Positions 1 to 64,000 of a stretch of 64,000 nucleotides of DNA are shown here, piece after piece. The translations under genes and the position numbers were made by a program. The stretch is from contig CABXEZ010000003.1 in assembly GCA_902511405.1 (NCBI GenBank), positions 7,251 to 71,250 on the forward strand. Reading direction: 5' to 3'. A model generated the notes under the pieces. The model searched no databases, was not told where the DNA came from, and saw nothing but the letters and a program-made list of their open reading frames with translations. Positions within the stretch are counted from its first letter, which is position 1, and each line of letters opens with the position of its first letter. This DNA is from an uncultured Alphaproteobacteria bacterium. Lineage in GTDB: Bacteria; Pseudomonadota; Alphaproteobacteria; HIMB59; GCA-002718135.

Positions 1-195
1 CAACATTCAGATGCGAGAGTTTCAGATCAGTTAATATACAAATGGAATCACTTTAAAAAAATTCTTCATCCAATCTTATTAGAATATTACCAAGAATTGC
101 TTGATAAAAATTTTCCTATCTCAGAAAATATTCTTCAAAGAGATATAGATAATTTATTTTCTGGAAATGCTAAAAAGTATTTAGGAATTACTTAA
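1..195 (+). CDS. 3' end of a CDS cut by the window edge; C-terminus resembles amidohydrolase_2-type metal hydrolases
   Basis: Frame 1 is open from base 1 to TAA at 193-195 (...QRDIDNLFSGNAKKYLGIT*). The ending is typical of amidohydrolase_2 C-termini. It overlaps the convergent gene by 8 nt and is absent from the ORF track because the start lies outside the window. Confidence 0.35.
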   Translation, partial: QHSDARVSDQLIYKWNHFKKILHPILLEYYQELLDKNFPISENILQRDIDNLFSGNAKKYLGIT

Positions 196-955
196 CAAAC
201 TTTAAAAGATTATTAAAACTAGTTTCGATAGAAATAAAAGGATCTCCTTGACATTCATCTTGCTCTACAATGTACCACTTACATCCTGATAGCTCTGCTT
301 CCTTTATAATATTTTTTATATCTAAATTTCCATTACCTATTTCTGCATAATAACTTTCATGTTCATTTAGCATAATAAAGTCTTTTAAGTGAATTAATGG
401 CAATCTATTTTTTAATTTTTTACACCAGCTAATTGGATCATGGCCACCTTTTTGAATCCAGTATACATCTGGCTCACCTTGTATATATTTATTATCAGTG
501 TTGTTATATATCCTCTCTAAAATAATCTCCTGATTAATTTTTTGAAATTCTAATGCATGATTGTGATAACAAAGCACTTTATTTGCCTTACTAAAAATCG
601 AACCAGCTATATTTATATTTTCTATAAATTTATCAAGAACATTTATTTCAAGAAAATTCATATTTTTAGGATATGGGAGAGCAGTATAAGAGCAATTAAG
701 AATATTTAGTTTTTCTATAACCAAATCAGTATTATTAATTATTTCTTCATTGGGTTCATGAGTAGCACATATAGTTAAACCTATATCATCACACATCTTT
801 TTTATCTCTATAGGATTAATTGGTCCAATAGAACTTACCTGAATTGCATCATATCCAATTTTTTTTATTTTTTTTAATGTATTCAGAAGATCTTTTTCTG
901 TCTGACAAAAATCTCTTACAGTATAAAGTGTTAAAGCGATTTCATTTTTTTTCAT
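188..955 (-). CDS. sugar phosphate isomerase/epimerase (xylose-isomerase-like TIM barrel family)
   Basis: 255-aa ORF. N-terminus 'LTLYTVRD...KKIGYDAIQVSS' and internal 'HNHALEF' and 'LPLIHLKD' resemble the AP_endonuc_2/IolE-like TIM-barrel fold. Start shares base 955 with the upstream gene's stop. Confidence 0.7.
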   Translation of the reverse strand: MKKNEIALTLYTVRDFCQTEKDLLNTLKKIKKIGYDAIQVSSIGPINPIEIKKMCDDIGLTICATHEPNEEIINNTDLVIEKLNILNCSYTALPYPKNMNFLEINVLDKFIENINIAGSIFSKANKVLCYHNHALEFQKINQEIILERIYNNTDNKYIQGEPDVYWIQKGGHDPISWCKKLKNRLPLIHLKDFIMLNEHESYYAEIGNGNLDIKNIIKEAELSGCKWYIVEQDECQGDPFISIETSFNNLLKFVK

Positions 956-2064
956 TAATTATTACCAATCATTTTTTTTAATTTATTTTCATACTCCTCT
1001 TCATTCAATGGCAATTCTATCTCTTTTTTATCAAGTCCAGATAAAATCATAGCATTTATTAGTTCAACACTATTAATTCCTTGATCACCTGGCACGTGGA
1101 GATCTTCTTTACCTAACAAAAAGTTAGTAAAATTTTGAAGTATCCTACTGTGCTCTACATGTTGATCTTCATCATTTGGGAATTCAAATTGTAATGTCTC
1201 TACTGAGGGTTTATCAAAAAGTGTTTTTGAATTTTTTATAAAGCTAGTTGAAGTTTCTGATAATTTTTTCCAAGTTAAACAGTTATTTTCATAAATAACT
1301 AATCCATAATCTGAAGCAATTTCTAAACGATTTACTCCTGGAGTTTCACCAGTCGTTGTAGAGAAAATTCCTTTCATTCCATCATTATATTTTAAAATAG
1401 AAGTAACCTCATCTTCAACTTCAATATTATGAAAATGACCAAGCTGCATATCTGTGACAACACTATGAGGCATTCCAAATAACCACTGACATAAATCAAG
1501 TTGGTGAATACTTTGATTCATCAATACACCTCCGCCTTCACCTTTCCATGTAGCTCTCCAATCAGAAATATCATAATAATAGTTGGTCCTAAACCAATCT
1601 GTTATTGTCCATTGATAGCGGTGAATTTTTCCCAACTCTCCACTCGTAATCATTTTTTTTAATTTTATAAAAGCTGGATTTGTTCTTTGATTTAACATGA
1701 TCCCAAATTTTGAATCATAATTTTTTGAAAATTCTATAAACTCTCTGCATTGTTTAGTTGTTACCGCAAGAGGTTTTTCAATAATGATATTTATATGATT
1801 TTCTAAGGCTTCTTTTCCTAGATTTACATGAGAACGATGAGGAGTAGCTATTATTGCAACATCTATTTTTTCTTTATTGAAAAAATCAGATACATTAGAA
1901 TAGAAAGGAATATCAGCAAAATTGTTAGCAAAAGATTTATTCATATCGCAAACAGACGCTAAACAGGCATTATTGATTTTGTTTTGTAAAAGTAAATTAG
2001 CATGATTAGCACCCATGCCACCAATTCCAATGATTCCGTATCTTATAAATTTTTCCATATTCAA
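955..2064 (-). CDS. Gfo/Idh/MocA family NAD(P)-dependent oxidoreductase
   Basis: 369 aa. N-terminal Rossmann 'YGIIGIGGMGANHA', 'IATPHRSH' and 'IIIEKPLA' are hallmark motifs of the family. Confidence 0.85.
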   Translation of the reverse strand: MNMEKFIRYGIIGIGGMGANHANLLLQNKINNACLASVCDMNKSFANNFADIPFYSNVSDFFNKEKIDVAIIATPHRSHVNLGKEALENHINIIIEKPLAVTTKQCREFIEFSKNYDSKFGIMLNQRTNPAFIKLKKMITSGELGKIHRYQWTITDWFRTNYYYDISDWRATWKGEGGGVLMNQSIHQLDLCQWLFGMPHSVVTDMQLGHFHNIEVEDEVTSILKYNDGMKGIFSTTTGETPGVNRLEIASDYGLVIYENNCLTWKKLSETSTSFIKNSKTLFDKPSVETLQFEFPNDEDQHVEHSRILQNFTNFLLGKEDLHVPGDQGINSVELINAMILSGLDKKEIELPLNEEEYENKLKKMIGNN

Positions 2065-2107
2065 TTTAATTATTTAATATTTTAAGCACTATAATTACTA
2101 AATTTAA

Positions 2108-2860
2108 TTAAGATAAGATAGGATCTTTTACAGGATATATTGGTACTCCCCCTGGTGATTGTTCTGTTCCAGAGATTTCAATTGTACTTATATTGCTTCT
2201 CCATCTTGTGCTCAATGCAAACATAATTCCATCAACAATATCTCTTGGTTCAAGTAAAGTAAAACCAGACATAAATTTTTTTGCTTTTACCTTGTCATCA
2301 AAAGCTATGTTGCCAAAATTTGTTTTCGTTCTACCAGGACATATTTCAGAAACTTTTACTCTTGAACCACTTAATTCTATTCTTAAACTTTGTGCAATGC
2401 GATGAATAGCTCCTTTTTGACCACCATAAACAGTACTCATTTGTGGATACAGACCTGCTAATGAGCCCATAAGAACAACGTGACCTTTTCTTCTTTTGAT
2501 CATGCCTGGAACAATTGTTTTTAATAGATGTAAATATGACTCTAAGTTAATTTTTGTAGAAATTTCGATATCATTTCTTGAGGCCTTTAATATGCCTTCA
2601 GCTCCTCTGCCAATACCTGCATTAGCAATTAAGATATCAACTTTTAATTTTGATAAAATTTCATATATTTTATCAGTATTGGTTAAATCTAATTCAATGA
2701 TTTTAAATTTGTATTTTTTTTGTAGCTTTTTAAGTTTAGTAATATTTTTATCTAAGGCATAAACATCAATCTTTTCCTTTAAAACTCTTTTTAAAGTTTC
2801 AAGGCCTATACCATCGGCTGCACCAGTAATTAGTACACTTTTATAAATTTTATTGATCAT
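2108..2860 (-). CDS. short-chain dehydrogenase/reductase (SDR)
   Basis: 250 aa. 'ITGAADGIG' cofactor motif, 'NAGIG', and a YxxxK catalytic motif ('YGGQKGA'). Confidence 0.85.
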   Translation of the reverse strand: MINKIYKSVLITGAADGIGLETLKRVLKEKIDVYALDKNITKLKKLQKKYKFKIIELDLTNTDKIYEILSKLKVDILIANAGIGRGAEGILKASRNDIEISTKINLESYLHLLKTIVPGMIKRRKGHVVLMGSLAGLYPQMSTVYGGQKGAIHRIAQSLRIELSGSRVKVSEICPGRTKTNFGNIAFDDKVKAKKFMSGFTLLEPRDIVDGIMFALSTRWRSNISTIEISGTEQSPGGVPIYPVKDPILS

Positions 2861-2893
2861 CTATTTATTGCTATTATAGTTATTATTCTTTTT

Positions 2894-4315
2894 ATGCATC
2901 TAAGCAAACAAATAAAACAAAAAAATATTTTACCAAAATATAATATTACTGAAAAAAAGAACTGTATTTTGCATTTTGGTATCGGAAATTTTCATAGAGC
3001 ACATCAAGCTCTTTATGTTCATGAGCTATTGGAACAAAATAAAGATTTATCAATTATTGGAGTGAACTTAAGATCAAATAAAACAAAAGAAAAATTAGAA
3101 AAACAAGATTATCTCTATTCCTTAGTTGAAATATCAGATGATCAAAAAAAAATTACTATTATAAACTCAATCAAAGAAATTTTATTTGGCTTAACTGAAA
3201 AAAATAAAATAAAAAATTTAATATCATCCCCAGAAATTAAATTGATAACTCTTACGGTGACAGAAAAAGGATATCATTTTGATGAAAATAAAAATTTATT
3301 ATTAAGTGATGAAATTATTAATGATTTAAAAGATGAACAGCTCTTAACAGTAATTGGTCATTTAAGTTATGGACTAATTCAAAGATTTAAAAAAAATAAA
3401 GAAAAAATTACAATCTTAAGCTGTGATAATTTATCAGAAAATGGAAATATATTAAAAAATTTATTAAAAAGCTTTATTGAGAAAATTGAACCTGACTGTC
3501 TTGAATGGTTTAAAACTCATGTTCATTTTCCATTATCTATGGTTGATGGAATTGTGCCTAATAATAATAAAACTTCTGATTTTTTTGATCTCTCTTATAA
3601 AGACAATGCCCTTGTGGTAACTGAGCCCTACAGAGAATGGTATATTCAGTCAAAGAATTCTCAACTAAAAAATATATTAGATAATGACAATATTAATTAT
3701 GTGGATGATGTTAAATTTTATGAAAATATTAAACTCAAAATATTAAATGCTTCGCACTCAGCCATTGCATATATTGGTCATTTACTTGGATATGTTTATG
3801 TTCACGAAGCGATTAATGATGATATTTGCTATAATTTTATTTCTAATTTTTTAGATAAAGAAGTTATTCCAACTTTACCCCAAAAAAATGGTTTTGATAT
3901 AGACGGATATAAAAATAAAGTTTTAAAAAGATTCAAAAATAGTTTTATAGAGGATAAACTGTTAAGAATTGCAATGGATGGTTCTCTTAAATTGCCTATT
4001 AGAATTATTGAAACTCTTAAAATCAATAAAGAAAATACTGATTATATAAATTTGATTATTACCGCATGGCTCATTTTTATTGAGGATAGATTAGTTTTAG
4101 ATATTACTGCATTGCAGGATCCAAACAATGAATTATTCATGAGTTTTTACACTGAGAATAAAGATAATTATTTCTCACAAATATTAGATTTAAATAAAAT
4201 ATTTAATATAGAAGACAATAAAAAGAAAAATTTAAAAACTATTGTTTCGAATAATATTAATTTTATTAAGAAAAATTCCTTACGGCATTTAATGCAAGAT
4301 ATAATTAATCAATGA
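2894..4315 (+). CDS. uxuB: mannitol dehydrogenase family oxidoreductase (fructuronate/D-mannonate oxidoreductase-like)
   Basis: 473 aa. 'HFGIGNFHRAHQALYV' N-terminal motif and the length are typical of long-chain mannitol-DH family enzymes. Sits next to uxuA. The symbol is tentative. Confidence 0.7.
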   Translation: MHLSKQIKQKNILPKYNITEKKNCILHFGIGNFHRAHQALYVHELLEQNKDLSIIGVNLRSNKTKEKLEKQDYLYSLVEISDDQKKITIINSIKEILFGLTEKNKIKNLISSPEIKLITLTVTEKGYHFDENKNLLLSDEIINDLKDEQLLTVIGHLSYGLIQRFKKNKEKITILSCDNLSENGNILKNLLKSFIEKIEPDCLEWFKTHVHFPLSMVDGIVPNNNKTSDFFDLSYKDNALVVTEPYREWYIQSKNSQLKNILDNDNINYVDDVKFYENIKLKILNASHSAIAYIGHLLGYVYVHEAINDDICYNFISNFLDKEVIPTLPQKNGFDIDGYKNKVLKRFKNSFIEDKLLRIAMDGSLKLPIRIIETLKINKENTDYINLIITAWLIFIEDRLVLDITALQDPNNELFMSFYTENKDNYFSQILDLNKIFNIEDNKKKNLKTIVSNNINFIKKNSLRHLMQDIINQ

Positions 4316-5361
4316 ATATTAGTTATAAAAAAATAGAACTCTTTTTTCACAATGTTCTCATAAAAATTAAGGTTAAAAAACATGATCGAGAATTATTAAT
4401 TAGATCATTAGTTGGCTCTTCTCTTAGAGGTGTTGATAGTCATGGTATAAGGTTGTTTTCTCATTATGTTCATTGCTTGGAGCAAGGCAGGATAAAAAAA
4501 AATCCTAAGATGAAGATAATTAAAAAGCAAAAAGGAATTGCATTATACGATGCTGATGATGGATTGGGTCATGTAGCCGCTTTAAAAGCTTCTAGAATTG
4601 TATCCTCTATGGCAAAAAAAAATGGAATTGCAGCTATTGGCATTGTCAATTCATCTCATTATGGGGCGGCAGGTGTGTACTCATTAGATATAGCTCAACA
4701 AAACTGTATTGGGTTGTCTTTTACACACTCTGATCCTTTTGCTATTCCTTTTAATGGTAAATTGCCTTTTCATGGAACAAATCCATATTCATTTACTGCC
4801 CCATTAAAGAAAAATGATTATTTACATGTTGATTTTTCTTCCACATCTATTCCATGGAATAGAGTTATGAGAGCCCGCTCCAATCAAACAACTTTAAAAA
4901 AGCAAGTTGCTATAAATAAAAAAGGTGAGTTCACCCAAGATGCTTTTGAAGCTATTGGTCTGGCGCCACTTGGTGGAGAGGATTACGGATATAAAGGATT
5001 TGGTTTATCTTCATCAATAGAAATTTTATGCGGCCCCCTTATTGGAATGGCACATGGTTATCGATTATTATCAATGATTGGTCCTGATTTTAAAACTCCA
5101 AGAAAATTAGGTCATTTTTTAATAGCTATGAAAATTGATGCTTTTATTAGTAAAAAAGATTTTTTTAGAGGTATTCAATCATACATAAACGATTTAAAAA
5201 AACAAAAACCAAAGGACAAAAATAAAAAAATTCTTTATCCTGGTGAAATAGAAAAAATTACAGAAAAATATAGACTTAAACATGGCATTCCTTTTGATAA
5301 GGAATTACGAGATAGTTTTTTATTTATAGCAGAAAAATATAACTTAAAATTTAACTTATAG
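4312..5361 (+). CDS. Ldh_2 family (malate/L-lactate/2,3-diketogulonate-type) dehydrogenase
   Basis: 349 aa. 'GVDSHGIRL', 'SSHYGAAG' and 'HGTNPYSF' are characteristic of the Ldh_2 fold. ATGA overlap with the upstream gene. Confidence 0.8.
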   Translation: MNISYKKIELFFHNVLIKIKVKKHDRELLIRSLVGSSLRGVDSHGIRLFSHYVHCLEQGRIKKNPKMKIIKKQKGIALYDADDGLGHVAALKASRIVSSMAKKNGIAAIGIVNSSHYGAAGVYSLDIAQQNCIGLSFTHSDPFAIPFNGKLPFHGTNPYSFTAPLKKNDYLHVDFSSTSIPWNRVMRARSNQTTLKKQVAINKKGEFTQDAFEAIGLAPLGGEDYGYKGFGLSSSIEILCGPLIGMAHGYRLLSMIGPDFKTPRKLGHFLIAMKIDAFISKKDFFRGIQSYINDLKKQKPKDKNKKILYPGEIEKITEKYRLKHGIPFDKELRDSFLFIAEKYNLKFNL

Positions 5362-6559
5362 TTTTGATAATACCTTTAAGTTGATCAAGACCTTTCATTC
5401 TTCCTAATAGAGAGTACCCAGGAATAGTTTTACTATTTATATCATGAAGTATGGTATGACCATGATCAGGTCTCATAGGAATATTTTTAATTGGATGATT
5501 TGACTTTTTTCTTTTGTCTTCTTCTTTAAGTATTGCTTTTATAATTTTGACCATATCTAAGCTTCCTTCAAGATGATCATCCTCATAAAAATCAAGTGAT
5601 TTTCCAACATGACTTATATTTCTTAAATGAATAAAATTAATATAAGACCCATATTTATTAATAATTTTTGGTAAATTATTTTTTTTATTTACACCCAAAG
5701 ATCCGCTACAAAATGTTAAACCAATATATTTATCTTTCTTAATATTTAGCAAATAATTAATATCGTTTTCATTGGATAAAATTCTAGGTAGTCCATAAAC
5801 ATTATATGGTGGGTCATCTGGATGAATATTATAATTTAATTTATATTTTTTTATTATTGGATAAATTTCATTAATAAATTCTTTCAAATTATTTCTTAAA
5901 TCTGAATGATTTAATTCAGAAAATTGATCAATTTCATAATTTAAATCCTTTAGTGTATATTTTCTGTCATTTGCTGCCAGCCCACCTAGTAAAGCCATCT
6001 TAAGTTTTGATAATTCTTTAGAACTCATTGAGTTAAGTAACTTTTTTGCGTTAAATATTTGCTTACTTGAATATCGTAGTTTAGCATTTTTTGATTTAAG
6101 TATAAAATTTTCAAATGCACAAACATGTAGATGATTGTATTTTAATGCTTGAGATCCGTTAGGCAATTCAAAATTAAGATCAGTACGCACCCAATCAATT
6201 AAAGGCATAAAATTATAACAAATATTTGTAACTTTATTTTTTGCTAGATTTACAAGTGAGTCTTTATACTGATCTATAAAATACTTATAATTCCCTGCTC
6301 TTTTTTTTATATCGTTATGAACAGGCAGACTTTCTACTACACTCCATTTTAGAGATTGAGATTCATCAACTTTAAATGACTCAATAAATTTTTTTCTTTT
6401 TTTAATTAAATTATTTGTCCATTTTTCTCCATACTTTACGTTTGCAAGAGAGGTTACTATCCCCGTTACCCCAATCTGTCTAATTTGATTTAGCTTTGAA
6501 GGATCATGAGGTCCAAACCATCTAAATGTATGCTCCATATTACCAATAGTATGACCCAC
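5351..6559 (-). CDS. uxuA: mannonate dehydratase
   Basis: 402 aa. 'MEHTFRWFGPHDP...IRQIGVTGIVTSL' is the canonical UxuA N-terminus. The true start is probably the internal Met at 6538. Convergent 11-nt overlap with the Ldh_2 gene. Confidence 0.85.
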   Translation of the reverse strand: MGHTIGNMEHTFRWFGPHDPSKLNQIRQIGVTGIVTSLANVKYGEKWTNNLIKKRKKFIESFKVDESQSLKWSVVESLPVHNDIKKRAGNYKYFIDQYKDSLVNLAKNKVTNICYNFMPLIDWVRTDLNFELPNGSQALKYNHLHVCAFENFILKSKNAKLRYSSKQIFNAKKLLNSMSSKELSKLKMALLGGLAANDRKYTLKDLNYEIDQFSELNHSDLRNNLKEFINEIYPIIKKYKLNYNIHPDDPPYNVYGLPRILSNENDINYLLNIKKDKYIGLTFCSGSLGVNKKNNLPKIINKYGSYINFIHLRNISHVGKSLDFYEDDHLEGSLDMVKIIKAILKEEDKRKKSNHPIKNIPMRPDHGHTILHDINSKTIPGYSLLGRMKGLDQLKGIIKTIS

Positions 6560-6617
6560 AAATTTAAAGTCAATTTTTTTTTTTATTTTTTTTAAATTAA
6601 TATTGTTTTAATTTTAC

Positions 6618-6637
6618 TTATCATGCTAACATGATAA
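6618..6637. promoter_or_regulatory. perfect 8-bp inverted repeat TTATCATG-CTAA-CATGATAA in the uxuA / ABC-operon divergent region (candidate operator)
   Basis: Read directly from the sequence, about 28 nt upstream of the binding-protein ATG at 6665. Confidence 0.4.
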
Positions 6638-6664
6638 TTGAAATTAAATTTCATGGGAGGAAAA

Positions 6665-7684
6665 ATGAAAATAATATCTTCGTTATTAATTACTTTTTTT
6701 GTAATTATGTCTACTTCAGTTAAGGCTGATAGTAGCGGAACTAAAGTTGCACTAGTACCAGGTGGACCTCATCCATATTTTGCGGCATGGGAACAAGCTG
6801 GATTAGATGCAGTTAAAGATTTTGGACTAGGAAAAGCTGATTATAGAGTTCCTGCGGAATGGGATCTCAGTCAGCAAACTGAACTTATTGAAAGTTTAGT
6901 TGGTCAAGGTTATAATGCAGTACTGGTATTTCCTGGTGATGCAGTTGGAACAAATAAAATTCTTGGTGAATTAGATGATGCTGGTATTCCTACAGCAGCA
7001 CTTGCTGGTTGTGTAGAGCAACCAACTCAAGCTAAGTTTTGTTTTGGAACAGACACAGGTCATTCTGCGTACCTTGGAACAAAAGAATTAATTAAAGCTA
7101 TGGGCGGTAAAGGTAAAATTGCTCACTTTACAGGATTCTTAGTTGATCCAAATACAACTTTAAGAATTAATGCTGTTGAGCAAGCTGTAGCTGAAGCAGG
7201 CGGTGGAGTTGAAATCATTCAAGTAATTGCTGATATTGATGCTTACGAACCAGCAGATGAAAAGATTAATGCTTTTATGGCTGCTCAAGGCGCTGAAGTT
7301 GATGGTATTGTTACTACTGCTTGGGTTCCAGCTGTTGTAGCTGCACAAGCACTAACTAACATGGGTGATAAAAGAATCAAAATGGTTGGTATTGATCATG
7401 ATGAGGTTGTTTTAAAAGCTATCAAAGATGGTTTTGTTCATGGAACAATGTTGCAAAATCCTTATGGTCAAGGCTACATCGGTTCATATGTAATGGATAA
7501 AGTTAGACAAGGTTGTGAATTCAAATCAGATGCACCTTGGAAGTCTACAGCTCAAACTGATCAATTTATTGATTCAGGAACAGTCTTTGTAGATATCTCT
7601 GATGTTGATACTTATGTAATGGCTATGAGAGGAATTTCTCTAGAAATTTTAGAGACTTTTGACAGCACTTACTTGAGTTGTTAA
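6665..7684 (+). CDS. sugar ABC transporter periplasmic substrate-binding protein (CUT2 / Peripla_BP_4 type)
   Basis: The ORF track starts at TTG 6638. ATG 6665 is preceded by GGGAGG and yields a signal peptide 'MKIISSLLITFFVIMSTSVKA'. The sequence is Ala/Gly/Val-rich and visibly more GC-rich than its neighbours. Confidence 0.85.
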   Translation: MKIISSLLITFFVIMSTSVKADSSGTKVALVPGGPHPYFAAWEQAGLDAVKDFGLGKADYRVPAEWDLSQQTELIESLVGQGYNAVLVFPGDAVGTNKILGELDDAGIPTAALAGCVEQPTQAKFCFGTDTGHSAYLGTKELIKAMGGKGKIAHFTGFLVDPNTTLRINAVEQAVAEAGGGVEIIQVIADIDAYEPADEKINAFMAAQGAEVDGIVTTAWVPAVVAAQALTNMGDKRIKMVGIDHDEVVLKAIKDGFVHGTMLQNPYGQGYIGSYVMDKVRQGCEFKSDAPWKSTAQTDQFIDSGTVFVDISDVDTYVMAMRGISLEILETFDSTYLSC

Positions 7685-7696
7685 CGTTTTAATTTT

Positions 7697-7723
7697 AAGG
7701 GGGCTTTAACGCCCCCTTTTTTT
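7697..7723 (+). terminator. intrinsic-terminator-like hairpin between binding-protein and permease genes
   Basis: AAGGGGGC (7697-7704), loop TTTAAC, GCCCCCTT (7711-7718), running into a T tract that ends 2 nt before the permease ATG at 7726. Confidence 0.75.
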
Positions 7724-7725
7724 AT

Positions 7726-8712
7726 ATGAAAACTAAAATCCCTGACTTTGTAAAAACTAATCAATTTGGTTTGCTATTACTAGTTATAGTATTCATTCTC
7801 TTATTTACATTCACAACTGATGGATTTTCATCACGTTTCAATATTTATGCTTTATCAAGAGTAGTTGCTATTGACATAATGATAGGCTTGGCAATGATGG
7901 TTGTTATACTTACAGGAGGACTTAATTTATCTCTTGGTGCACTTGGTGTTTCTGCAGCAATGTTTGGTGGATGGTGTATGGAGTCAATGGGTATACCAAT
8001 TTCAATTTCAATTGTTTTAATTTTATTATTTGGCTCTTTTCTTGGATGGATTAATGGATATGTAACAGTCAAAACAGGAGTGCATAGTTTTATTGTTACC
8101 TTAGCAACAATGAGTATTTATTTTGGTTTTATGACTTTATTGACAGAGGCAGAAGCTTTTAGAAAGCTACCTGAAACTTTTACTGATTTTGGCAGCATGA
8201 AGTTATTTAATAAATATATTTCACCATTACTTTTACTTAGTATCTTTACCTGTTTTGTTTTATTTTACTTATTTAAATTTACTGACATTGGAAGAAAACT
8301 AATTGCAGCAGGTGCTAATCCTGATGCTGCAGAACTTTCAGGTATTTCAGTAAATAGGATGTTTATTTATTGTCATATGCTATCTGGTTTTTTAGCTGCA
8401 GTGGCAGGTATAATGTTGACTTCTAGAATTGGTGCGGCAATTCCATCTATGGCAGGTCATTTAGGATTTGATTGGTTACTTCCAGCTTTTCTTGCACCAG
8501 TTATAGGAGGAACTTTATTATCTGGAGGTAAGGTAACAGTTTTTGGCACTATGTTAGGTGCTGTACTCGTAACACTAATTAATAATGGTTTATATTTAAT
8601 TGATGTAGGTGAATTTTGGGTAAGGTTTTTTCTTGGACTAATACTTTTGTTCGCAGTTCTTCTTGATAGAGCAAGAGAATATTTTACATCTAAGAATTCA
8701 ATTGTTTCATGA
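7726..8712 (+). CDS. sugar ABC transporter permease (BPD_transp_2 family)
   Basis: 328 aa, polytopic and hydrophobic, with ribose/xylose-type permease architecture. Confidence 0.85.
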   Translation: MKTKIPDFVKTNQFGLLLLVIVFILLFTFTTDGFSSRFNIYALSRVVAIDIMIGLAMMVVILTGGLNLSLGALGVSAAMFGGWCMESMGIPISISIVLILLFGSFLGWINGYVTVKTGVHSFIVTLATMSIYFGFMTLLTEAEAFRKLPETFTDFGSMKLFNKYISPLLLLSIFTCFVLFYLFKFTDIGRKLIAAGANPDAAELSGISVNRMFIYCHMLSGFLAAVAGIMLTSRIGAAIPSMAGHLGFDWLLPAFLAPVIGGTLLSGGKVTVFGTMLGAVLVTLINNGLYLIDVGEFWVRFFLGLILLFAVLLDRAREYFTSKNSIVS

Positions 8713-9677
8713 ATAATTTATTAAAAAAGGATTGGTTTGGCCTTGGTCTAGTAATTATTTTAGGATCCATATTAATATCTTTTTTTAAACCAGCTTTTAT
8801 ATCTCCTTTTAATTTATATGTTTTAATGTTGAGTGTAAGTCTGATGCTTGTTGTGGCAATGTCTCAAATGATTATTATTGCTATTGGTCAGATGAATCTT
8901 TCTGTTGGTGCAATTGGAGGGCTAGTTGCTATCTCTTTTACAGGATTAATGGAGGTGTATGATGTTTCTGTTTTGCCAGCAATGTTTATAGGTTTAGGAA
9001 TAGGAATTGTCTGTGGTTTTATAAATGGATATATAACAGTCAAAACTGGAATTTCAGCTTTCATTATTACTCTTGCAACACTGTATATTTTTAAAGGTAT
9101 GAACTTAGGAATAACTGAGGCACAACCATTTTATGAAATACCTGAGTCAGTAAAATATTTTGGAAATGCAAAAATATTCGGTCCAATTCCATATTTAATA
9201 ATTATTCCTGTAATTATTACTTTCCTAATGTGGGTTTTGATGAATAGAACAAGCTTGGGTAGATATATGTTGGCTTATGGTAATAATGTCCAGTCATCTG
9301 AATTAATAGGTATTTCTTCAACAAAAATTGTTGTTTATGCTCATATAATTTCTGGCTTATTGGCGGCTATAGGGGGAATGCTTGTTGTGTGCAGATTGCA
9401 ATTAGGAACTCCTAATATTGGAGACTCTTGGTTATTACCTTCATTTGCAGCACCTGTCATTGGTGGAGCTATTTTGGCAGGAGGTAAAGTTGACGTAATA
9501 GCAACTGCTTTTGGAGTTATTCTGGTTGCAATTATTTCACAAACTTTAGTAATTTTTAAAATCGATCCATTTTTTGTACAAATATTTTTAGGTTTTATGA
9601 TTTTAATTGCAGTCTTTATAAATAGATACAGAGAGTACAGAGAAGATAGAAGAAATAAGGTTTTTTCAAATGAGTAA
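8709..9677 (+). CDS. sugar ABC transporter permease (second subunit)
   Basis: 322 aa, paralogous to the preceding permease. ATGA overlap. Confidence 0.85.
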   Translation: MNNLLKKDWFGLGLVIILGSILISFFKPAFISPFNLYVLMLSVSLMLVVAMSQMIIIAIGQMNLSVGAIGGLVAISFTGLMEVYDVSVLPAMFIGLGIGIVCGFINGYITVKTGISAFIITLATLYIFKGMNLGITEAQPFYEIPESVKYFGNAKIFGPIPYLIIIPVIITFLMWVLMNRTSLGRYMLAYGNNVQSSELIGISSTKIVVYAHIISGLLAAIGGMLVVCRLQLGTPNIGDSWLLPSFAAPVIGGAILAGGKVDVIATAFGVILVAIISQTLVIFKIDPFFVQIFLGFMILIAVFINRYREYREDRRNKVFSNE

Positions 9678-11178
9678 AAATATACTTGAATTAACTAACG
9701 TAACAAAAAACTTTCCAGGTGTAAAAGCTTTAGATGACGCCAATTTCAAATTAAAAAAAGGATCAATCCATGCCTTGCTTGGAGAAAATGGTGCAGGAAA
9801 GTCTACTATGATCAAAATTATTACAGGAGTGTACAAGCAAGATTTTGGGGCTTTAATCATTGATGATAACAAACAAAGCTTCTCTTCTCCAAATGAAGCA
9901 AATAAGTCAGGTATATCAGTAGTTCATCAAGAGAGAAATTTAATTCGTCGTTTTTCAGTCGGTGAAAATTTAATGCTCAATAATTTACCAAAAAATAACT
10001 TTGGTTTGATTAATTATGATGAAGTTGCAAAACAATCAAAAAAATGGCTTGATATAATGGAGCTAGATATACATCCAAACACAATAGTTTCAGAATTAAC
10101 AGTAGCAAAAATGCAACTATGTGAAATTGCAAAGGCTTTATCTTTAGAGTCTAAAATTTTATTGTTAGATGAGCCTACTTCTTCATTATCTCCGCAAGAT
10201 ACTAAAAATTTATTTTCTCTTTTAAAGCGATTAGTAAAAGAGCAAGATGTAAGTATTGTTTTTGTAAGTCATAAGCTGGAAGAGGTTTTTGAAATTTGTG
10301 ATGAGGTAACTGTATTAAGAGATGGTAAGAATGCTTGTGTCTCTGAAAATATCAATAATTTAGATAGACAAAAATTGGTAAAATTAATGATTGGTAGAGA
10401 TGAGCAAATTATAAAATCTAAAGAAAATAAAAATATGAACAAAGAAAATTTGCTAGATTTAATAAACATTAACACAGATTTAGGGCACAAAGAAATTAGC
10501 TTAAACCTAAAAAAAGGAGAGATTTTGGGCCTTTATGGGTTAGTTGGAGCAGGTAGAACTGAATTAATTAAATGTCTTTTAGGTTTAGATAGAATTATTT
10601 CAGGTAAGCTTGTTTTAAACAATGAAGAAATAAAAATACACTCTCCTAAAGAGGCATTAGAAAAGTATAAAATTGGTTACATCAGTGAAGATAGAAAAAA
10701 AGAAGGTTTAATACTCATGCATGATGTTTTAACTAATGCAGGTATTACGGTTTGGTCAAAGTTAAAAAAGATTCTATCTTTTTTAAATAACGGTATTATT
10801 TACAACAAGGTTGATCCTTATATAAAAAAATTAGAAGTTAAAACTCCTTCTTATAATCAATTAGTCTCTAATTTATCAGGAGGCAATCAGCAAAAAATTA
10901 GTGTTGCCAAGTGGTTAGCTGCTGGAACTGATATCTTGTTTATAGATGAGCCAACTGTAGGGATTGATATTAAAACAAAAGCATATTTACATGAATTAAT
11001 TATTAATTTATCTAAAAATGGCACTTCGATAATTTTAATTACCAGTGATATGCCAGAAATGATCGGTTTAGCTGATAGAATCATTACCATGAAAGATTTT
11101 AAAGTGGTAGGAGAAACAATTAACAATCACAACTATGATGATATGAGTTCATCTATAATGGCAAGTATTCATGAATAA
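9670..11178 (+). CDS. sugar ABC transporter ATP-binding protein (tandem ATPase domains)
   Basis: 502 aa. Walker A 'GENGAGKST', 'LLLDEPTS', and in the second domain 'LSGGNQQK' plus 'LFIDEPTVGID'. Confidence 0.9.
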   Translation: MSKNILELTNVTKNFPGVKALDDANFKLKKGSIHALLGENGAGKSTMIKIITGVYKQDFGALIIDDNKQSFSSPNEANKSGISVVHQERNLIRRFSVGENLMLNNLPKNNFGLINYDEVAKQSKKWLDIMELDIHPNTIVSELTVAKMQLCEIAKALSLESKILLLDEPTSSLSPQDTKNLFSLLKRLVKEQDVSIVFVSHKLEEVFEICDEVTVLRDGKNACVSENINNLDRQKLVKLMIGRDEQIIKSKENKNMNKENLLDLININTDLGHKEISLNLKKGEILGLYGLVGAGRTELIKCLLGLDRIISGKLVLNNEEIKIHSPKEALEKYKIGYISEDRKKEGLILMHDVLTNAGITVWSKLKKILSFLNNGIIYNKVDPYIKKLEVKTPSYNQLVSNLSGGNQQKISVAKWLAAGTDILFIDEPTVGIDIKTKAYLHELIINLSKNGTSIILITSDMPEMIGLADRIITMKDFKVVGETINNHNYDDMSSSIMASIHE

Positions 11179-12175
11179 TAGAAAGCTTGGGAAAACAAAT
11201 ATCAATTTAAATGCAATTGGTTTTGGTGGAGCACCGTTTGGAGATTTGTTTGAAAATCTGGAAGAGCCAAATTGTTTTGAGGTATTAACAAAATGTTATG
11301 AAGCAAATATCAACTTGTATGATACCTCTCCACTTTATGGATATGGTTTAAGTGAACATCGTTTAGGAAATTTTTTGAAAACTGTAAATGAAGATAGTTA
11401 TTATTTGTCTACTAAGGTTGGTAGATACTTAACTCCAGAACAAGAGTCAAAAATAGATAGAGGGCGATTTGCAGGAGGATTAAATTTTACACCTCATCTA
11501 GATTATTCCTACGATGGAGTTATGAGATCTTTTGAACAGTCACTTATAAGATTGGCTGTATCAAAAGTTGATATATGCTTGATACACGATGTGGATAAAT
11601 TTACCCATGGCAATGAAGTTGATCATTATTTTAAACTTGCGATGGATGGAGCTTATAAAGCCCTTCAAAAACTCAAAGATGAAAAAGTGATAAAGGCAAT
11701 AGGTGTTGGTATTAATGACTCTGATATTTGTGCAAAGTTTGCAGAAGCTGGTGAATTTGATTGTATGCTTTTAGCAGGTAGATACTCCTTGTTAGATCAA
11801 AATGCACTTAACGATTTCTTTCCTATTGCTGAAAAAAATAATATTGGCATAATTCTTGCTGGAGTATTTAACTCAGGAATTCTTGCAAAGGGGATTGGCA
11901 AAAATATTACCTATTTTTATGATACGATTCCAGAAGAAGTTAAAAATAAATATTTGAAAATTTCAAAAATTTGTGAAAATTATAATGTTCCTGTTCCAGC
12001 TGCAGCCATTCAGTTTTCATATTCTAATAAATTAATCTCTTCTATGATATTAGGAATGGACAGACCTGATCAAATTAAGCAAAATTTAGATTACTTAAAC
12101 TTTAATATCCCTAATGATTTATGGAGTGATCTATTTAAAGAAAAACTAATTGATGAAAGGTGCCCTTTATTATGA
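11171..12175 (+). CDS. aldo/keto reductase (L-fucose / D-threo-aldose 1-dehydrogenase-like)
   Basis: 334 aa. 'GFGGAPFG', 'YDTSPLYG' and 'LIHD' are AKR motifs. The genomic context includes a fuconate-dehydratase-like gene. Confidence 0.75.
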   Translation: MNNRKLGKTNINLNAIGFGGAPFGDLFENLEEPNCFEVLTKCYEANINLYDTSPLYGYGLSEHRLGNFLKTVNEDSYYLSTKVGRYLTPEQESKIDRGRFAGGLNFTPHLDYSYDGVMRSFEQSLIRLAVSKVDICLIHDVDKFTHGNEVDHYFKLAMDGAYKALQKLKDEKVIKAIGVGINDSDICAKFAEAGEFDCMLLAGRYSLLDQNALNDFFPIAEKNNIGIILAGVFNSGILAKGIGKNITYFYDTIPEEVKNKYLKISKICENYNVPVPAAAIQFSYSNKLISSMILGMDRPDQIKQNLDYLNFNIPNDLWSDLFKEKLIDERCPLL

Positions 12176-13458
12176 AAGTAACTAATGTAAAAACTCAAGA
12201 TATTCGTTTCCCAACATCAAAAGATAATTTAGGTACAGATGCTGTTCATGTAGATTGTGATTATTCTGCAACGTATGTAACGATTGAAACTGATAATGAT
12301 AATTTTACAGGAATAGGATCTACTTTTACAATTGGAAAAGGAAATGATCTTTGTTGTAAATCCATTGAGTACTTCAAAGAATTTATTATAGGAAAAGAAG
12401 TTGATGAAATTGAAAAAGAACTTGGATTAATATGGGAGAAAGTAACAAACCATAGTCAGCTGAGATGGGTAGGTCCTCAAAAAGGGGTAACGCACTTAGC
12501 TGCTGCTGCTTTTTTTAACGCTATTTGGGATTTAATTTCAAAGATTTATAAAAAACCACTTTGGAGATACATAATAGATATAGAAACAGAACAATTACTG
12601 GACATGCTCTCTTTTTCATACATCGATGATGTAATAACAAAAAAAGAAGCGGCTGAAATTATAGATAAAAAAAAACAAAATTTACCCTCCAACATAGATG
12701 AGTTAAATTCAACTATTTTTCCTGCATACACAACTGCTGCAGGTTGGCTTGGATATTCAGATGATAAAATGAAAGATCTGGTTAAAGAAAATTTACAAAA
12801 AGGATGGACACATTTTAAAATGAAAGTTGGTCAAGATATTGAAAGAGATATTCATCGCTGTAAGTTGGTAAGAGAGCTTATTGGAAAAGATAATAAGTTG
12901 ATGGTCGATTCTAATCAAGTATGGAGTGTTAATGAAACAATTGAGTATATCAACCAATTAAAGCAATTTGATATTATGTTTTATGAAGAACCAACTAATC
13001 CAGATGATATACTTGGTTTTCGAAAAATAAAAGATGCTCATCCAGATATAAAATTAGCAACTGGTGAAATGATTCAAAATAAAGTAATTTTTAAACAATT
13101 TATTGAAAATAAATCTTTAGATTATTGTCAAATTGATAGTTGTAGAATTGCAAGTATTAATGAAATATTACCAGTTTTATTAATTGCTAGTAAATTTAAT
13201 ACTCCAGTCATTCCTCATGCTGGTGGTATTGGTTTGTGCGAATATGTTCAGCATTTGAATCTAATCAATAAATTCATTATTACCAATAATGATCTTTTCT
13301 TAAGTGAGTATGCTGAGAGTTGTTCCGAGCATTTTGATAATCCAGCTATTATTAAGAACGGTGGGTATGTTACACCAACTAATCCAGGATATTCTGTAAA
13401 AATAAAAGATAGTTCTCTGGCAGAATTTGATTATAATAATGGCACATATTGGAATTAA
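12172..13458 (+). CDS. enolase-superfamily acid-sugar dehydratase, L-fuconate dehydratase-like
   Basis: N-terminus 'MKVTNVKTQDIRFPTS...GTDAVHVDCDYSATYV' and 'KMKVG', 'VDSNQVW', 'YEEPT' metal-ligand blocks fit the mandelate racemase subgroup. ATG 12172 forms an ATGA overlap with the AKR stop. The track start at 12160 is likely an over-extension. Confidence 0.75.
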   Translation: MKVTNVKTQDIRFPTSKDNLGTDAVHVDCDYSATYVTIETDNDNFTGIGSTFTIGKGNDLCCKSIEYFKEFIIGKEVDEIEKELGLIWEKVTNHSQLRWVGPQKGVTHLAAAAFFNAIWDLISKIYKKPLWRYIIDIETEQLLDMLSFSYIDDVITKKEAAEIIDKKKQNLPSNIDELNSTIFPAYTTAAGWLGYSDDKMKDLVKENLQKGWTHFKMKVGQDIERDIHRCKLVRELIGKDNKLMVDSNQVWSVNETIEYINQLKQFDIMFYEEPTNPDDILGFRKIKDAHPDIKLATGEMIQNKVIFKQFIENKSLDYCQIDSCRIASINEILPVLLIASKFNTPVIPHAGGIGLCEYVQHLNLINKFIITNNDLFLSEYAESCSEHFDNPAIIKNGGYVTPTNPGYSVKIKDSSLAEFDYNNGTYWN

Positions 13459-14283
13459 ATGTACGTAGACAGTCATCAACATTTTTGGAAACTTGCAAGA
13501 GGGGATTACTCTTGGATGACTCCAGATATGAAGAAACTATATAAAGATTTTTTTCCATCAGATTTAGAGCCATTGATTAAAGAAAAAAATATTTCTAAAA
13601 CAATAATTGTTCAAGCAGCTGATACAGTTGCTGAAACAGAATTTACTCTTAAAATAGCTGAAGACAATGAATTTGTAGCAGGTGTTGTAGGTTGGGTTGA
13701 TTTAGAGAGTTCAAAAACAAAAGAAACTATTGATAAGCTATGTGAAAGTAAATTCTTTAAAGGTGTAAGGCCTATGATTCATGATATAGAAAATGATGAA
13801 TGGATGTTACAAAATAATTTAAATGAAAATATAAATTATCTAGCAACTAAAAATTTAACATTTGATGCTTTAGTCAGACCTCAGCATCTAAAACATTTGA
13901 TAAAATTTGTTCAAAAATTTGATTTTCTACCAATAGTTATTGATCATATTGCAAAGCCTAAAATACTAAATTCTGAAATTGATGAATGGAAAAAAGATAT
14001 GCAAGCTTTATCTCGTTACCAAAATGTATTTTGTAAATTTTCAGGAGTTTTAACTGAAGTGGGAGAAGGTTACTCAAAAACTCAAATAGAACCATATGTT
14101 GACTTTATTTTAAATTTATTTTCACCAAATAAAATTATGTGGGGAAGTGATTGGCCAGTTCTAACGATGGCAGAAAAATATAGTAACTGGTTTGATCTTG
14201 CTATGGATTGTTGTAATAATTTTTCAGAGTCAGAAAAAAATATGATTTTTGCAAATACAGCAAAAAATTTTTATAATATTTAA
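13459..14283 (+). CDS. amidohydrolase_2 family lactonase (L-fucono-1,5-lactonase-like)
   Basis: 274 aa. 'VDSHQHFW' N-terminal metal motif and 'WGSDWPV' near the C-terminus. Confidence 0.7.
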   Translation: MYVDSHQHFWKLARGDYSWMTPDMKKLYKDFFPSDLEPLIKEKNISKTIIVQAADTVAETEFTLKIAEDNEFVAGVVGWVDLESSKTKETIDKLCESKFFKGVRPMIHDIENDEWMLQNNLNENINYLATKNLTFDALVRPQHLKHLIKFVQKFDFLPIVIDHIAKPKILNSEIDEWKKDMQALSRYQNVFCKFSGVLTEVGEGYSKTQIEPYVDFILNLFSPNKIMWGSDWPVLTMAEKYSNWFDLAMDCCNNFSESEKNMIFANTAKNFYNI

Positions 14284-14311
14284 TAATTTAATATTTAATG
14301 CAGAGTTTAAA

Positions 14312-14635
14312 ATGTTGAGAATTGGCGTAACAATAGGGATAAAAAAGGATAAAATTGAAGAATATAAAAAATTACATGCAAATGTATGGCCTGAAGTTTT
14401 AGAAAATCTTACAGAACTAAATTTTAAAAACTATTCTATTTATTTGCACAATAATATGCTTTTTGGTTATATGGAATATCATGGCAATGATATTGAAAGA
14501 GATAATCAATTGATGGCAAATAATAAAAAAGTTCAGGAATGGTGGAGTGTATGCGGTCCTTGTCAAATACCTGATCCAAATAGGAAAAAAGGAGAGTGGT
14601 GGTCAGTTATGGAAGAGGTTTTTCACCATGAATAA
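14312..14635 (+). CDS. L-rhamnose mutarotase (RhaM/DUF718) family protein
   Basis: About 107 aa from ATG 14312. 'YKKLHANVWPEVL', 'NYSIY' and 'WWSVMEEVFH' match the RhaM family. The 5' extension in the track overlaps the previous gene and is unlikely to be real. Confidence 0.75.
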   Translation: MLRIGVTIGIKKDKIEEYKKLHANVWPEVLENLTELNFKNYSIYLHNNMLFGYMEYHGNDIERDNQLMANNKKVQEWWSVCGPCQIPDPNRKKGEWWSVMEEVFHHE

Positions 14636-14649
14636 TTTTAGATTATAGA

Positions 14650-15543
14650 ATGAAAACTACAATTTGCTCAATCGGGGAATGCATGATTGAAATAACAAAC
14701 GTAGAAAAAGAATTATACAATTACTCTGTAGCAGGTGATACTTTAAATTTTACTTCTTATTTAGACCAAAGTATTTTTAATAAATTTTATTTAACGGCAA
14801 TAGGGACATCTGATATCAATAGAGGTGTTATTAGTTTTTTAAAGAAAAAAAAAATAAATACTGATTTAGTTAAAAATATTCAATCTAAAGAAATAGGATT
14901 ATACCTTATAAAGAATACAAAAAGGGGAGAAAAACAATTCTATTATTGGAGAGATAATAGTGCTTCTAAGTTTTTTTTCAATAATATGAATAAAAATTTA
15001 TTTATAAAAAAACAAAGATTTGATTATATTTATTTAACGGGAATAACATTATCATTATTAGATCCTAAAAATATAGATAAATTCATTTCGCATTTATCAA
15101 TTTTAAGAAAAAAAAATAGTAAAGTTATTTTTGATTTTAATATTCGTATCAAAAGATGGTCAAAAAAGAATTTAAATTTATTCTTGAATACCACACTTCC
15201 AAATATTGATATACTTTTTTGTTCTGGTGAAGATTTAGTTTGTTGGAAAAAAAATGATCATATAAAAACTTTTGAAAAAATTTTAAAAAAATTTAATATC
15301 TTTCATGCTATCTTTAGAAAAAATGAAAAATATAATTATTCTTTTTATAAAAATAAAAAATACATGATTAGAAACAAGCCTATAAAGAAAGTTGTAGATA
15401 CATCTGGTGCTGGAGATGGTTATAATGCAGCTTATTTATCAAACTTTATAATATCCAAAAACCCTCAACTAGCTCTTAAAGAGGCAAGTAAAATAGGAGC
15501 AAAAATTGTTATGAAAAAAGGTGCTATAGTTAATGTTAAATAA
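14650..15543 (+). CDS. kdgK: PfkB-family sugar kinase (2-dehydro-3-deoxygluconokinase-like)
   Basis: 297 aa. C-terminal 'DTSGAGDGYNAAYL' is the PfkB signature. Adjacent to eda. The symbol is tentative. Confidence 0.7.
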   Translation: MKTTICSIGECMIEITNVEKELYNYSVAGDTLNFTSYLDQSIFNKFYLTAIGTSDINRGVISFLKKKKINTDLVKNIQSKEIGLYLIKNTKRGEKQFYYWRDNSASKFFFNNMNKNLFIKKQRFDYIYLTGITLSLLDPKNIDKFISHLSILRKKNSKVIFDFNIRIKRWSKKNLNLFLNTTLPNIDILFCSGEDLVCWKKNDHIKTFEKILKKFNIFHAIFRKNEKYNYSFYKNKKYMIRNKPIKKVVDTSGAGDGYNAAYLSNFIISKNPQLALKEASKIGAKIVMKKGAIVNVK

Positions 15544-16090
15544 GAATTTAGAAACTGAATTAAATAAACAACAAATTTTACCAATACTAAATACCACAGA
15601 ATTGCGTGATGATATAAAGAGATTAGAAGTCTTCTTGTTAAATAACTCTCATATAAAGAATATAGAGATTACATTGAGACAAGAGGACTCCTTTGAAATT
15701 GCTAAAGAAATAAATAAAAATTTTACTAATATAAATTTTGGACTCGGCTCAATTTTATCAGAACGAGATTATTTAAAGGGTAAAGACGCAGGGTTTCATT
15801 TTTTTGTATCACCTGGAATAGTTACGAGTTTGGTAAAAAATCAAGTGACTAATTATATTCCGGGAGGAGAGACAATTTCTGAGTTTATGTATTTGCTAGA
15901 TAGTGGATATAAGAATATTAAGTTTTTTCCTTCAAATCTAGCTGGGGGTTACAAAAAACTTGTTTCAATTGAAAATATTTTAAAAGAAGCAAGTTTTATT
16001 CCAACTGGAGGTATAAACAAAAAAAATTATATGGACTATGTATCTTTAAAAAATGTTTTATGTGTTGGAATGTCTAAATTTGATGATTAA
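15533..16090 (+). CDS. eda: KDPG/KHG aldolase family protein
   Basis: 185 aa (short). 'IKFFPS' (Schiff-base Lys region) and 'IPTGGI' motifs. Confidence 0.65.
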   Translation: MLNKNLETELNKQQILPILNTTELRDDIKRLEVFLLNNSHIKNIEITLRQEDSFEIAKEINKNFTNINFGLGSILSERDYLKGKDAGFHFFVSPGIVTSLVKNQVTNYIPGGETISEFMYLLDSGYKNIKFFPSNLAGGYKKLVSIENILKEASFIPTGGINKKNYMDYVSLKNVLCVGMSKFDD

Positions 16091-16116
16091 AATAATACAG
16101 TTTAATAATAAAAATA

Positions 16117-16320
16117 TTATTTTTTTCTATTTTCTATAAACAAATACAATTCCTTAATTTTAGAAGATGCGCTTTTAGTAAATAGTGCTGGTATTATAGA
16201 GTGAAAGAAAGCTTGCAATGATGCTATAAATAATTGTGAAGATATTTTAAGGGCAGCACCCATATGCTGTAAGTAATTTTCTTTTGCATCCATTAAGTGT
16301 TTTTTAGAATTTTTAATCAT
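16117..16320 (-). CDS. small hypothetical protein, possibly membrane-associated
   Basis: 67 aa. Coupled to the upstream ureohydrolase by a TAATG overlap at 16318-16322. One hydrophobic helix. No function can be read from the sequence. Confidence 0.5.
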   Translation of the reverse strand: MIKNSKKHLMDAKENYLQHMGAALKISSQLFIASLQAFFHSIIPALFTKSASSKIKELYLFIENRKK

Positions 16321-17258
16321 TAATTTGTTTTAGTCATGGTGCATAAAATTTCAAACGCAATAGTAGCTCCAACAAGTGATGTCATATTATTTATATCAAA
16401 TGGAGGGGAGACTTCTACTACATCAGCACCTATAAAATTTAAGCTATGTAAGTGTCTAATTATTAACTGTGCTTCACGAACAGTTATCCCTCCGACTTCA
16501 GGCGTGCCCGTTCCTGGAGCAAAAGTTGGGTCAATGCCATCTATATCAAAGGTAAAATAAGTAGATGTATCCTCCAAGACATCTTTAATTATTTTAATAG
16601 TTTCTTCCATGCCGATTTCATAAAATTTATCTGTTGAGATAATTGTTATTCCTTGATCAATAGCCCATTTTAGATCATCAGGATCATATAGTCCGCCGCG
16701 TAAACCTAAAATTACATATTTTTTTGGATCAATAAGATCTTCCTCAATTGCTCTTCTAAAAGGTGTACCATGTGTGTACTTGAAACCTCCAAAATAAGTA
16801 TCCCAAGTATCTGAATGAGAATCAAATTGGAACATTCCTAGAGGTTTATCTTTCGCCAATGCCCTAAGTATTGGTAGAGAGACTAAATGATCACCTCCAA
16901 TTGAAAGGGGAATAGTTTTTGACTCAACAATTTTATTGTAAAACTTAGTGACTTTATTGAGTGAATCTTGAAGATCAACTGGATTTATAGGGCAATCACC
17001 AATATCTGCTATTTGAAATTTATCATATGGGCTTTTCAGAGAAGATGGATGGTAAGTTCTTACAAGTGAAGAGGCATTACGAATTTCTCTTGGGCCATGT
17101 CTTGCTCCTGGTCTATTTGTAGTTCCCCCGTCCCAAGGAATTCCACAAACACAGTAATCTAATTTATTTAGATCTTTTATAACTGGTAATCGAAAAAAAG
17201 TTGCAATGTCTGCAAAGCGTGGAGTAGTTTGACTAGGTAAGGGTTTTATTTGAGTCAT
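16320..17258 (-). CDS. speB: arginase-family ureohydrolase (agmatinase / guanidino-acid hydrolase-like)
   Basis: 312 aa. 'GGDH', 'FDSHSD' and 'DIDGIDP' Mn-binding motifs. Substrate cannot be assigned, so the symbol is tentative. Confidence 0.8.
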   Translation of the reverse strand: MTQIKPLPSQTTPRFADIATFFRLPVIKDLNKLDYCVCGIPWDGGTTNRPGARHGPREIRNASSLVRTYHPSSLKSPYDKFQIADIGDCPINPVDLQDSLNKVTKFYNKIVESKTIPLSIGGDHLVSLPILRALAKDKPLGMFQFDSHSDTWDTYFGGFKYTHGTPFRRAIEEDLIDPKKYVILGLRGGLYDPDDLKWAIDQGITIISTDKFYEIGMEETIKIIKDVLEDTSTYFTFDIDGIDPTFAPGTGTPEVGGITVREAQLIIRHLHSLNFIGADVVEVSPPFDINNMTSLVGATIAFEILCTMTKTN

Positions 17259-17302
17259 ATTTAGTTGTTATGATATAAAGATTAAATTATTACAATAAAA
17301 TA

Positions 17303-17848
17303 ATGAGTGATAATTCACATACATCTATTCTAAAAAATGAAGGCGTTATGAATACGCTTAAAAACAAAAATTTTCCCAATATTTCTCTACCTAATCAGGA
17401 CGGCAATTTACTCAATCTTCATCGTTTAGATACTTTTAGGATGGTTTTATATTTTTATCCTATGACAGGAAGGCCTGACAGACCCCTTCCTGATAATTGG
17501 AATAACATTCCTGGTGCTAAAGGGTGCACCATTCAAACCTGTTTATTTAGGGATAATTATGATGAGATTATAAGTTTAAATGCAGTTCCCATTGGTATTT
17601 CTTCACAAAGTGTTGATGATAATAAAGAAATGACTAGCAGGTTAAAGGTTCCTTACGATGTCTTGAGTGATGAAAAATTAGAATTAAGTAAAGAATTAAA
17701 TATCCCAACTTTTTTGGTAAATTCAAAATTTTTTTTAAAGCGTATCACTTTAATAGTTGAGAAAAAAATTATTAAAAAAGTTTTTTATCCTATAAATGAC
17801 ATAAATATGCATATAGAAGAGGTTTTGAAATGGTTAAAAGTAAACTAA
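17303..17848 (+). CDS. bcp: Bcp-type peroxiredoxin (AhpC/TSA family)
   Basis: 181 aa. 'PGAKGCTIQTCLFRD' matches the Bcp CxxxxC active-site region. Confidence 0.7.
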   Translation: MSDNSHTSILKNEGVMNTLKNKNFPNISLPNQDGNLLNLHRLDTFRMVLYFYPMTGRPDRPLPDNWNNIPGAKGCTIQTCLFRDNYDEIISLNAVPIGISSQSVDDNKEMTSRLKVPYDVLSDEKLELSKELNIPTFLVNSKFFLKRITLIVEKKIIKKVFYPINDINMHIEEVLKWLKVN

Positions 17849-18162
17849 AATATTTAATTACTATTATTTTTTTATATTCTTCATTAGCATATGCCAACCC
17901 AAATACTGACCAATGGATGGAAACAGACAAGAGTTATAAAGATTTAATAAATGAAGGGTTTGAAGTTAAAAGTTATGCTATGAATACTATTGAAACTGCC
18001 AATGGGTTATATATTCTTTTATTTGTTACCGTATTGCAAAAAGAAAAAGAATTATATGAATGTCAAGAATATCAAACTATTGATAAAACAATAGAGACAA
18101 TCGATATGACGCTAGTTTGTAAAGAGTTAGTTCAACCTTACGAAAGAGGTTTAGGTACTTAA
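17830..18162 (+). CDS. hypothetical secreted protein
   Basis: 110 aa with a signal-peptide-like N-terminus (...IIFLYSSLAYA). No recognisable domain. Confidence 0.5.
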   Translation: MVKSKLKYLITIIFLYSSLAYANPNTDQWMETDKSYKDLINEGFEVKSYAMNTIETANGLYILLFVTVLQKEKELYECQEYQTIDKTIETIDMTLVCKELVQPYERGLGT

Positions 18163-18740
18163 CCTTTATAATACTCTAAAAAAAACCATTGAAGCGCTAC
18201 TAAAGTTAACCCATTAATTATTTTCTTTTCTTTAAGCATTTCTCTTACTTCATCAATTTTGAAAGACTTAACAAGTATATCTTCATTTTCTTTTTCAAGA
18301 CCTCTTATTCTTTCTCCATTAAATGCCTGAATTTCTCCTAAATATAAGTGATAATATGATTCAGATGATCCAGGGGCAGGAAAATAAGATTGAATAGGGT
18401 GTATTTTTTTTACTTCACAACCTGTTTCTTCAAAACATTCCCTTTTAGCAGTTTCTTCTGGATTTTCTCCTTCATCAATTATACCTGCTACTATTTCTAA
18501 TAAGTAATTTTCATCATATCTTGATAAAACACCTGCTCTAAATTGCTGAATGAGAATTATTTCTTTTTTAATCGGATCATAAGGCAACAAAGTAGAAACA
18601 TGGGCACCACTAAACACTTCTCGTCCTACAGTGCCAGTCCATTCACCATCATGTTTCTTGTGAATAAATTCATATTTATTAAGAGAAAAAAAACCAGAAT
18701 AAAGATTTTTTTTATTAATAATTTTATATTTTAGTTTCAT
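18159..18740 (-). CDS. NUDIX hydrolase (ADP-ribose pyrophosphatase-like)
   Basis: 193 aa. Nudix box 'GIIDEGENPEETAKRECFEETG'. Confidence 0.85.
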   Translation of the reverse strand: MKLKYKIINKKNLYSGFFSLNKYEFIHKKHDGEWTGTVGREVFSGAHVSTLLPYDPIKKEIILIQQFRAGVLSRYDENYLLEIVAGIIDEGENPEETAKRECFEETGCEVKKIHPIQSYFPAPGSSESYYHLYLGEIQAFNGERIRGLEKENEDILVKSFKIDEVREMLKEKKIINGLTLVALQWFFLEYYKG

Positions 18741-18778
18741 TAGTTTGATAAAATAAATTTAGTGTATATATTTAAATT

Positions 18779-19240
18779 ATGATTCAAAAAGCTTTATTTG
18801 GTGCTGGTTGTTTTTGGGGTGTTGAAGAGCATTTTAGAACAATTAATGGCGTTACAAAAACAGAAGTTGGATACTCTGGTGGTCATACTAAAAACCCTAC
18901 TTATGAAAGTATCTGTTATGAGAATACAGATCATGCAGAAGTTTTGCTGGTAGAATTTGATGAAGACTTAATCTCTTATGAGCTTTTAGTTGATGAATTT
19001 TGGAAATGTCATGATCCTACCACCTTAGATAGGCAGGGTCCTGATGTGGGTCGTCAATACAGATCTGTTATTTATTATTATAATGATATGCAAAAAAATA
19101 TTGCAAATAATTCTAAAGATAGACATCAGGAAAGTTTTCAAAACAATATTGTTACTGAAATCTCTAATGCAGATGTTTTTTATAAAGCTGAGGAGTACCA
19201 TCAAAAATATATTCTAAAAGGTAATAGCTGCGCAATTTAG
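18779..19240 (+). CDS. msrA: peptide-methionine (S)-S-oxide reductase
   Basis: 153 aa. The 'GAGCFWGVEEHF' active site is diagnostic. Confidence 0.92.
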   Translation: MIQKALFGAGCFWGVEEHFRTINGVTKTEVGYSGGHTKNPTYESICYENTDHAEVLLVEFDEDLISYELLVDEFWKCHDPTTLDRQGPDVGRQYRSVIYYYNDMQKNIANNSKDRHQESFQNNIVTEISNADVFYKAEEYHQKYILKGNSCAI

Positions 19241-19245
19241 TTTCA

Positions 19246-19869
19246 ATTGATGTCTTCTCCGATACTATTTGTCCTTGGTGTTACATTGGTTTTAGTCAAT
19301 TAAATCAAGCATTAGAAAATTTTAAAAATTATAACTTTGATATTGTGTGGCGGCCTTTTCAATTAAATCCTGAGATGCCCCTAAATGGAATAGATAGACA
19401 GCAATACTTAACTTCTAAATTTGGTAGTGAAGATAATGCCCGGTCAGTTTATCAACGTATTGAAGATGAAGGAAAAAAAAATAAAATATATTTTCAATTT
19501 AATAAGATTGCAAAGACTCCCAATTCTTTTTTTTCTCACAAACTTTTGGCATATGCCCATAAGAAAAAAAAGCAAACTGAAGTTTTAGAATTATTATTTT
19601 ATAAATACTTCATTGAAGGTGAAGATATTGGTAATTTAGATATATTGATTAAGGTATCTAAAGATGCAGATATTTATGATGAAAATATTAAAGAATATAT
19701 TATTTCTAAAGAAGATAATGACGGTTTATTAAATGAAGAAAAACAAGCTAAAAATATTGGAGTCAACAGTGTTCCATGTTTCATATTTAATAAAGAGATT
19801 GTAGTCAATGGAGCCCAACCAACTAACAACTTTATCCGAATAATTAATTCATTAAATAAAAATGTCTAA
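19246..19869 (+). CDS. DsbA/FrnE-family thiol oxidoreductase; 5' end uncertain (no canonical start before the active site)
   Basis: The track starts at GTG 19345. The same frame is open from 19228 and encodes 'IDVFSDTICPWCYIG', the family's N-terminal CxxC active site. Only ATT 19246 or CTG 19228 are available as starts. Confidence 0.6.
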   Translation: MDVFSDTICPWCYIGFSQLNQALENFKNYNFDIVWRPFQLNPEMPLNGIDRQQYLTSKFGSEDNARSVYQRIEDEGKKNKIYFQFNKIAKTPNSFFSHKLLAYAHKKKKQTEVLELLFYKYFIEGEDIGNLDILIKVSKDADIYDENIKEYIISKEDNDGLLNEEKQAKNIGVNSVPCFIFNKEIVVNGAQPTNNFIRIINSLNKNV

Positions 19870-20062
19870 GGATTTTTATATAGCTTTTTTAACAGGTTGG
19901 TTTGTACTAATAGTATTTTGGTCTACTATTATAATATTTGTATATATACGTAAGCCACCAAACGCTAAGTTAACAAAAAAAGTTTTTTTTGTTTCTTACG
20001 GCATCTTTTTAGTGCTTTTAATTATTATAGTTTTTTTAAACTATGCCGATTCGTTTTTTTAA
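19862..20062 (+). CDS. small two-helix membrane protein, hypothetical
   Basis: 66 aa with two hydrophobic segments. Its ATG overlaps the preceding gene's stop. Confidence 0.45.
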   Translation: MSKDFYIAFLTGWFVLIVFWSTIIIFVYIRKPPNAKLTKKVFFVSYGIFLVLLIIIVFLNYADSFF

Positions 20063-20236
20063 TTTTTGAAATATATTTAATTAACTATATGTAGTAGTAA
20101 ATTATAATCTAAATACTAACATATTGAGATATATGTATTTATTTATAATTATCCTTGAATACTAGATTTTTCGTACATATAAACTACCTCTTAATAAATT
20201 ATTTCAACTGTTTTTGTATCGTGAAGGAATAAAGAA

Positions 20237-20461
20237 ATGTCTATAATTAAGAATTATTTAAAACAAAATAAAGTGACTCATACCTTTAGTGACTGCCAAT
20301 GGCCAATCGGTGACCCACAAGAGAAAGATTTTCATTTTTGTGAAGCTGAAACTCTTACCGGTAAGCCTTATTGTAAAGAGCATTGTGATGTAGCTTATAT
20401 CGATGAAAGAGAATTAAAAAAAGAAAAAGAAGCTCAAAAAAATCGCAGAATTGCTGCTTAG
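20237..20461 (+). CDS. GcrA-like protein consisting only of the C-terminal domain
   Basis: 74 aa. 'CQWPIGDPQEKDFHFCEAETLTGKPYCKEHCDVAY' matches the conserved GcrA C-terminal block. An in-frame TGA at 20222 prevents any N-terminal extension. Confidence 0.7.
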   Translation: MSIIKNYLKQNKVTHTFSDCQWPIGDPQEKDFHFCEAETLTGKPYCKEHCDVAYIDERELKKEKEAQKNRRIAA

Positions 20462-20488
20462 TAATTTTTCAAATAAATTTCAATAAAA

Positions 20489-20514
20489 GGCTACAATTTT
20501 TTGTAGCCTTTTTC
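20489..20514 (+). terminator. rho-independent terminator
   Basis: GGCTACAA (20489-20496), loop TTTT, TTGTAGCC (20501-20508), followed by TTTTTC. Confidence 0.8.
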
Positions 20515-20564
20515 ATTTTATTGACAATTTTTTTCATTTTCTTAAAATACTCAATAAAATAACT

Positions 20565-21749
20565 ATGCTTTATACTGTTCTCACAAAAGTTAATTTTGAT
20601 GGCAAAATTATAATCATTGATAGTAGTAACGCAATACGTGAATTTGGCACAGGTTATAGATTAGTTAAGATCAAATTAAAAAATAAATCTATAGAAAAAA
20701 AACTATTTCGAAACCCAGCTCTTTATCTGGGTGAAGGATATATGAATGAAGAAATCCTTATTCAAAAAGGAACTATTGAAGAATTAATTGATATAGTAAC
20801 CTCATGCTATGATGATTTCATTCGTAATAATTCAATATACAGATTTTATGAAAACTTTTCTGGTTACGTTAAGGTTTTCCAACAACTAAATGAGGGTATG
20901 AAATCAAAACAGAATGTTGCGCATCATTACGATCTTAAAGAAGATTTATACAAATTATTTTTAGATAAAGATATGCAGTATTCCTGTGCTTATTTTCACA
21001 ATGAAAACATTAGTTTAGATCAAGCTCAAATAGATAAGAAAAAACATATTATAAATAAACTTCAAATAAAAGAAAATATGAGTGTGTTGGATATAGGCTG
21101 TGGATGGGGTGGAACGGCTTTGGAAATTGCAAAACAAACTGGCGCAAATGTAAAAGGTATTACACTTTCAGAAAATCAATTTGCAACAGCTTCCAAAAGA
21201 GCTCAGGAGGAGGGATTATCTGATAAAGTATCCTTTCGAATTCAAGATTATCGTGATGAAAAGTTAAAATATGACCGTATAGTTTCTATAGGAATGTTTG
21301 AACATGTAGGAGTTAAATATTTTAAACCATATTTAAAAAAAACGAATGATTTATTAAAAGATAATGGAGTGTTTCTTCTTCATACAATTGGTCAAAGAGG
21401 TATTCCGACAGCTACTAGCCCATTCATTAGAAAGTATATTTTTCCAGGTGGATACATTCCTTCTTTATCTGACATTATCATTGAGACTCAAAAATTAAAC
21501 ATCAACATTACAGATATAGAAATCTTAAGATTGCATTATGCTCATACTCTTTCTCATTGGTATAAAAATATTCAAAAGCATAAAGAGGAAATAGTTAGAA
21601 TGTTTGATCATCGTTTTTATCGTATGTGGGAATTTTACCTATTGGCTAGTAAATATTCTTTTGTCAATATGGGAAATATAGTTTTTCAGATTCAAATTGC
21701 TAAAAATATTAACAATTTACCTCTTACAAGAAATTATATGTATAATTGA
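20565..21749 (+). CDS. cyclopropane-fatty-acyl-phospholipid synthase-like SAM methyltransferase
   Basis: 394 aa. 'HYDL...LFLD..M.YSCAYF' and SAM motif 'VLDIGCGWGG', 'SIGMFEHVG'. Confidence 0.85.
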   Translation: MLYTVLTKVNFDGKIIIIDSSNAIREFGTGYRLVKIKLKNKSIEKKLFRNPALYLGEGYMNEEILIQKGTIEELIDIVTSCYDDFIRNNSIYRFYENFSGYVKVFQQLNEGMKSKQNVAHHYDLKEDLYKLFLDKDMQYSCAYFHNENISLDQAQIDKKKHIINKLQIKENMSVLDIGCGWGGTALEIAKQTGANVKGITLSENQFATASKRAQEEGLSDKVSFRIQDYRDEKLKYDRIVSIGMFEHVGVKYFKPYLKKTNDLLKDNGVFLLHTIGQRGIPTATSPFIRKYIFPGGYIPSLSDIIIETQKLNINITDIEILRLHYAHTLSHWYKNIQKHKEEIVRMFDHRFYRMWEFYLLASKYSFVNMGNIVFQIQIAKNINNLPLTRNYMYN

Positions 21750-21804
21750 TTGAATATAAATGTATAAAATTCTTATTAAAAACATATAGTTTATCTATAT
21801 ATTT

Positions 21805-22845
21805 ATGCATCAAAGTTTAAATCAATATTTGGTAAGAGTTGGAATATTTCTTGCACTAGTATTTGTTGTTGTCGTTTTACTTTATCCTGTTTTACAAAAT
21901 GCTTTTTTATCGAACATATTTATTAATTTAATAATTTTAGCAGGTTTAGCTATTGGGATAATATTTAATTTAATAAGACTTATAGGTCTTAATACCGATT
22001 ATATAGCTTTAGCAAATTTTGAAATAAATAAATCTCCAAAGTCATTTCTTAATAATAATGGCAATCTAAAAAATATTTCTTTAGATCTAAAGCAAATAGA
22101 TGGCAGGTTTGTTTTTAAGAGCTCAGTTATAAATAGATTAATAGAAAATACAGATATGTCATTATCAAGTGTAAGAGAGACATCAAGATATTTAGTAGGA
22201 TTATTAGTATTCTTAGGCTTGCTTGGAACTTTTTGGGGTTTATTAAAAACTATAGGCTCTGTTGGCAATGTTATAAGCGGTCTTGGAATTGATGATACAA
22301 ATGTTGCAGGTTTTTTTAATTCTTTGAAAGATGGTTTAAATGCCCCTTTACAGGGAATGAGTATAGCATTTAGCAGTTCACTACTGGGTTTAGCAGGTTC
22401 ATTAATTCTTGGTTTTATGGATATAAATCTTGGTCAGGCTCAAAATAAGTTTAGTTTATTTTTTGAAAAAACTCTAGAGAATAACTCTGTTCCAGATTTA
22501 CTGAATTCGTCTGCATCTGATAACTTAAGTCAACAAGCTCTTCAAAGAATTTATGATAATTTAGATGGTATTGTTTATTCTTTAAAACAAACTTCTCAAA
22601 ATCAGAACGAGATTAATAGCAATTTATCTAAGTTAAGTGAGCAAATTAAAAATGTTAATAATCATTCAGCAGGAATAGATGAAAAACTATCAAATTTTTT
22701 GTCTACTCAATTGAATACTCAGTCAAGTATTTTGCAATTAATTAACAAGATTAATGAACAAGGTTTCTTAGATGATTCAACAAAAAAAATATTTGCAGAT
22801 TTGAATCAAAGCATTCAAGAACTAAAAGTTAAAAATAAAAAATAA
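21805..22845 (+). CDS. MotA/TolQ/ExbB-like proton-channel protein with C-terminal coiled-coil tail
   Basis: 346 aa. Four predicted TM helices. 'LGLLGTFWGLL' and 'MSIAFSSSLLGLAGSLILGF' resemble the MotA_ExbB core. The last ~130 aa are Gln/Asn/Ser/Leu-rich. Confidence 0.7.
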   Translation: MHQSLNQYLVRVGIFLALVFVVVVLLYPVLQNAFLSNIFINLIILAGLAIGIIFNLIRLIGLNTDYIALANFEINKSPKSFLNNNGNLKNISLDLKQIDGRFVFKSSVINRLIENTDMSLSSVRETSRYLVGLLVFLGLLGTFWGLLKTIGSVGNVISGLGIDDTNVAGFFNSLKDGLNAPLQGMSIAFSSSLLGLAGSLILGFMDINLGQAQNKFSLFFEKTLENNSVPDLLNSSASDNLSQQALQRIYDNLDGIVYSLKQTSQNQNEINSNLSKLSEQIKNVNNHSAGIDEKLSNFLSTQLNTQSSILQLINKINEQGFLDDSTKKIFADLNQSIQELKVKNKK

Positions 22846-22847
22846 TA

Positions 22848-24761
22848 ATGGCATCAAGGTCTTTAAGAAATAGACTTGGTGAACCTACAAATATTTGGCC
22901 TGGATTTGTTGACGTATTAGCAACATTACTTATAGTTATTATCTTTGTGTTAATGATATTTACGGTTTCACAAATTTATTTAAGTGATGCTATTTCAGGA
23001 AGAGATAAAGCATTACAGGAATTAAGAATGCAAATAAGCGAGCTATCAAAAATTCTTAAATCTGAAGTTAGTGAAAAGGAAGATGCCCTTAATACTTTAT
23101 CTGAAACTGAGTCGTTACTTAGTGGAGTTCAGTCAGACTTATTACAACAAGAGTTAGTTACGGAAGGTTTACAAACTGATCTAGCTAAAAAAAGTACAGA
23201 AATATTTGTCCAAGAACAAAATATCCTTGCTCTATCTGGCCAAATCACAGAGCTTTTAAGCGAATTGAGAATTGTGGCAAAGGCTTTAGAGGTTTATGAG
23301 GGATTAGATAGTGCCATTTTAGATACAGAGGGACTTGGTGAAAAAATTAACAAAGCTTTAGCTGCTCGTATAGATCAGCTTAAGACACTTAATTCGAAGC
23401 TTGATCAAACAAATAATAGGCTTGCAATAAGTCAGACAAATTTAAATGAGAAAATAAGTGAATTAAAGATTACAAATGAAAGTTTAAACAAACTTAATAA
23501 CCAACTTGATGCGACTAATAAAAAACTAGAAATAAGTGAGAATGAGTTAAATCAAACAATTAATGAATTAAATATTAAAAATCAAAACTTAATGGCGATC
23601 AATAAAAGCTTAGGTTTGGAAGATGGTGGTATTGCTGATCAACTTCAAGCTATTAAAAATAAAAACCAAGAACTTTTAAATTTAAATGAAGATTTATTAG
23701 TTTCACAAAAAGAAACTCAAGAAACTCTTACTTTGTTAGAACAAACTAATTTAGAGTTAGCATTAAGGGATGAGGAGTTACAAAATCAAATAACTCAATA
23801 TCAAAATTTAATGAATGATTTGTTAGAAATTAATGATAGCCTTGGGTTGCAAGATGCGACTCTTCAAGAGCAACTAGAAGCTATAAGATCTAAAAATCAG
23901 GAATTAGCTGAACTCAATCAAAATTTAATAAATAAAGATAATACAATTTTTGATTTAAGAGGAAAAATTATTGAATTAAATGATGTTTTATCGATTTCTG
24001 ATAAGCAAAAGATAGATCAGGAATTAGAAATTGCCTTACTTAAAAAAAATATACAAAATATTGAAGATATTAGAATTTCAGAAAATGAAATTTCTTCTAA
24101 TCAAATAGAAGAAATGGAAATTCAATCTTCTAAAACTTTTGAACAAATAGCAATTTTATCTGATGAAATAGAAAATTTAAAAAATGAAATTGAAACATTA
24201 AATATGGCTCTAGAAGCCAGCGAAGAAGATGCAATTTCAAAAAATCTTGAAATTGAAATACTTGGAGAAAGATTAAATAAAGCACTGACTTCTAAAATTT
24301 TTGAATTACAAAAATATCGCTCAGAATTCTTTGGTAAATTACAAAATTTATTAGGCGATAGAGAGGATATTAAAATTGTTGGCGATAGATTTATTTTCGA
24401 GTCTGAGCTTTTGTTTGATTCTTCGTCAGCAAATCTTCAAGAAAATGGAAAAGAGAAATTAAAAGAAATAGCAATGACTTTAATGGAGACAACTAAACAA
24501 ATACCAACCGATATTGATTGGATTATTCAAGTTGAAGGTCATACTGACAAAAGACCAATTAATACTGCACAATTTCCTTCAAATTGGGAATTATCAACAG
24601 CAAGAGCAAATTCTGTTTTAAAATTATTACTTGATATTGGTTTTTCTCCAAAAAGACTTGCTGCAGCAGGTTATGGAGAATTTTATCCTATTAGTGAGGG
24701 TGAGACAAAAGAAGATTATCAACAAAATAGAAGAATTGAATTGAAACTAACATCCCGTTAG
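22848..24761 (+). CDS. MotB/OmpA-like peptidoglycan-binding protein with very long coiled-coil linker
   Basis: 637 aa. N-terminal 'IWPGFVDVLATLLIVIIFVLMIF' is a MotB-type plug/TM with a conserved Asp. About 450 aa of heptad-rich sequence follow. C-terminal OmpA_C block 'VEGHTDKRPI...NWELSTARANSV...AAGYGEFYPI...NRRIELKL'. Confidence 0.8.
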   Translation: MASRSLRNRLGEPTNIWPGFVDVLATLLIVIIFVLMIFTVSQIYLSDAISGRDKALQELRMQISELSKILKSEVSEKEDALNTLSETESLLSGVQSDLLQQELVTEGLQTDLAKKSTEIFVQEQNILALSGQITELLSELRIVAKALEVYEGLDSAILDTEGLGEKINKALAARIDQLKTLNSKLDQTNNRLAISQTNLNEKISELKITNESLNKLNNQLDATNKKLEISENELNQTINELNIKNQNLMAINKSLGLEDGGIADQLQAIKNKNQELLNLNEDLLVSQKETQETLTLLEQTNLELALRDEELQNQITQYQNLMNDLLEINDSLGLQDATLQEQLEAIRSKNQELAELNQNLINKDNTIFDLRGKIIELNDVLSISDKQKIDQELEIALLKKNIQNIEDIRISENEISSNQIEEMEIQSSKTFEQIAILSDEIENLKNEIETLNMALEASEEDAISKNLEIEILGERLNKALTSKIFELQKYRSEFFGKLQNLLGDREDIKIVGDRFIFESELLFDSSSANLQENGKEKLKEIAMTLMETTKQIPTDIDWIIQVEGHTDKRPINTAQFPSNWELSTARANSVLKLLLDIGFSPKRLAAAGYGEFYPISEGETKEDYQQNRRIELKLTSR

Positions 24762-24802
24762 TTGCCTTAAATAAAACATAAAGCTTCCTTATTTTAATTA
24801 AC

Positions 24803-25303
24803 ATGAAATTAATTTTAGCCACTTTGATATTGTTTTATATAAATTTTGCATATGCAGGTTGTGATGATCAACCCTCCAATGAGGTTGATTGGACAAACTG
24901 TAATTTTGTAGAAAATCTTGACTTGATCGGTGTAGGTTTAGCAAATGCCAAAATGTCTGGCGTGAATTTATCTCTAGCTAATTTAGAAAAATCTCAATTA
25001 AATAATTCTGATCTTTCAGTTGGAAACTTTATTTTTGCTAATTTTAGTAATTCAAATTTATATGCTTCAAATTTACAAGGTGCTAATTGTAATAATGCTA
25101 ATTTTGAAAATGCAAATCTTGCTAAAGTGAATTTTGAAGGAGCTAATCTTTTTACCTCATCATTTAAAGGATCCAATTTGTATGAAGCCAATCTTTTAGG
25201 GGCTAATATTTCAGGAGCAGTTTTTGATGAAGCAAACCTATCAAGTGCCATCTGGGTGGATGGTAAAAAATGTGCTTTAGGCTCTATTGGTATTTGTAAC
25301 TAA
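24803..25303 (+). CDS. pentapeptide-repeat lipoprotein
   Basis: 166 aa. Signal peptide with a lipobox-like 'AYAGC'. About 20 consecutive A(D/N)LxX pentapeptides (e.g. 'ANLEKSQLNNSDLSVGNF...'). Confidence 0.8.
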   Translation: MKLILATLILFYINFAYAGCDDQPSNEVDWTNCNFVENLDLIGVGLANAKMSGVNLSLANLEKSQLNNSDLSVGNFIFANFSNSNLYASNLQGANCNNANFENANLAKVNFEGANLFTSSFKGSNLYEANLLGANISGAVFDEANLSSAIWVDGKKCALGSIGICN

Positions 25304-25374
25304 TACAGAATTTTTTCAATACATTTGTTTTCTATTTTACTTTATGCGTAATTTAATGCAGAGATTTATAAATT

Positions 25375-26277
25375 ATGAATTCTAATAGTTATTATAATGC
25401 TTTTCTCTTAGTTTTTCTTGCTGGTTTATTTTGGAGTTTTGGAGTTGTAACCGTAAGATATATGGTTGATGCTAACGACTTTGTTTTTCAATATCTATTT
25501 TATAGAGGGATATCTATTGCAATTATTTTATTAATTTTTTTATTTCTAAAAGAAGGTTTAGTCTTTTATAAAAATTTTTTTCAAATTGGAATTTCAAGTA
25601 TTCTAGGTGGTATTTTTTTGGCAACAGCTTTTACTGGTTTTATTTTTTCTATAACAATGACCACAGCAGCAGTGACCTTATTTATGCTTGCAGCAATGCC
25701 CTTTATTGCTGCTATAGTTGGATATTTTATTTTAGGTGAAATACTTCAAAGAACAACATTATTTTCTATGGTTGTAGCCTTTTTTGGTGTTTGTATTATG
25801 ATTTTTAATGATAGTATTTCTGGAAGTGCACTTGGTGCAATTATTGGTCTTATTTCAGCAACAGGTTTTGCTCTATATTCTGTTACAATCAGATGGAAAC
25901 CTGAAACTCCTAAATTTACTACTGTAGTTTTAGCTGGCTTATTTTGTGCATTGTTCTCTTTTTGTGTTCTAGGCTTTTCTTTCCAGCCTTTTACTTCAAT
26001 GCCTTCCATAAATAGTTATTTGAGTTTATTGCATGGCCTAATAGTTGCAACAGGTTTAATTTTATACACTTTGGGGGCAAAATATTTACCTTCAGCTGAG
26101 TTAACCTTATTATCATTAATGGAAGTAGTGGGGGGTGTTGTTTGGGTGTGGATACCAATATTTGGTATAAATGAAGTTCCAAGTTTTACCGTTATTCTTG
26201 GTGGTATGGTAATAACTTCTGCAGTTTTATTTCATGGTTATGGGGCCAGAAAAAAAAGAGACCCAATTTTACCCTAA
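25375..26277 (+). CDS. EamA/DMT-superfamily transporter
   Basis: 300 aa, about 10 TM helices with two-EamA-repeat architecture. Confidence 0.75.
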   Translation: MNSNSYYNAFLLVFLAGLFWSFGVVTVRYMVDANDFVFQYLFYRGISIAIILLIFLFLKEGLVFYKNFFQIGISSILGGIFLATAFTGFIFSITMTTAAVTLFMLAAMPFIAAIVGYFILGEILQRTTLFSMVVAFFGVCIMIFNDSISGSALGAIIGLISATGFALYSVTIRWKPETPKFTTVVLAGLFCALFSFCVLGFSFQPFTSMPSINSYLSLLHGLIVATGLILYTLGAKYLPSAELTLLSLMEVVGGVVWVWIPIFGINEVPSFTVILGGMVITSAVLFHGYGARKKRDPILP

Positions 26278-27509
26278 TTATTTGCTTGAAGTTTAGTAGA
26301 ATTTTTTCTTGGTAAACTCAAGTCGGACCATACTTGATCAAGGCACTTAACCATATTTTCTATATGTTCTTTTCTGTGTTTAGGTGTTACGGTAATTCGT
26401 AATCTTTCTAAACCTTTAGGGACTGTCGGATAGAAAATGGGTTGGGCATAGATGCCGTGATCTTCAATTAACTTTTCTGAAACTTTTTTACATAAAAAAG
26501 GGTCATTGATCATAACAGAAATAATATGACTATTAGTATCGATATAAGGTATAGCTATTGATTCTAATAATTGCCTCATTGTGGTAGCATTTTCATGAAT
26601 TTTTATTCTTAACTGATCTGCCAATGATACGATTTCAACAGCTTTACTAGCACCTGCGGCTATTGAAGGGCAAATAGAGGTTGTAAAAATAAAGCCTGGA
26701 GAAAAACTACGAATATAATCAATTATTTCATTGGTTGACGCTATATAGCCACCCATTTGTCCAAAAGCTTTTGCTAATGTACCGTTGATAATATCAATAT
26801 CTTTATCAACTTTCATTTCTACAGCAATACCTTTACCTTTTTCTCCATATAAGCCAACAGAATGGACCTCATCTAAATATGTCATAGCATTGTATTTTTT
26901 TGCGATCTCTACAATTTTTATTATAGGAGATCTGATACCTTCCATAGAATACAAGCTTTCAAAAACAATTAGTTTTGGATGACCAGGATCTGCAGTTTGT
27001 AAAAGAGTTTCAAGATGGTCTACATCATTATGCTGAAAAATATGACACGAAGCTCCACTATTTTTAATCCCTTGTATTAAAGATGCGTGATTAAGCTCAT
27101 CAGAAAATATTTCAAGATTTTTTATTTTTTTTCCTAGCGTCCATAGTGTAGATTGATTGGCAGTGTAAGCTGAAGAAAATAGCAAAGCATTTTCTTTGTT
27201 ATGAAGATTTGCTAATTTTTTTTCCAAAAAGGTGTGAAACGATGATGTTCCTGATATATTTCTCGTTCCACCAGAACCAGTACCGATTTCCAAAAGAGTT
27301 TTTACTGTTTCGTTTACTACTTCTGGATGTTGACTCATGTTGAGATAATCATTTGAGCACCAAACCTCAACATCTCTTTCCTTACTATTTTTAAATTCGT
27401 CAGCTTTAGGAAATTTTTTTATTGGTCGATCTATCTCTCTAAAGTTCCTGTAGAGACCTTCATCTTTTAGTTTTTTTAACTCTTTTTTAAAAAAAGTAGA
27501 ATATTTCAT
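26274..27509 (-). CDS. hemA: 5-aminolevulinate synthase
   Basis: 411 aa. 'WCSNDYL', 'GGTRNISGT', 'DEVHSVGLYG' and PLP-Lys region 'GTLAKAFG' are typical of alphaproteobacterial ALAS. Confidence 0.9.
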   Translation of the reverse strand: MKYSTFFKKELKKLKDEGLYRNFREIDRPIKKFPKADEFKNSKERDVEVWCSNDYLNMSQHPEVVNETVKTLLEIGTGSGGTRNISGTSSFHTFLEKKLANLHNKENALLFSSAYTANQSTLWTLGKKIKNLEIFSDELNHASLIQGIKNSGASCHIFQHNDVDHLETLLQTADPGHPKLIVFESLYSMEGIRSPIIKIVEIAKKYNAMTYLDEVHSVGLYGEKGKGIAVEMKVDKDIDIINGTLAKAFGQMGGYIASTNEIIDYIRSFSPGFIFTTSICPSIAAGASKAVEIVSLADQLRIKIHENATTMRQLLESIAIPYIDTNSHIISVMINDPFLCKKVSEKLIEDHGIYAQPIFYPTVPKGLERLRITVTPKHRKEHIENMVKCLDQVWSDLSLPRKNSTKLQANN

Positions 27510-27579
27510 AACCTTTTAATTATAGCTAAATCTTAAAAAACCAAGATACTTATTTGATTAATTGTCACATCTAATATGG

Positions 27580-28137
27580 CTAATCTTTGCCCCAAAAACT
27601 CATTCTATTCCAAACACCATACTTATCAGAATTGATGAATCGATGGTACAAACCTGCACTTAAATGAATTCCAAATACAGCTATAAGAGCAATCATTGAT
27701 TGATAATGAAATTGAACAAAAGTTGGGTACATTTCAAAATTTGTTTCTATAAATTTTGGGACAGTTACTAGTCCAAGTAGCTGAACATCAAAACCACCTG
27801 CTTGAGTCATCATTGTGCCTTGAACTGGTATCCAAATTACTAGAGTATAAAGTAAGGTATGAATAACTCTGGAGGCATATCTGTGAAATTTAGAGAGTGT
27901 GGAAGTATCCGGTTTTGAATTAAAAAATTTCCAAATTAGTCTCAAAACTACTATCGTAAATATGATTGTTCCTATTATTTTATGAATTCCAATAAATCCA
28001 ATTTTAGCAGGGGAAAATTCCATATTGTGAAGGCTAAAACCTGTAAATATTTGCCATATTAATAGTAAAGCAAGAACCCAATGGAAAATTTTTGCTATTA
28101 AACCCCAAGAATGTTGAGTTGCTTTTAGACTTTTCAT
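27580..28137 (-). CDS. cytochrome b561 family protein
   Basis: 185 aa, four TM helices with conserved His residues ('FHWVLALLL', 'IHKIIG', 'VIHTLLY'). Confidence 0.75.
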   Translation of the reverse strand: MKSLKATQHSWGLIAKIFHWVLALLLIWQIFTGFSLHNMEFSPAKIGFIGIHKIIGTIIFTIVVLRLIWKFFNSKPDTSTLSKFHRYASRVIHTLLYTLVIWIPVQGTMMTQAGGFDVQLLGLVTVPKFIETNFEMYPTFVQFHYQSMIALIAVFGIHLSAGLYHRFINSDKYGVWNRMSFWGKD

Positions 28138-28279
28138 ATTAAACCTTTTTTAGGGATTTATTCATAACTTAATTTAATAGAGTTATAAATTTTTTGCAAG
28201 AGGGCTATATTTACATACTAGTCTATATTAATATTAATTAGTCTAATAGATTAGTATCTAAAAAAGTTTATAAACAATT

Positions 28280-29815
28280 ATGGTTTTGGAAAAATTAAAT
28301 ATACTCTCAAGAAAAAGTGATCTTGCTGTGATTCAAGCTCGTGAATTTGGACAAATTTTATCATCTAATTTTCCATCTATAAAATTGCATTATATTACAA
28401 AAAGTACATCAGGGGATAAAGATCTAAAAACACCTTTATCAGAAATGCCAACTGAAGGTGTATTTACTGATGATTTAAGAGATGAATTAATTAAAAAAAA
28501 TTGTGATATCATAATTCATTCTTGGAAAGATTTACCTTTGGATGTTGGAAGTGATACTGAAGTTGCTATTACTTTAGATCGAGCTGATGAAAGAGATTTA
28601 TTATTTATAAAAAAAAATAGTACTAAAAAAATTAATCAAAAAAATTCAATTTCTATCTTCTCATCTTCACCTAGAAGACAGTATAATTTAGAAAATTTTA
28701 TTAAAAGCTATTTACCATTTAAAATTAAAAATATAAAATTTGAAAATATAAGAGGTAATATACTTACGAGATTTAAAAAATTTACAGAGGGTAATGTCGA
28801 TGGCTTTGTTGTCGCAAAAGCTGCAATTGATAGACTTCTTAATGCAGATCAACATTATTTTCCTGATACTAAAAAAAACTTACTTTCATACATTAATGAA
28901 TGTTTATGGAGTGTAATACCGCTCTCTATAAACCCATCATCACCAGGTCAAGGGGCATTAGCAGTTGAGATACGAACCGAAGATACTGATTTAAAAAAAA
29001 TTTTGTCTAAAATAAATAATATAGTAGATTACAAAAATGTAACTCTTGAAAGAGACGAGCTTCAAAAATACGGAGGTGGTTGTCATCAAAAAATTGGAGT
29101 ATCCTATAAAAATACCCATTTTGGAAAAGTTAAATTTAGTAAAGGGGAAAAAGATGATGGATCCTCATTTTACGAAAAAACTATTTATGAAAATAATAAT
29201 CCCCCTTATGTGAAACCAACATCTATCATTGAGATATTTCCTGAACATCTGAGTGATTATAATTTCTTTAAAAGAAAAGTAATTGAGAGTAGTGTTAAAG
29301 AATTATCTCAAACAAAAGATAAGTGTATTTGGGTTTCAAGACAAAGTGCTTTGCCTCAAGGTGCAAGTATAGATAAATCTAATATTATTTGGGTCAGCGG
29401 ATTAGAAACATGGAAAAATATTGCAGAAAGAGGAATATGGGTAAATGGCTCTGCAGATGGTTTAGGTGAAGATATAGATCCTAAAACTAAATCTTTAACA
29501 AACAATGAATGGATAAAGTTAACACATTTAGATGCACCAGTTTCAAGAATAAAAAATGTTATTCATACGTATGAATTAGAAAAAAATGAAATTTCTTTAA
29601 ATTTTGAAAATAAAAACTACTTTTATTGGATGAGTTCAAGCGCATTTAAGTATGCAGTTACTAAATATCCAAATATACTAAATAAATTTCACTTTTGTGG
29701 CCCAGGGAATACGTATAATGAGATAAAAAAAATATTGGGTAATGACTCTAAGAATTTAACTATAGAACTTTCGTACAAGGAGTGGAAAAATAACATTCTT
29801 CCTTCAATTGATTAA
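28280..29815 (+). CDS. hemC: hydroxymethylbilane synthase with C-terminal uroporphyrinogen-III-synthase-like extension (apparent HemC-HemD fusion)
   Basis: 511 aa versus ~310 for HemC. The N-terminal ~300 aa carry 'HSWKDLP', 'SSSPRRQ', 'IRGNILTRF', 'PGQGALAVE' and the cofactor-Cys block 'GGGCHQKIG'. The last ~200 aa resemble the HEM4 fold ('YFYWMSSSAF...FHFCGPGNTYNEI'). Confidence 0.75.
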   Translation: MVLEKLNILSRKSDLAVIQAREFGQILSSNFPSIKLHYITKSTSGDKDLKTPLSEMPTEGVFTDDLRDELIKKNCDIIIHSWKDLPLDVGSDTEVAITLDRADERDLLFIKKNSTKKINQKNSISIFSSSPRRQYNLENFIKSYLPFKIKNIKFENIRGNILTRFKKFTEGNVDGFVVAKAAIDRLLNADQHYFPDTKKNLLSYINECLWSVIPLSINPSSPGQGALAVEIRTEDTDLKKILSKINNIVDYKNVTLERDELQKYGGGCHQKIGVSYKNTHFGKVKFSKGEKDDGSSFYEKTIYENNNPPYVKPTSIIEIFPEHLSDYNFFKRKVIESSVKELSQTKDKCIWVSRQSALPQGASIDKSNIIWVSGLETWKNIAERGIWVNGSADGLGEDIDPKTKSLTNNEWIKLTHLDAPVSRIKNVIHTYELEKNEISLNFENKNYFYWMSSSAFKYAVTKYPNILNKFHFCGPGNTYNEIKKILGNDSKNLTIELSYKEWKNNILPSID

Positions 29816-30813
29816 TGTCTAATAATAAATTTTATAATGCATTAAATAAAATACCTCAATCAACACCACCAATATGGTTTATGCGTCAAGCAGGAAGATA
29901 TCATTCGCATTATCAGCAACTTAAACTTAAATATACTTTTGAAGAATTGTGTAAAAATGCTGAACTAGCTGCGGAAGTCGCCTGCGGGCCAGTTGAAGAA
30001 TTTGATTTTGATGTTGCGATACTTTTTAGTGATATATTATTTGTCTTAGAAGGTCTTGGTTTAGAATTAGAATTTAACCCTGGGCCTGTATTTAAAGAAG
30101 AATTAAATCCAGAGAATTACAAAAAATTTAATGATATTGATAGAGCTATTGATCATATGACTTTTCAAAGTAATGCAATTAAATTTACAAGACAAAAACT
30201 TGCTAAAGATAAAAGTCTTATTGGATTTGTTGGAGGTTTATGGACTATTTTGCGATTTGCCACGGGACAAAATATAGAAAAGAAAAATTTTCAAAATTTT
30301 TATATAGATTTTATGGAAACAACTCTTCTTGAAGTATTAAAGAGAAATATTAGATTGCAGCTGGATGCTGGAGCAGAAGTAGTTATGATGTTTGATAGCG
30401 GGATATCGTCTTTAGATAATAATTTTTTTAGAGGAAAGTATCAGCTTCTTTTAAAAGATATATCTAATTCATTTCCTAATAAAGTTGGTTATTATGTTAG
30501 AGGTAAAAACTATAATGAAATTTCTTATCTATCAGATCTTCCTTTTGCTGGAATTGGTGTAGATAACGGCGTTGACTTGCAAAATATTTTTTTGAATTCT
30601 AAATTTGGTTTCATTCAAGGTAATTTTAATGAAAAGCATCTATTGCTTGACTCAAAAGAGCTGGAGAATAAATTACATATATTTTCAGAAAATATAAAAA
30701 ATATAGGAGATTTAAATGGATGGGTTTGTGGCTTAGGTCATGGTATTAACAAGGTAACTCCTGAAAAAAATGTACATTTATTTATAGAAACAATAAGAAA
30801 AAAATTTGGTTAA
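29815..30813 (+). CDS. hemE: uroporphyrinogen decarboxylase
   Basis: 332 aa. 'PPIWFMRQAGRY' and 'DVAILFSDIL' signatures. Confidence 0.9.
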   Translation: MSNNKFYNALNKIPQSTPPIWFMRQAGRYHSHYQQLKLKYTFEELCKNAELAAEVACGPVEEFDFDVAILFSDILFVLEGLGLELEFNPGPVFKEELNPENYKKFNDIDRAIDHMTFQSNAIKFTRQKLAKDKSLIGFVGGLWTILRFATGQNIEKKNFQNFYIDFMETTLLEVLKRNIRLQLDAGAEVVMMFDSGISSLDNNFFRGKYQLLLKDISNSFPNKVGYYVRGKNYNEISYLSDLPFAGIGVDNGVDLQNIFLNSKFGFIQGNFNEKHLLLDSKELENKLHIFSENIKNIGDLNGWVCGLGHGINKVTPEKNVHLFIETIRKKFG

Positions 30814-30818
30814 ACAAT

Positions 30819-31844
30819 ATGAAATATTTTGGTGAAAAAAATTATGAACATGGTAGCAAGGACAAAACAGGAGTATTGATTACAAACCTGGGGACACCTG
30901 ATGCGCCAAACGCTAAATCACTTAAAATATATTTAAATCAGTTTCTATCAGATCCAAGAGTAATAGAAATTCCAAAAATAATATGGCAAATAATTTTAAA
31001 ACTAATTATTTTACAAATTAGACCAAGAAAATCTGCTGCTAATTATAAAAAAATTTGGACAGATAAAGGTTCTCCACTTTTAGATATTTCGCAGAGACAA
31101 TTAGACGGAGTAAAAAAAATAATATTAGACAAATATCCAAATGTTGAATTTGCACTTGGAATGCGTTATGGCAATCCGTCTATTGAAAAGGCCTTAAAAG
31201 ATTTGCAAAAAAAACAAGTAAGACGACTACTAGTTTTACCTTTATACCCCCAATATTGTGCAGCCACAACAGCCAGCACATTTGATGAAGTAACCAATAC
31301 TTTACAAAAATGGAGATGGATTCCAGAATTACGTTTTATTAATCAATATTTTGAAGAAGAAAAATATATTGAAACTTTAGCATCTTCTATTGAAGACTTT
31401 TGGGGGAAAAATGGTAAGCCGCAAAAAATAGTTTTTAGCTACCATGGCATTCCTAAAAGATATTTAACTAATGGCGATCCATATCACTGCTTTTGTCTAA
31501 AGACTACTAGGTTAGTTAAAGAAAAAATGAGACTAAACGATGATCAAATTATGACAACTTTTCAAAGTAGATTTGGAAGAGAGGAGTGGTTACAACCTTA
31601 TACAAGTGAAACATTAAAAGAACTACCTAGGAAAGGCATAAAAGATATTCATATTATATCCCCTGGCTTCAGTGCAGATTGCCTTGAAACACTTGAAGAG
31701 CTTGAGGAAGAAAATAGAGAATATTTTATTGAAGCTGGTGGTGAAAAATACAAATATATTCCTTGTCTAAATGATAATAAAGATCATTTACATTTTATTG
31801 CGCATCTAATTACAAAAAACACTCAAGGTTGGAATAAAGAATGA
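30819..31844 (+). CDS. hemH: ferrochelatase
   Basis: 341 aa. 'GVLITNLGTPDAP...YLNQFLSDPRVIE', 'LPLYPQY' and 'SYHGIP'. Confidence 0.9.
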   Translation: MKYFGEKNYEHGSKDKTGVLITNLGTPDAPNAKSLKIYLNQFLSDPRVIEIPKIIWQIILKLIILQIRPRKSAANYKKIWTDKGSPLLDISQRQLDGVKKIILDKYPNVEFALGMRYGNPSIEKALKDLQKKQVRRLLVLPLYPQYCAATTASTFDEVTNTLQKWRWIPELRFINQYFEEEKYIETLASSIEDFWGKNGKPQKIVFSYHGIPKRYLTNGDPYHCFCLKTTRLVKEKMRLNDDQIMTTFQSRFGREEWLQPYTSETLKELPRKGIKDIHIISPGFSADCLETLEELEEENREYFIEAGGEKYKYIPCLNDNKDHLHFIAHLITKNTQGWNKE

Positions 31845-32644
31845 AAGATCAAAATTTTAATAAAGCAAAAAATTGGTTTGAAAATCTGCGTAATCAATTA
31901 ATCAAAACTGTTTCTGATATTGATGGATTGGAGTTTGCTGAAACTGAATGGAAACATCGCCATGAGGGTGGGGGGACAATGGCTAAAATTAAAGGAAAAG
32001 TTATTGAAAAAGGAGGCATAAATGTTTCAACAGTATCTGGAAAATTTAATGCTGAAATGCAAGCTCGAATACCAGGTACTAAAACTGATCCAAGATATCA
32101 AGCTACAGGAATAAGTGTAGTGCTTCATCCATTATCTCCTAAAATTCCATCAATGCATTTTAACACTCGTTTTTTAATGACAACTGAAAATTGGTTTGGT
32201 GGAGGAATGGATATAACACCTTGTTTAGAATTTAATCCTCTTGATGAGTATCACGATGGTTTAAAAAATATTTGTAATAAATATAATGCAAATAAATATA
32301 AAGAATTCAAAAAATGGTGTGATGACTATTTTTATCTTCCACATCGAAATGAACCACGAGGAGCAGGTGGTATTTTTTTTGATTATTTAAAGAATAATTG
32401 GGATAATGATTTTGAATTTATTATTGAGATTGGAAAATATTTTCATGATTTTGTTAAAAAAACTCTTTTAGATTTTAAAAATGAAAAATGGAGTGATAGT
32501 GATAAAAACAAACAACTCATTAAAAGAAGTCGTTACGCAGAATTTAATTTATTACACGATAGAGGCACAAAATTTGGATTAGAAACTGGAGGGAACATTG
32601 ATGCTATATTAATGTCTATGCCACCTTTAGCTAAATGGGATTAA
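31841..32644 (+). CDS. hemF: oxygen-dependent coproporphyrinogen III oxidase
   Basis: 267 aa. 'HEGGGTMAKIKG..IEKGGINVS', 'SVVLHP.SP..PS.HFN.RF' and 'RGAGGIFFD'. Confidence 0.88.
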   Translation: MKDQNFNKAKNWFENLRNQLIKTVSDIDGLEFAETEWKHRHEGGGTMAKIKGKVIEKGGINVSTVSGKFNAEMQARIPGTKTDPRYQATGISVVLHPLSPKIPSMHFNTRFLMTTENWFGGGMDITPCLEFNPLDEYHDGLKNICNKYNANKYKEFKKWCDDYFYLPHRNEPRGAGGIFFDYLKNNWDNDFEFIIEIGKYFHDFVKKTLLDFKNEKWSDSDKNKQLIKRSRYAEFNLLHDRGTKFGLETGGNIDAILMSMPPLAKWD

Positions 32645-33169
32645 TTACATTTTAAATATAACTTCCCCAAATTTTTCTACTTCACCCCAATCTGTAAATT
32701 CATAACTTTTAGAAGTATCTGTTGGTCCTTTTGTTAACCACATTATAAATTTAATAATATACTTATCAAAAAATCTATATGAAGGATAATCTACTTTACC
32801 GGCGAATACTCCAACATTAGTAGGTTCCCAATCTGTTTGCTTCATAAACTTAATCACATATGGATTTGTATATGGAGTGTTTTTTTCTTGTTTTCTTGCA
32901 ACAACATTGACTGAAAAAAAAGCTGTTTTTGTTTTATTTAAAATATTGATATTTTTTTTAATGAAATTTATAATATTCGGATTATGTTTGCCGTATCTAA
33001 TACTTGCCCCAATTATAATTTTTTTATAAATTTTTAAATCTTCTTTAATTGCTTCATCCAGTGAGCATAATTTTGCGTCATCTTTAAAGCTTTTCTCAAT
33101 CAGTTTATTGCAAATTTTAGTTGTTTGACCATCAGTCGTGGAATAAATAATTAGTGTTTCAGTCATTTG
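32645..33169 (-). CDS. hemG: flavodoxin-like protoporphyrinogen oxidase
   Basis: 'MTETLIIYSTTDGQTTKI' is the typical HemG N-terminus, so the start is probably 33169 rather than 33220. Its stop abuts the hemF stop with zero spacer. Confidence 0.8.
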   Translation of the reverse strand, partial: QMTETLIIYSTTDGQTTKICNKLIEKSFKDDAKLCSLDEAIKEDLKIYKKIIIGASIRYGKHNPNIINFIKKNINILNKTKTAFFSVNVVARKQEKNTPYTNPYVIKFMKQTDWEPTNVGVFAGKVDYPSYRFFDKYIIKFIMWLTKGPTDTSKSYEFTDWGEVEKFGEVIFKM

Positions 33170-33243
33170 ATTAAAAAAATAAATACACCTATAAAGATAA
33201 TAATTAATCTTTAAAAACAATTTTTATTACCTAAATTATCTTT

Positions 33244-33639
33244 ATGGCTCAAAAAGAATATAAGTTTGCTGGACTAAATATGCAGTCTATCTCTATTTTG
33301 TATGGTATATTTCTTATATTGTGGGGGTTGCTAGTGAATTATATCAGTTCTAGCTCATCTTATACTTCTTTAATACCATCAATTATGGGTTTACCTATTT
33401 TATTCTTTTCACTTTTGTCAGTATTGTTTGCTACTAAAATAAAAATAATGATGCATATTGTTGTGTTTTTCGGACTTTTGATTGCATTTGGTGGATTAGA
33501 TGTATTTAGAAGTTTTTTTTCAGGTAATTTCCTTAATTTGTTTTGGGCTGATTTATCAAAAATAATGATGTTAATAACAGGTACATTTTTTACATTTCTC
33601 TGTATTCAATCTTTCAGGTTTGCAAGAAGGAATAAATAA
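33244..33639 (+). CDS. hypothetical integral membrane protein
   Basis: 131 aa, four hydrophobic helices, no recognisable motif. Confidence 0.5.
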   Translation: MAQKEYKFAGLNMQSISILYGIFLILWGLLVNYISSSSSYTSLIPSIMGLPILFFSLLSVLFATKIKIMMHIVVFFGLLIAFGGLDVFRSFFSGNFLNLFWADLSKIMMLITGTFFTFLCIQSFRFARRNK

Positions 33640-34290
33640 TTATTTTTTTGTAATTATTTTTTTCTTTCTTTTAGGATTACAAGCCTTACATATTTCACAT
33701 TCAAGACCATAACAATATCTTGCTTGACAGAATTCTCTTCCATAAAATATTATTTGAAGATGTAATTTATTCCATGATTTTTCTGGAAAAAGAATTTTTA
33801 GATCTTTCTCAGTTTGAATAACATTTTTACCATTTGTTAGTCCCCACCGTTGAGCAAGTCTATGTATGTGTGTATCGACAGGAAAGGCTGGATGGCCAAA
33901 TCCTTGTGACATAACTACACTTGCAGTTTTATGACCAACGCCTGGTAATTTTTCTAGTTCTTCAAAACTCTCCGGAACTCTACCTTTGAATTTTTTTACT
34001 AGTATTTTTGACAGCTCATAAATAGCTTTTGATTTCTGCGGAGCTAGGCCGCATGGACGAATAATTTTGTAAATAGTATTCTTAGAAATATTGATCATTT
34101 TCTTAGCTGTATTTGCTTTTTTAAATAATATTGGTGTCACTTGATTGACTCGTTCATCCGTACACTGAGCACTCAATAATACTGCAATAACTAATTCAAA
34201 TTTATTTCTATGTTTCAGAGGAATGGGAACTCTTTTATAAATTCTATTTAATATTTTATGGGCTATATTTGCTTTTTTAGATCTTTTCAC
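33640..34290 (-). CDS. nth: endonuclease III
   Basis: 216 aa. HhH-GPD 'LPGVGHKTASVV', 'VDTHIHR', and a C-terminal 4-Cys cluster 'CQARYCYGLECEICKAC'. Confidence 0.9.
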   Translation of the reverse strand: MKRSKKANIAHKILNRIYKRVPIPLKHRNKFELVIAVLLSAQCTDERVNQVTPILFKKANTAKKMINISKNTIYKIIRPCGLAPQKSKAIYELSKILVKKFKGRVPESFEELEKLPGVGHKTASVVMSQGFGHPAFPVDTHIHRLAQRWGLTNGKNVIQTEKDLKILFPEKSWNKLHLQIIFYGREFCQARYCYGLECEICKACNPKRKKKIITKK

Positions 34291-34437
34291 AGTGTATATA
34301 ATCCTTCTAAAATACTATCACTTTTTAGTAATACAAAAATATATGAGAAAATATAGCATATATTCAAACTAATAATATTGAATATTTTTAATGAAGTAGT
34401 AAGAGTTCAGTATCAAATTTCTATGGAGGAAATAAAA

Positions 34438-36012
34438 ATGAAAAAATTAATTAATATTCTTTTGGTATTGGTTATGTCAGGTTTTGTTTCAACTTCATTT
34501 GCCGCTTCATTAAAGTGGTCAATGCCAGGTGATTCACTAACCTTAGATCCACATGCGCAAAATGAGGGACCTACGCATATGGTTTCTCGACAAGTTTATG
34601 AAGGACTAGTTACTCCAGGTATTAATATGGAGATACTTCCACAACTTGCTGAGTCATGGGAAACAACTGCTGATGATACGTGGGTATTTAACATTCGTAA
34701 GGGTGTAAAATTTCATGACGGATCATCTTTAACTGCTAGTGATATTGCTTTTAGTATCAATAGAGCCAAAACAGCTCCATCTGATATGGTAGATTTAATC
34801 AAGAGCATTAAATCAGCATCCGCTATTGACGATCACACAGTTCAAATAAAAACAGATGGACCAAATCCAATTCTTTTAAACCAATTAACTCAAATTTTTG
34901 TAATGTCTGAAGATTGGGCAAAGGCAAATGGTTGTGAAGTTTCATATAATTGGGATGCAGGAGAAACATCTTATTGTGCTTCTAATGCTAATGGTTCTGG
35001 ACCTTTTAAAATTACATTTAGAGAACAAGATGTCAGAACTGTTTTTGAAAAGAATGATGATTGGTGGGGTGATGATAGTACATTCAATGTAGATAAAGTT
35101 GAGTTACTTCCTATTAAAAATGATGCAACTAGAGTTGCGGCACTTTTATCTGGAGAAATCGATTATACCAATGTTGTGCCAGTTCAAGATATAGCAAGAA
35201 TTAAATCTTCTTCTTCGCATGATGTTAAAATGACTCCTCAAAATAGAACAATATTTTTTGGTATGGACCAGGGTTCGGCTGAATTAAATTCATCTAATAT
35301 TAAAGGAAAAAATCCTTTTGCAGATAAAAGAGTTCGTTTAGCCATGTACCATGCTTTAGATATGGATGCTATTAAGGACAAGGTAATGAGAGGACAAAGT
35401 GTTCCTGCGGGAATTATTACTGCTCCTGGTGTCAACGGTCATACAGCAGAACGTGATCAAAGAATGCCTTATGATCCTGAGATGTCAAAAAAACTATTGG
35501 CAGAAGCTGGATACCCAGATGGTTTTGAGCTTACATTAGATTGTCCTAATGATCGTTATATTAATGATGAGGCAATTTGTGTAGCTGCCATTGGTATGTT
35601 TGCAAAAATAGGTGTTAAGGTAAATCTTGATGCTAAAACTAAAAGTCAGCATTTCTCTGAAGTTAAAGAAGGTGATGCAAATGGTATGACAAGTGATATG
35701 TATATGTTAGGTTGGGGAGTTCCAACTTTTGACAGTCATTATGTCTATTCATACTTATTTGATAGTGCTGGTAGCTGGAATAAAGTAAATTTCAGTAATG
35801 CTAGAGTTGATGAATTAGTTGCAGCTATGGGTGTTGAAACAGATTTGGATAAAAGAAATGCTATGATTGCAGAAGCTTGGGACATTACTCAAGATGATGT
35901 AACTTATCTTCCTTTACATCACCAAGTTGTTAACCAAGCATCTAAAAGTAATGTCGATGTTCCAATTAGAATGAACAATGAACCATTATTTAGGTTTGCT
36001 AACGTAAACTAA
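34438..36012 (+). CDS. ABC transporter substrate-binding protein, family 5 (peptide/opine/nickel type)
   Basis: ATG 34438 is preceded by GGAGGA and gives the signal peptide 'MKKLINILLVLVMSGFVSTSFA'. The TTG 34378 extension in the track is unlikely. SBP_bac_5-like length, and more GC-rich than neighbours. Confidence 0.85.
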   Translation: MKKLINILLVLVMSGFVSTSFAASLKWSMPGDSLTLDPHAQNEGPTHMVSRQVYEGLVTPGINMEILPQLAESWETTADDTWVFNIRKGVKFHDGSSLTASDIAFSINRAKTAPSDMVDLIKSIKSASAIDDHTVQIKTDGPNPILLNQLTQIFVMSEDWAKANGCEVSYNWDAGETSYCASNANGSGPFKITFREQDVRTVFEKNDDWWGDDSTFNVDKVELLPIKNDATRVAALLSGEIDYTNVVPVQDIARIKSSSSHDVKMTPQNRTIFFGMDQGSAELNSSNIKGKNPFADKRVRLAMYHALDMDAIKDKVMRGQSVPAGIITAPGVNGHTAERDQRMPYDPEMSKKLLAEAGYPDGFELTLDCPNDRYINDEAICVAAIGMFAKIGVKVNLDAKTKSQHFSEVKEGDANGMTSDMYMLGWGVPTFDSHYVYSYLFDSAGSWNKVNFSNARVDELVAAMGVETDLDKRNAMIAEAWDITQDDVTYLPLHHQVVNQASKSNVDVPIRMNNEPLFRFANVN

Positions 36013-36027
36013 ATTAACTTTTAAATC

Positions 36028-36054
36028 TCTGGCCAGTGTAAAACACTGGCCAGA
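36028..36054 (+). terminator. perfect 11-bp intercistronic stem-loop after the binding-protein gene (attenuator or mRNA stabiliser; no T tract)
   Basis: TCTGGCCAGTG (36028-36038), loop TAAAA, CACTGGCCAGA (36044-36054). Confidence 0.55.
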
Positions 36055-36064
36055 TTATCTCATA

Positions 36065-37042
36065 ATGATTAGCTATTTTTTCAAAAGATTATTACAATCT
36101 ATTCTTGTTATGATTGTTGTTGCCTTTGTTTCATTTTCATTATTCAATTTCGTTGGTGATCCTGTCAATAGTATGACAGGTGAGGATGCTTCAGATGAAA
36201 GAAGAGCTGAAGTAAGAGAGGTATTAGGATTAAATGATCCTGTATATATTCAATTTGCACGATTTTTAGGTAATATAGTACAAGGTAATTTTGGTATTTC
36301 TTATCAATTAAAAAGGGAAGTTTCAGATTTAATAGGTGAAAGATTACCCGCTACTCTTGAACTAGTTTTTGTCTCAGCAATGCTAGCAATTATTACAGGT
36401 ACCATTTTAGGCGTCTACACAGGAATTAACAGAGATAGTTTTATATCAAATATTATACTTGTAGTCTCATTAGCTGGAGTATCACTTCCAACATTTATTA
36501 TTGGGATATTGTTGATCTATTTATTTTCAGTTATTTTAGGAGTTCTGCCTTCTTTTGGAAGAGGTGATGTCACTGATTTAGGTTTTTGGACAACAGGTTT
36601 TTTAACTATGTCTGGTATAAAAGCTCTTATACTTCCATCAATTACATTAAGTTTATTTCAAATGACTTATGTTATCAGACTTGTAAGAGCAGAAATGATG
36701 GAAATTTTACAAACTGATTATATTAAATTTGCAAGAGCCAGAGGAATTAAAAATAATATTATCAATTATAAACATGCGCTTAAAAACGGTTTAATTCCAG
36801 TAATTACAATTACAGGTATTAATATTGGAACATTGATTGCATTTTCTATAATCACAGAAACAGTTTTTCAATGGCCAGGTATGGGATCATTATTTATTAA
36901 TGCTGTATACTTTGTCGATATACCCATCATGTCCGCATATATGATTATGGTTGCTTTTATTTTTGTAATGATAAATTTTATAGTTGATATTACTTATTAT
37001 TTTATCGATCCAAGAATTAGACTTAAGGAAGAAAGCAATTAA
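36065..37042 (+). CDS. ABC transporter permease (DppB/OppB-like)
   Basis: 325 aa. N-terminus 'FFKRLLQSILVMIVVAFVSF' and the 'YIKFARARG' EAA-loop region. Confidence 0.88.
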   Translation: MISYFFKRLLQSILVMIVVAFVSFSLFNFVGDPVNSMTGEDASDERRAEVREVLGLNDPVYIQFARFLGNIVQGNFGISYQLKREVSDLIGERLPATLELVFVSAMLAIITGTILGVYTGINRDSFISNIILVVSLAGVSLPTFIIGILLIYLFSVILGVLPSFGRGDVTDLGFWTTGFLTMSGIKALILPSITLSLFQMTYVIRLVRAEMMEILQTDYIKFARARGIKNNIINYKHALKNGLIPVITITGINIGTLIAFSIITETVFQWPGMGSLFINAVYFVDIPIMSAYMIMVAFIFVMINFIVDITYYFIDPRIRLKEESN

Positions 37043-37044
37043 TT

Positions 37045-37968
37045 ATGATTAAGCAAACTTTTAATAAAATTTATGATACTGATATAGGTTACAGTTTCTT
37101 TAATTCAAAAATTGCTATTATTTCATCCAGTATTTTTTTTATAATTTTTCTTTGCTCTTTTTTTGCCGGAATAGTTGCTCCTTATAATCCTTTTGATCCT
37201 GCAAGCGTTTCTTTGATGGATGCTTTTACCCCTCCTATATGGTCAGAGGGAGGAAGTGCAAGTTTTTTTCTAGGAACTGATCAGCAGGGACGGGATATGT
37301 TTTCTACAATGATATATGGCTCAAGAATTTCTCTGATTGTTGGTTTTGCTTCAATTTTTTTTGCTATGATACTAGGAGTCTTTTTAGGAGTCACAGCAGG
37401 ATATATAGGTGGCAGGTACGAAATAATTGTAATGCGTATTACCGATATACAATTAACAATCCCAACTATTTTGATGGCTTTATTAGTAGATGGAATAGCT
37501 AGGGCAATAATTTCGCGATCTATGCATGATGAGATGGCTATATATGTTTTAATTTTTGCGATTGGTATTTCTGAATGGCCTCAGTTTGCTAGAGTCACCA
37601 GAGCATCAACTCTCGTTGAAAAAAACAAAGAGTATGTTTCTGCATCTAGGATCATTGGATTACCTAATATAATAATAATGTTTAAACATATATTACCTAA
37701 TATTCTTAGACCTATACTTGTAATTGCAACCATTGGTTTAGCTTTAGCTATCATTACAGAATCTACATTGAGTTTTTTAGGAGTTGGGGTACCACCTACA
37801 ACACCATCTTTAGGAACACTTATTAGATTTGGAAATAATTTTTTATTTTCTGGTGAGTGGTGGATAACCTTTTTCCCTGCAATTTTCCTTGTAGTCTTAG
37901 CTTTATCTATTAATCTTTTAGGTGATTGGATGAGAGACGCACTAAACCCAAAATTAAAAAAGAGATGA
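37045..37968 (+). CDS. ABC transporter permease (DppC/OppC-like)
   Basis: 307 aa. 'FLGTDQQGRDMFS' is typical of DppC/OppC. Confidence 0.88.
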   Translation: MIKQTFNKIYDTDIGYSFFNSKIAIISSSIFFIIFLCSFFAGIVAPYNPFDPASVSLMDAFTPPIWSEGGSASFFLGTDQQGRDMFSTMIYGSRISLIVGFASIFFAMILGVFLGVTAGYIGGRYEIIVMRITDIQLTIPTILMALLVDGIARAIISRSMHDEMAIYVLIFAIGISEWPQFARVTRASTLVEKNKEYVSASRIIGLPNIIIMFKHILPNILRPILVIATIGLALAIITESTLSFLGVGVPPTTPSLGTLIRFGNNFLFSGEWWITFFPAIFLVVLALSINLLGDWMRDALNPKLKKR

Positions 37969-39665
37969 GTTTATTAGAAATTAAAAATTTAAACATCAGT
38001 TATAAAACTAGAAAAGAAACTATAGTTGCTAGTAGTAATGTTAATTTTACATTAGAGAGAGGTGAAATATTAGGTATTGTTGGTGAATCTGGCTCAGGTA
38101 AATCTACTATAGCTAATGCAATTATTAACTTAATTGACCCACCTGGGCAAATTACTAGCGGTACAATAAAAATTGATAATAGTGAATTGCAAAATAATGA
38201 AGAAATTATTCAACAAATAAGAGGAAAAAAAATAGGATTTGTTTTTCAAGATCCTCAAACCTCTTTAAATCCACTTTTTAAAATAAAAGATCAATTAATT
38301 GAAACAATACAAACACATTTAAATTTATCTCACGATGAGGCTCTGCAAAAATCTATTAATCTCCTAGAAGAAGTTGGAATAGAAAATGCAACTAAAAGAA
38401 TTGAAGATTATCCTCACCAATTTAGTGGAGGTATGCGTCAACGTGTTGTTATTGCTTTAGCAATAAGTTGTGAGCCAGATCTAATAATAGCAGATGAACC
38501 AACCACCGCCTTAGATGTTAGTATTCAATATCAAATCTTAGAATTATTAAAAGAACTTACAAAAAAAAGAAATTTAGGAGTTATTATTATTACTCATGAT
38601 ATGGGAGTTATTGCCGAAACTACCAATAAAGTTATTGTTATGCGTCATGGGTTAATTGTGGAGCAAGGTAATACTAAGGATTTACTAACTAACCCAAAAT
38701 CTACAGAAGCACGGAGTTTAGTTATATCAGTTCCACCAACAAATAAAAAAATTGAAAGATTTAAACTTATCAGTCCTGATGGTTCAGAAATTACAACAAG
38801 CTCAGCTAATTTAACAAAAAATATTATTAAAACTTGGGGGGTAAGAAAAAATACTAATGAAAAATTATTAGAGTTAAAAAAAATAACAAAGATTTTCGAT
38901 GATCAGTCTATCTCTTATTCAAAAAAACTAGATGAAAATGCAGTTAAGGCAGTAAACAATGTTTCATTCAAGTTATTTGAAGGAGAAACTCTTGGTTTAG
39001 TTGGGGAGTCAGGTTCTGGCAAATCAACAATCGCCAAAATCATTACTGGGCTAGTTAAACCATCATTTGGTGAGTTAGAATATAATGGTTTGTCGCTTTA
39101 TAATTCAAGAAGAAAGTATCAAATTGACAAGAGCAGGGGGCAAATACAAATGATTTTTCAAGACCCATACTCATCTTTAAATCCAAGATTTAAAGTAAAG
39201 GATATTATAGCTGAACCCATTAAATTTTTTCAAAAAAGTATTACAAGAATTGACTTGGAGCAAAATGTAAATGATTTAATTGATATTGTTGGAATGACTA
39301 GAAAATCTCTAGATCGATACCCTCATGAATTTTCTGGAGGCCAGAGACAAAGAATTTCTATTGCTAGAGCGCTTGCTACAAGACCAAGATTATTAATTTG
39401 TGATGAGCCAACATCAGCTTTAGATGTAAGTATTCAGGCACAAATATTAAATTTATTAAAAGATATTCAAGATGAGCTTGCTCTAACAATGTTATTTATA
39501 AGCCATGACTTGCCCGTTATCAGGCAGATGTGTAATAGAATTATAGTTCTTAAAAACGGTTCTATTTGTGAAACAAACGAAACTGAAAAATTATTCAATG
39601 AACCTTTTCACCAATATACAAAGCAATTAATTAACTTAATGCCAAAAATTGAATCATTAATTTAA
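37965..39665 (+). CDS. fused double-domain ABC ATP-binding protein (DppD-DppF type)
   Basis: Two Walker A motifs 'GESGSGKST', two 'FSGG(M/Q)RQR' signatures and two Walker B motifs. ATG 37965 forms an ATGA overlap with the permease stop, so the track start at 37926 is likely an over-extension. Confidence 0.88.
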   Translation: MSLLEIKNLNISYKTRKETIVASSNVNFTLERGEILGIVGESGSGKSTIANAIINLIDPPGQITSGTIKIDNSELQNNEEIIQQIRGKKIGFVFQDPQTSLNPLFKIKDQLIETIQTHLNLSHDEALQKSINLLEEVGIENATKRIEDYPHQFSGGMRQRVVIALAISCEPDLIIADEPTTALDVSIQYQILELLKELTKKRNLGVIIITHDMGVIAETTNKVIVMRHGLIVEQGNTKDLLTNPKSTEARSLVISVPPTNKKIERFKLISPDGSEITTSSANLTKNIIKTWGVRKNTNEKLLELKKITKIFDDQSISYSKKLDENAVKAVNNVSFKLFEGETLGLVGESGSGKSTIAKIITGLVKPSFGELEYNGLSLYNSRRKYQIDKSRGQIQMIFQDPYSSLNPRFKVKDIIAEPIKFFQKSITRIDLEQNVNDLIDIVGMTRKSLDRYPHEFSGGQRQRISIARALATRPRLLICDEPTSALDVSIQAQILNLLKDIQDELALTMLFISHDLPVIRQMCNRIIVLKNGSICETNETEKLFNEPFHQYTKQLINLMPKIESLI

Positions 39666-39671
39666 TTATTT

Positions 39672-40583
39672 TTAACAATCTGCAGCTGGTGAATTTTGAA
39701 ACGCTTTTTTAACTAAATCAATAAATTCTTCAGTATATTTTTTTTGTCTATTTTTTTTTGAAACTATAATCCCAACTTTGTTATTAAGGAATAACTTGTG
39801 ATTAATTTTTTTAAAGATTAAATGGTTACTTTCTATTTCTTTTATAGAACCCACGCTTGTAAAAAAGGTTAAATAATTAACATCTTCAATTAGATAATTT
39901 TTAATAAATGCAACTGAATTGGATATCAAATTAGGATTTATAGAAAATAATTTTTCCCCAACTTCTCTTTGTATTGAATTCCAAAATGTAACAGTACCTG
40001 GGTGAAATATTAATGGAAATTTAAGACAATCTTCTAATGTAATCTCAGTTTTATGCGCTAATATATGCTCCGGTGAGCAGAGCATACCAATAGGAAAGTT
40101 ACAAACATACACAGATTTAAGTGTATTAGGTAAATTTTTAGTAAAAGAAATTCCAAAGTCTGTTTTATTTGTAATTAGGTTATCAATGATAGTTTCAGGT
40201 TGTCTAGATGATATTTTAATTTTTATATCTGGGTATATTTTTCTAAATTTAGAAATTATTGGTGATAAAAATTGAACAGCAAATGTTTCACCTGTGGAGA
40301 TATTGATTTCACCAGAAGTACTAGTTTTATTTTGTTTTAAATTTGATAGAAAATTTTGATTTGTTTCATTTTGTATACTCAGATGATCAAATAAAAGTTT
40401 CCCTTCTTCAGTTAACTCTAACCCTCTTGCATTTCTTATGAAAAGTTTTGTTTGCAATCTGTCTTCAAGTTTCTGAATTTGCCTAACTATAGCTGAGGAA
40501 TTAATATTTAAATTTTGAGAAGCTTTTCTTATGGAGGTATCTAAAGCTGATTGGTAAAAATATCTGTATTCAATTGAAAGCAC
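39672..40583 (-). CDS. LysR-family transcriptional regulator
   Basis: 303 aa. N-terminal wHTH 'SIRKASQNLNINSSAIVRQIQKLEDRLQTKLFIRNARGLELTEEG' plus a substrate-binding-domain-length C-terminus. Divergent from the 40679 operon. Confidence 0.88.
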   Translation of the reverse strand: MLSIEYRYFYQSALDTSIRKASQNLNINSSAIVRQIQKLEDRLQTKLFIRNARGLELTEEGKLLFDHLSIQNETNQNFLSNLKQNKTSTSGEINISTGETFAVQFLSPIISKFRKIYPDIKIKISSRQPETIIDNLITNKTDFGISFTKNLPNTLKSVYVCNFPIGMLCSPEHILAHKTEITLEDCLKFPLIFHPGTVTFWNSIQREVGEKLFSINPNLISNSVAFIKNYLIEDVNYLTFFTSVGSIKEIESNHLIFKKINHKLFLNNKVGIIVSKKNRQKKYTEEFIDLVKKAFQNSPAADC

Positions 40584-40599
40584 ACTTAATTATAAATTA

Positions 40600-40620
40600 G
40601 TGATGAGAATTAGTCATCAC
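40600..40620. promoter_or_regulatory. GTGAT-N11-ATCAC interrupted dyad (LysR-type T-N11-A box candidate)
   Basis: GTGATGA GAATTAG TCATCAC, read directly, 17 nt upstream of the LysR start in the 95-bp divergent region. Confidence 0.5.
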
Positions 40621-40678
40621 ATAATTGATTTTATTTATCTTTTGGCATCTTGCTTTCTCTGGTAAATTATAAATTAAA

Positions 40679-41170
40679 ATGGATTACCGTCAAAGAGCTC
40701 TCATTAATCAAGATAAATCAATGCGAATTAAGCATATGGCTTTTGCTGTCAAAAGTGTAGATAAAGCTCTATTAAATTTTCAATCTTTTTTATCTGTATC
40801 TTCGAAAACTGAGAAAGTTATTTGGGAAAAGGCAGAAACTAAAGTCGCAATCTTTTTTATAAATGATATTGAATTTCAACTTTGTGAGTCATTGAATAAA
40901 GCTGGGAGGTTTACAGAGTGGATTGAAAAATATGGTGAGGGCTTACATCATATTTGTTATGAAGTTGACGATATAAATAAAGTTTTAGATCATGCAAAAA
41001 AACATAATGCTAAGCTACGAATATGTGAAGCTTGTAAAGTGTATGGAAGTCATCCACATCCCGAGGGATTTGTTGCTTTTTTAGATAATGAAGTATCTGG
41101 AACTGAAATTGAATTTATGCAAGTTTATACAGAAGCAGAATTAGAAAAACACAAAATTTCAGGAGTATAA
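40679..41170 (+). CDS. VOC (glyoxalase/methylmalonyl-CoA-epimerase-fold) protein, CxxC/HPHPEG subfamily
   Basis: 163 aa. 'IKHMAFAV', 'GLHHICYEV' and 'IEFMQV' are VOC metal-ligand blocks. The start may be the internal Met at 40721. Paralog at 59405. Confidence 0.75.
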   Translation: MDYRQRALINQDKSMRIKHMAFAVKSVDKALLNFQSFLSVSSKTEKVIWEKAETKVAIFFINDIEFQLCESLNKAGRFTEWIEKYGEGLHHICYEVDDINKVLDHAKKHNAKLRICEACKVYGSHPHPEGFVAFLDNEVSGTEIEFMQVYTEAELEKHKISGV

Positions 41171-41171
41171 T

Positions 41172-42155
41172 ATGACGGCCACTATTGAAATAGGTACAGC
41201 AAAGGCACTTCCAGGGACCATTCAAGATGGTAAAATTATTGTTGAAAAATTGGCAGGTGGTGGAGAAATTGCAATTCCTGTAACGATTATCAATGGTCAA
41301 AAAGATGGTCCATGTTTTTGGATCAATGGAGGAATTCATGGTGATGAGCCGGAGGGTATTTTAACATGTTCGCTTTTAAGAAAAGCTGTAGATCCAAAAG
41401 ATTTATCAGGATCTATTGTTCTTGTTCCAGTTATAAATGTTCCTGCAATGGAAGCGGCAGAAAGAGGTAATCCACTTGATACCTTTTCTTATGATATGAA
41501 TAGAATTTATCCTGGTAGAGAAAACGGTTATTTAAGTGAGCGTATTGCTAATATTCATATGGAATGGATGGTTAAATTTGCTGATATGGAAATATCTATT
41601 CACTCAGGAGGTAGTCATTCTTATCTAGCTGAGGCAATGTTTGCTGCAACTGATAGTAAAACACAAGAATTAGCAAGAGCAATGGGGGAGGATTGGAGAG
41701 TGTGCCTATACTCTAATGTAACTTCAAAAAGCCCCATGGCTGTAATGGCTGAAATTGGTAAACCTGCTTTAACTGTAGAATTAGGTGGCAGATCTTCTAC
41801 TGCTCCGGGTGCATTCTTAAACGTTGGTAAAACATTGCTTAAAGCTTGTATTAATATTTTGACTCATTATAAAATGATTAAAGGTTTGCCCCATTATCCT
41901 TCAATTAGATATAAAGGGTTTCAACAAGCATTATTAGCGCCTAAAAGTGGAATATTTCTTCCAAACTCTGAAATTAAATTTTTAACGATGATGAATAAAA
42001 ATGATCATATTGCTTCAATTATTGATTACTATGGAAGTGAGCTTTGTAAACTTTCAGCACCAGAAGATGGAATGATATTTGGATTAAGAGCGCTTCCAAA
42101 TGTAACAATTGGAGAATGGTGTTGTTTTTTTGCTATAATTGAAGGCGAATGGTAA
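41172..42155 (+). CDS. succinylglutamate desuccinylase/aspartoacylase (AstE/AspA, M14-like) family deacylase
   Basis: 327 aa. 'GGIHGDEPEG' zinc motif and 'NRIYPG'. Confidence 0.8.
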   Translation: MTATIEIGTAKALPGTIQDGKIIVEKLAGGGEIAIPVTIINGQKDGPCFWINGGIHGDEPEGILTCSLLRKAVDPKDLSGSIVLVPVINVPAMEAAERGNPLDTFSYDMNRIYPGRENGYLSERIANIHMEWMVKFADMEISIHSGGSHSYLAEAMFAATDSKTQELARAMGEDWRVCLYSNVTSKSPMAVMAEIGKPALTVELGGRSSTAPGAFLNVGKTLLKACINILTHYKMIKGLPHYPSIRYKGFQQALLAPKSGIFLPNSEIKFLTMMNKNDHIASIIDYYGSELCKLSAPEDGMIFGLRALPNVTIGEWCCFFAIIEGEW

Positions 42156-42164
42156 TTAAAACAA

Positions 42165-43070
42165 ATGAAAATTTTAGAAAGAGACTTTACCGGCTATGGC
42201 AAAGAACCACCTAATCCAAATTGGCCAAAAAAATCAAGACTCGCAATAAATTTCGTAATAAATGTTGAAGAAGGTTCAGAATATTCTCCTCTGCTCGGAG
42301 ACCTAAAATCTGAGTCAGGGCTATCTGAGGTTCCTGGAGGAAGGCACAATCAAAATCAAAGAGATTTAGCAATTGAATCAATTTATGAATATGGGTCTAG
42401 AGTAGGTTTTTGGAGAATAACTAAATTGTTGGATAATTATAAAATGCCCCATACTTTTTTTGTGTGTGCTTTGACACTGCTTCAAAATAAGGAAATATGT
42501 GAACACATTAAAAATTCTTCTAACGATATATGTTGCCATGGTTACAGATGGGAAGAGCATTATAGGTTAAATAAAATTATTGAAAAAAAACAAATAAAAA
42601 AAGCATATGATTTAATTCTAAAACTCACTAACAAAAAAGCTAAAGGTTGGTACTGTAGATATGCTCCAAGTGAAAATACTAGAAAATTACTTATTCAAAA
42701 TGGAAATTTCTTATATGATAGTGATGCATATAATGATGATTTGCCTTACTGGGTTGAGACTGGAGAAAAAAAACATTTAGTAATACCTTATTCTTTAGAT
42801 ACAAATGATGTTCATTTTAAGTTACCATCAGGATTTAGTGGCTCAACACAATTTTACGAATATGTATGTGATTCTATAAATTATTTATACAAAGAAGGTT
42901 CGCACCAACCTAAAATGCTGAATATAGGCCTTCATCCTAGGTTAATCGGAAGACCTGGAAGAGTTGTTGCAATAGAAAAAATTATAAAACACATAAGAAG
43001 TCTTAACAAGATTTGGGTATGCAAAAGAGAGGACGTTGCTCACCATTGGTATGCAAATTTTTATGAATAA
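42165..43070 (+). CDS. polysaccharide-deacetylase-fold hydrolase, PuuE-type allantoinase-like
   Basis: 301 aa. 'RDFTGYG...NWP', 'NVEEGSE', 'YEYGSRVGFWR', 'HGYRWEEH', 'YDSDAYNDDLPYW' and 'GLHPRLIGRPGR' follow the PuuE-like pattern. Confidence 0.75.
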   Translation: MKILERDFTGYGKEPPNPNWPKKSRLAINFVINVEEGSEYSPLLGDLKSESGLSEVPGGRHNQNQRDLAIESIYEYGSRVGFWRITKLLDNYKMPHTFFVCALTLLQNKEICEHIKNSSNDICCHGYRWEEHYRLNKIIEKKQIKKAYDLILKLTNKKAKGWYCRYAPSENTRKLLIQNGNFLYDSDAYNDDLPYWVETGEKKHLVIPYSLDTNDVHFKLPSGFSGSTQFYEYVCDSINYLYKEGSHQPKMLNIGLHPRLIGRPGRVVAIEKIIKHIRSLNKIWVCKREDVAHHWYANFYE

Positions 43071-44307
43071 TACTCAATACTCAAAATATCTTTTTAATAA
43101 AATTAAATCACTAACATTTGCAAACCCTGGTGTGACAAGAGAAACTTACGGTAAAGGTGAAAATGTAACTCACAAATTTTTAATTAAAGAATTAAAAAAA
43201 TTTTCTAATTCAGTAGAGATTGATTATGGAGGAAATTTTTTAGCTTTATACAAAGGAAAATCAAAAAAAATTATAGTGATTGGATCTCACCTAGATAGTC
43301 AAAAACATGGAGGTAATTTTGATGGTTTAGCTGGAGTACTAATGGGCATTATTTTAATTAAAACTCTCTACGAAAATAATATTACACCTAACTTTTCGAT
43401 TGGTGTAATGGGTATTAGAGGTGAAGAGAGCTGCTGGTTTCCTTATAGTTATATTGGAAGTAAAATAGCTGTTGGTAAGTTTGATAAAAAACTCCTCCAT
43501 TCTCTTGTAAGGTCAGATTCTAAAAAATCTTTATTTTATCATATCAACAAATCTGGATTTGATGCTAACAAAGTAAGTCAGGGTAAGGTGAAGTTTGATT
43601 TAAAAAATTTCAAATATTTTATAGAGCCTCACATAGAGCAGGGGCCAGTGCTTGAAAGGAATAAACTCCCTTTGGGTATAGTTACTAGTATTAGAGGCAG
43701 TTTTAGATTTAGAGATGCTGTTTGTAAAGGCGAGTACTTACATTCTGGAGCAACTCCAATTGATTATAGAAAAGATTCAGTTGTTGCAGTGTCATCATTG
43801 GTTAATGATATGAATATTTATTGGGAAGATCAACTAAAAAAAGGGAGAGATTTAACTATAACTTTTGGTCAATTCTTTACAGATTTTGAAGAACATTCTT
43901 TTGCTAAAAGTGCTGGACATGTAAGTTTTTGTATTGATGTAAGAAGTAGTTCGAAAGCGGTTCTTAAAAGCTCAAAAAAATATTTATTAAGTAAAATAAA
44001 GAGGATTGAGTTAAAAACAAAAACAACATTTTCTTTAGGAAAAGAAACAAACTCAGAACCTGCAATAATGAGTAAAAAATTAGTTAGAGTTTTTGAAGAT
44101 TATTCAAAATCAATTAAGATGAAGCCTATGATTTTGCCAAGTGGTGCTGGTCACGATTCTAGTGTTTTTGCAAATTTTGGTATCCCTTCTTTAATGTTAT
44201 TTATTCGTAATAAACACGGTAGTCATAATCCTAAAGAATATATGGGTATAAAAAATTTTATGACAGTGTTTGACGTTCTTTATGGAGTTATCATAAAAAA
44301 ATTATGA
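43063..44307 (+). CDS. M20-family amidohydrolase (allantoate amidohydrolase / N-carbamoyl-L-amino-acid hydrolase-like)
   Basis: 'IGSHLDSQKHGGNFDGLAGV' and 'SGAGHDS' motifs. ATG 43063 gives an ATGAATAA overlap with the previous stop. Alternative starts at 43036 and 43051. Confidence 0.78.
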   Translation: MNNTQYSKYLFNKIKSLTFANPGVTRETYGKGENVTHKFLIKELKKFSNSVEIDYGGNFLALYKGKSKKIIVIGSHLDSQKHGGNFDGLAGVLMGIILIKTLYENNITPNFSIGVMGIRGEESCWFPYSYIGSKIAVGKFDKKLLHSLVRSDSKKSLFYHINKSGFDANKVSQGKVKFDLKNFKYFIEPHIEQGPVLERNKLPLGIVTSIRGSFRFRDAVCKGEYLHSGATPIDYRKDSVVAVSSLVNDMNIYWEDQLKKGRDLTITFGQFFTDFEEHSFAKSAGHVSFCIDVRSSSKAVLKSSKKYLLSKIKRIELKTKTTFSLGKETNSEPAIMSKKLVRVFEDYSKSIKMKPMILPSGAGHDSSVFANFGIPSLMLFIRNKHGSHNPKEYMGIKNFMTVFDVLYGVIIKKL

Positions 44308-44311
44308 CTTT

Positions 44312-45409
44312 ATGTATGATCTAAATAAACATTACCAATCAAATAAAAAAGAAATTCTTCAATCTATCGACAAAATTCTAAACAAGGGAGTTTTGGAAAT
44401 GGGAGAAGAAGTTGAGAAATTTGAAGAAAATTTTAGCAAGTATTGTGGAGTAAAATATTCTGTAACTGTCTCTTCTGGCTCTATGGGGATTTTATTAGCA
44501 CTTAAAGCGCTGAATTTAAAAGGTAACGATGAAGTTATGACTGTTGCGAACTCTGATATACCAACCAGTCATGCAATATCTTTAGCAGGTGCTAAAATAA
44601 AATGGATAGATGTTTGTGAAGAAACTTTCAATATAGACACAAAATTACTTGATAAGAGCATTAATAAAAAATCTAAAGTTATTCTGCCTGTACATTTGTT
44701 TGGAAATCCTGCAGAAATGTTAAAGATTCAATTAATTGCAAAGAAAAATAATCTTTTAGTCATTGAAGATGCATGTCTCGCTACTGGAGCAGAATATAAT
44801 AAAAAAAAGATTGGCAGTTTATCTGATTTATGTGTTTTTAGTACAAATCCAGGAAAGGTGCTTGATGGGATTGGTTCTGGAGGTATAATAACTACAAATA
44901 ATAAAAAATTATTTATTACTCTAAAAAAACTTAGAGATTATGGTAGGCGAAGTAGGCCATCAAAATGGCCAGTGAAATCTGATTTAATTGGCTATAATTC
45001 TAAAATGTCCTCTATTAATGCAGCAATATTAAATATTCGTTTAAAATATTTGGATTCCTATATTGAAAAGAGAAATCAAAATGCTTTGATGTATATGGAT
45101 TTATTAGACTCCAAAAAAATTAAATTTCAAAAAGTTTTAGACAATTCAAAATCTGCATGGAGAAATTTCACAATAAGAGTAAAGAATAGAAACCAAATTT
45201 ACTCTGAATTATATGATAAAAATTTTAAAGTTGCTTTGGGATATTTACCAATTAATTATAAAGATGGATGCTATAAAAAATTAGGAAAGAATATTAATTT
45301 GAAAACTACAGAGATAATTAGTTCTGAAATAATTAATTTACCCTGCCATCAATATATGTCTAAAAAAGAAATATTCAAAATATCAAAAAATATTTTAAGT
45401 CTAGTTTAG
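44312..45409 (+). CDS. DegT/DnrJ/EryC1/StrS-family PLP aminotransferase
   Basis: 365 aa. 'PVHLFGNPA', 'VIEDACLATGAEY' and 'FSTNPGKVL' (PLP Lys). Confidence 0.8.
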   Translation: MYDLNKHYQSNKKEILQSIDKILNKGVLEMGEEVEKFEENFSKYCGVKYSVTVSSGSMGILLALKALNLKGNDEVMTVANSDIPTSHAISLAGAKIKWIDVCEETFNIDTKLLDKSINKKSKVILPVHLFGNPAEMLKIQLIAKKNNLLVIEDACLATGAEYNKKKIGSLSDLCVFSTNPGKVLDGIGSGGIITTNNKKLFITLKKLRDYGRRSRPSKWPVKSDLIGYNSKMSSINAAILNIRLKYLDSYIEKRNQNALMYMDLLDSKKIKFQKVLDNSKSAWRNFTIRVKNRNQIYSELYDKNFKVALGYLPINYKDGCYKKLGKNINLKTTEIISSEIINLPCHQYMSKKEIFKISKNILSLV

Positions 45410-46371
45410 TTGCAATTTACACAGCATTGATCAACCCAGTGATCAGGAGCAACTTCAATAAGACCCATTTCTATTTTTCCTTCTTTACATTCATGCGATG
45501 GGTTTGGGCATCTGGTTCTGAATACACATCCAGAGGGCGGATTGATAGGGCTTGGAATATCACCTTTAAGTAAAATTTTATTTTTATTTTTCCTAAATAT
45601 TTGAGGTGCTGTTTCAATTAATGATTTTGTGTAAGGGTGTTTAGGATTGGAAAAAAGATTTTTTGTAATAGCTACTTCAACTATATGTCCAAGATACATT
45701 ACCATTACTCTGTCAGCAATTTGGTTAATTACTGACAAATCATGAGATATAAATAGAATTGTTAGGGAATACTTTTCTTTTAATTCTAGAATTAAATTTA
45801 GAATTTGTGCTTGGATAGTAACATCAAGAGCTGAAACTGGTTCGTCAGCAATAATAAATTTAGGATCTAAAACTAATGATCTTGCAATACCTATTCTTTG
45901 TCTCTGACCTCCTGAAAATTCATGAGGGTATCTATTCAAATGTTCTTCTTGAAGTCCTACATCTTTGATTATTGTTAAAACTTTTTCATATATTTCCTGT
46001 TTATTCAAATTGGTATGAATTTTTAATCCTTGTGAAATAATATCGAATATTTTTTTTCTTGGATCTAGACTTGCAAAAGGGTCTTGAAATATTATTTGAA
46101 ATTCCTTTCTTAGTTTCCGCATCTCTTTTTCACTATAATCAATGATGTTATTATTATTATATAAAATTTCTCCTGCAGAGGGTTCAATCAGCCTAATAAT
46201 TGACCTACCTAAAGTCGTTTTACCTGATCCAGACTCACCAACAAGTCCAAGTATTTCACCTTCAGGTATCTTAAAATTTATATTTTCAACAGCCTTAACC
46301 TCACCATAATTTTTATTAAAAAAACCTCCCTTTATGGGAAAATATTTTCTTAAATTTTTTATTTCAATCAT
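45406..46371 (-). CDS. oligopeptide/dipeptide-type ABC ATP-binding protein (DppF/OppF-like) with Cys-rich tail
   Basis: The likely start is 'MIEIKNLRKYF' at 46371. Walker A 'GESGSGKTT', 'FSGGQRQR', and C-terminus 'PSGCVFRTRCPNPSHECK...DQCCVNCN'. Confidence 0.85.
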   Translation of the reverse strand: MIEIKNLRKYFPIKGGFFNKNYGEVKAVENINFKIPEGEILGLVGESGSGKTTLGRSIIRLIEPSAGEILYNNNNIIDYSEKEMRKLRKEFQIIFQDPFASLDPRKKIFDIISQGLKIHTNLNKQEIYEKVLTIIKDVGLQEEHLNRYPHEFSGGQRQRIGIARSLVLDPKFIIADEPVSALDVTIQAQILNLILELKEKYSLTILFISHDLSVINQIADRVMVMYLGHIVEVAITKNLFSNPKHPYTKSLIETAPQIFRKNKNKILLKGDIPSPINPPSGCVFRTRCPNPSHECKEGKIEMGLIEVAPDHWVDQCCVNCN

Positions 46372-46372
46372 G

Positions 46373-47356
46373 TTAATTACAGTTGTAACAACACTGATCA
46401 ACAAAATGACCAGGTTTTGGTTCAATTAAACCCATCTCACTAGTTCCATGTTTACATTCATGTGATGGATTTGGACATCTAGTTCTGAATACACATCCAG
46501 AAGGCGGATTGATAGGGCTTGGAATTTCCCCCTTTAATAATTTTATCTTTCTTTTCTCTTCTGTAATTTGAGGCGCTATATCTATAAGAGATTTTGTGTA
46601 TGAATGAAGAGGATTGTTAAATAACTCTTTTGTTTCAGCAATTTCCATAACATTGCCAAGATACATTACCATAACATGATCTGAAATTTCAGAAACCACG
46701 CCCAAGTCGTGAGTAATAAAGATAATTGACATCCCAAGTTTTTTTTGAAGTTCTTGCATCAATTCAATAATTTGTGCTTGTATAGTGACATCTAAGGCAG
46801 TGGTTGGTTCATCTGCTATAAGAATTTTTGGATTGCAAGATAGTGCCATAGCAATCATAGCTCTTTGACGCATTCCACCGGAAAGCTCGTGCGGAAAAGA
46901 GTCAATTCTTTTTTGAGGCTCAGGTATCCCAACTAAATCCAGCATATCAATTGCAATTTTTCTTGCCTCTTTTTTATTTTTATTTTGATGCAGCATTATT
47001 ACTTCAGAAATTTGAAAAGAAAGATCATATACAGGATTTAAACTTGTCATAGGTTCTTGAAAAATCATTGAGATACTATTACCTCTAATTTTTCTCATTT
47101 CTTTTTCTTCCATGTTAATTAGGTTATTGTTGTTAAAAATAATCTCACCTCTATCTGTTGAAGCTAAGTTATTAGGCAATAAACCCATTATTGATAATGC
47201 AGTAATAGATTTGCCTGATCCAGACTCACCAACTATTGCAAAAGTCTTACCAGCTTCAAGATCAAAAGAAACTCCATCGACAGCTTTTACAATTGAATTT
47301 CCAACAGTAAAATGTGTTTTTAAATTTTTTACACTTAGTAATTTTTCTTTACTCAT
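46373..47356 (-). CDS. oligopeptide/dipeptide-type ABC ATP-binding protein (DppD/OppD-like) with Cys-rich tail
   Basis: 327 aa. 'GESGSGKS', 'LSGGMRQR', and C-terminus 'PSGCVFRTRCPNPSHECK...DQCCYNCN'. Confidence 0.85.
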   Translation of the reverse strand: MSKEKLLSVKNLKTHFTVGNSIVKAVDGVSFDLEAGKTFAIVGESGSGKSITALSIMGLLPNNLASTDRGEIIFNNNNLINMEEKEMRKIRGNSISMIFQEPMTSLNPVYDLSFQISEVIMLHQNKNKKEARKIAIDMLDLVGIPEPQKRIDSFPHELSGGMRQRAMIAMALSCNPKILIADEPTTALDVTIQAQIIELMQELQKKLGMSIIFITHDLGVVSEISDHVMVMYLGNVMEIAETKELFNNPLHSYTKSLIDIAPQITEEKRKIKLLKGEIPSPINPPSGCVFRTRCPNPSHECKHGTSEMGLIEPKPGHFVDQCCYNCN

Positions 47357-48753
47357 ATTTTATTTCCAAACATTGGAGATACAAAAAAATTATTGTTTTT
47401 GTATTTATAAAATTTTTTATTATCATAAACAATTTTGCCATTTACAATAGTTGTTTTTACTATCCCTTTAATCTTATCGCCAAAATATAAATGAGCACAT
47501 TTTTTACCTTTAGAAACAAGAGTCTTTTGACTAACCATCCATTTTGCATTTAAGTCTAAAATACACAGATCAGCATCTGAGCCTTTTTTTATAATCCCCT
47601 TTCTTGGAAATATATTAAATCTCTTGGAAGGGTTTAGGCACATTAATTCAATAACTTTTTTTAAATTAATCTTTTTCTTAGAAGCCGCATCCAGCATTAA
47701 AGGTAGCATTAATTCCGCACCCGGTGATCCAGGTGGAGCTTTTGAAAAATCTTTTCTTCCTTTTAATTTTTCATTTAATGAAAAAGATGCGTGATCTGAT
47801 GCAATTATACTTAATGAATTATTTTTTAACCCTTTCCAAAGTTCATCTTGATCAACTTTGGTTCTTATAGGAGGATTTATTTTTCCAAACGGACCGACTT
47901 TGATAACATCTTTTTCAGTTTTAAATAAATAATGTGGACATGTTTCAGCACTTATATCTTGCCCTTTTTTTTGGAAATATGAAATTATATCTAAGGATGT
48001 TTTAGATGTAACATGAGCAATATGTATTTTTGTTTTTGCTATAGAATTTAAATTTAATATTTTTGATATAGCTAAAGCTTCAGCAATTGCTGGTCTTGTC
48101 GCATTATGTACTTCAGGATTCGATTTTTCAAAATTACTTTCAAATTTTTTGAAATAATCAAGCATACTTTGATCTTCAGCATGAAATATTGTAGTAAGAT
48201 TAGACTTCTTAGCATGCATTAGTGCATCTAAAATTTTATCCTCTTCAGTAAAACATAAACCGTCAAATTCTGACTTTCTGTTTGCTGGAGCTGCTATTGT
48301 AAAAATTTTAAAAGCAATAGCTCCATTTTTAATTAAACTGTTCAGATTAGAATTAGTCAGTTTGCCTATAGCGGGTATAAAAGCAAAATTGATAATAGTA
48401 TTTTTTGAAAAATGTTCTTTTCGATCTTTTAGCACTTTTCCATTGGACATGCATGGATCACTTATTGGCATTTCAAACAATGTTGTAATCCCACCTTTTG
48501 CTGCAGCTTTTGTTTCACTTTCTACTGTGCCTCTTTCAGGGAATGAAGGGGCTCTTACATGAAAATGAACATCTACAACACCAGGAATAACTGTTTGATT
48601 TTTCGCATCTATAATTTTTTTTGCTTCATATGATTTAATGTTATTTGAGATTTCTAGGATTTTACCCTTATTGACTAACACATTTATAATTTGAAATTTA
48701 TTTTTATAAAAAACTTTTCCATTTTTAATTATTAAATCAATTTTTTTATTCAT
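47353..48753 (-). CDS. cyclic amidohydrolase (dihydroorotase/allantoinase/hydantoinase family)
   Basis: 466 aa. 'PGVVDVHFHVR', 'GGITTLFEMP', 'AEDQ' and 'ASDHA' blocks fit the metal-dependent cyclic amidase superfamily. Confidence 0.8.
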   Translation of the reverse strand: MNKKIDLIIKNGKVFYKNKFQIINVLVNKGKILEISNNIKSYEAKKIIDAKNQTVIPGVVDVHFHVRAPSFPERGTVESETKAAAKGGITTLFEMPISDPCMSNGKVLKDRKEHFSKNTIINFAFIPAIGKLTNSNLNSLIKNGAIAFKIFTIAAPANRKSEFDGLCFTEEDKILDALMHAKKSNLTTIFHAEDQSMLDYFKKFESNFEKSNPEVHNATRPAIAEALAISKILNLNSIAKTKIHIAHVTSKTSLDIISYFQKKGQDISAETCPHYLFKTEKDVIKVGPFGKINPPIRTKVDQDELWKGLKNNSLSIIASDHASFSLNEKLKGRKDFSKAPPGSPGAELMLPLMLDAASKKKINLKKVIELMCLNPSKRFNIFPRKGIIKKGSDADLCILDLNAKWMVSQKTLVSKGKKCAHLYFGDKIKGIVKTTIVNGKIVYDNKKFYKYKNNNFFVSPMFGNKI

Positions 48754-50176
48754 TTTTAAAAATTTTTAATTCTTTCAAAGCTTTTGCAACTCCATCAAGA
48801 TTAGATAATTTCATTGATGAATAATTAGGAGAAAGAACAAAACCTTCACCCCCAGCTTTATAAGTAGCTAAGACTGATCTATAAGCTATGTCAGGTGTAC
48901 ATATTGCTTGGTCTTTTGATGATCTTGGTGCATCAATTCCAATTCCCATATAAACTTTAGATCCTCCATCAACCCCTCTTACTGCATCTTTACACTGAGT
49001 GTAGATATAAGTATCAGGATCTAAGCCTCGTTGCGTAAGTTTTTCAAGACTTGTTTCATTTATCCCAAGTATCTTTGCAAAAACTCTAGTTAATTCAGAG
49101 CCAGATAAATCATCTAAAATTGTTTTACCAAAAATATCAATTTCTCTTTGAAATATTTCTCCAGATTGATGCTGATAGGTAATTGGTTTTACCCAATCTG
49201 AATATTCAACTTGTTCTTTCCAAGGCCATTGAATTTTCCTGATTAAATTGAAATGATTTCTGTTCCAAACATTCAGACCAAAAGATAAATTTGGATTTAC
49301 CCATTTCACTAAACCATAAATTTCTTTATCTAAATCTTTATTACGTTGTAACCAAAATTTCTCCCACTCAAGTATTTCTGGTTTTTCAAATAAATGTCTA
49401 AAAAACTCTATAAAATTTCCATCAACAAATTTCTTTCCCTCTCGTATATCAATAAAAAATTCATACATATATTTTAGTGAGTCTTTTATTTTAGGAATGT
49501 TTAAATTATTTTGACTAGCTTCAAGTAAAAATTGATTTGAAAAATCTCCTGGAGCGTTTCCTTGAAACAATTGATCTAGTGGTGAATATCTCTCGTTACA
49601 CCACATCACGCCATCGATATCATAATTAGCAACTTGATCTTCAATCATTGAAAGTATCCAATTTCTGTAATCTAAATTGCTAGTGGATGGAGATGAACTT
49701 ATTTTTCCAAAAATATCTATTTCCATACATTGAACAAGATTTGGAAGATCAACTCCTGTTGCAGAGCCATGACCAGCGTAATTAAAAAATGGTTCCATTA
49801 ACTCTATGAAAACTTTCATCCCACGCTCTTTAGCTTTGGGTATAACCATTTTTAAAATATCGTTATTGATCATTTCTTTATCTTGCGCTTTAAAATTTTT
49901 GATGAATGTTTTGTTATAAAATTTTGGGTCAGGATCAAAATATGCCCCACCTTTCATCGCAAAGGGTTCAGGAATTCCATGATCTGGCCACCCGTCTATT
50001 TTCCAAGATACGGATCTACCAGACTTTAATCCTAGCCATGAAACAGTGCCAATAAGAAGTACATTAATACCTACTCTATTTTGAAGCGTGTCTAAAACTT
50101 GATCTACGCCTTCATCTATAAAAGAAATTGGACTTATTTGAATACCAGCAAATTTATTATTTATTTCTTTACTCAT
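48746..50176 (-). CDS. hypothetical protein, no recognisable family (possibly TIM-barrel-like)
   Basis: 476-aa uninterrupted ORF, translationally coupled on both sides (8-nt overlaps). I recognise no diagnostic motif. Confidence 0.6.
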   Translation of the reverse strand: MSKEINNKFAGIQISPISFIDEGVDQVLDTLQNRVGINVLLIGTVSWLGLKSGRSVSWKIDGWPDHGIPEPFAMKGGAYFDPDPKFYNKTFIKNFKAQDKEMINNDILKMVIPKAKERGMKVFIELMEPFFNYAGHGSATGVDLPNLVQCMEIDIFGKISSSPSTSNLDYRNWILSMIEDQVANYDIDGVMWCNERYSPLDQLFQGNAPGDFSNQFLLEASQNNLNIPKIKDSLKYMYEFFIDIREGKKFVDGNFIEFFRHLFEKPEILEWEKFWLQRNKDLDKEIYGLVKWVNPNLSFGLNVWNRNHFNLIRKIQWPWKEQVEYSDWVKPITYQHQSGEIFQREIDIFGKTILDDLSGSELTRVFAKILGINETSLEKLTQRGLDPDTYIYTQCKDAVRGVDGGSKVYMGIGIDAPRSSKDQAICTPDIAYRSVLATYKAGGEGFVLSPNYSSMKLSNLDGVAKALKELKIFKNE

Positions 50177-51329
50177 TTATAAAATTTTTTATTCTGTTCA
50201 TTGACTCTTCTATTTTATTTATTGGTTGTAAATATGATAGACGAATATATTTATCTTCATCATCGCCAAATAATGTCCCAGGAAATAGTAAGACGCCAGT
50301 TTTTTCTAATAGTTTTTTACAAAAATCAGATGCTGCTAAACCTGAATTAGACACATTAGTATAAATATAAAAAGCACCACCTGGATCACCGTATGAGAAT
50401 CCTATCTCATCCAAGGCTTTCATACAAAATTTTCTTCTGATGTTGTACTCATCTTTCATTTTAATAATTTCATCTTGAGGACCTTCTAAAGCAGCTAAGG
50501 CTCCAAATTGGGAAAAAGTGCACGAATTAATTGATAATGAATGCCTAATCTCTGACATTTTTTTTATTATATCTTCTGGTCCTGCTACATATCCAATTCT
50601 CCATCCAGTCATTGCATAGGTTTTTGAGAACCCATTTAGAGTGAGTGTTCGTTCTTTCATATTTTCAAGAGTTGCAATTGATAAATGTTCATGATTTTCA
50701 TAAATTAAATCAGCATAAATTTCATCTGCGATTACTATTAAATTATGCTTTATGGCTATGTCGGCAATCTTTTTTATATTTTCCGGTGGTGTAACTGCTC
50801 CAGTAGGATTGTTTGGTGAAACAAGAACTATTACTTTAGTTTTGTCATTTATTTTCCCTTCAATAATCTCTGGCATTAATGAAAAATTATTTTTTTCATA
50901 AGTGGGGATTGGTATAGGTTTGGCATTGCACATTCTTACATTCAGATCATAAGTTGTAAACCTAGGTGAGGTTATAAGTACTTCATCCCCAGTTTCTAGT
51001 AAGCTTAACATCGCTAAAGCGATACTTTCTTGCACTCCTGCAGTTACTACTATTTCATTCTCACTGTAATTTAGATTATATTTTTCTTGTAAATTTTTTG
51101 AAATAGCAACTCTTAATTCTGGCAAACCATTTGGTGGAGTGTAATGATGTTTATTATCATCTAAAGCTTTTTTTGCAGCTTCAACTATATGTTTCGGGGT
51201 ATGAAAATCAGGATCACCTCTTCCCAAAGGTATCACATCATCAATTTTAGATGCTATACTTAATAATTCTGATCTAAAAGATTCATCATCTAGAGATATT
51301 TTTTTCGATTTATCAAAAATAATTGTCAT
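50169..51329 (-). CDS. class I/II PLP aminotransferase (aspartate/aromatic type)
   Basis: 386 aa. 'NPNNPTG', 'SKTYAMTGWRIGY' (PLP Lys) and 'RLSY'. Confidence 0.85.
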   Translation of the reverse strand: MTIIFDKSKKISLDDESFRSELLSIASKIDDVIPLGRGDPDFHTPKHIVEAAKKALDDNKHHYTPPNGLPELRVAISKNLQEKYNLNYSENEIVVTAGVQESIALAMLSLLETGDEVLITSPRFTTYDLNVRMCNAKPIPIPTYEKNNFSLMPEIIEGKINDKTKVIVLVSPNNPTGAVTPPENIKKIADIAIKHNLIVIADEIYADLIYENHEHLSIATLENMKERTLTLNGFSKTYAMTGWRIGYVAGPEDIIKKMSEIRHSLSINSCTFSQFGALAALEGPQDEIIKMKDEYNIRRKFCMKALDEIGFSYGDPGGAFYIYTNVSNSGLAASDFCKKLLEKTGVLLFPGTLFGDDEDKYIRLSYLQPINKIEESMNRIKNFINE

Positions 51330-52564
51330 TATACCAACCTATTGCCACTAATATAAACTTGTCTGACATTCGATAAATCATCAATGTTTTGATCAGGTTT
51401 ACCTTCAACTATAATTAAATCAGCTTCTTTTCCAACTTCAATAGAGCCGAGCTTATCATCCATTTTATTCACTTTTGCAGCTCGGTAAGTAGCAGATTGA
51501 ATAGCATCAAGATTATTTTTAACTACTCCAAGATCAATCATAAATTTCATTTCTGGAACTATAGCATCATGAGGTACTACTGGGGACCCTGCATCTGTTC
51601 CAAATATAATTTGAATTCCTGCCTCACTGGCTTTAACTAAAGAGTCAAATCTTGATTTATCCTTAACAATTTTTTGTCTTTCCTCTATTTTCCATTCTGG
51701 GATATTATACTTTCTTGCTATTTCAGCATTACTTTGCATTACAACTGGAGAAAAAGTTGTGCAAATTGGAATATTTTTTTTAGCAACCTTTTCTATAGTT
51801 GATTCGGTCATAGGACCTCCATGCTCTATGCAATCAATTCCAAAATCAACAACCCTACTAATTGCATCATTAAACGTTGCATGAGCGGTAATATATAGCC
51901 CATTTCTATGAGTCTCATCAATGACTGCGGTTAATTCTTCATCTGTAAATTCAAGAGTATCATGACACGCCATAATTTTAATTAAGTCTGCGCCAGCTCC
52001 AACTTGTTCTCTTACTGCTCTTCTCATTTCATCAGCCCCTGATGCTTCTCTACAACACCAATAAGTATGTCCAGCAGTTTGAACTATAGCTTCTCCACAA
52101 ATTTTAAGCCTTGGACCAGGATAAATACCTTGCTCTATAGCTTGTTTTGCAAAAATATTAGTTTTATTCATGCCAAGATCTCTAACTAAAGTAATACCTG
52201 CTCTAAGAGATTTTAACATATTTGCACATGATTTATATGCAGATATTTCAACTGCATCATCCATAGATTGTTGTGCTAAGTCATGTGTTCCATCCCAAGC
52301 CAGATGTGCATGAGAATTCATTAGGCCTGGTAATAATGTATGATCTTTAAGCTCAATAATTTTTTTGTTTTTTATTTCCTTACTTAGTTGAGATTGTTGA
52401 CCAACCTTAATTATCTTTCCATCTTCAATCTCTACAAATCCATTCTCAATTATTTCAAGTGATTTAGGTTCAATAATTCTAAGTTTGAATAAAATATTTT
52501 CTTTATTGTCTTCAAATAAAGGACGAAGTATTTTTCTAAATTTCCATGGTGCTGCTTCTGGCAT
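51329..52564 (-). CDS. amidohydrolase_1 family metal-dependent hydrolase
   Basis: 411 aa. 'LLPGLMNSHAHL', 'ITAHA', 'CIEHG' and 'GTDAG' motifs. Confidence 0.8.
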   Translation of the reverse strand: MPEAAPWKFRKILRPLFEDNKENILFKLRIIEPKSLEIIENGFVEIEDGKIIKVGQQSQLSKEIKNKKIIELKDHTLLPGLMNSHAHLAWDGTHDLAQQSMDDAVEISAYKSCANMLKSLRAGITLVRDLGMNKTNIFAKQAIEQGIYPGPRLKICGEAIVQTAGHTYWCCREASGADEMRRAVREQVGAGADLIKIMACHDTLEFTDEELTAVIDETHRNGLYITAHATFNDAISRVVDFGIDCIEHGGPMTESTIEKVAKKNIPICTTFSPVVMQSNAEIARKYNIPEWKIEERQKIVKDKSRFDSLVKASEAGIQIIFGTDAGSPVVPHDAIVPEMKFMIDLGVVKNNLDAIQSATYRAAKVNKMDDKLGSIEVGKEADLIIVEGKPDQNIDDLSNVRQVYISGNRLV

Positions 52565-52573
52565 TTCTCTTCC

Positions 52574-53743
52574 TCAGTTTAAGTTAATAATTCTATTATC
52601 AATACTTTTATCTAAAAAGTTTGGTATTTGTTTTCCTCTGCTTTTTCCAACTATCATTGAACTTATTGTTCGATATCCATCTATATTTGGTCGGTAAATT
52701 CCTGGCTCATTAGAAAAAACCATATTCTCTTTAAGTACTGTTTTATCACCTGGTGATAACCAAGGAGCTTCGTGTCCCTCAAAACCCATACCATGACCAA
52801 TTCTATGCCTTACATATTTAGTTAAGTTATACTCACGATAGACTTCTGAAGTAGATTTATTTACTTCTTCACAAATATTACCTTCTTTAAGATTTTCCAC
52901 AGCTACATCATTTACTTTTTTCATGGCTTTAATTATATTTTCTTGGTCTTTATTTGGTTCACCTAAAATAAAAGTTATTCCTGACTCGGCGTACAATCCT
53001 CCAACACATGCACCCACACCACAAATAAGCGTTTCATTTTTTTGAGGAACTCTACTTAGAGATTTACCATGTGGAAATGCTCCTCTGGGACCAGAATGAA
53101 TTGTAGCGACAACATTGCAAGGCGTTTCATCGAACGCACTGGACAATTCATTTAACATCCGTGTTTTTGAAAATTCTGTACATATCTTAACAAGGGATCT
53201 TTCATCAATATTTTGATTAATTAATTCTTTTGCATTGTCTCTTAGATACTCAATTGCAAGATCAGCATATTTAGATGCAATGGAGATAAGTTTAATTTCC
53301 TCATCAAGTTTTTCAAATCTAAAATTTTCTAAACCAGTGTTATGATCTAAGATATCAAATTTGTTTTCTAGTAAATTTAAGATATCAATATTTTTTATAT
53401 CAGTACCAACATTTTTTTCTGTGATATTATTTGCCATAAAAGAGAAGGGGTTAATTTCTCCTGGAAATTCTTCATAAATATTTATTTCATTCACATTCAG
53501 ATTCTCCGCATTTTCTTTTTCAAGTAAAGGAATGAATAATTTAGTTTTATTATTTTTTGATAAATAAAAACCTGATGGCCTTTCATTAGTAACATAAAAA
53601 AAACCAGTGAAATAAAAAATATTTGCAGGATTAGTAACTAAGCAACCATCTAGATTTTTTTCATGTATTAAATTTAGTAATTTTTTTCTAGTATTCTTGT
53701 AAAAATTTTCACTTAGTGGAGAAATATTATTTTGTATATTCAT
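52574..53743 (-). CDS. M24-family hydrolase (Xaa-Pro peptidase / creatinase / ectoine-hydrolase-like)
   Basis: 389 aa. Creatinase_N-like N-terminus. 'HRIGHGMGFEGHE' and 'VFSNEPGIY' pita-bread metal motifs. Confidence 0.8.
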   Translation of the reverse strand: MNIQNNISPLSENFYKNTRKKLLNLIHEKNLDGCLVTNPANIFYFTGFFYVTNERPSGFYLSKNNKTKLFIPLLEKENAENLNVNEINIYEEFPGEINPFSFMANNITEKNVGTDIKNIDILNLLENKFDILDHNTGLENFRFEKLDEEIKLISIASKYADLAIEYLRDNAKELINQNIDERSLVKICTEFSKTRMLNELSSAFDETPCNVVATIHSGPRGAFPHGKSLSRVPQKNETLICGVGACVGGLYAESGITFILGEPNKDQENIIKAMKKVNDVAVENLKEGNICEEVNKSTSEVYREYNLTKYVRHRIGHGMGFEGHEAPWLSPGDKTVLKENMVFSNEPGIYRPNIDGYRTISSMIVGKSRGKQIPNFLDKSIDNRIINLN

Positions 53744-54801
53744 TAATTTAAATTTAACTTTTCAATTTTTAAATTATCTGCAAGTTCTTCAAATGATAAT
53801 AAAACTTCATCATCGAGAGGTATGCCAAACTTCATTTTTTCTTCAACTCTCTTATTTTCTATCTCTCCTGGCACTAAGATTTCATTAAAATCTGGTCTAA
53901 GAGGAAGTGTTTTAATTGTATCAACAAAATCATCTATGCGTTTATAAAATTCAGTAATCTCCATAAACCAATCAATATTGATTGCTGTCAATGAATGAGA
54001 TACATCTAATTTTTTTGGATCAGAATAAGGTATCAAACCATAACCGCCGCCACTAATTACGCCTGTCAAGACGTCAGTCATAAAAGACAAACCGTATCCT
54101 TTATATTGCCCTATACCGAGAAGAAAACCATCCATAGCTTCTGAAGGATTTGTTGTTTCATAACCTTCTTTCGTAATAGCCCAATCATTTGGCATTGGTT
54201 TATTTTCTCTCTCATGCCATCTCATCATTCCTTTACCAGCAGTTGTAAGAGCAATATCAAGTATGAGTGGAAAGCCTTTTCCAGTGGGACAAGATATTCC
54301 CCATGGGTTTGTACCTACTCCTCCACTTTTAGATCCCCAAGGAGCCATTTCTGGTCCAGCATTTGTATAGACTACGCCTATGCAATTTTTTTTAGTTGCT
54401 TTTACAGCATGAACGGAGCTTGAACCAAAGTGGGTTGAATTTTTAATGATGACTTTACCTATACCTTCTTTTTTTGCTTTATTAATTGCAATATCCATAC
54501 ATTTTGAAGCTTGCACAGTACCTATTCCATTTTTCGCATCAATTAAAGCAAGTGATGAACTCTCTTTTATAATTTCATATTCTGCATTGACATTAACTTC
54601 ATTATTTTTGATTCTTTTATAATAGGTTGTTATTCTCTGTACCCCTTGACCTTGGCCAGATTGAAATCTTAGCTCAGAAAACATGAGTGCGTCAGAAAAA
54701 ATCTCTGCATCAATTTTATTTAATCCCATTGCAATAAAAGAATTTAAAACGAATTCTTTTAAATTCTGAAAATTTACCGAGGTCATTTTGATATCGGTCA
54801 T
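53743..54801 (-). CDS. Ldh_2 family dehydrogenase (ureidoglycolate / Pyr2C / sulfolactate dehydrogenase-like)
   Basis: 352 aa. 'STHFGSSS', 'GTNPWG' and 'KGYGLSF'. Paralog of 4312-5361. Confidence 0.8.
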   Translation of the reverse strand: MTDIKMTSVNFQNLKEFVLNSFIAMGLNKIDAEIFSDALMFSELRFQSGQGQGVQRITTYYKRIKNNEVNVNAEYEIIKESSSLALIDAKNGIGTVQASKCMDIAINKAKKEGIGKVIIKNSTHFGSSSVHAVKATKKNCIGVVYTNAGPEMAPWGSKSGGVGTNPWGISCPTGKGFPLILDIALTTAGKGMMRWHERENKPMPNDWAITKEGYETTNPSEAMDGFLLGIGQYKGYGLSFMTDVLTGVISGGGYGLIPYSDPKKLDVSHSLTAINIDWFMEITEFYKRIDDFVDTIKTLPLRPDFNEILVPGEIENKRVEEKMKFGIPLDDEVLLSFEELADNLKIEKLNLN

Positions 54802-54805
54802 GATT

Positions 54806-55684
54806 TTACTTAATAAATTTTATATAATTAATTATGTTAGCACTTGACTCTAGCTTTGCCTTCGCATTATTTTTTTTTGATGACATTAAAATTGTTATAC
54901 CTGGTCCATAGCCAGCTCGAGGCCCATTAGTTTGTCCAATTATGCCAACAGCCCAAGCATTTCTTAAAAAACCATGTTGATAGCTGCTGTCATAGTTCTC
55001 TATATAGATAATATCTCCAAGCTTTAATTTATCTAATTTATATTTCTTCATTTCAGAGCTATCAGTTGTTTGAATGTGGAGTGAACCAGACTCACTTGTT
55101 AGTCCTGATCCAGCACCAATTAGATGTTCTGGAATTATATGAGTAACAGGTATTACCATCTTCTTATCTTTATTTTTAATATTCATTTTAACAAAAAGTT
55201 GAGGAGATAAGCTTTTACAGAATACGTCTTTAAAGTTATTTATTTTTAGACCAACCCCAAATGACTTTATTAATATTTTATCATTGATTGAAATTTTTTC
55301 TCTGATTTTTTTTGGAAAATGGACAATTACTTGCTCTGAAAATCGACCTGACTTTCCTGTTACAATCCCTTTTGCATTCTTTGCTTCACCACTCATTATG
55401 GTTGCATCATTGCCAACGCAGGATAAAATATTTAATCCCCGATTGCCTGCCTCACTAGGATATTTTATTGATACGCCTGGATGTATACAATCTGCTTCCC
55501 AACCAAATGCAGAATCTCCAATTGATACATTATGGACTATTGATCCCCAGCTTGGTAAAAGAAAAGGAGAGCCATTTGAGTCTAATCTATAGGGTTCAGC
55601 TGGTAAACCTTGAAAATTAGGCTGACAGACTGAGCCTACAACACTTACATTTACTAATAATTTTTCATTTGTTTCTATTTTCAT
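54806..55684 (-). CDS. unknown-function protein, paralog B (resembles what I recall as DUF4438)
   Basis: 292 aa. Shares 'GD.AFGW..D.I.PGVSI', 'SGEAK..G.VTG', 'KL.LGD.I.I' and 'G.GPGI' blocks with the adjacent gene. The family assignment is from memory and unverified. Confidence 0.6.
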   Translation of the reverse strand: MKIETNEKLLVNVSVVGSVCQPNFQGLPAEPYRLDSNGSPFLLPSWGSIVHNVSIGDSAFGWEADCIHPGVSIKYPSEAGNRGLNILSCVGNDATIMSGEAKNAKGIVTGKSGRFSEQVIVHFPKKIREKISINDKILIKSFGVGLKINNFKDVFCKSLSPQLFVKMNIKNKDKKMVIPVTHIIPEHLIGAGSGLTSESGSLHIQTTDSSEMKKYKLDKLKLGDIIYIENYDSSYQHGFLRNAWAVGIIGQTNGPRAGYGPGITILMSSKKNNAKAKLESSANIINYIKFIK

Positions 55685-56544
55685 AATTTTATCTTTAGTA
55701 TATTTTTTAAATTAGCATTTTTATTAATTTTCCAACCGAGGTTTTTTTTAGTTCCAGTCATGATTGTCATTATTCCTGGACCATGACCAGTCATAACAGA
55801 GTCACCATGAATACAAAGAGCAATACTCACATGGTCTTTTTTATAGGAACGTCCCCATCTGTGGTCTGCGTGATTTATAACAATTAAATCTCCTAATTTC
55901 ATTTGATCTATTTTTAACTGTTTCATTAATGACCGATCACCAGACATTAAGTCTTGATCCACATACTCAGAATTTAACTCAGCTCCAGAACCCATTATTT
56001 TAATTGGTAACTCTATTGCAACATCGACGATTAACTTTTTATTTTCAACTTTGAAATTCATAGATTTTAAAAAATTGGGGTCAATTTTTTTAATTTCAAT
56101 TTCTAGAAAATCTAATAATTTTAAACCCCTACCATGAGTTATGATATCAATTTGATCTCCAACACAAATTTTTTCAAGTGTATTCTGTTCAAAATGAATT
56201 AAATTTCTAGCATGCTCTCCTGTAACGACACCAGTTTTGCCTTTAGCTTCTCCTGATCTCACAATTGCTTTATTCCCAGTACAAACCAGGTAGTGCAAAG
56301 CAAAATGCTCATTAATGTTTTCTGAGTCAATGGAAACTCCAGGCTCTATGTGATCACCGCTCCATCCAAAAGCTTTATCTCCAACTTTGACATTATTTAC
56401 CACACCATACATACCAGGCAGTATTACTGAATTTCCGTCGTTATTAGGAATATATCCTGGGTTTTTAAAAGATGGTTGAGTTACATATCCACCAATTGAC
56501 ATTTTAATTAAATTTTTTTCGTTGGTTTTTAAATTTGGAATCAT
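55681..56544 (-). CDS. unknown-function protein, paralog A (DUF4438-like); first gene of the minus-strand operon
   Basis: 287 aa. ATGA overlap with paralog B. Same conserved blocks. Confidence 0.6.
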   Translation of the reverse strand: MIPNLKTNEKNLIKMSIGGYVTQPSFKNPGYIPNNDGNSVILPGMYGVVNNVKVGDKAFGWSGDHIEPGVSIDSENINEHFALHYLVCTGNKAIVRSGEAKGKTGVVTGEHARNLIHFEQNTLEKICVGDQIDIITHGRGLKLLDFLEIEIKKIDPNFLKSMNFKVENKKLIVDVAIELPIKIMGSGAELNSEYVDQDLMSGDRSLMKQLKIDQMKLGDLIVINHADHRWGRSYKKDHVSIALCIHGDSVMTGHGPGIMTIMTGTKKNLGWKINKNANLKNILKIKL

Positions 56545-56591
56545 TAACTTTCAAATAACTTGTTTAAATAAAATAAAAAATAACAAAATAG

Positions 56592-56661
56592 TCACTTCAG
56601 TGGTGCTAAAATGTGATCTATATATATAAATAAGATTGCAAAATTATCACCACTGAAGTGA
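56592..56661. promoter_or_regulatory. 14-bp perfect inverted repeat TCACTTCAGTGGTG / CACCACTGAAGTGA separated by 42 bp in a divergent promoter region
   Basis: Arms at 56592-56605 and 56648-56661, read directly. The right arm itself contains TATCAC-N7-GTGATA. Confidence 0.55.
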
Positions 56662-56709
56662 TAATTTATCTATTTCTTAAAATGTCAAAAAGCTTTAGAA
56701 ACGAAAAAT

Positions 56710-58245
56710 ATGGGAAATGCATTTACAAAATTAAGTAAGGAAATAAATAAATTTAACGATGTTTTAAACACGATGTCGATTTTGATTTGGGACTCAAGAA
56801 CTAAGATGCCAAAAAAAGGAGCTAATAGTAGAGGTTATCAGGTTGGTACATTAACATCTGTAGCTAGAGATATTCTTCTCTCATCCAAAATGAGAAAACT
56901 TTTAGATGAGTCTCAAAATGAAACACATAATTTAAATGACGATAGTTTTGAAAAAAAAACATTATTACATTTAAATGAAGCAATAAGTTATCATGATAAA
57001 ATCCCTGAAAAACTTCAAGTAAAAAAAGCAGAATTAGAACCTTTGGCTCATAATGCATGGGCTGAAGCAAGAGAAAAAAAAGATTTTAAAATATTTCAAC
57101 CTTATTTGGAAGAGCAAGTAAATATTGCAATAGAACAAGCACATTGTATTGGCTTTAAAGACCATCCTTATGATGCTTTAATGCAAAGATTTGAGCCAGG
57201 TGAGACAGTAAAATCTCTAAAAGTACTTTTTGATGAACTCAAAATAGGTCTTGGGGAAATTGTTAGTCAAACTTCAAAAGCTGAACAGCCAAACAAAGAT
57301 TTTTTATTTAAAGAATATCCTATCGAAAAACAAATAGAGTTTTCTACAAATATAGCAAAAAAATTTGGTTATGATTTTGATAGAGGAAGATTAGATAGTA
57401 CTGTCCATCCTTTTGAAATTTCATTTACAAGAAATGATGTACGGATAACTACAAGATATTATAAAAATTTCATTAACCCTTCTTTATTTGGTACACTTCA
57501 TGAAGCTGGACACGGCATTTATGAACAAAATGTAAAAGAAGAATATACACGTTCAGCAATGACAACTGATTTTCTTAGTTTTTATGCTGTTGGAGGTGTT
57601 AGTTTTGGCGCACATGAGTCACAATCAAGATTATATGAAAATCATATTGGAAGAAGTAAGATATTTTGGGAAAATCATTTTGGTGACTTAGTTGATTGTT
57701 TTCCAGATACGCTTAAGAATGTGTCATCTGAAGACTTCTTTAGAGCTGTAAACGTTATTGAGCCGAGCTTAATTAGAGTAGAGTCAGATGAGTCAACATA
57801 CGATTTTCATGTGATGCTTAGAGTAGATATAGAGAGTATGTTAGTTGATAAAAGTTTAAAAGTCTCAGATCTACCAGTTGTATGGAATGATCAAATAAAG
57901 AAGTATCTTGACTTAAATGTCCCTAATGACAGTGAAGGTGTATTACAAGATATCCACTGGTCAGGAGGTCAATTTGGTACTTTCTGCAATTACACAATTG
58001 GTAATGTTATGGCTGCTCAATTAATTAATACAATGGATAAAAAACAACCAAATATTAGAGAGGATATAAATAAAGCAAATTATTCATCTTTATTGAATTG
58101 GTTGAGAGAAAACATTCATCAACATGGAAGAAGATACTTGAGAAATGAACTTTTGGAAAGATCAACAGGTGAAACTCTTAATGCAAAACCTTACATTGCT
58201 TATTTAAAAGATAAAGCAAGTCAAGTTTATGGAGTAAAATTTTGA
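56710..58245 (+). CDS. M32 carboxypeptidase (Taq-type metallocarboxypeptidase)
   Basis: 511 aa. 'HEAGHGIYE' HExxH, 'HESQSRLYEN', 'IRVESDESTYDFHVMLR' and 'DIHW' are M32 signatures. Confidence 0.88.
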   Translation: MGNAFTKLSKEINKFNDVLNTMSILIWDSRTKMPKKGANSRGYQVGTLTSVARDILLSSKMRKLLDESQNETHNLNDDSFEKKTLLHLNEAISYHDKIPEKLQVKKAELEPLAHNAWAEAREKKDFKIFQPYLEEQVNIAIEQAHCIGFKDHPYDALMQRFEPGETVKSLKVLFDELKIGLGEIVSQTSKAEQPNKDFLFKEYPIEKQIEFSTNIAKKFGYDFDRGRLDSTVHPFEISFTRNDVRITTRYYKNFINPSLFGTLHEAGHGIYEQNVKEEYTRSAMTTDFLSFYAVGGVSFGAHESQSRLYENHIGRSKIFWENHFGDLVDCFPDTLKNVSSEDFFRAVNVIEPSLIRVESDESTYDFHVMLRVDIESMLVDKSLKVSDLPVVWNDQIKKYLDLNVPNDSEGVLQDIHWSGGQFGTFCNYTIGNVMAAQLINTMDKKQPNIREDINKANYSSLLNWLRENIHQHGRRYLRNELLERSTGETLNAKPYIAYLKDKASQVYGVKF

Positions 58246-59408
58246 TGGATATTAAAAAATTTGTTGCTTCTAGAATTAAGGATCACAAGTCTAATATTGT
58301 TACTCAAATGTGGAACATCCAACAAAAACTAGATGATGTAATCGCAATGGGTAGGGGTGATACTGATTTAGATACGCCTAGACATATAATCGATGCTGGC
58401 ATCAATGCCCTTAATAATGGTGCAACCCATTATACCCATCCTATGGGCATGCCTGAGTTACGAAAAGAAATTAGTGAGGATATACTAAGACATGGTGGTG
58501 CAAAATATAGTGATGATGAAATAGTTGTCACTGCGGGTGGACAGGAAGCAATGTTTGCAATTGCCCTAGGTATTTTAAATTCAGGAGATGAAATGATTGC
58601 TGTAGCACCTGGATACAACCCTTATTTTCAAGCAGCAGAGTTAGCTGAAGCTAATCCAGTAATGGTTGAAACCTTCATAGATAATAATTTTGCTATGACA
58701 GCAGAGGCTGTTGAACCGTTAATCACGAACAAAACCAAAATATTGGTTATTATTAACCCATGTAATCCAACTGGAGCAGTTACTCCTTATGAAGAAGTCG
58801 TTAAGTTATCTAAATTGGCAATTAAACATGATCTAGTTGTCATTTCTGATGAAATATATTCCAGACTAACATTTGGTAATCATAGCGCACAACCTGTTGC
58901 GGCCTTACCAGATATGTTTGAAAGAACCATTACCCTTAATGGTTTTTCTAAGGCTTATTGTATGACAGGTTGGAGGGTAGGGTATTTTGCTGGACCTAAA
59001 AATTTAATTACGCATCTTGGTGAAATTCATCATGGATTTGCAATTTGTGCTCCAGCAGTAAGTCAACACGCAGCTTTGGCAGCACTTAAAGGTCCACAAG
59101 ATTGTGTAATTGAAATGAGAAAAATTATGCAAGAAAGGTGTGATATACTTTGTAATGGATTAGATGAAATAAATATTCCTTATTCTGAACCACAAGGTGG
59201 TTATTATGTTTATGCAAACGTATCGAAGACGGGATTAAACGCTACTGATTTTTGTCTTAAGTTATTAGAAGAAGGAAAGGTTATTATTTATCCAGGAGGC
59301 CTATACGGAGATCACTGTGATGACTTTGTAAGATTTTCCTTAACGCAACCTGCTGAAAAAATTAGAGAAGCTGTTTCAAGAATTAAAAAGGTAGCTAGTA
59401 ATATATGA
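58242..59408 (+). CDS. class I/II PLP aminotransferase (paralog of 50169-51329)
   Basis: 388 aa. 'NPCNPTG', 'SKAYCMTGWRVGY' and 'RFSL'. ATGA overlap with the M32 gene. Confidence 0.85.
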   Translation: MMDIKKFVASRIKDHKSNIVTQMWNIQQKLDDVIAMGRGDTDLDTPRHIIDAGINALNNGATHYTHPMGMPELRKEISEDILRHGGAKYSDDEIVVTAGGQEAMFAIALGILNSGDEMIAVAPGYNPYFQAAELAEANPVMVETFIDNNFAMTAEAVEPLITNKTKILVIINPCNPTGAVTPYEEVVKLSKLAIKHDLVVISDEIYSRLTFGNHSAQPVAALPDMFERTITLNGFSKAYCMTGWRVGYFAGPKNLITHLGEIHHGFAICAPAVSQHAALAALKGPQDCVIEMRKIMQERCDILCNGLDEINIPYSEPQGGYYVYANVSKTGLNATDFCLKLLEEGKVIIYPGGLYGDHCDDFVRFSLTQPAEKIREAVSRIKKVASNI

Positions 59409-59887
59409 GTGATGAAATAATTAATGAGGTATCCGAGATTAAACATATGGCTTTTGCAGTTGAAGATATAGATGAGTCCTTAGATTATTATAAAAAATAT
59501 CTAGGAGTTTCAAAAGATGTGCAAATTCAAGATATGCCAAAATCCAGAACTAGAGTAGCAGTATTTAATATAGGCAGTATTGAATACCAACTTTGTCAAT
59601 CTCAGGATCCTGATGGAAGATTTAATAAATGGATTGCTGAAAGAGGTAGAGGTGGGTTACACCATATTTGCTATGTTGTTAAAAACCTAGATGACTCAAT
59701 TAAAGTTATGACTGAAAGTGGCGCAACATTGAGAGAATGCAAGGCCTGCAAAGTGACTGGGCATCATCCTCACCCTGAAGGTTTTATTGCTTTTCTTGAT
59801 AATGAGGTAGATAATTTAGAAATAGAGCTAATGCAGGTATATACTGATGCAGAATTAGAGAAATATAAATCTTACCAAGGAATATAA
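59405..59887 (+). CDS. VOC-fold protein, CxxC/HPHPEG subfamily (paralog of 40679-41170)
   Basis: 160 aa. 'IKHMAFAV', 'GLHHICYVV', 'CKACKVTGHHPHPEGFIAFLDNEV' and 'ELMQVYTDAELEK'. Confidence 0.78.
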   Translation: MSDEIINEVSEIKHMAFAVEDIDESLDYYKKYLGVSKDVQIQDMPKSRTRVAVFNIGSIEYQLCQSQDPDGRFNKWIAERGRGGLHHICYVVKNLDDSIKVMTESGATLRECKACKVTGHHPHPEGFIAFLDNEVDNLEIELMQVYTDAELEKYKSYQGI

Positions 59888-59888
59888 A

Positions 59889-60779
59889 ATAAAAACAATT
59901 TTTTTAACTGGAGCTGGTGGTTTTTTAGGTTCAGAATTAGTTAATGGTTTATCAAAATATAAATACAAAATATATTTTAATGATATTGATTTTTCTTACA
60001 AAATAACAAAATCAAAAAACATTAAAAAATTAAAATTCAATTTATTCAAAAAAGATTTATCCAATCAATTAGATAGGGCTGATATATTTATTCACAACGC
60101 AGCAGTAACCAAATCCTCAAAGTTTAGTGATCCTAATAAGCTTATAGATTTTAATATTCAACTAACAAAAAATGCCCTTAATTTAGCTAAACGGCTTAAT
60201 AGTAAAACATTTTTTTTGATAAGCTCCACATCTATTTATAGAAATTTACAATCCGAAAAATATAATGAGAGGTCGCGAGTTATTGGTGCAGACCCTTACT
60301 CAAAATCGAAAATAATGTCAGAAGGAATTTGTAGGAAGTTCTGCAACAAATATAAGATAAAGTTTTCTGTTTTAAGAATTGGTAATATTTACAATGGGAA
60401 TGAGAAAAAAAAATGGAGTAGAAATAATGTTTCTCTTGTTCAGCAGTGGTTAAATGCTCTAAAAAAGAATATTTTATTAAAAACTAGTTCATTTGAGAAC
60501 GTAAGAGATTGGACTTATGCAAAAGATATTCCTCGAGCAATAAATAGCATAATTAAAAATAATAATAATTTTAAAATTTTAAATTTAGTATCACCATATT
60601 TAATAAAGGATATCAAATTAATGAAGACAATATGTTCTAATGAAAAATTATTAATATCAGATAATAAGGATGTAATTAATAATGCCACTGTTTCAATTTA
60701 TAAAAGAAAATTAAAATTTAATGATTGGACTTCACCTCAAAGAGGTATTAATTTAATTAAAAATAATGAAAAAAATTAG
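59889..60779 (+). CDS. NAD-dependent epimerase/dehydratase (extended SDR); 5' end lacks a canonical start
   Basis: The track starts at TTG 60216. The same frame is open from 59859 and encodes 'IKTIFLTGAGGFLGSELV' (Rossmann GxxGxxG) upstream, plus 'YSKSK' (YxxxK) downstream. Only ATA 59889 or ATT 59898 are available as starts. Confidence 0.6.
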   Translation: MKTIFLTGAGGFLGSELVNGLSKYKYKIYFNDIDFSYKITKSKNIKKLKFNLFKKDLSNQLDRADIFIHNAAVTKSSKFSDPNKLIDFNIQLTKNALNLAKRLNSKTFFLISSTSIYRNLQSEKYNERSRVIGADPYSKSKIMSEGICRKFCNKYKIKFSVLRIGNIYNGNEKKKWSRNNVSLVQQWLNALKKNILLKTSSFENVRDWTYAKDIPRAINSIIKNNNNFKILNLVSPYLIKDIKLMKTICSNEKLLISDNKDVINNATVSIYKRKLKFNDWTSPQRGINLIKNNEKN

Positions 60780-61770
60780 ATTATTGCTAGTTGGTTATGG
60801 TCCAAGAGGTAAAATATGGGCTAAAGCGATAAAAAAAAATTCAAAAACAGAATTGGTAGGTATTTGTGATATTAATAAAGATCTAGAACATAAAAATCCA
60901 AAAAATATAATTTTCTTTCATAAAATAGATAGTGCTTTATCTTATTTAAGACCTGATGCTGTAATATTATCTACCCCACCATTTAATCGCATGCAAGATC
61001 TTAAGGTTTGTGCAAAATTCAAACTTCCTATTTTAGTAGAAAAGCCATTAACTATAAATTTAGAAGAAGCTAAACGTCAAATTTCTTTTATGAATAGACA
61101 TAAACTTCTTTTGTTTGTTGGTTTAAACTTTCGATATCTACCAACAACTTTGGAAAAGATAAAATTATTAAATTCAGGCAAAGTAGGAAAACCAAATTTT
61201 GCAAAATTTGTTTATGAAAGATGGAGAGATGGAAAACTAGCAAGATTAAATAAATACCCTCTTCATATGAAGCATCCAATGTTATGGGAACAATCAATTC
61301 ATCATTTTGACTTAATAAGATTTATTTATAATTCAAATGTTAAAAAAGTATTTGCAACAACATCTAACCCACCTTGGTCAATGTATAAGCATGACACAAA
61401 TGTAAATGCTATATTAGAACTTCAAAATGGTATAATTGTAAATTACATTGGTAATTGGCAAAGCAATTGTAAATCACTAAATTTTGAATGGAGAACGGAT
61501 TGCTCCAAAGGAATAATTGTTCAAAAAAAACAATTTGATGATTTAAACTACAGGACTACTAATCAACTCAAATTAAAAAAAATACAATTAAAAAAATTTA
61601 CTATGTGGCTAGATGATGCTAGCGCTCTACTTTCAGATTTTATAAATTCAACAAATAACAATAAAAATTTTATAAAATTAAACAAAGATCATTTAAATTC
61701 ACTATCTATTGTTGATGCGTGTATAAAGTCATCAAAAACAGGAAAAAAAATTAGTATTAAAAATTACTGA
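60766..61770 (+). CDS. Gfo/Idh/MocA family oxidoreductase
   Basis: 334 aa. 'LLVGYGPRG', 'STPPFNR' and 'ILVEKPL'. Confidence 0.8.
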   Translation: MKKIRLLLVGYGPRGKIWAKAIKKNSKTELVGICDINKDLEHKNPKNIIFFHKIDSALSYLRPDAVILSTPPFNRMQDLKVCAKFKLPILVEKPLTINLEEAKRQISFMNRHKLLLFVGLNFRYLPTTLEKIKLLNSGKVGKPNFAKFVYERWRDGKLARLNKYPLHMKHPMLWEQSIHHFDLIRFIYNSNVKKVFATTSNPPWSMYKHDTNVNAILELQNGIIVNYIGNWQSNCKSLNFEWRTDCSKGIIVQKKQFDDLNYRTTNQLKLKKIQLKKFTMWLDDASALLSDFINSTNNNKNFIKLNKDHLNSLSIVDACIKSSKTGKKISIKNY

Positions 61771-61908
61771 TTTCTATTACTTTTTTTGCATAATGAATCA
61801 CATAAGAATGACTTATAGTCATCACTTAAATGACTAATTTACTATTTTAAAATATTAAAATTTCATTAGTTTCCATACAAGATTTCATATTTTATCGAGG
61901 GAGGTTTT

Positions 61909-63468
61909 ATGAAAAAATTTATTACTGGAGTTGCGATAGTTGTGGGCCTAATTTTGCCTTCATCATTTTCTTTCGCAGCACCTCCAGCTGACACATTTGT
62001 TGTTGGATTACCTACAGACACAAGAGGTCTGGAGCCAGCTCAAATAAGTTCAAGACATACTGCAAATATTATGAAGCATATGTTTGGACAACTTTATTCT
62101 GTTTCAGCAAGTGGCTCAATTGATCCTAACCTAGCTGAAAGTTACAGTATTTCAGAAGATGGAAAAGAATATACTTTTACACTTCAAGAGGGCTTAACAT
62201 GTCATGATGGCGAAGCTTTAACGGCTGAAGATGCAGCTTATTCTTTTAATAGAGTTGCAGATCCAGAAATGGCATTTACTGGAAACTCAGCAGGGTTCGT
62301 TTATAAATCAATTGATTTTATAGAGGCAAGGGCTGATAGTGAGTTAGATGTAACAATTGTATTAGGAGGACCTAATCACATTGCTCTTGGTCTAATCGCA
62401 GAAATATATGTCCACTGTAAAGGTTCATATGAAAATATGACAAAAGAAGAAGCGGCTACTAATCCGGTGGGGTCGGGTCCATATGAATTTGTAAAATGGG
62501 ACAAAGGAAGTCAAATTGTTATGAAAAAAACAGCTAACCCTCCTATTCCAGCAAATTTTGAAAATATCATTTGGAGAGTAATTCCTGAAGCTTCTACAAG
62601 AACAGCTGAACTTATAGCTGGTAATGTTGATATGATTACTAATGCATCTCCTGATCAGGTTGAAGCAATTGATGCTTCAAGCTCTGCTAAGGTTGCAAAA
62701 GTTCAGGGTACTAGAAGAATGTATGTTGGTTATCATCAAGGTCCAGAATTTGCGGTTACTCCTGGAGGAGCGGCAATTCAAAAACCTGAGGTCAGAAGAG
62801 CTTTACAATATGCTGTGGACGTAGAAGCTATTTGTGCGAATCTTCTAAACGCACCATGTACAAGAATGACAGGTATTGTTAATCCTAATAATGCACACCC
62901 AACTCTTGAACCGTATCCTTACGATCCTGAAATTGCTGAATATTTATTAGATCAGGCAGGTTATCCAAGAGATGCTAATGGAGTTAGATTTGAAATGACT
63001 CTTCAAGCTGGTGAAGGCAGATATCTAAATGACAAAAATGTTGTTTTAGCTATATGTCAATATTTGGATGAGGTTGGTGTAAAAACTGAGTGTGATATCT
63101 TAGACTGGTCTTCAGTTTATATTCCTCTAATCGTAGAGAAAAAAGCTGGACCTATGTACTTTATTGGCTCAGGTGGCGCTACTTGGAGTCCATTATATGA
63201 TATGGCTGACTTATCAAAACCTGATTCAGGACCTAACTATACAAAATGGATGAACGAAGAATGGTTCAAAGGTTGGAAAGTTATCAATAACACCAATAAT
63301 GAATACATTATTCGTAGAGAAATAGATAGAATGTTGGAGGTTTTCTATAATGAAGGACCTTGGTTGCATCTATATTTCCAACCTGACTTCTATGGAGTTA
63401 GTAATAGAGTAGATTGGTCTCCTCGAAGAGATGAAAAAGTAGATTTATTTAGCGCTACTCTAAAATAA
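61909..63468 (+). CDS. ABC transporter substrate-binding protein, family 5
   Basis: 519 aa. Signal peptide 'MKKFITGVAIVVGLILPSSFSFA', preceded by GAGGGAGG. More GC-rich than neighbours. Confidence 0.85.
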   Translation: MKKFITGVAIVVGLILPSSFSFAAPPADTFVVGLPTDTRGLEPAQISSRHTANIMKHMFGQLYSVSASGSIDPNLAESYSISEDGKEYTFTLQEGLTCHDGEALTAEDAAYSFNRVADPEMAFTGNSAGFVYKSIDFIEARADSELDVTIVLGGPNHIALGLIAEIYVHCKGSYENMTKEEAATNPVGSGPYEFVKWDKGSQIVMKKTANPPIPANFENIIWRVIPEASTRTAELIAGNVDMITNASPDQVEAIDASSSAKVAKVQGTRRMYVGYHQGPEFAVTPGGAAIQKPEVRRALQYAVDVEAICANLLNAPCTRMTGIVNPNNAHPTLEPYPYDPEIAEYLLDQAGYPRDANGVRFEMTLQAGEGRYLNDKNVVLAICQYLDEVGVKTECDILDWSSVYIPLIVEKKAGPMYFIGSGGATWSPLYDMADLSKPDSGPNYTKWMNEEWFKGWKVINNTNNEYIIRREIDRMLEVFYNEGPWLHLYFQPDFYGVSNRVDWSPRRDEKVDLFSATLK

Positions 63469-63481
63469 ATTTATTTGATAT

Positions 63482-63506
63482 GTTGGCTCCATTAATTGGG
63501 GCCAAC
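63482..63506 (+). terminator. intercistronic stem-loop after the binding-protein gene (9-bp stem with one G-U; no T tract)
   Basis: GTTGGCTCC (63482-63490), loop ATTAATT, GGGGCCAAC (63498-63506). Confidence 0.45.
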
Positions 63507-63532
63507 AAAAATTTCATCATTAATTTAAATAA

Positions 63533-64000
63533 ATGTTTTTATATATACTTCGTAGATTGCCACAAACAATTTTAGTTATCTTTGGGGTAACATTAGTAAC
63601 ATTCATTGCTTTACAAATAGGTGGAGATCCAACTTATCTATTTATAAGTGACAGAGCTTCTCCAGAAGAGATTGAAGCGACAAGAATAAAACTTGGATTT
63701 GATAAGCCGCTTTATATTCAATACTTTAATTACGTTATAAAACTTCTTCAGCTAGATTTTGGAAATTCATTATACTTTGGTCAATCTGCGATGACAATAA
63801 TTCTTGAAACATTACCGGCAACTCTTGAACTTACCATTTTTTCTATGTTTATTGCAATTTTTGGCTCTATCCCATTTGGAATTTTTGCTGCAGTATACAG
63901 AGGCACATGGATTGATGGAACATTAATGGCTATCGCAATGTTAGGTCAATCAATTCCAAGTTTTTGGTTAGGCATAATGTGCATTCTGTACATATCTTTA
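63533..64000 (+). CDS. ABC transporter permease (DppB/OppB-like), 5' part; runs off the window
   Basis: ATG 63533. 'MFLYILRRLPQTILVIFGVTLVTFIALQ...LGFDKPLYIQYFNY...DFGNSLYF' is the typical DppB N-terminus. Absent from the ORF track because there is no stop inside the window. Confidence 0.8.
   Translation, partial: MFLYILRRLPQTILVIFGVTLVTFIALQIGGDPTYLFISDRASPEEIEATRIKLGFDKPLYIQYFNYVIKLLQLDFGNSLYFGQSAMTIILETLPATLELTIFSMFIAIFGSIPFGIFAAVYRGTWIDGTLMAIAMLGQSIPSFWLGIMCILYISL

Follow-up and report, generated by a model that had tools for sequence, protein, structure and literature searches.

The window analysed here, a 64,000-nucleotide stretch of DNA from an uncultured alphaproteobacterium, carries a run of ten minus-strand genes from 56544 to 45406 whose junctions range from -8 to +9 nt (Table 1). 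The ORF check recovered all ten frames of the tightly spaced operon described in the original prediction, and the families assigned there to these genes and to four neighbours (PuuE-like, M20, AstE/AspA and M32) agree with the Pfam and NCBIfam assignments. From the first DUF4438 gene to the DppD-type gene the junctions measure -4, +4, -1, +9, -1, -8, -8 and -4 nt; placing the DppF start at the ATG at 46371 leaves a 1-nt gap after DppD, where an upstream TTG would give a 53-nt overlap. Shuffled sequence yields promoter-like and terminator-like matches at least as often as the operon itself does, so that nothing in them speaks against a single transcript.

Table 1. Features of the island, in order of position in the window
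Feature	Coordinates	Strand	Basis
LysR-family regulator	39672..40583	-	Pfam HTH_1 + LysR_substrate
Glyoxalase_4 (VOC) copy a	40679..41170	+	Pfam PF13669
AstE/AspA-family deacylase	41172..42155	+	Pfam AstE_AspA_cat, 88 bits
PuuE-like polysaccharide-deacetylase-fold hydrolase	42165..43070	+	TIGR03212 PuuE, 346 bits (cut-off 425)
M20 amidase, hydantoinase/carbamoylase family	43036..44307	+	TIGR01879, 238 bits (cut-off 204)
DegT/DnrJ/EryC1 sugar-type aminotransferase	44312..45409	+	Pfam, 281 bits
DppF-type ABC ATPase (start corrected to ATG at 46371)	45406..46371	-	ABC_tran + oligo_HPY
DppD/OppD-type ABC ATPase	46373..47356	-	ABC_tran + oligo_HPY
Cyclic amidohydrolase (hydantoinase/allantoinase/dihydroorotase clade)	47353..48753	-	family scores, PDB neighbours
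Cytoplasmic glycoside-hydrolase-like (β/α)8 barrel, 476 aa	48746..50176	-	homologues, AF2 model, Foldseek
Class-I aminotransferase AT1	50169..51329	-	Pfam Aminotran_1_2, 244 bits
Amidohydrolase-superfamily carboxypeptidase/dipeptidase-type enzyme, 411 aa	51329..52564	-	amidohydrolase_1 family
Atypical M24 'pita-bread' hydrolase	52574..53743	-	Creatinase_N + Peptidase_M24
Ldh_2 (type-2 malate/lactate dehydrogenase family) NAD(P)-dependent oxidoreductase	53743..54801	-	Pfam, 321 bits
DUF4438 paralogue b	54806..55684	-	PF14505 + PF20999
DUF4438 paralogue a, TM1086-like motifs	55681..56544	-	PF14505 + PF20999
Divergent control region	56545..56709	.	conserved dyads; function inferred
M32 (Taq-type) carboxypeptidase	56710..58245	+	Pfam, 556 bits
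Class-I aminotransferase AT2	58242..59408	+	Pfam, 222 bits
Glyoxalase_4 (VOC) copy b	59405..59887	+	Pfam PF13669
Extended-SDR epimerase/dehydratase-type protein	59886..60779	+	open frame, Rossmann motif TGAGGFLGS, Pfam
GFO/IDH/MocA oxidoreductase	60766..61770	+	Pfam
Periplasmic family-5 solute-binding protein	61909..63468	+	SBP_bac_5, 226 bits
DppB-type permease, cut off by window end	63533..64000	+	N-terminus of frame read by eye

The functional unit exceeds the operon on both sides. The limits first drawn at 45406-56544 are too narrow: an island of about 24 genes, covering about 24 kb here (from 39.7 kb to past 64.0 kb), runs from the LysR gene at 39672 to a binding-protein and a permease gene at the window end. 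The sugar-type oxidoreductases and this dedicated binding protein and permease had been missed in the first reading. Between the divergent arms, the control region contains an inverted repeat (arms 56574-56609 and 56644-56679), a perfect 10-nt dyad (56641-56650/56658-56667), a promoter-like TTGACA/AATTAT site at 56688-56661, and an ATCA-N9-TGAT block kept in seven related genomes. LysR is encoded divergently from the Glyoxalase/AstE arm, and related SAG loci (L008, L011, L013 and L015) have an 80-85% identical orthologue at the equivalent place; it is the putative regulator of the island.

Within the operon, DUF4438 paralogue a is always paired with paralogue b (35% identical; b is about 36% identical to TM1086) and adjoins Ldh_2 or lies one gene away in six lineages, while single-copy DUF4438 genes of Thermotoga and Clostridia stand in unrelated contexts. 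Ldh_2 itself is found in every cluster variant. It matches sulfolactate dehydrogenase (234 bits, cut-off 500) and AllD (151 bits, cut-off 496) below threshold; in the PDB it comes nearest to 1v9n and 2x06, its closest solved relatives being archaeal malate/sulfolactate dehydrogenases, and no solved Δ1-piperideine-2-carboxylate reductase is among its PDB matches at E ≤ 1e-20. Alignment of the M24 protein with prolidase 1PV9 places G242, E253, H317, E346 and I360 at the five metal-ligand positions, all invariant in 66/66 orthologues; two of the ligands are thereby lost, and a canonical prolidase was rejected for this reason. The metal site of the 411-aa amidohydrolase is intact (H85, H87, K196, H248 and D324 in 66/66 orthologues, H228 in 65/66). 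This enzyme scores 212 bits with the Xaa-Pro dipeptidase model NF051886 (cut-off 500), and its PDB neighbours (2qs8, Arg carboxypeptidases 3be7/3mtw, prolidase 3feq/3n2c and ochratoxinase-type amidases) make Xaa-Pro dipeptidases, Arg/Lys carboxypeptidases and N-acyl-Phe amidases its nearest solved relatives. AT1, with a median identity of 60% to distant orthologues, reaches no equivalog cut-off among the NCBIfam models. The cyclic amidohydrolase, encoded in 67 loci, has its best family matches in ErtD (326 bits, cut-off 650), AllB (295, cut-off 358) and D-hydantoinase (278, cut-off 393) and its nearest structures in L-hydantoinase 1gkr and D-hydantoinase 1nfg; 65/65 orthologues keep all six of its catalytic residues (H63, H65, K149, H191, H247 and D320).

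Several products of the plus-strand arms have relatives in comparable neighbourhoods. Glyoxalase copy a has its best NCBIfam match in methylmalonyl-CoA epimerase (63 bits, cut-off 115), and the AstE/AspA protein scores 94 bits with DoeB (cut-off 403); orthologues of the latter (58-59% identical) adjoin glyoxalase, AT2 and M32 genes in Rhizobium, Neorhizobium, Devosia and Gemmatimonadota. PuuE-like orthologues (44-47%) flank the cluster in Gemmatimonadota and Trueperaceae. The M20 amidase reaches 186 bits with AllC (cut-off 598) and 224 with ErtE (cut-off 520). Orthologues of M32 are 50-55% identical, those of AT2 55-62%, and those of glyoxalase copy b 53-59%. DegT scores 229 bits with PseC (cut-off 424), with orthologues at 65-72% in related SAGs and 41% in one Trueperaceae locus (L062). 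The SDR frame is open from 59886, with no canonical start codon before 60216, and Pfam Epimerase/GDP_Man_Dehyd covers its C-terminal part; relatives at 23-27% adjoin GFO in Truepera and Anaerolineae. GFO, which scores 92 bits with inositol 2-dehydrogenase (cut-off 355), has orthologues of 40-42% in Truepera, Trueperaceae and Anaerolineae clusters, and the sugar-type set of GFO, SDR and DegT forms part of the cluster in three or more lineages.

On the transport side, the DppF-type ATPase scores 389.5 bits with PRK11308 (cut-off 408), and the permease frame opens at the ATG at 63533 with an N-terminus typical of permeases. The family-5 binding protein carries a Sec signal peptide, its nearest structure is the agropinic-acid receptor AgaA (1.5e-29), and its orthologues (45-62%) are encoded beside the cluster in Rhodobacterales, Trueperaceae, Anaerolineae, Microvirga and Granulicella; it is the predicted cognate receptor of the island.

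The 476-aa product, previously called an orphan, has 693 homologues, reaches 61-67% identity in other phyla, is among the best conserved proteins with a median identity of 63%, and is, as modelled, a conserved glycoside-hydrolase-like barrel. Its AF2 model (pTM 0.86) matches Cwp19/GHL10, the PgaB C-terminal domain, GH29, GH42 and GH164 best in Foldseek, at TM-scores of only about 0.5, and Pfam GHL10 scores 18.5 bits (cut-off 27.9). In 71/71 sequences the same twelve residues are kept (D65, H66, E125, E128, N194, E195, R196, H308, K330, Y334, H336 and D415). One distant homologue adjoins a GHL6/GH42M protein; others lie in a hydroxyproline/GH127 locus and a Bacteroidota glycan-utilisation locus. 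In Granulicella tundricola, a 31% homologue sits between peptidyl-prolyl isomerase and aminopeptidase P genes, in a locus that also holds GH127, proline-racemase-family, three-subunit FAD dehydrogenase, DHDPS-family and aldehyde dehydrogenase genes, and two further homologues come after SusC/SusD in Parabacteroides, with GH43 and a gene of the prolyl-oligopeptidase family close by. At these two loci the barrel proteins show only 30-31% identity, are exported by the Tat route, and do not keep several of the residues that never vary in the clade of the window.

Conservation was counted over 80 species-level genome loci with 10-kb flanks. At least eight of the ten operon genes are collinear in 61 of them, from Alphaproteobacteria, Gemmatimonadota and Trueperaceae, at 50-63% amino-acid identity, and the divergent M32/aminotransferase/glyoxalase arm is also kept in 58; the arrangement is therefore conserved far beyond chance, and the anticipated catabolic unit rich in amidases and aminotransferases is indeed co-inherited. 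Sub-modules occur in Acidobacteriota and Chloroflexota, and DUF4438a, DUF4438b and Ldh_2 accompany the same transporter type in Microvirga, Granulicella cerasi and Anaerolineae. Barrel identity does not track taxonomy (Truepera 67%, Gemmatimonadota 67%, Rhizobium 66%, Rhodobacterales 63-66%), a pattern that implies lateral transfer of the unit. The constant core comprises Ldh_2, the 411-aa amidohydrolase, an aminotransferase, the barrel, M32 and the transporter, whereas accessory genes vary; an M14 gene is also present in Rhizobium and Anaerolineae clusters, and the PuuE-like, M20 and AstE genes, seen in few loci, mostly lie outside the 10-kb flanks covered.

What does this unit degrade? No island enzyme reaches the curated NCBIfam cut-off for AllB, PuuE, AllC, AllD, DoeA, DoeB, ErtD, ErtE or D-hydantoinase, so the island is not among the pathways with models tested; as had been predicted, it is unlike the described allantoin, ectoine and hydantoin pathways, and ErtD and ErtE stand for the ergothioneine enzymes in this comparison. 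The island is an uncharacterised system, well suited to efforts at discovering new functions. The cyclic amide or ureide of the original prediction can be spelled out as a cyclic ureide, hydantoin or N-carbamoyl pathway. The transporter would bring in a 5-substituted hydantoin, a dihydropyrimidine-like compound or some other cyclic amide, whose ring would be opened by the hydantoinase-like or PuuE-like enzyme. M20 would then decarbamoylate the product, the atypical M24 and the AstE-like deacylase would work in the manner of ectoine breakdown (opening of the ring followed by deacylation), and the last steps would fall to the aminotransferases and Ldh_2. A cyclic-amide/ureide component is indeed present, given the intact hydantoinase site and the M20 score above its subfamily cut-off. 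The PuuE match, an M24 metal site compatible with a non-peptidase hydrolase, the resemblance of the M24 and AstE/AspA pairing to EutD/EutE (PMC5924519), and a Microvirga module flanked by ureidoglycolate lyase and M20 genes also agree with it. However, besides the unmet equivalog cut-offs, most Gemmatimonadota copies lack the hydantoinase-like gene and yet keep M32, the 411-aa amidohydrolase and the barrel, and M32, the barrel, GFO, SDR, DegT and DUF4438 are left unexplained. We thus consider such a target unlikely; the composition of the constant core favours a peptide-like conjugate over a simple ureide.

Equally doubtful is a general salvage system for peptides and N-acyl amino acids, with no single dedicated substrate, in which co-regulated peptidases, deacylases and aminotransferases would handle whatever the Dpp-type transporter delivers. 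The overlapping peptide/N-acyl specificities of M32, M24, the amidohydrolase, AstE and M20, the additional M14 and the lineage-dependent accessory genes would suit it, but gene order and identity across phyla are far stricter than a loose toolbox would predict, the core includes two functionally uncharacterised families among the best conserved, and a binding protein that belongs to the island and is transferred with it suggests a single class of ligand. A further candidate is the catabolism of peptidoglycan fragments (muropeptides), with the barrel acting on the amino-sugar part, the PuuE-like fold, DegT, GFO and SDR processing amino sugars, peptidases splitting the D/L stem peptide, and aminotransferases and Ldh_2 taking diaminopimelate or lactate. 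The two best structural matches of the barrel, Cwp19, a peptidoglycan lytic transglycosylase (cf. PMC6016235), and PgaB, act on GlcNAc-type polymers, LL-diaminopimelate aminotransferase is among the matches of the class-I aminotransferases, and peptidoglycan is presumably present in all habitats of the island. This origin is nevertheless very improbable: N-acetylmuramoyl-L-alanine amidase, NagZ, MurQ, AnmK and LD-carboxypeptidase are absent from the island in the window and from the loci examined, the PuuE-like protein is far nearer to allantoinase than to peptidoglycan deacetylases (346 versus 30 bits), the diaminopimelate matches fall far under cut-off, and distant barrel homologues occur in glycoprotein/hydroxyproline rather than cell-wall contexts.

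Our tentative preference is that the island imports a small amide-linked organic-nitrogen compound and takes it apart step by step, the favoured candidates being short modified peptides that are glycosylated, N-blocked or ring-closed, perhaps glycopeptides rich in proline/hydroxyproline. The functional links proposed for its genes, including the step order, the substrate class and any role of the barrel or DUF4438, rest on family, fold or neighbourhood. The family-5 binding protein, DppB/C-type permeases and DppD/DppF ATPases would bring the compound in, M32 would trim C-terminal residues, and the other amide bonds would be cut by the atypical M24, by the AstE-like and M20 deacylases and by the 411-aa amidohydrolase, taken as an enzyme of the carboxypeptidase/N-acyl-amino-acid hydrolase type. 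If the compound contains a cyclic amide or ureide, the hydantoinase-like and PuuE-like enzymes would open it, and a sugar-like substituent might be removed by the barrel and then processed by GFO, SDR and DegT. Released amino acids would be transaminated by AT1 and AT2, Ldh_2 would convert the 2-oxo acid or cyclic ketimine so formed to its reduced counterpart or back, and a DUF4438 a/b heteromer may catalyse a step coupled to Ldh_2.

Against modified peptides count the non-canonical M24, the archaeal-type relatives of Ldh_2, the sub-cut-off GHL10 score and low TM-scores of the barrel, the unrelated contexts of single-copy DUF4438, and the fact that the hydantoinase-like, PuuE-like and M20 enzymes suit a ureide at least as well. 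The proline/hydroxyproline lead draws on two annotated loci only, with distant barrels, and the island contains no canonical hydroxyproline genes; in its favour are those G. tundricola and Parabacteroides loci and a precedent from hydroxyproline clusters, where Ldh_2/MLD2 members have been proven to act as Δ1-pyrroline-2-carboxylate reductases (PMC4113996). For modified peptides speak the co-inheritance, the co-travelling binding protein with its signal peptide and downstream permease gene, and the peptide-type hydrolases, with M32 at 556 bits and the amidohydrolase site intact. The sugar side is supported by the barrel folds, the GFO/SDR/DegT membership and the homologue beside GHL6/GH42M, and the recurrence of the DUF4438a/DUF4438b/Ldh_2 module with the same transporter type points in the same direction.

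The ten-gene minus-strand operon belongs to a catabolic island of about 24 genes that runs from a LysR regulator gene to the end of the window. In the best-supported account, this island is a self-contained, laterally transferred unit that catabolizes a small nitrogen compound with an amide linkage and has its own family-5 ABC system to import it. The ten open reading frames lie exactly where the original prediction had placed them, and all nine junctions between them measure between -8 and +9 nt when DppF starts at the ATG at 46371 and not at an upstream TTG. Pfam and NCBIfam searches reproduced the family calls, which in transcription order are two DUF4438 proteins (DUF4438a and DUF4438b), an Ldh_2 dehydrogenase, a Creatinase_N plus M24 protein, a 411-aa Amidohydro_1 enzyme, a class-I aminotransferase (AT1), a 476-aa protein hereafter called the barrel, a hydantoinase/allantoinase/dihydroorotase-type amidohydrolase, DppD and DppF. 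The neighboring plus-strand genes also encode, as proposed, a PuuE-like protein, an M20 amidase, an AstE/AspA deacylase and an M32 carboxypeptidase.

The unit exceeds the span first assigned to it on both sides. Past M32, the divergent plus-strand arm continues with a second aminotransferase (AT2), a Glyoxalase_4 protein, an extended-SDR enzyme, a GFO/IDH/MocA enzyme, a family-5 binding protein and the start of a DppB-type permease. On the opposite side, the LysR regulator faces an arm of Glyoxalase_4, AstE-like, PuuE-like, M20 and DegT genes, and this arm is convergent with DppF. The SDR gene has no ATG, GTG or TTG until 60216; translation may begin at a rare ATA or ATT codon beside the Glyoxalase stop codon or depend on translational coupling, or the start codon may have been lost recently. 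The enzymes of the island belong to known superfamilies throughout except DUF4438, and the barrel is placed at fold level only. Within the operon, promoter-like and terminator-like matches are no commoner than in shuffled sequence, and an Rfam search of the window returned no known RNA element or family.

Positions of the island, its features and the other loci described in the window
Feature	Position	Strand	Remark
Sugar/sugar-acid catabolic region	188-16090		separate from the island
Second Ldh_2 paralogue	4312-5361		within the sugar/sugar-acid region
Agmatinase and neighbors	16320-17258 and 20565-24761		between the sugar region and the haem genes
Haem biosynthesis cluster	26274-32644
Second peptide-type ABC system	34378-39665		immediately upstream of the LysR gene
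Island	39672 to window end		begins with the LysR gene
M20 enzyme	43036-44307	+
Operon	45406-56544	-	ten genes
Barrel	48746-50176	-	476 aa
AT1	50169-51329	-	class-I aminotransferase
DUF4438b	54806-55684	-
DUF4438a	55681-56544	-
Block TGGTGATAATTTTGCA	56641-56667		aligned in loci L006-L020; ~95 nt upstream of the DUF4438a start
AT2	58242-59408	+	aminotransferase
Extended-SDR epimerase/dehydratase-type	59886-60779	+	frame open from 59886, Rossmann motif included
Binding protein	61909-63468	+	family 5, Sec signal peptide

One genome per species was scanned for relatives of the barrel, which were found in 270 genomes, and the best 80 loci were retrieved and searched by tblastn with the window proteins as queries. 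The operon order, taken as at least eight of the ten genes collinear, is kept in 61 of these 80 loci: 31 of 34 from named Alphaproteobacteria, all seven from 'Pseudomonadota' MAGs, 14 of 16 from window-like genomes, 7 of 15 from Gemmatimonadota and 2 of 7 from Trueperaceae. In the conserved layout, M32, AT2 and Glyoxalase are read away from DUF4438a, DUF4438b, Ldh_2, M24 and the rest of the operon (amidohydrolase, AT1, barrel, in some copies hydantoinase, DppD and DppF), and this divergent arm is also retained in 58 of the 80. Collinearity across loci rules out a chance cluster of unrelated genes; the cluster is real, and its support is stronger than could be known when it was predicted.

The closest relatives of the window, at 85-96% identity, are marine alphaproteobacterial single-cell genomes and MAGs, including the AG-4xx series, MarineAlpha5_Bin12 and one 'Pelagibacteraceae' MAG; MarineAlpha5 is described as related to HIMB59, and 'Pelagibacteraceae' MAGs have since been moved to HIMB59 relatives (PMC8879329). 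The G+C content of the window is about 30% throughout. Distant orthologues have a median identity of 51-63% for most proteins and of only 40-41% for M24 and hydantoinase. Barrel identity follows no taxonomic gradient (67% in Truepera, 67% in Gemmatimonadota, 66% in Rhizobium and 63-66% in Rhodobacterales), which indicates lateral transfer of the whole unit. A search of PLSDB plasmids gave only two distant homologues of the barrel and no homologue of DUF4438a, so in that collection the unit is not seen to move by plasmid. The island has been shuttled among Alphaproteobacteria, Gemmatimonadota and Trueperaceae with little change, and it therefore marks a self-contained metabolic capability.

Some loci carry only part of the island. 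Hydantoinase is missing in most Gemmatimonadota copies among the retrieved loci, and at a 60% coverage filter the DUF4438 pair was not detected in some Gemmatimonadota and in one window-like MAG, all of which still carry Ldh_2, amidohydrolase, AT1 and the barrel. Conversely, a module of DUF4438a, DUF4438b and Ldh_2 occurs with the same transporter type and without most of the other hydrolases. In Microvirga antarctica this module has GFO, M20 genes and a ureidoglycolate lyase close by; in Granulicella cerasi it comes with M32, and the aminotransferase/amidohydrolase/barrel group (barrel 58% identical to that of the window) lies on the opposite strand ~5 kb upstream; and in an Anaerolineae MAG it is accompanied by Glyoxalase, aminotransferase, AstE, M20, hydantoinase-like, M14 and M24 genes. 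The constant hub is Ldh_2 plus the transporter. GFO and SDR orthologues adjoin the cluster in Truepera, Trueperaceae and Anaerolineae, and DegT is found in the window lineage and one Trueperaceae MAG. In Granulicella cerasi and the Anaerolineae MAG (L086, 6352-7053; L087, 7243-7944), a 233-aa partial class-I aminotransferase-like protein, which could be a split or regulatory subunit, precedes the full-length one of the cluster.

The binding protein has orthologues (45-62% identity) that go with the cluster in Rhodobacterales, Trueperaceae, Anaerolineae, Microvirga and Granulicella, and is thus the cognate receptor for an otherwise orphan DppD/DppF pair. With this family-5 protein, two ATPases carrying the C-terminal oligo_HPY region and one permease start visible before the window ends, the system is a Dpp/Opp-type peptide ABC importer; the second permease expected of such systems does not appear within the window. 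The nearest solved relative of the binding protein is the agropinic-acid receptor AgaA, a weak match at 106 bits, and the next structures, with modest scores, are GsiB/YliB (1uqw) and the agrocinopine receptor. Opine and dipeptide operons with cluster-C (family 5) binding proteins resemble the island in their DppBCDF-type components and cytoplasmic catabolic enzymes. Agropinic acid is catabolized by HyuA/B-type and oxidase enzymes, and neither of these families was seen among the island genes. The second peptide-type ABC system in the window is complete: besides a family-5 binding protein and two permeases, it has a 579-aa protein in which two ATPases are fused. Identity between its components and the transporter genes accompanying the cluster in other lineages is only 22-41%.

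The catabolic enzymes were scored against curated models. No equivalog cut-off was reached; canonical allantoin, ectoine, ergothioneine and D-hydantoinase enzymes are rejected on these scores, and the island is none of the described pathways tested here.

Scores of island proteins against curated models of specific function, with the cut-off of each model
Model	Accession	Score (bits)	Cut-off (bits)
AllB	TIGR03178	295	358
PuuE	TIGR03212	346	425
AllC	TIGR03176	186	598
AllD	TIGR03175	151	496
DoeA	TIGR02993	39	613
DoeB	TIGR02994	94	403
ErtD	NF058539	326	650
ErtE	NF058540	224	520
D-hydantoinase/dihydropyrimidinase	TIGR02033	278	393
Sulfolactate dehydrogenase		234	500
Xaa-Pro dipeptidase, amidohydrolase type	NF051886	212	500
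PepQ	NF040821	129	630

The M20 enzyme alone passes a subfamily cut-off (hydantoinase/carbamoylase TIGR01879, 238 against 204 bits), an assignment at subfamily level that does not define the substrate. In the hydantoinase-like enzyme, H63, H65, K149, H191, H247 and D320 are invariant in 65 of 65 orthologues and make up the cyclic amidohydrolase set, presumably as the HxH, carboxylated Lys, two His and Asp of the family. The 411-aa amidohydrolase, whose relatives are Xaa-Pro dipeptidases, Arg/Lys carboxypeptidases and N-acyl-Phe amidases, keeps the HxH/K/H/H/D metal set in essentially all orthologues; with this site intact and the NF051886 threshold missed, it is an active relative of the Xaa-Pro dipeptidase/carboxypeptidase group and not a member of it. 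M32 belongs to the carboxypeptidase Taq family (556 against 25 bits, Pfam), and the M24 enzyme has its expected fold (Peptidase_M24 120 against 23 bits, Creatinase_N 46 against 22 bits, Pfam). At the metal-ligand positions of Pyrococcus furiosus prolidase 1PV9, which we take to be D209, D220, H284, E313 and E327 (D, D, H, E, E), the M24 enzyme reads G242, E253, H317, E346 and I360. Two of the five ligands are lost, and a standard prolidase is rejected; the invariance of G242 and I360 in 66 of 66 orthologues marks a conserved subfamily of M24 that lacks the second metal site.

Ldh_2 belongs to the type-2 malate/lactate dehydrogenase family (321 against 38.8 bits, Pfam), and every equivalog score for a specific activity (sulfolactate, ureidoglycolate, diketogulonate, Pyr2C/Pip2C) lies under its cut-off. 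Among solved structures the closest are 1v9n from P. horikoshii, which carries a malate dehydrogenase annotation, and the sulfolactate dehydrogenase of Methanocaldococcus, with AllD lower; no solved Δ1-piperideine-2-carboxylate reductase is among the PDB matches at E <= 1e-20. Ldh_2/MLD2 proteins are proven Δ1-pyrroline-2-carboxylate reductases in hydroxyproline clusters with peptidases and ABC transporters (PMC4113996).

Both DUF4438 paralogues carry PF14505 and PF20999 at 119-163 bits per domain (Pfam). The only solved DUF4438 protein is TM1086, whose first structure was released in 2008 and whose matches, more than 7000, make this a large family. In a Foldseek search of the PDB, TM1086 was the sole fold neighbor of the DUF4438 model (3dcl, 3n99; E = 1e-30, TM 0.85, 35-36% identity). 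Paralogue a shares TM1086 motifs such as GDH.EPG and GHGPG, and paralogue b is a divergent partner. Genes of the TM1086 type are single-copy, whereas the island has two paralogues, ~35% identical, that consistently occur as a pair and in linkage with Ldh_2. In Thermotoga and Clostridia the single-copy genes stand in housekeeping contexts that are uninformative for the catabolic pair, and the ancestral family may have a separate, non-catabolic role. They adjoin a rhomboid protease in Thermotoga (L089, 8001-9525), a Rce1-like CAAX protease in Zhenhengia (L091, 7044-8855) and an unannotated 547-aa protein in Caloranaerobacter (L090, 6346-8864). A full-text literature search on DUF4438/TM1086, GHL10 and Ldh_2/PF02615 returned no functional work relevant to the cluster, the single match for PF14505 named a different family, and DUF4438 is mentioned in none of the papers covered by the search.

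The barrel had been described as an orphan, a label contradicted by 693 homologues in a collection of 5.8 billion proteins. Among 1.84 billion 50%-identity representatives, 970 belong to the family at E <= 1e-3, and at that level the entire clade of the window is a single representative; an alignment of 18 sequences has a mean column identity of 78%. AlphaFold2 predicts a (β/α)8 barrel (pTM 0.86), for which the best Foldseek matches in the PDB are the GHL10 domain of Cwp19, the C-terminal domain of PgaB, and GH29, GH42, GH164 and GH35 enzymes, all at 10-14% identity and TM ~0.5. Single-sequence and profile searches against solved structures gave nothing meaningful, and the GHL10 (PF02638) score of 18.5 bits falls below the Pfam gathering threshold of 27.9. 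The strand-end residues D65-H66, E125, E128, N194-E195-R196, H308, K330, Y334, H336 and D415 do not vary in any of the 71 clade members. Clan GH-A enzymes have their acid/base Glu after strand 4 and their nucleophile after strand 7. N194-E195 of the barrel follow strand 4 and D415 follows strand 7; E195-R196 are also kept in distant homologues, and D415 is lost in those of Parabacteroides.

Distant homologues of the barrel on annotated replicons are 30-31% identical. One, on a Granulicella tundricola megaplasmid, lies between genes for a peptidyl-prolyl isomerase and aminopeptidase P, with GH127, aldehyde dehydrogenase, proline-racemase-family, three-subunit FAD dehydrogenase, DHDPS-family and M1 peptidase genes directly upstream, a set that corresponds to the canonical pathway for trans-4-hydroxyproline together with an arabinofuranosidase family of the HypBA1 type. 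The enzyme families of that pathway have been described (PMC4113996). Parabacteroides distasonis has two homologues after SusC/SusD, near GH43, BglX and a prolyl-oligopeptidase-family gene, and another metagenomic homologue adjoins a GHL6/GH42M protein. A twin-arginine (Tat) signal is present in two of the three homologues on annotated replicons, the second Parabacteroides copy being without it, and a Cys-rich C-F-C-E-H-(C/H) motif in all three (L093, 9854-11398; L092, 9857-12890). The clade of Alphaproteobacteria, Gemmatimonadota and Trueperaceae has neither, and the Granulicella cerasi orthologue retains a CFCPQC version of the motif. Because Tat export and the CFCEH motif are foreign to the clade of the window, transfer of function from the distant homologues is uncertain.

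Three groups of features point to the substrate, none of them decisively. M32, the amidohydrolase and the Dpp-type transporter suggest a peptide-type compound; the intact hydantoinase-like, PuuE-like and M20 carbamoylase-family enzymes, together with the pairing of M24 and AstE, suggest a cyclic amide or ureide; and the barrel fold with GFO, SDR and DegT suggests a sugar-linked compound. The M24 and AstE pairing recalls ectoine hydrolase and deacetylase (PMC5924519). Ectoine degradation has in common with the island an M24 hydrolase, an AstE/AspA deacylase, an aminotransferase and an oxidoreductase (DoeA/EutD, DoeB/EutE, DoeD and DoeC), as well as the logic of opening or cleaving an amide, deacylating and transaminating (PMC5924519). 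However, the aminotransferases of the island are of class I and not of the acetylornithine-aminotransferase type, and M32, the barrel, DUF4438, hydantoinase and the Dpp-type transporter have no counterpart in ectoine degradation. A ureide or hydantoin pathway would account for the cyclic amidohydrolase, the PuuE-like and M20 carbamoylase-family enzymes and Ldh_2, all of which have their likeness in allantoin/ureide and hydantoinase-carbamoylase systems, but it is somewhat less probable than the reading proposed below. The gene order differs from that of the allantoin/ureide and ErtD/ErtE systems, where M32, the amidohydrolase, the barrel, DUF4438, the two aminotransferases, GFO and SDR have no role. 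The original interpretation, an operon that opens a cyclic amide/ureide or an N-blocked amino acid to harvest its nitrogen, is partly right.

General peptide salvage is about as probable as a ureide or hydantoin pathway, and muropeptide catabolism is less probable still. Hydroxyproline and proline-peptide loci are like the island in joining an Ldh_2 member to peptidases and ABC transport (PMC4113996), and the Granulicella tundricola barrel homologue lies within one, but the island lacks genes for the proline-racemase family, D-hydroxyproline dehydrogenase, a DHDPS-type deaminase and semialdehyde dehydrogenase. We tentatively propose that the substrates are short peptides modified by glycosylation, N-blocking or ring closure, perhaps what is left of Pro/Hyp-rich glycopeptides. 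M32 would trim such a modified peptide, the amidohydrolase, the M24 variant and the deacylases would cut it further, the hydantoinase-like and PuuE-like enzymes would open rings where needed, and the barrel would strip off the sugar; the products would be transaminated and then pass through Ldh_2, and a DUF4438 heteromer would perform an undefined step coupled to Ldh_2. We infer both the order of these steps and every substrate assignment.

A possible, still speculative, extension of the modified-peptide proposal is that the island encodes an undescribed pathway for a widespread dissolved-organic-nitrogen compound, in which the DUF4438a/b heteromer and the cytoplasmic barrel each catalyze a new reaction. 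The favored candidates for such a pathway are peptidase-resistant glycopeptide or glyco-amino-acid remnants, for example those of hydroxyproline-rich glycoproteins. If true, this would provide the first function for DUF4438 and reveal a nutrient niche of HIMB59-type bacterioplankton. HIMB59-type marine genomes are streamlined and small, and the retention of an island of ~24 genes by such AT-rich genomes argues for a substrate that matters in the sea. Peptide, hydantoin and hydroxyproline metabolism are unmentioned in the AEGEAN-169/HIMB59 genomics paper. The interest of the island lies in its strict cross-phylum conservation, its presence in abundant streamlined marine bacteria and its two core proteins from well-conserved families without assigned function, DUF4438 (with solved structures) and the small glycoside-hydrolase-like barrel family. 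Cultured carriers (Devosia, Neorhizobium galegae, Rhizobium spp. and several Rhodobacterales) make the question directly testable. With the substrate identified, models of organic-nitrogen turnover would gain a pathway and hundreds of genomes an annotation.

The adjacent regulator is of the LysR type in the window lineage, and a GntR/FCD regulator stands beside the cluster in other lineages. Within the 165-nt divergent region lie an imperfect inverted repeat of 36 nt and a perfect dyad of 10 nt. Seven related genomes share an ATCA-N9-TGAT block and a second, related block, conservation that is only suggestive because these relatives are close. The block TGGTGATAATTTTGCA resembles a σ54 -24/-12 element, with GG and GC ten bases apart. 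A σ54-type promoter was rejected, as the -24 GG of TGG-N9-TTGCA is broken (GC) in 2 of the 7 relatives.

The remainder of the window holds other metabolic loci. The sugar/sugar-acid region encodes a xylose-isomerase-like TIM barrel, GFO/IDH/MocA, SDR and mannitol-dehydrogenase-family enzymes, UxuA mannonate dehydratase, a sugar ABC transporter, an aldo-keto reductase, an enolase-superfamily dehydratase, an Amidohydro_2 enzyme, a PfkB kinase and a KDPG-type aldolase; its Ldh_2 paralogue is only 30% identical to that of the operon. Between this region and the haem genes lie an agmatinase (190 bits against a cut-off of 174), a cyclopropane-fatty-acid-synthase-family methyltransferase, a 346-aa protein without a Pfam match and a 637-aa OmpA-domain protein. 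The haem cluster encodes 5-aminolevulinate synthase (569 bits, above its cut-off), uroporphyrinogen decarboxylase, ferrochelatase, coproporphyrinogen oxidase and an unusually long porphobilinogen deaminase of 511 aa, in which the family domain covers only residues 6-239, and it is adjoined by a Flavodoxin_5 protein.

Follow-up and report, generated by a model that had tools for sequence, protein, structure and literature searches.

The closest described relative of the proteins considered here is TM1086 of Thermotoga maritima (PDB 3DCL, 3N99), a two-domain all-beta protein of the DUF4438 family, for which a crystal structure has been available since 2008 and no function has been assigned. In the literature searched TM1086 appears solely in a crystallisation table, and it crystallises as a homo-oligomer, the asymmetric units holding 5 and 30 copies (PMC2661377). 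Searches of the literature for DUF4438, TM1086, PF14505 and PF20999 found no paper on function, the lone match to "PF14505" concerning another family (CAP_assoc_N). TM1086 is encoded by a single-copy gene that adjoins rhomboid and Trk genes, without catabolic context, and single-copy DUF4438 genes also occur in Clostridia (Caloranaerobacter, Zhenhengia, Clostridium nigeriense and Lutispora), where they are effectively monocistronic with neighbours that are not conserved, and where no Ldh_2, aminotransferase or peptide ABC system genes were found nearby. This differs from the locus described here, a two-gene unit (A and B) in a metabolic gene context that the single-copy genes of Thermotogae and Clostridia do not have, located in a 64-kb stretch of DNA which we refer to as the window.

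In family make-up, the surroundings of the pair resemble the AllB/AllC/AllD, ErtD/ErtE and DoeA/DoeB clusters for the breakdown of ureides, ergothioneine-derived hydantoin and ectoine, with which they have in common a cyclic amidohydrolase, an AstE/AspA deacylase, M20, Ldh_2 and aminotransferase families. We know of no DUF4438 protein, no GHL10-like protein and no Dpp/Opp importer in the ureide, hydantoin or ectoine pathways.

Two DUF4438 paralogues at the head of an operon

A and B are full-length DUF4438 proteins of the TM1086 family; the N-terminal model PF14505 and the C-terminal model PF20999 were both matched end to end in each protein (Table 1), the gathering cut-offs being 24.9 and 27 bits. 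The two proteins share 35% identity over 288 aa (BLASTP, E 2e-59), and their genes overlap by 4 nt, with an ATGA common to the stop of A and the start of B. The sequence-only reading of this DNA had described adjacent, coupled paralogous ORFs and had tentatively named DUF4438, and it was right on both counts. The conserved blocks which it listed as shared by A and B are real, although two were spelled inexactly: the block given as SGEAK..G.VTG reads SGEAKGKTGVVTG in A and SGEAKNAKGIVTG in B, with a spacing of three residues, not two, and KL.LGD fits B only, KLGD.I.I being the form common to both proteins.

The AF2 model of A (pLDDT 88.9) superposes on TM1086 (3DCL) with a TM-score of 0.90 and an rmsd of 2.0 at 37% identity, and B matches 3DCL over residues 4-288 in a PDB sequence search (E 2.3e-55). 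As TM1086 is uncharacterised, these matches name the fold and not the activity. Neither profile nor fold comparison yielded a catalytic relative in the PDB sequence and Foldseek searches: a profile of 32 sequences run against all PDB sequences returned TM1086 only (next match E 0.56), and the A model run against the PDB with Foldseek likewise returned TM1086 only (next match E 0.015, TM 0.19), whilst NCBIfam contained no model for A or B. The sub-threshold fold matches of A were small beta-barrels (KOW/Spt5, ribosomal L14e and FNR-type). That no catalytic family could be recognised from the letters of the DNA agrees with the profile, structure and literature searches, in which uncharacterised TM1086 was the sole significant match.

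A and B are the first genes of a tight run of ten minus-strand ORFs extending from 56544 down to 45406, with spacing between an 8-nt overlap and a 9-nt gap, the exception being the listed TTG start of the last ABC ATPase. Their proposed promoter-proximal position is thus borne out, and profile matches support the families proposed for the genes downstream (Ldh_2, M24, amidohydrolase, aminotransferase, a 476-aa orphan, cyclic amidase and two ABC ATPases). Terminator- and promoter-like sites inside the operon did not exceed their count in shuffled sequence.

Table 1 Features of the window around the DUF4438 pair, in order of position.
Feature	Coordinates	Strand	Remarks
VOC protein	40679-41170	+	
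AstE/AspA-type deacylase	41172-42155	+	nearest PDB 6TWL
Polysaccharide-deacetylase-family protein	42165-43070	+	
Two Dpp/Opp-type ABC ATPases	46373-47356 and 45406-46425	-	ABC_tran and oligo_HPY
Cyclic amidohydrolase (hydantoinase/allantoinase/dihydroorotase type)	47353-48753	-	family profiles
476-aa "orphan", predicted cytoplasmic TIM barrel	48746-50176	-	weak PF02638 match; AF2 pLDDT 83.6
Class I/II aminotransferase AT1 (Aminotran_1_2)	50169-51329	-	PF00155 244 bits
Amidohydrolase-superfamily (Amidohydro_1) carboxypeptidase/dipeptidase	51329-52564	-	nearest PDB 2QS8, 3BE7, 3MTW
M24 peptidase with Creatinase_N, prolidase-like	52574-53743	-	nearest PDB are Xaa-Pro dipeptidases
Ldh_2-family NAD(P)H 2-oxo/2-hydroxy-acid oxidoreductase	53743-54801	-	PF02615 321 bits
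DUF4438 paralogue B	54806-55684	-	292 aa; PF14505 163.1 bits, PF20999 119.1 bits
DUF4438 paralogue A	55681-56544	-	287 aa; PF14505 148.1 bits, PF20999 130.4 bits
Control region between the divergent A and M32 genes	56545-56709		dyad and half-copy
Second half-copy CACTTCAGTGGTG	56593-56605		
Dyad AAATTATCAC-N7-GTGATAATTT	56641-56667		
M32 carboxypeptidase	56710-58245	+	keeps position beside A in distant loci
Class I aminotransferase AT2	58242-59408	+	divergent arm
VOC/glyoxalase-fold protein	59405-59887	+	divergent arm
SDR epimerase/dehydratase	about 59889-60779	+	ATA start
Gfo/Idh/MocA oxidoreductase	60766-61770	+	
Family-5 solute-binding protein	61909-63468	+	
DppB-type permease, start only	63533 to window end (64000)	+	

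The control region upstream of A is shared with the divergent M32 gene. Allowing two mismatches, the 13-mer of its dyad and half-copy has no other copy in the 64-kb window, and the same two copies, 55 bp apart, are present in four relatives (L001, L002, L015 and L016). Promoter-like hexamers overlap the dyad, but not above chance.

Among solved structures the Ldh_2 protein comes closest to a type-2 malate dehydrogenase (1V9N, 200 bits) and a sulfolactate dehydrogenase (2X06, 169 bits), with DpkA reaching only 72 bits, and the amidohydrolase comes closest to an Xaa-Pro dipeptidase and Xaa-Arg carboxypeptidases. The top NCBIfam match of AT1, aspartate aminotransferase, fell below its cut-off. 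The 476-aa protein had no sequence match in the PDB, and its model resembles glycoside hydrolases (GHL10, Cwp19 and the PgaB C-terminal domain; Foldseek 5OQ3 E 1.6e-11, 4P7O E 1.5e-10).

A conserved island of about 20 genes

The ten-gene operon inferred earlier was confirmed, but it is just one arm of an island of some 20 genes or more. The divergent arm begins with the M32 gene, and its SDR, Gfo/Idh/MocA, solute-binding protein and permease genes are also found in the island of distant genomes, where both ABC ATPase genes of the operon are syntenic too. In other genomes, equivalents of the genes at 40679-43070 adjoin the M32 arm, in the order PDA-AstE-Glx-AT2-M32 facing A-B. The AstE/AspA protein, a possible DoeB orthologue, matches its nearest structure, the N-acetyl-diaminobutyrate deacetylase 6TWL, across residues 30-238 with no more than 83 bits.

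Synteny of the whole island, with roughly 20 genes kept, holds at 50-60% identity in genomes with a GC content of 0.55-0.72, and the island extends from marine Alphaproteobacteria with streamlined genomes to Rhizobiales, Rhodobacterales, Acidobacteriota and Deinococcota, including an Acidobacteriaceae MAG and the cultured Pelagibacterium lentulum and Wenxinia saemankumensis. It contains a Dpp/Opp-type ABC importer, at least six C-N hydrolases, sugar-type oxidoreductases and the TIM barrel, together with a "keto-acid node" made up of two class-I aminotransferases, a VOC protein and an NAD(P)H 2-hydroxyacid dehydrogenase. The last of these is the closest neighbour of the pair: of the 48 loci with enough flank, 46 carry Ldh_2 no more than 1.8 kb downstream of B, whilst in the other two, as in another three loci of the clade to which these belong, a D-2-hydroxyacid dehydrogenase gene lies directly upstream of A. 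Among 37 long pair loci, an aminotransferase and the 476-aa gene were each present in 36, and a VOC protein in 35. The expected association with amidohydrolase and aminotransferase genes is thus kept, along with Ldh_2, by homologues of the pair in distant genomes.

Despite the likeness in family make-up, membership in the ureide, ergothioneine-hydantoin, ectoine and sulfolactate pathways was rejected, because every equivalog cut-off was missed. The cyclic amidohydrolase scored 295.3 bits against the allantoinase model TIGR03178 (cut-off 357.85) and 326.2 bits against ErtD, its top model (cut-off 650). The Ldh_2 protein reached 151 bits against the ureidoglycolate dehydrogenase (AllD) model TIGR03175 (cut-off 496.2) and came closer to sulfolactate dehydrogenase (234 bits, cut-off 500), whilst the M24 protein, whose nearest solved relatives are prolidases, scored 39.2 bits against the ectoine DoeA model TIGR02993 (cut-off 613). 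Ureides and hydantoins, suggested earlier as substrates to try, are left without specific support, as no score reached the cut-off of the model in question (allantoinase, AllD, ErtD or DoeA). Going by family names, we considered muropeptides or glycopeptides, hydroxyproline-containing peptides and opine or Amadori compounds as candidate substrates. The genes behind these candidates are the GHL10/Cwp19-like barrel, the CE4 deacetylase, the prolidase-like enzymes and Gfo/Idh/MocA; DHDPS-family genes, found in the islands of some genomes, were also counted toward them.

Strict pairing and asymmetric residue loss

The A-then-B order was observed in all 61 two-copy loci, always with adjacent genes, which suggests that the two occur obligately together and are probably co-expressed; the inferred gap between them is 10 nt or less in 55 of the 61 and an overlap in 36. 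Wherever an A-like gene (at least 48% identity) seemed to be single, the contig ended just after it. A is matched by over 1,300 clusters of sequences (90% identity), many of them from Tara and other marine samples, and the pair is common in ocean metagenomes. In a neighbour-joining tree A and B each form one clean clade, which points to one old duplication. Mirror-tree analysis linked A, B and the 476-aa TIM barrel by residual rate covariation (partial r 0.52-0.60, phylogenetic non-independence uncorrected), a modest and weak signal that is confounded by phylogeny.

Residue conservation was compared among 38 A, 37 B and 46 single-copy sequences, each set being non-redundant. Across the family some 24 polar positions hardly vary, among them four His, eight Asp, one Glu and one Cys. 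The invariant polar residues of the TM1086 family are all present in A and missing in B. Eight of them (H65, E67, H111, S186, D196, D198, H246 and H254 in A numbering) are 100% conserved in the A and single-copy sets, whereas in B of the window they correspond to C, H, S, A, S, H, Q and Y. None of the 37 B sequences retains H65, H111, D196 or D198, and S186 is lost in 35, the other two having Ser. The Clostridia proteins, at 38-47% identity to A, have the same signature residues as A; differences of A from the single-copy proteins consist of clade-specific changes (E110, H113 -> R, E189, H228) and a two-residue deletion after position 112, where the single-copy proteins have GG or GI.

S186 lies in a G-S-G motif, invariant in A and the single-copy proteins, that becomes G-A-G in B (Ala in 95% of sequences), and in the AF2 model of A it is followed by a low-confidence loop (188-191). 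Self-processing of the pyruvoyl or N-terminal-nucleophile type was considered for this motif and would involve autocatalytic cleavage of the Gly-Ser bond; the fold match to PanD is not significant (E about 1).

In B of the main clade the lost residues are replaced by a well-conserved set of its own (C66, H68, S112, S201, H203, Q251 and Y259), and there are insertions of LP at B27-28 and RF at B114-115. In deep-branching pairs the replacements differ among lineages (E-L-Q, N-E or M-Q at positions 64-67, and A, V or S at 196), with H65, H111, D196 and D198 lost throughout. A and B are both under purifying selection (dN/dS 0.03-0.07 for each). In these alignments B is a member of the fold with a remodelled site.

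A similar combination of modules was found in P0241, a 636-aa metagenomic protein in which a degenerate and a canonical DUF4438 module, like B and A, are joined in a single chain. The order is the opposite of A-then-B, with the degenerate module N-terminal and the canonical module C-terminal, and both modules are closest to the single-copy proteins and not to the A and B clades, which indicates an independent duplication. P0241 is probably exported, judging by its signal-peptide-like N-terminus, unlike the cytoplasmic location proposed for A and B below; P0292 has a signal-peptide-like N-terminus too. Other multi-domain DUF4438 representatives were set aside, as they consist of partial domains, among them sulfatase and clostripain fragments, joined mid-fold, and have the look of chimeras produced by assembly or gene calling, and the apparent fusion P0243 is a read-through of the A/B junction.

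Possible roles of the pair

The explanation we put forward, at about even confidence, is that A and B form an obligate DUF4438 hetero-oligomer in which A is the catalytic subunit and which acts at a 2-oxo/2-hydroxy-acid step of the island. A would keep the ancestral His/Asp/Glu-rich polar constellation and carry the predicted active or ligand-binding site, whilst B, a structurally intact paralogue, would have lost the site shortly after the one ancient duplication and would now serve as a non-catalytic or specificity-giving partner. The complex would be located in the cytoplasm, within an island for the import and degradation of a nitrogen-rich compound, and would produce or use up the 2-oxo or 2-hydroxy acid on which the dehydrogenase encoded next to it acts. 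We infer the physical complex, the catalysis and the link to the dehydrogenase step: fixed gene order, tight spacing, asymmetric residue loss and the independent fusion give indirect support to the heteromer, and the case for catalysis by A consists of its invariant polar residues and its operon position. More speculatively, the reaction might be a metal-assisted step of the hydro-lyase, isomerase or hydrolase type, with an acidic intermediate derived from an amino acid as substrate, which might itself originate from an imported N-acylated, peptide-like or glycosylated conjugate.

An arrangement of this kind is represented by the S-adenosylmethionine decarboxylase of trypanosomatids and its "prozyme", a heteromer of a catalytic subunit and a dead paralogue. 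There, as in A and B, one paralogue keeps the site and the other has lost it, yet is selected and co-inherited; the fold and chemistry are unrelated to those of A and B, and the likeness is one of analogy, not of membership.

Strong purifying selection on B, its strongly conserved replacements in the main clade and the insertions specific to it would also be expected of a second, different active site, and as TM1086 is homo-oligomeric in crystals, A and B could each form homo-oligomers. On that account they would be separate enzymes catalysing consecutive or parallel reactions, B having gained a new Cys/His/Ser/His/Gln/Tyr site. We consider this unlikely: the replacements are unconserved in deep-branching B, which is more in keeping with the loss of a site than with the gain of another, the fixed gene order, together with close spacing in 55 of 61 loci, speaks for co-assembly in equimolar amounts, and P0241 unites a degenerate and a canonical module in one chain independently of the pair.

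The hetero-oligomer with a catalytic A has been placed above at the keto-acid node, but the island is dominated by peptidases and amidases accompanied by a Dpp/Opp importer, and the pair might instead be a new C-N hydrolase (amidase or peptidase) responsible for the first cleavage of the imported conjugate. The family's invariant Cys and several invariant His, Asp and Glu residues would suit such an activity, and the signal-peptide-like N-termini of P0241 and P0292 would be compatible with cofactor-independent hydrolysis. A divergent cluster (L072), with genes for an aminotransferase, a dehydrogenase, A, B, an SDR and ABC components, has no other hydrolase, although its contig is truncated at 9.4 kb. 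The gene most closely linked to the pair, however, and adjoining it, encodes a dehydrogenase (Ldh_2 or the 2-hydroxyacid dehydrogenase), and profile and Foldseek searches against the PDB found no similarity to any peptidase fold or motif; we regard a hydrolase of this type as improbable.

Equally improbable, in our view, is a non-enzymatic role for DUF4438 in small-barrel binding or scaffolding, for example as a ligand sensor, chaperone or metal-delivery factor for neighbouring enzymes, for although the sub-threshold fold matches are exclusively binding-type small beta-barrels, single-copy members occur in unrelated, non-metabolic neighbourhoods and no cofactor motif was recognised, the roughly 24 near-invariant polar positions are more than binding scaffolds usually keep, the pair comes first in an operon built almost wholly of enzymes, and the dehydrogenase beside it has been swapped for a non-orthologous one, as is typical of metabolic coupling.

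Implications

The locus gives DUF4438 a defined problem, in the form of a two-gene unit with a live/dead asymmetry, a fixed dehydrogenase partner and a complete island, and the cultured hosts Pelagibacterium lentulum and Wenxinia saemankumensis permit both genetics and biochemistry. The interest would be ordinary if the pair proved to be a scaffold, or a known type of hydrolase in slightly altered form. We tentatively raise the further possibility, which we hold to be doubtful, that A and B are the founders of a new enzyme class, an asymmetric live/dead hetero-oligomer whose reaction, as yet undescribed and coupled to a 2-hydroxyacid dehydrogenase, would be part of the route by which peptide-like or glycosylated amino-acid conjugates are broken down; if true, this would place a new class of enzyme on a fold without a known catalytic relative. 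The identity of the substrate would name a nitrogen-rich compound on whose consumption streamlined marine bacteria spend about 20-30 kb of their genome.

A tandem DUF4438 pair heads a conserved operon

Genes A and B lie head to tail and share the tetranucleotide ATGA, which holds both the stop codon of A (TGA) and the start codon of B (ATG). Their products share 35% identity across 288 residues (BLASTP, E 2e-59) and are covered over their full length by PF14505 (N-terminal) and PF20999 (C-terminal), with 119-163 bits against cut-offs of 25-27. Membership of DUF4438, suggested in the sequence-only reading, holds at both HMM and fold level; the shared sequence blocks it listed are likewise present, though with the wrong spacing in two. 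NCBIfam contains no DUF4438 model. The AF2 model of A (pLDDT 88.9, pTM 0.89) matches TM1086 of Thermotoga maritima (3DCL, 3N99; deposited as 'uncharacterized') with TM 0.90; TM1086 is the sole solved relative, being the only significant PDB chain for this model and the only relative recovered from PDB sequences with a 32-sequence profile. Our full-text literature search, which covered about 8 million papers, found no statement on the function of DUF4438 or TM1086, the latter appearing only in a crystallisation table, with >1 MDa per asymmetric unit before proteolysis (PMC2661377).

The pair stands first in a tightly packed, minus-strand operon of ten genes, from the families that had been named from the sequence: A, B, an Ldh_2 dehydrogenase, an M24 prolidase-like protein, an amidohydrolase-type carboxypeptidase, a class-I aminotransferase, a 476-aa orphan, a cyclic amidohydrolase and two Dpp/Opp ATPases. 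The window has a GC content of ~30% and its nearest relatives are uncultured marine Alphaproteobacteria single-cell genomes (83-90% identity). The same gene order is found in loci of only 50-60% identity and 0.55-0.72 GC. These distant loci also keep the divergent arm (M32 carboxypeptidase, second aminotransferase, VOC protein, AstE/AspA deacylase and polysaccharide-deacetylase-family protein) and, farther out, an SDR epimerase, a Gfo/Idh/MocA oxidoreductase, a family-5 solute-binding protein and two permeases. This synteny places window positions 40679-43070 and 56710-64000 in the same system as the operon, and the two operon-end ATPases have their binding-protein and permease partners in the opposite arm. 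The island was found in an Acidobacteriaceae MAG and in cultured Pelagibacterium lentulum and Wenxinia saemankumensis, and some loci add GntR/FCD regulator, DHDPS-family, ureidoglycolate-lyase-family, M14 or M20 genes. Counted over the 37 pair loci that span at least 15 kb, some of them close relatives and hence not independent, Ldh_2, the 476-aa protein and the aminotransferase each occur in 36, the VOC protein in 35, the carboxypeptidase of amidohydrolase type in 33, the cyclic amidohydrolase and M24 in 32 each, and M32 in 31.

Features of the window and of the sister-clade loci (window positions unless a locus is named)
Feature	Position	Strand	Remark
DUF4438 paralogue A, 287 aa	55681-56544	minus	ORF
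DUF4438 paralogue B, 292 aa	54806-55684	minus	ORF
476-aa orphan, cytoplasmic TIM barrel, glycoside-hydrolase-like	48746-50176	minus	AF2 fold match
Sister-clade D-2-hydroxyacid dehydrogenase	L066:8969-9982; L072:1138-2148		Examples
M20 peptidase and DegT-type sugar aminotransferase	43036-45409	plus	Between deacetylase-family gene and operon end
Second complete Dpp/Opp-type ABC system	34378-39665	plus	Adjoins LysR gene of the island
LysR gene	39672-40583
Haem-biosynthesis cluster	28280-32644	plus	Ordinary, unrelated to A/B
Operator-like element	56593-56605 and 56641-56667		Half-copy and dyad, respectively, divergent A/M32 intergenic region
SDR epimerase/dehydratase	59889-60779	plus	No ATG, GTG or TTG start

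Duplication and asymmetry of the pair

The window's proteins served as queries against 99 loci gathered for comparison. Single-copy DUF4438 proteins, from Thermotogae, Clostridia and various metagenomes, share 38-47% identity with A, and no conserved neighbours were found for their genes among the loci examined. In all 61 two-copy loci A precedes B, with a gap of 10 nt or less in 55 and an overlap in 36, these spacings being approximate as gene starts were inferred by homology. Every seemingly single A-like gene (at least 48% identity) has a contig end right behind it. A neighbour-joining tree separates A and B into one clean clade apiece. On average A and B are 36% identical to each other and 41-42% identical to the single-copy proteins, a pattern that fits one ancient duplication followed by co-inheritance.

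Tested for the residues invariant in DUF4438, B departs from them. Comparing 38 A, 37 B and 46 single-copy sequences (all sets non-redundant), we found eight polar positions at which A and the single-copy proteins show 100% conservation but B carries replacements, most often C for H65 (A numbering; 76%), H for E67 (89%), S for H111 (100%), A for S186 (95%), S for D196 (89%), H for D198 (89%), Q for H246 (70%) and Y for H254 (84%). N8, D64, C88, N91, D130, D219, D227, the GxGPG motif and N278 are invariant in all three sets. The deepest-branching pairs carry other replacements in B, yet H65, H111, S186, D196 and D198 are still absent, so it looks as if the ancestral site was lost first and the replacements were fixed later in the main clade. 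B shows no decay; both genes are under purifying selection, with dN/dS of 0.03-0.07 (A 0.059 and B 0.073 in the least saturated comparison). That A and B are simply two separate enzymes we consider unlikely.

The 636-aa metagenomic protein P0241 joins a degenerate N-module to a canonical DUF4438 C-module; both halves are nearest to single-copy proteins, so it arose by a duplication separate from that of A/B and is an independent replicate of the canonical/degenerate asymmetry. As P0241 and a second metagenomic protein, P0292, have signal-peptide-like N-termini, some DUF4438 members are probably exported.

A probable partner dehydrogenase and the putative substrate

Among the 48 pairs with at least 2 kb of downstream sequence, Ldh_2 lies within 1.8 kb of B in 46, directly after it in 40 and behind one small VOC gene in six. 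The remaining two come from a sister clade of five loci (L065-L068 and L072), in which a D-isomer-specific 2-hydroxyacid dehydrogenase (PF02826) lies immediately upstream of A; no Ldh_2 was detected in these five, of which L066 alone has long flanks. Here the PF02826 enzyme is a non-orthologous displacement of the usual partner, Ldh_2. That the two enzymes are unrelated, share their class of reaction and hold the same spot is the strongest evidence from which we infer coupling of A/B to a 2-oxo/2-hydroxy-acid step using NAD(P)H. The Ldh_2 of the window is nearest to type-2 malate (200 bits) and sulfolactate (169 bits) dehydrogenases, with the imine reductase DpkA scoring far lower (72 bits), and it falls short of the AllD and ComC cut-offs. 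Membership of ureide, hydantoin or ectoine pathways was rejected: all equivalog cut-offs were missed, so the island resembles those clusters in family names only.

The 476-aa protein has no sequence relative in the PDB and no signal peptide; AF2 models it as a TIM barrel (pLDDT 83.6) whose fold matches are Clostridioides difficile Cwp19, in its GHL10 domain (E 1.6e-11), and PgaB, in its C-terminal domain (E 1.5e-10). The family is narrow (693 clusters) and nearly confined to the island, and its long-range identity (59-67%) is the highest among island proteins; homologues of this protein alone were found in Rhizobium, Mesorhizobium, Aureimonas, Limimaricola and Trueperaceae and Longimicrobiales MAGs. 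The TIM barrel and the deacetylase-family, Gfo/Idh/MocA and SDR genes jointly hint, by family names alone, at an amino-sugar-like part in the substrate, which may be an N-acylated, peptide-like, possibly glycosylated amino-acid conjugate. It is improbable, in our estimate, that A/B is a C-N hydrolase of a new kind that takes the first step on the imported compound. Evolutionary distances of A, B and the 476-aa protein covary (partial r 0.52-0.60 with the shared trend removed, phylogeny uncorrected); most other pairs are below 0.33, yet M24 and AT1, one of the two class-I aminotransferases of the island, reach 0.68, and the covariation is weak evidence.

Other features of the island

The divergent A/M32 intergenic region contains a 10+10 dyad, AAATTATCAC-N7-GTGATAATTT, and, 55 bp away, an inverted second copy of its 13-nt core, CACTTCAGTGGTG; the 13-mer occurs nowhere else in the 64-kb window at up to two mismatches, and both copies recur with equal spacing in four relatives (L001, L002, L015 and L016). 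Other genomes carry a GntR/FCD gene inside the island. Lacking a standard start, the SDR gene appears in the ORF listing as its last 187 aa only; its frame, open from 59859 onwards, codes for the Rossmann motif TGAGGFLGS, and translation likely begins at ATA (59889), right behind the upstream stop and an AAGGA. In close relatives ATT or ATA occupies the equivalent position, which looks like a conserved non-canonical start codon.

The DegT gene converges on the last ATPase gene with a 4-nt overlap. Since neither it nor the M20 gene has a counterpart in the other collected loci (the M20 gene of L038 is unrelated and placed elsewhere), both look like a lineage-specific addition. The second ABC system (family-5 binding protein, two permeases and a 579-aa fused double ATPase) lies outside the conserved island of other genomes, and the haem cluster comprises porphobilinogen deaminase, uroporphyrinogen decarboxylase, ferrochelatase and coproporphyrinogen oxidase. 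The Acidobacteriaceae MAG locus (JAPWKG010000030.1, GC 0.59) bears the A/B, Ldh_2, M32 and ABC cluster; its A shares 61% identity with marine alphaproteobacterial A, unsurpassed among the distant loci collected (GC at least 0.46), which suggests either that the island moved horizontally or that the contig was misbinned.

Interpretation

We give an even chance to a reading in which A and B form an obligate hetero-oligomer that would act at the keto/hydroxy-acid node of this import-and-degradation island, with the ancestral His/Asp/Glu-rich site in A and with B as its non-catalytic or specificity-giving partner; at a guess, the step may be a lyase, isomerase or hydrolase reaction assisted by a metal. 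Heteromers of a catalytic subunit with a dead paralogue exist, and the likeness of A/B to them is one of analogy. A non-enzymatic binding or scaffold role for A/B seems to us as doubtful as the hydrolase. The DUF4438 family and its structure are already known; no description seems to exist of the paired, asymmetric subfamily or of its conserved island. The A/B pair represents a sharply delimited and experimentally tractable question and not a proven novelty.
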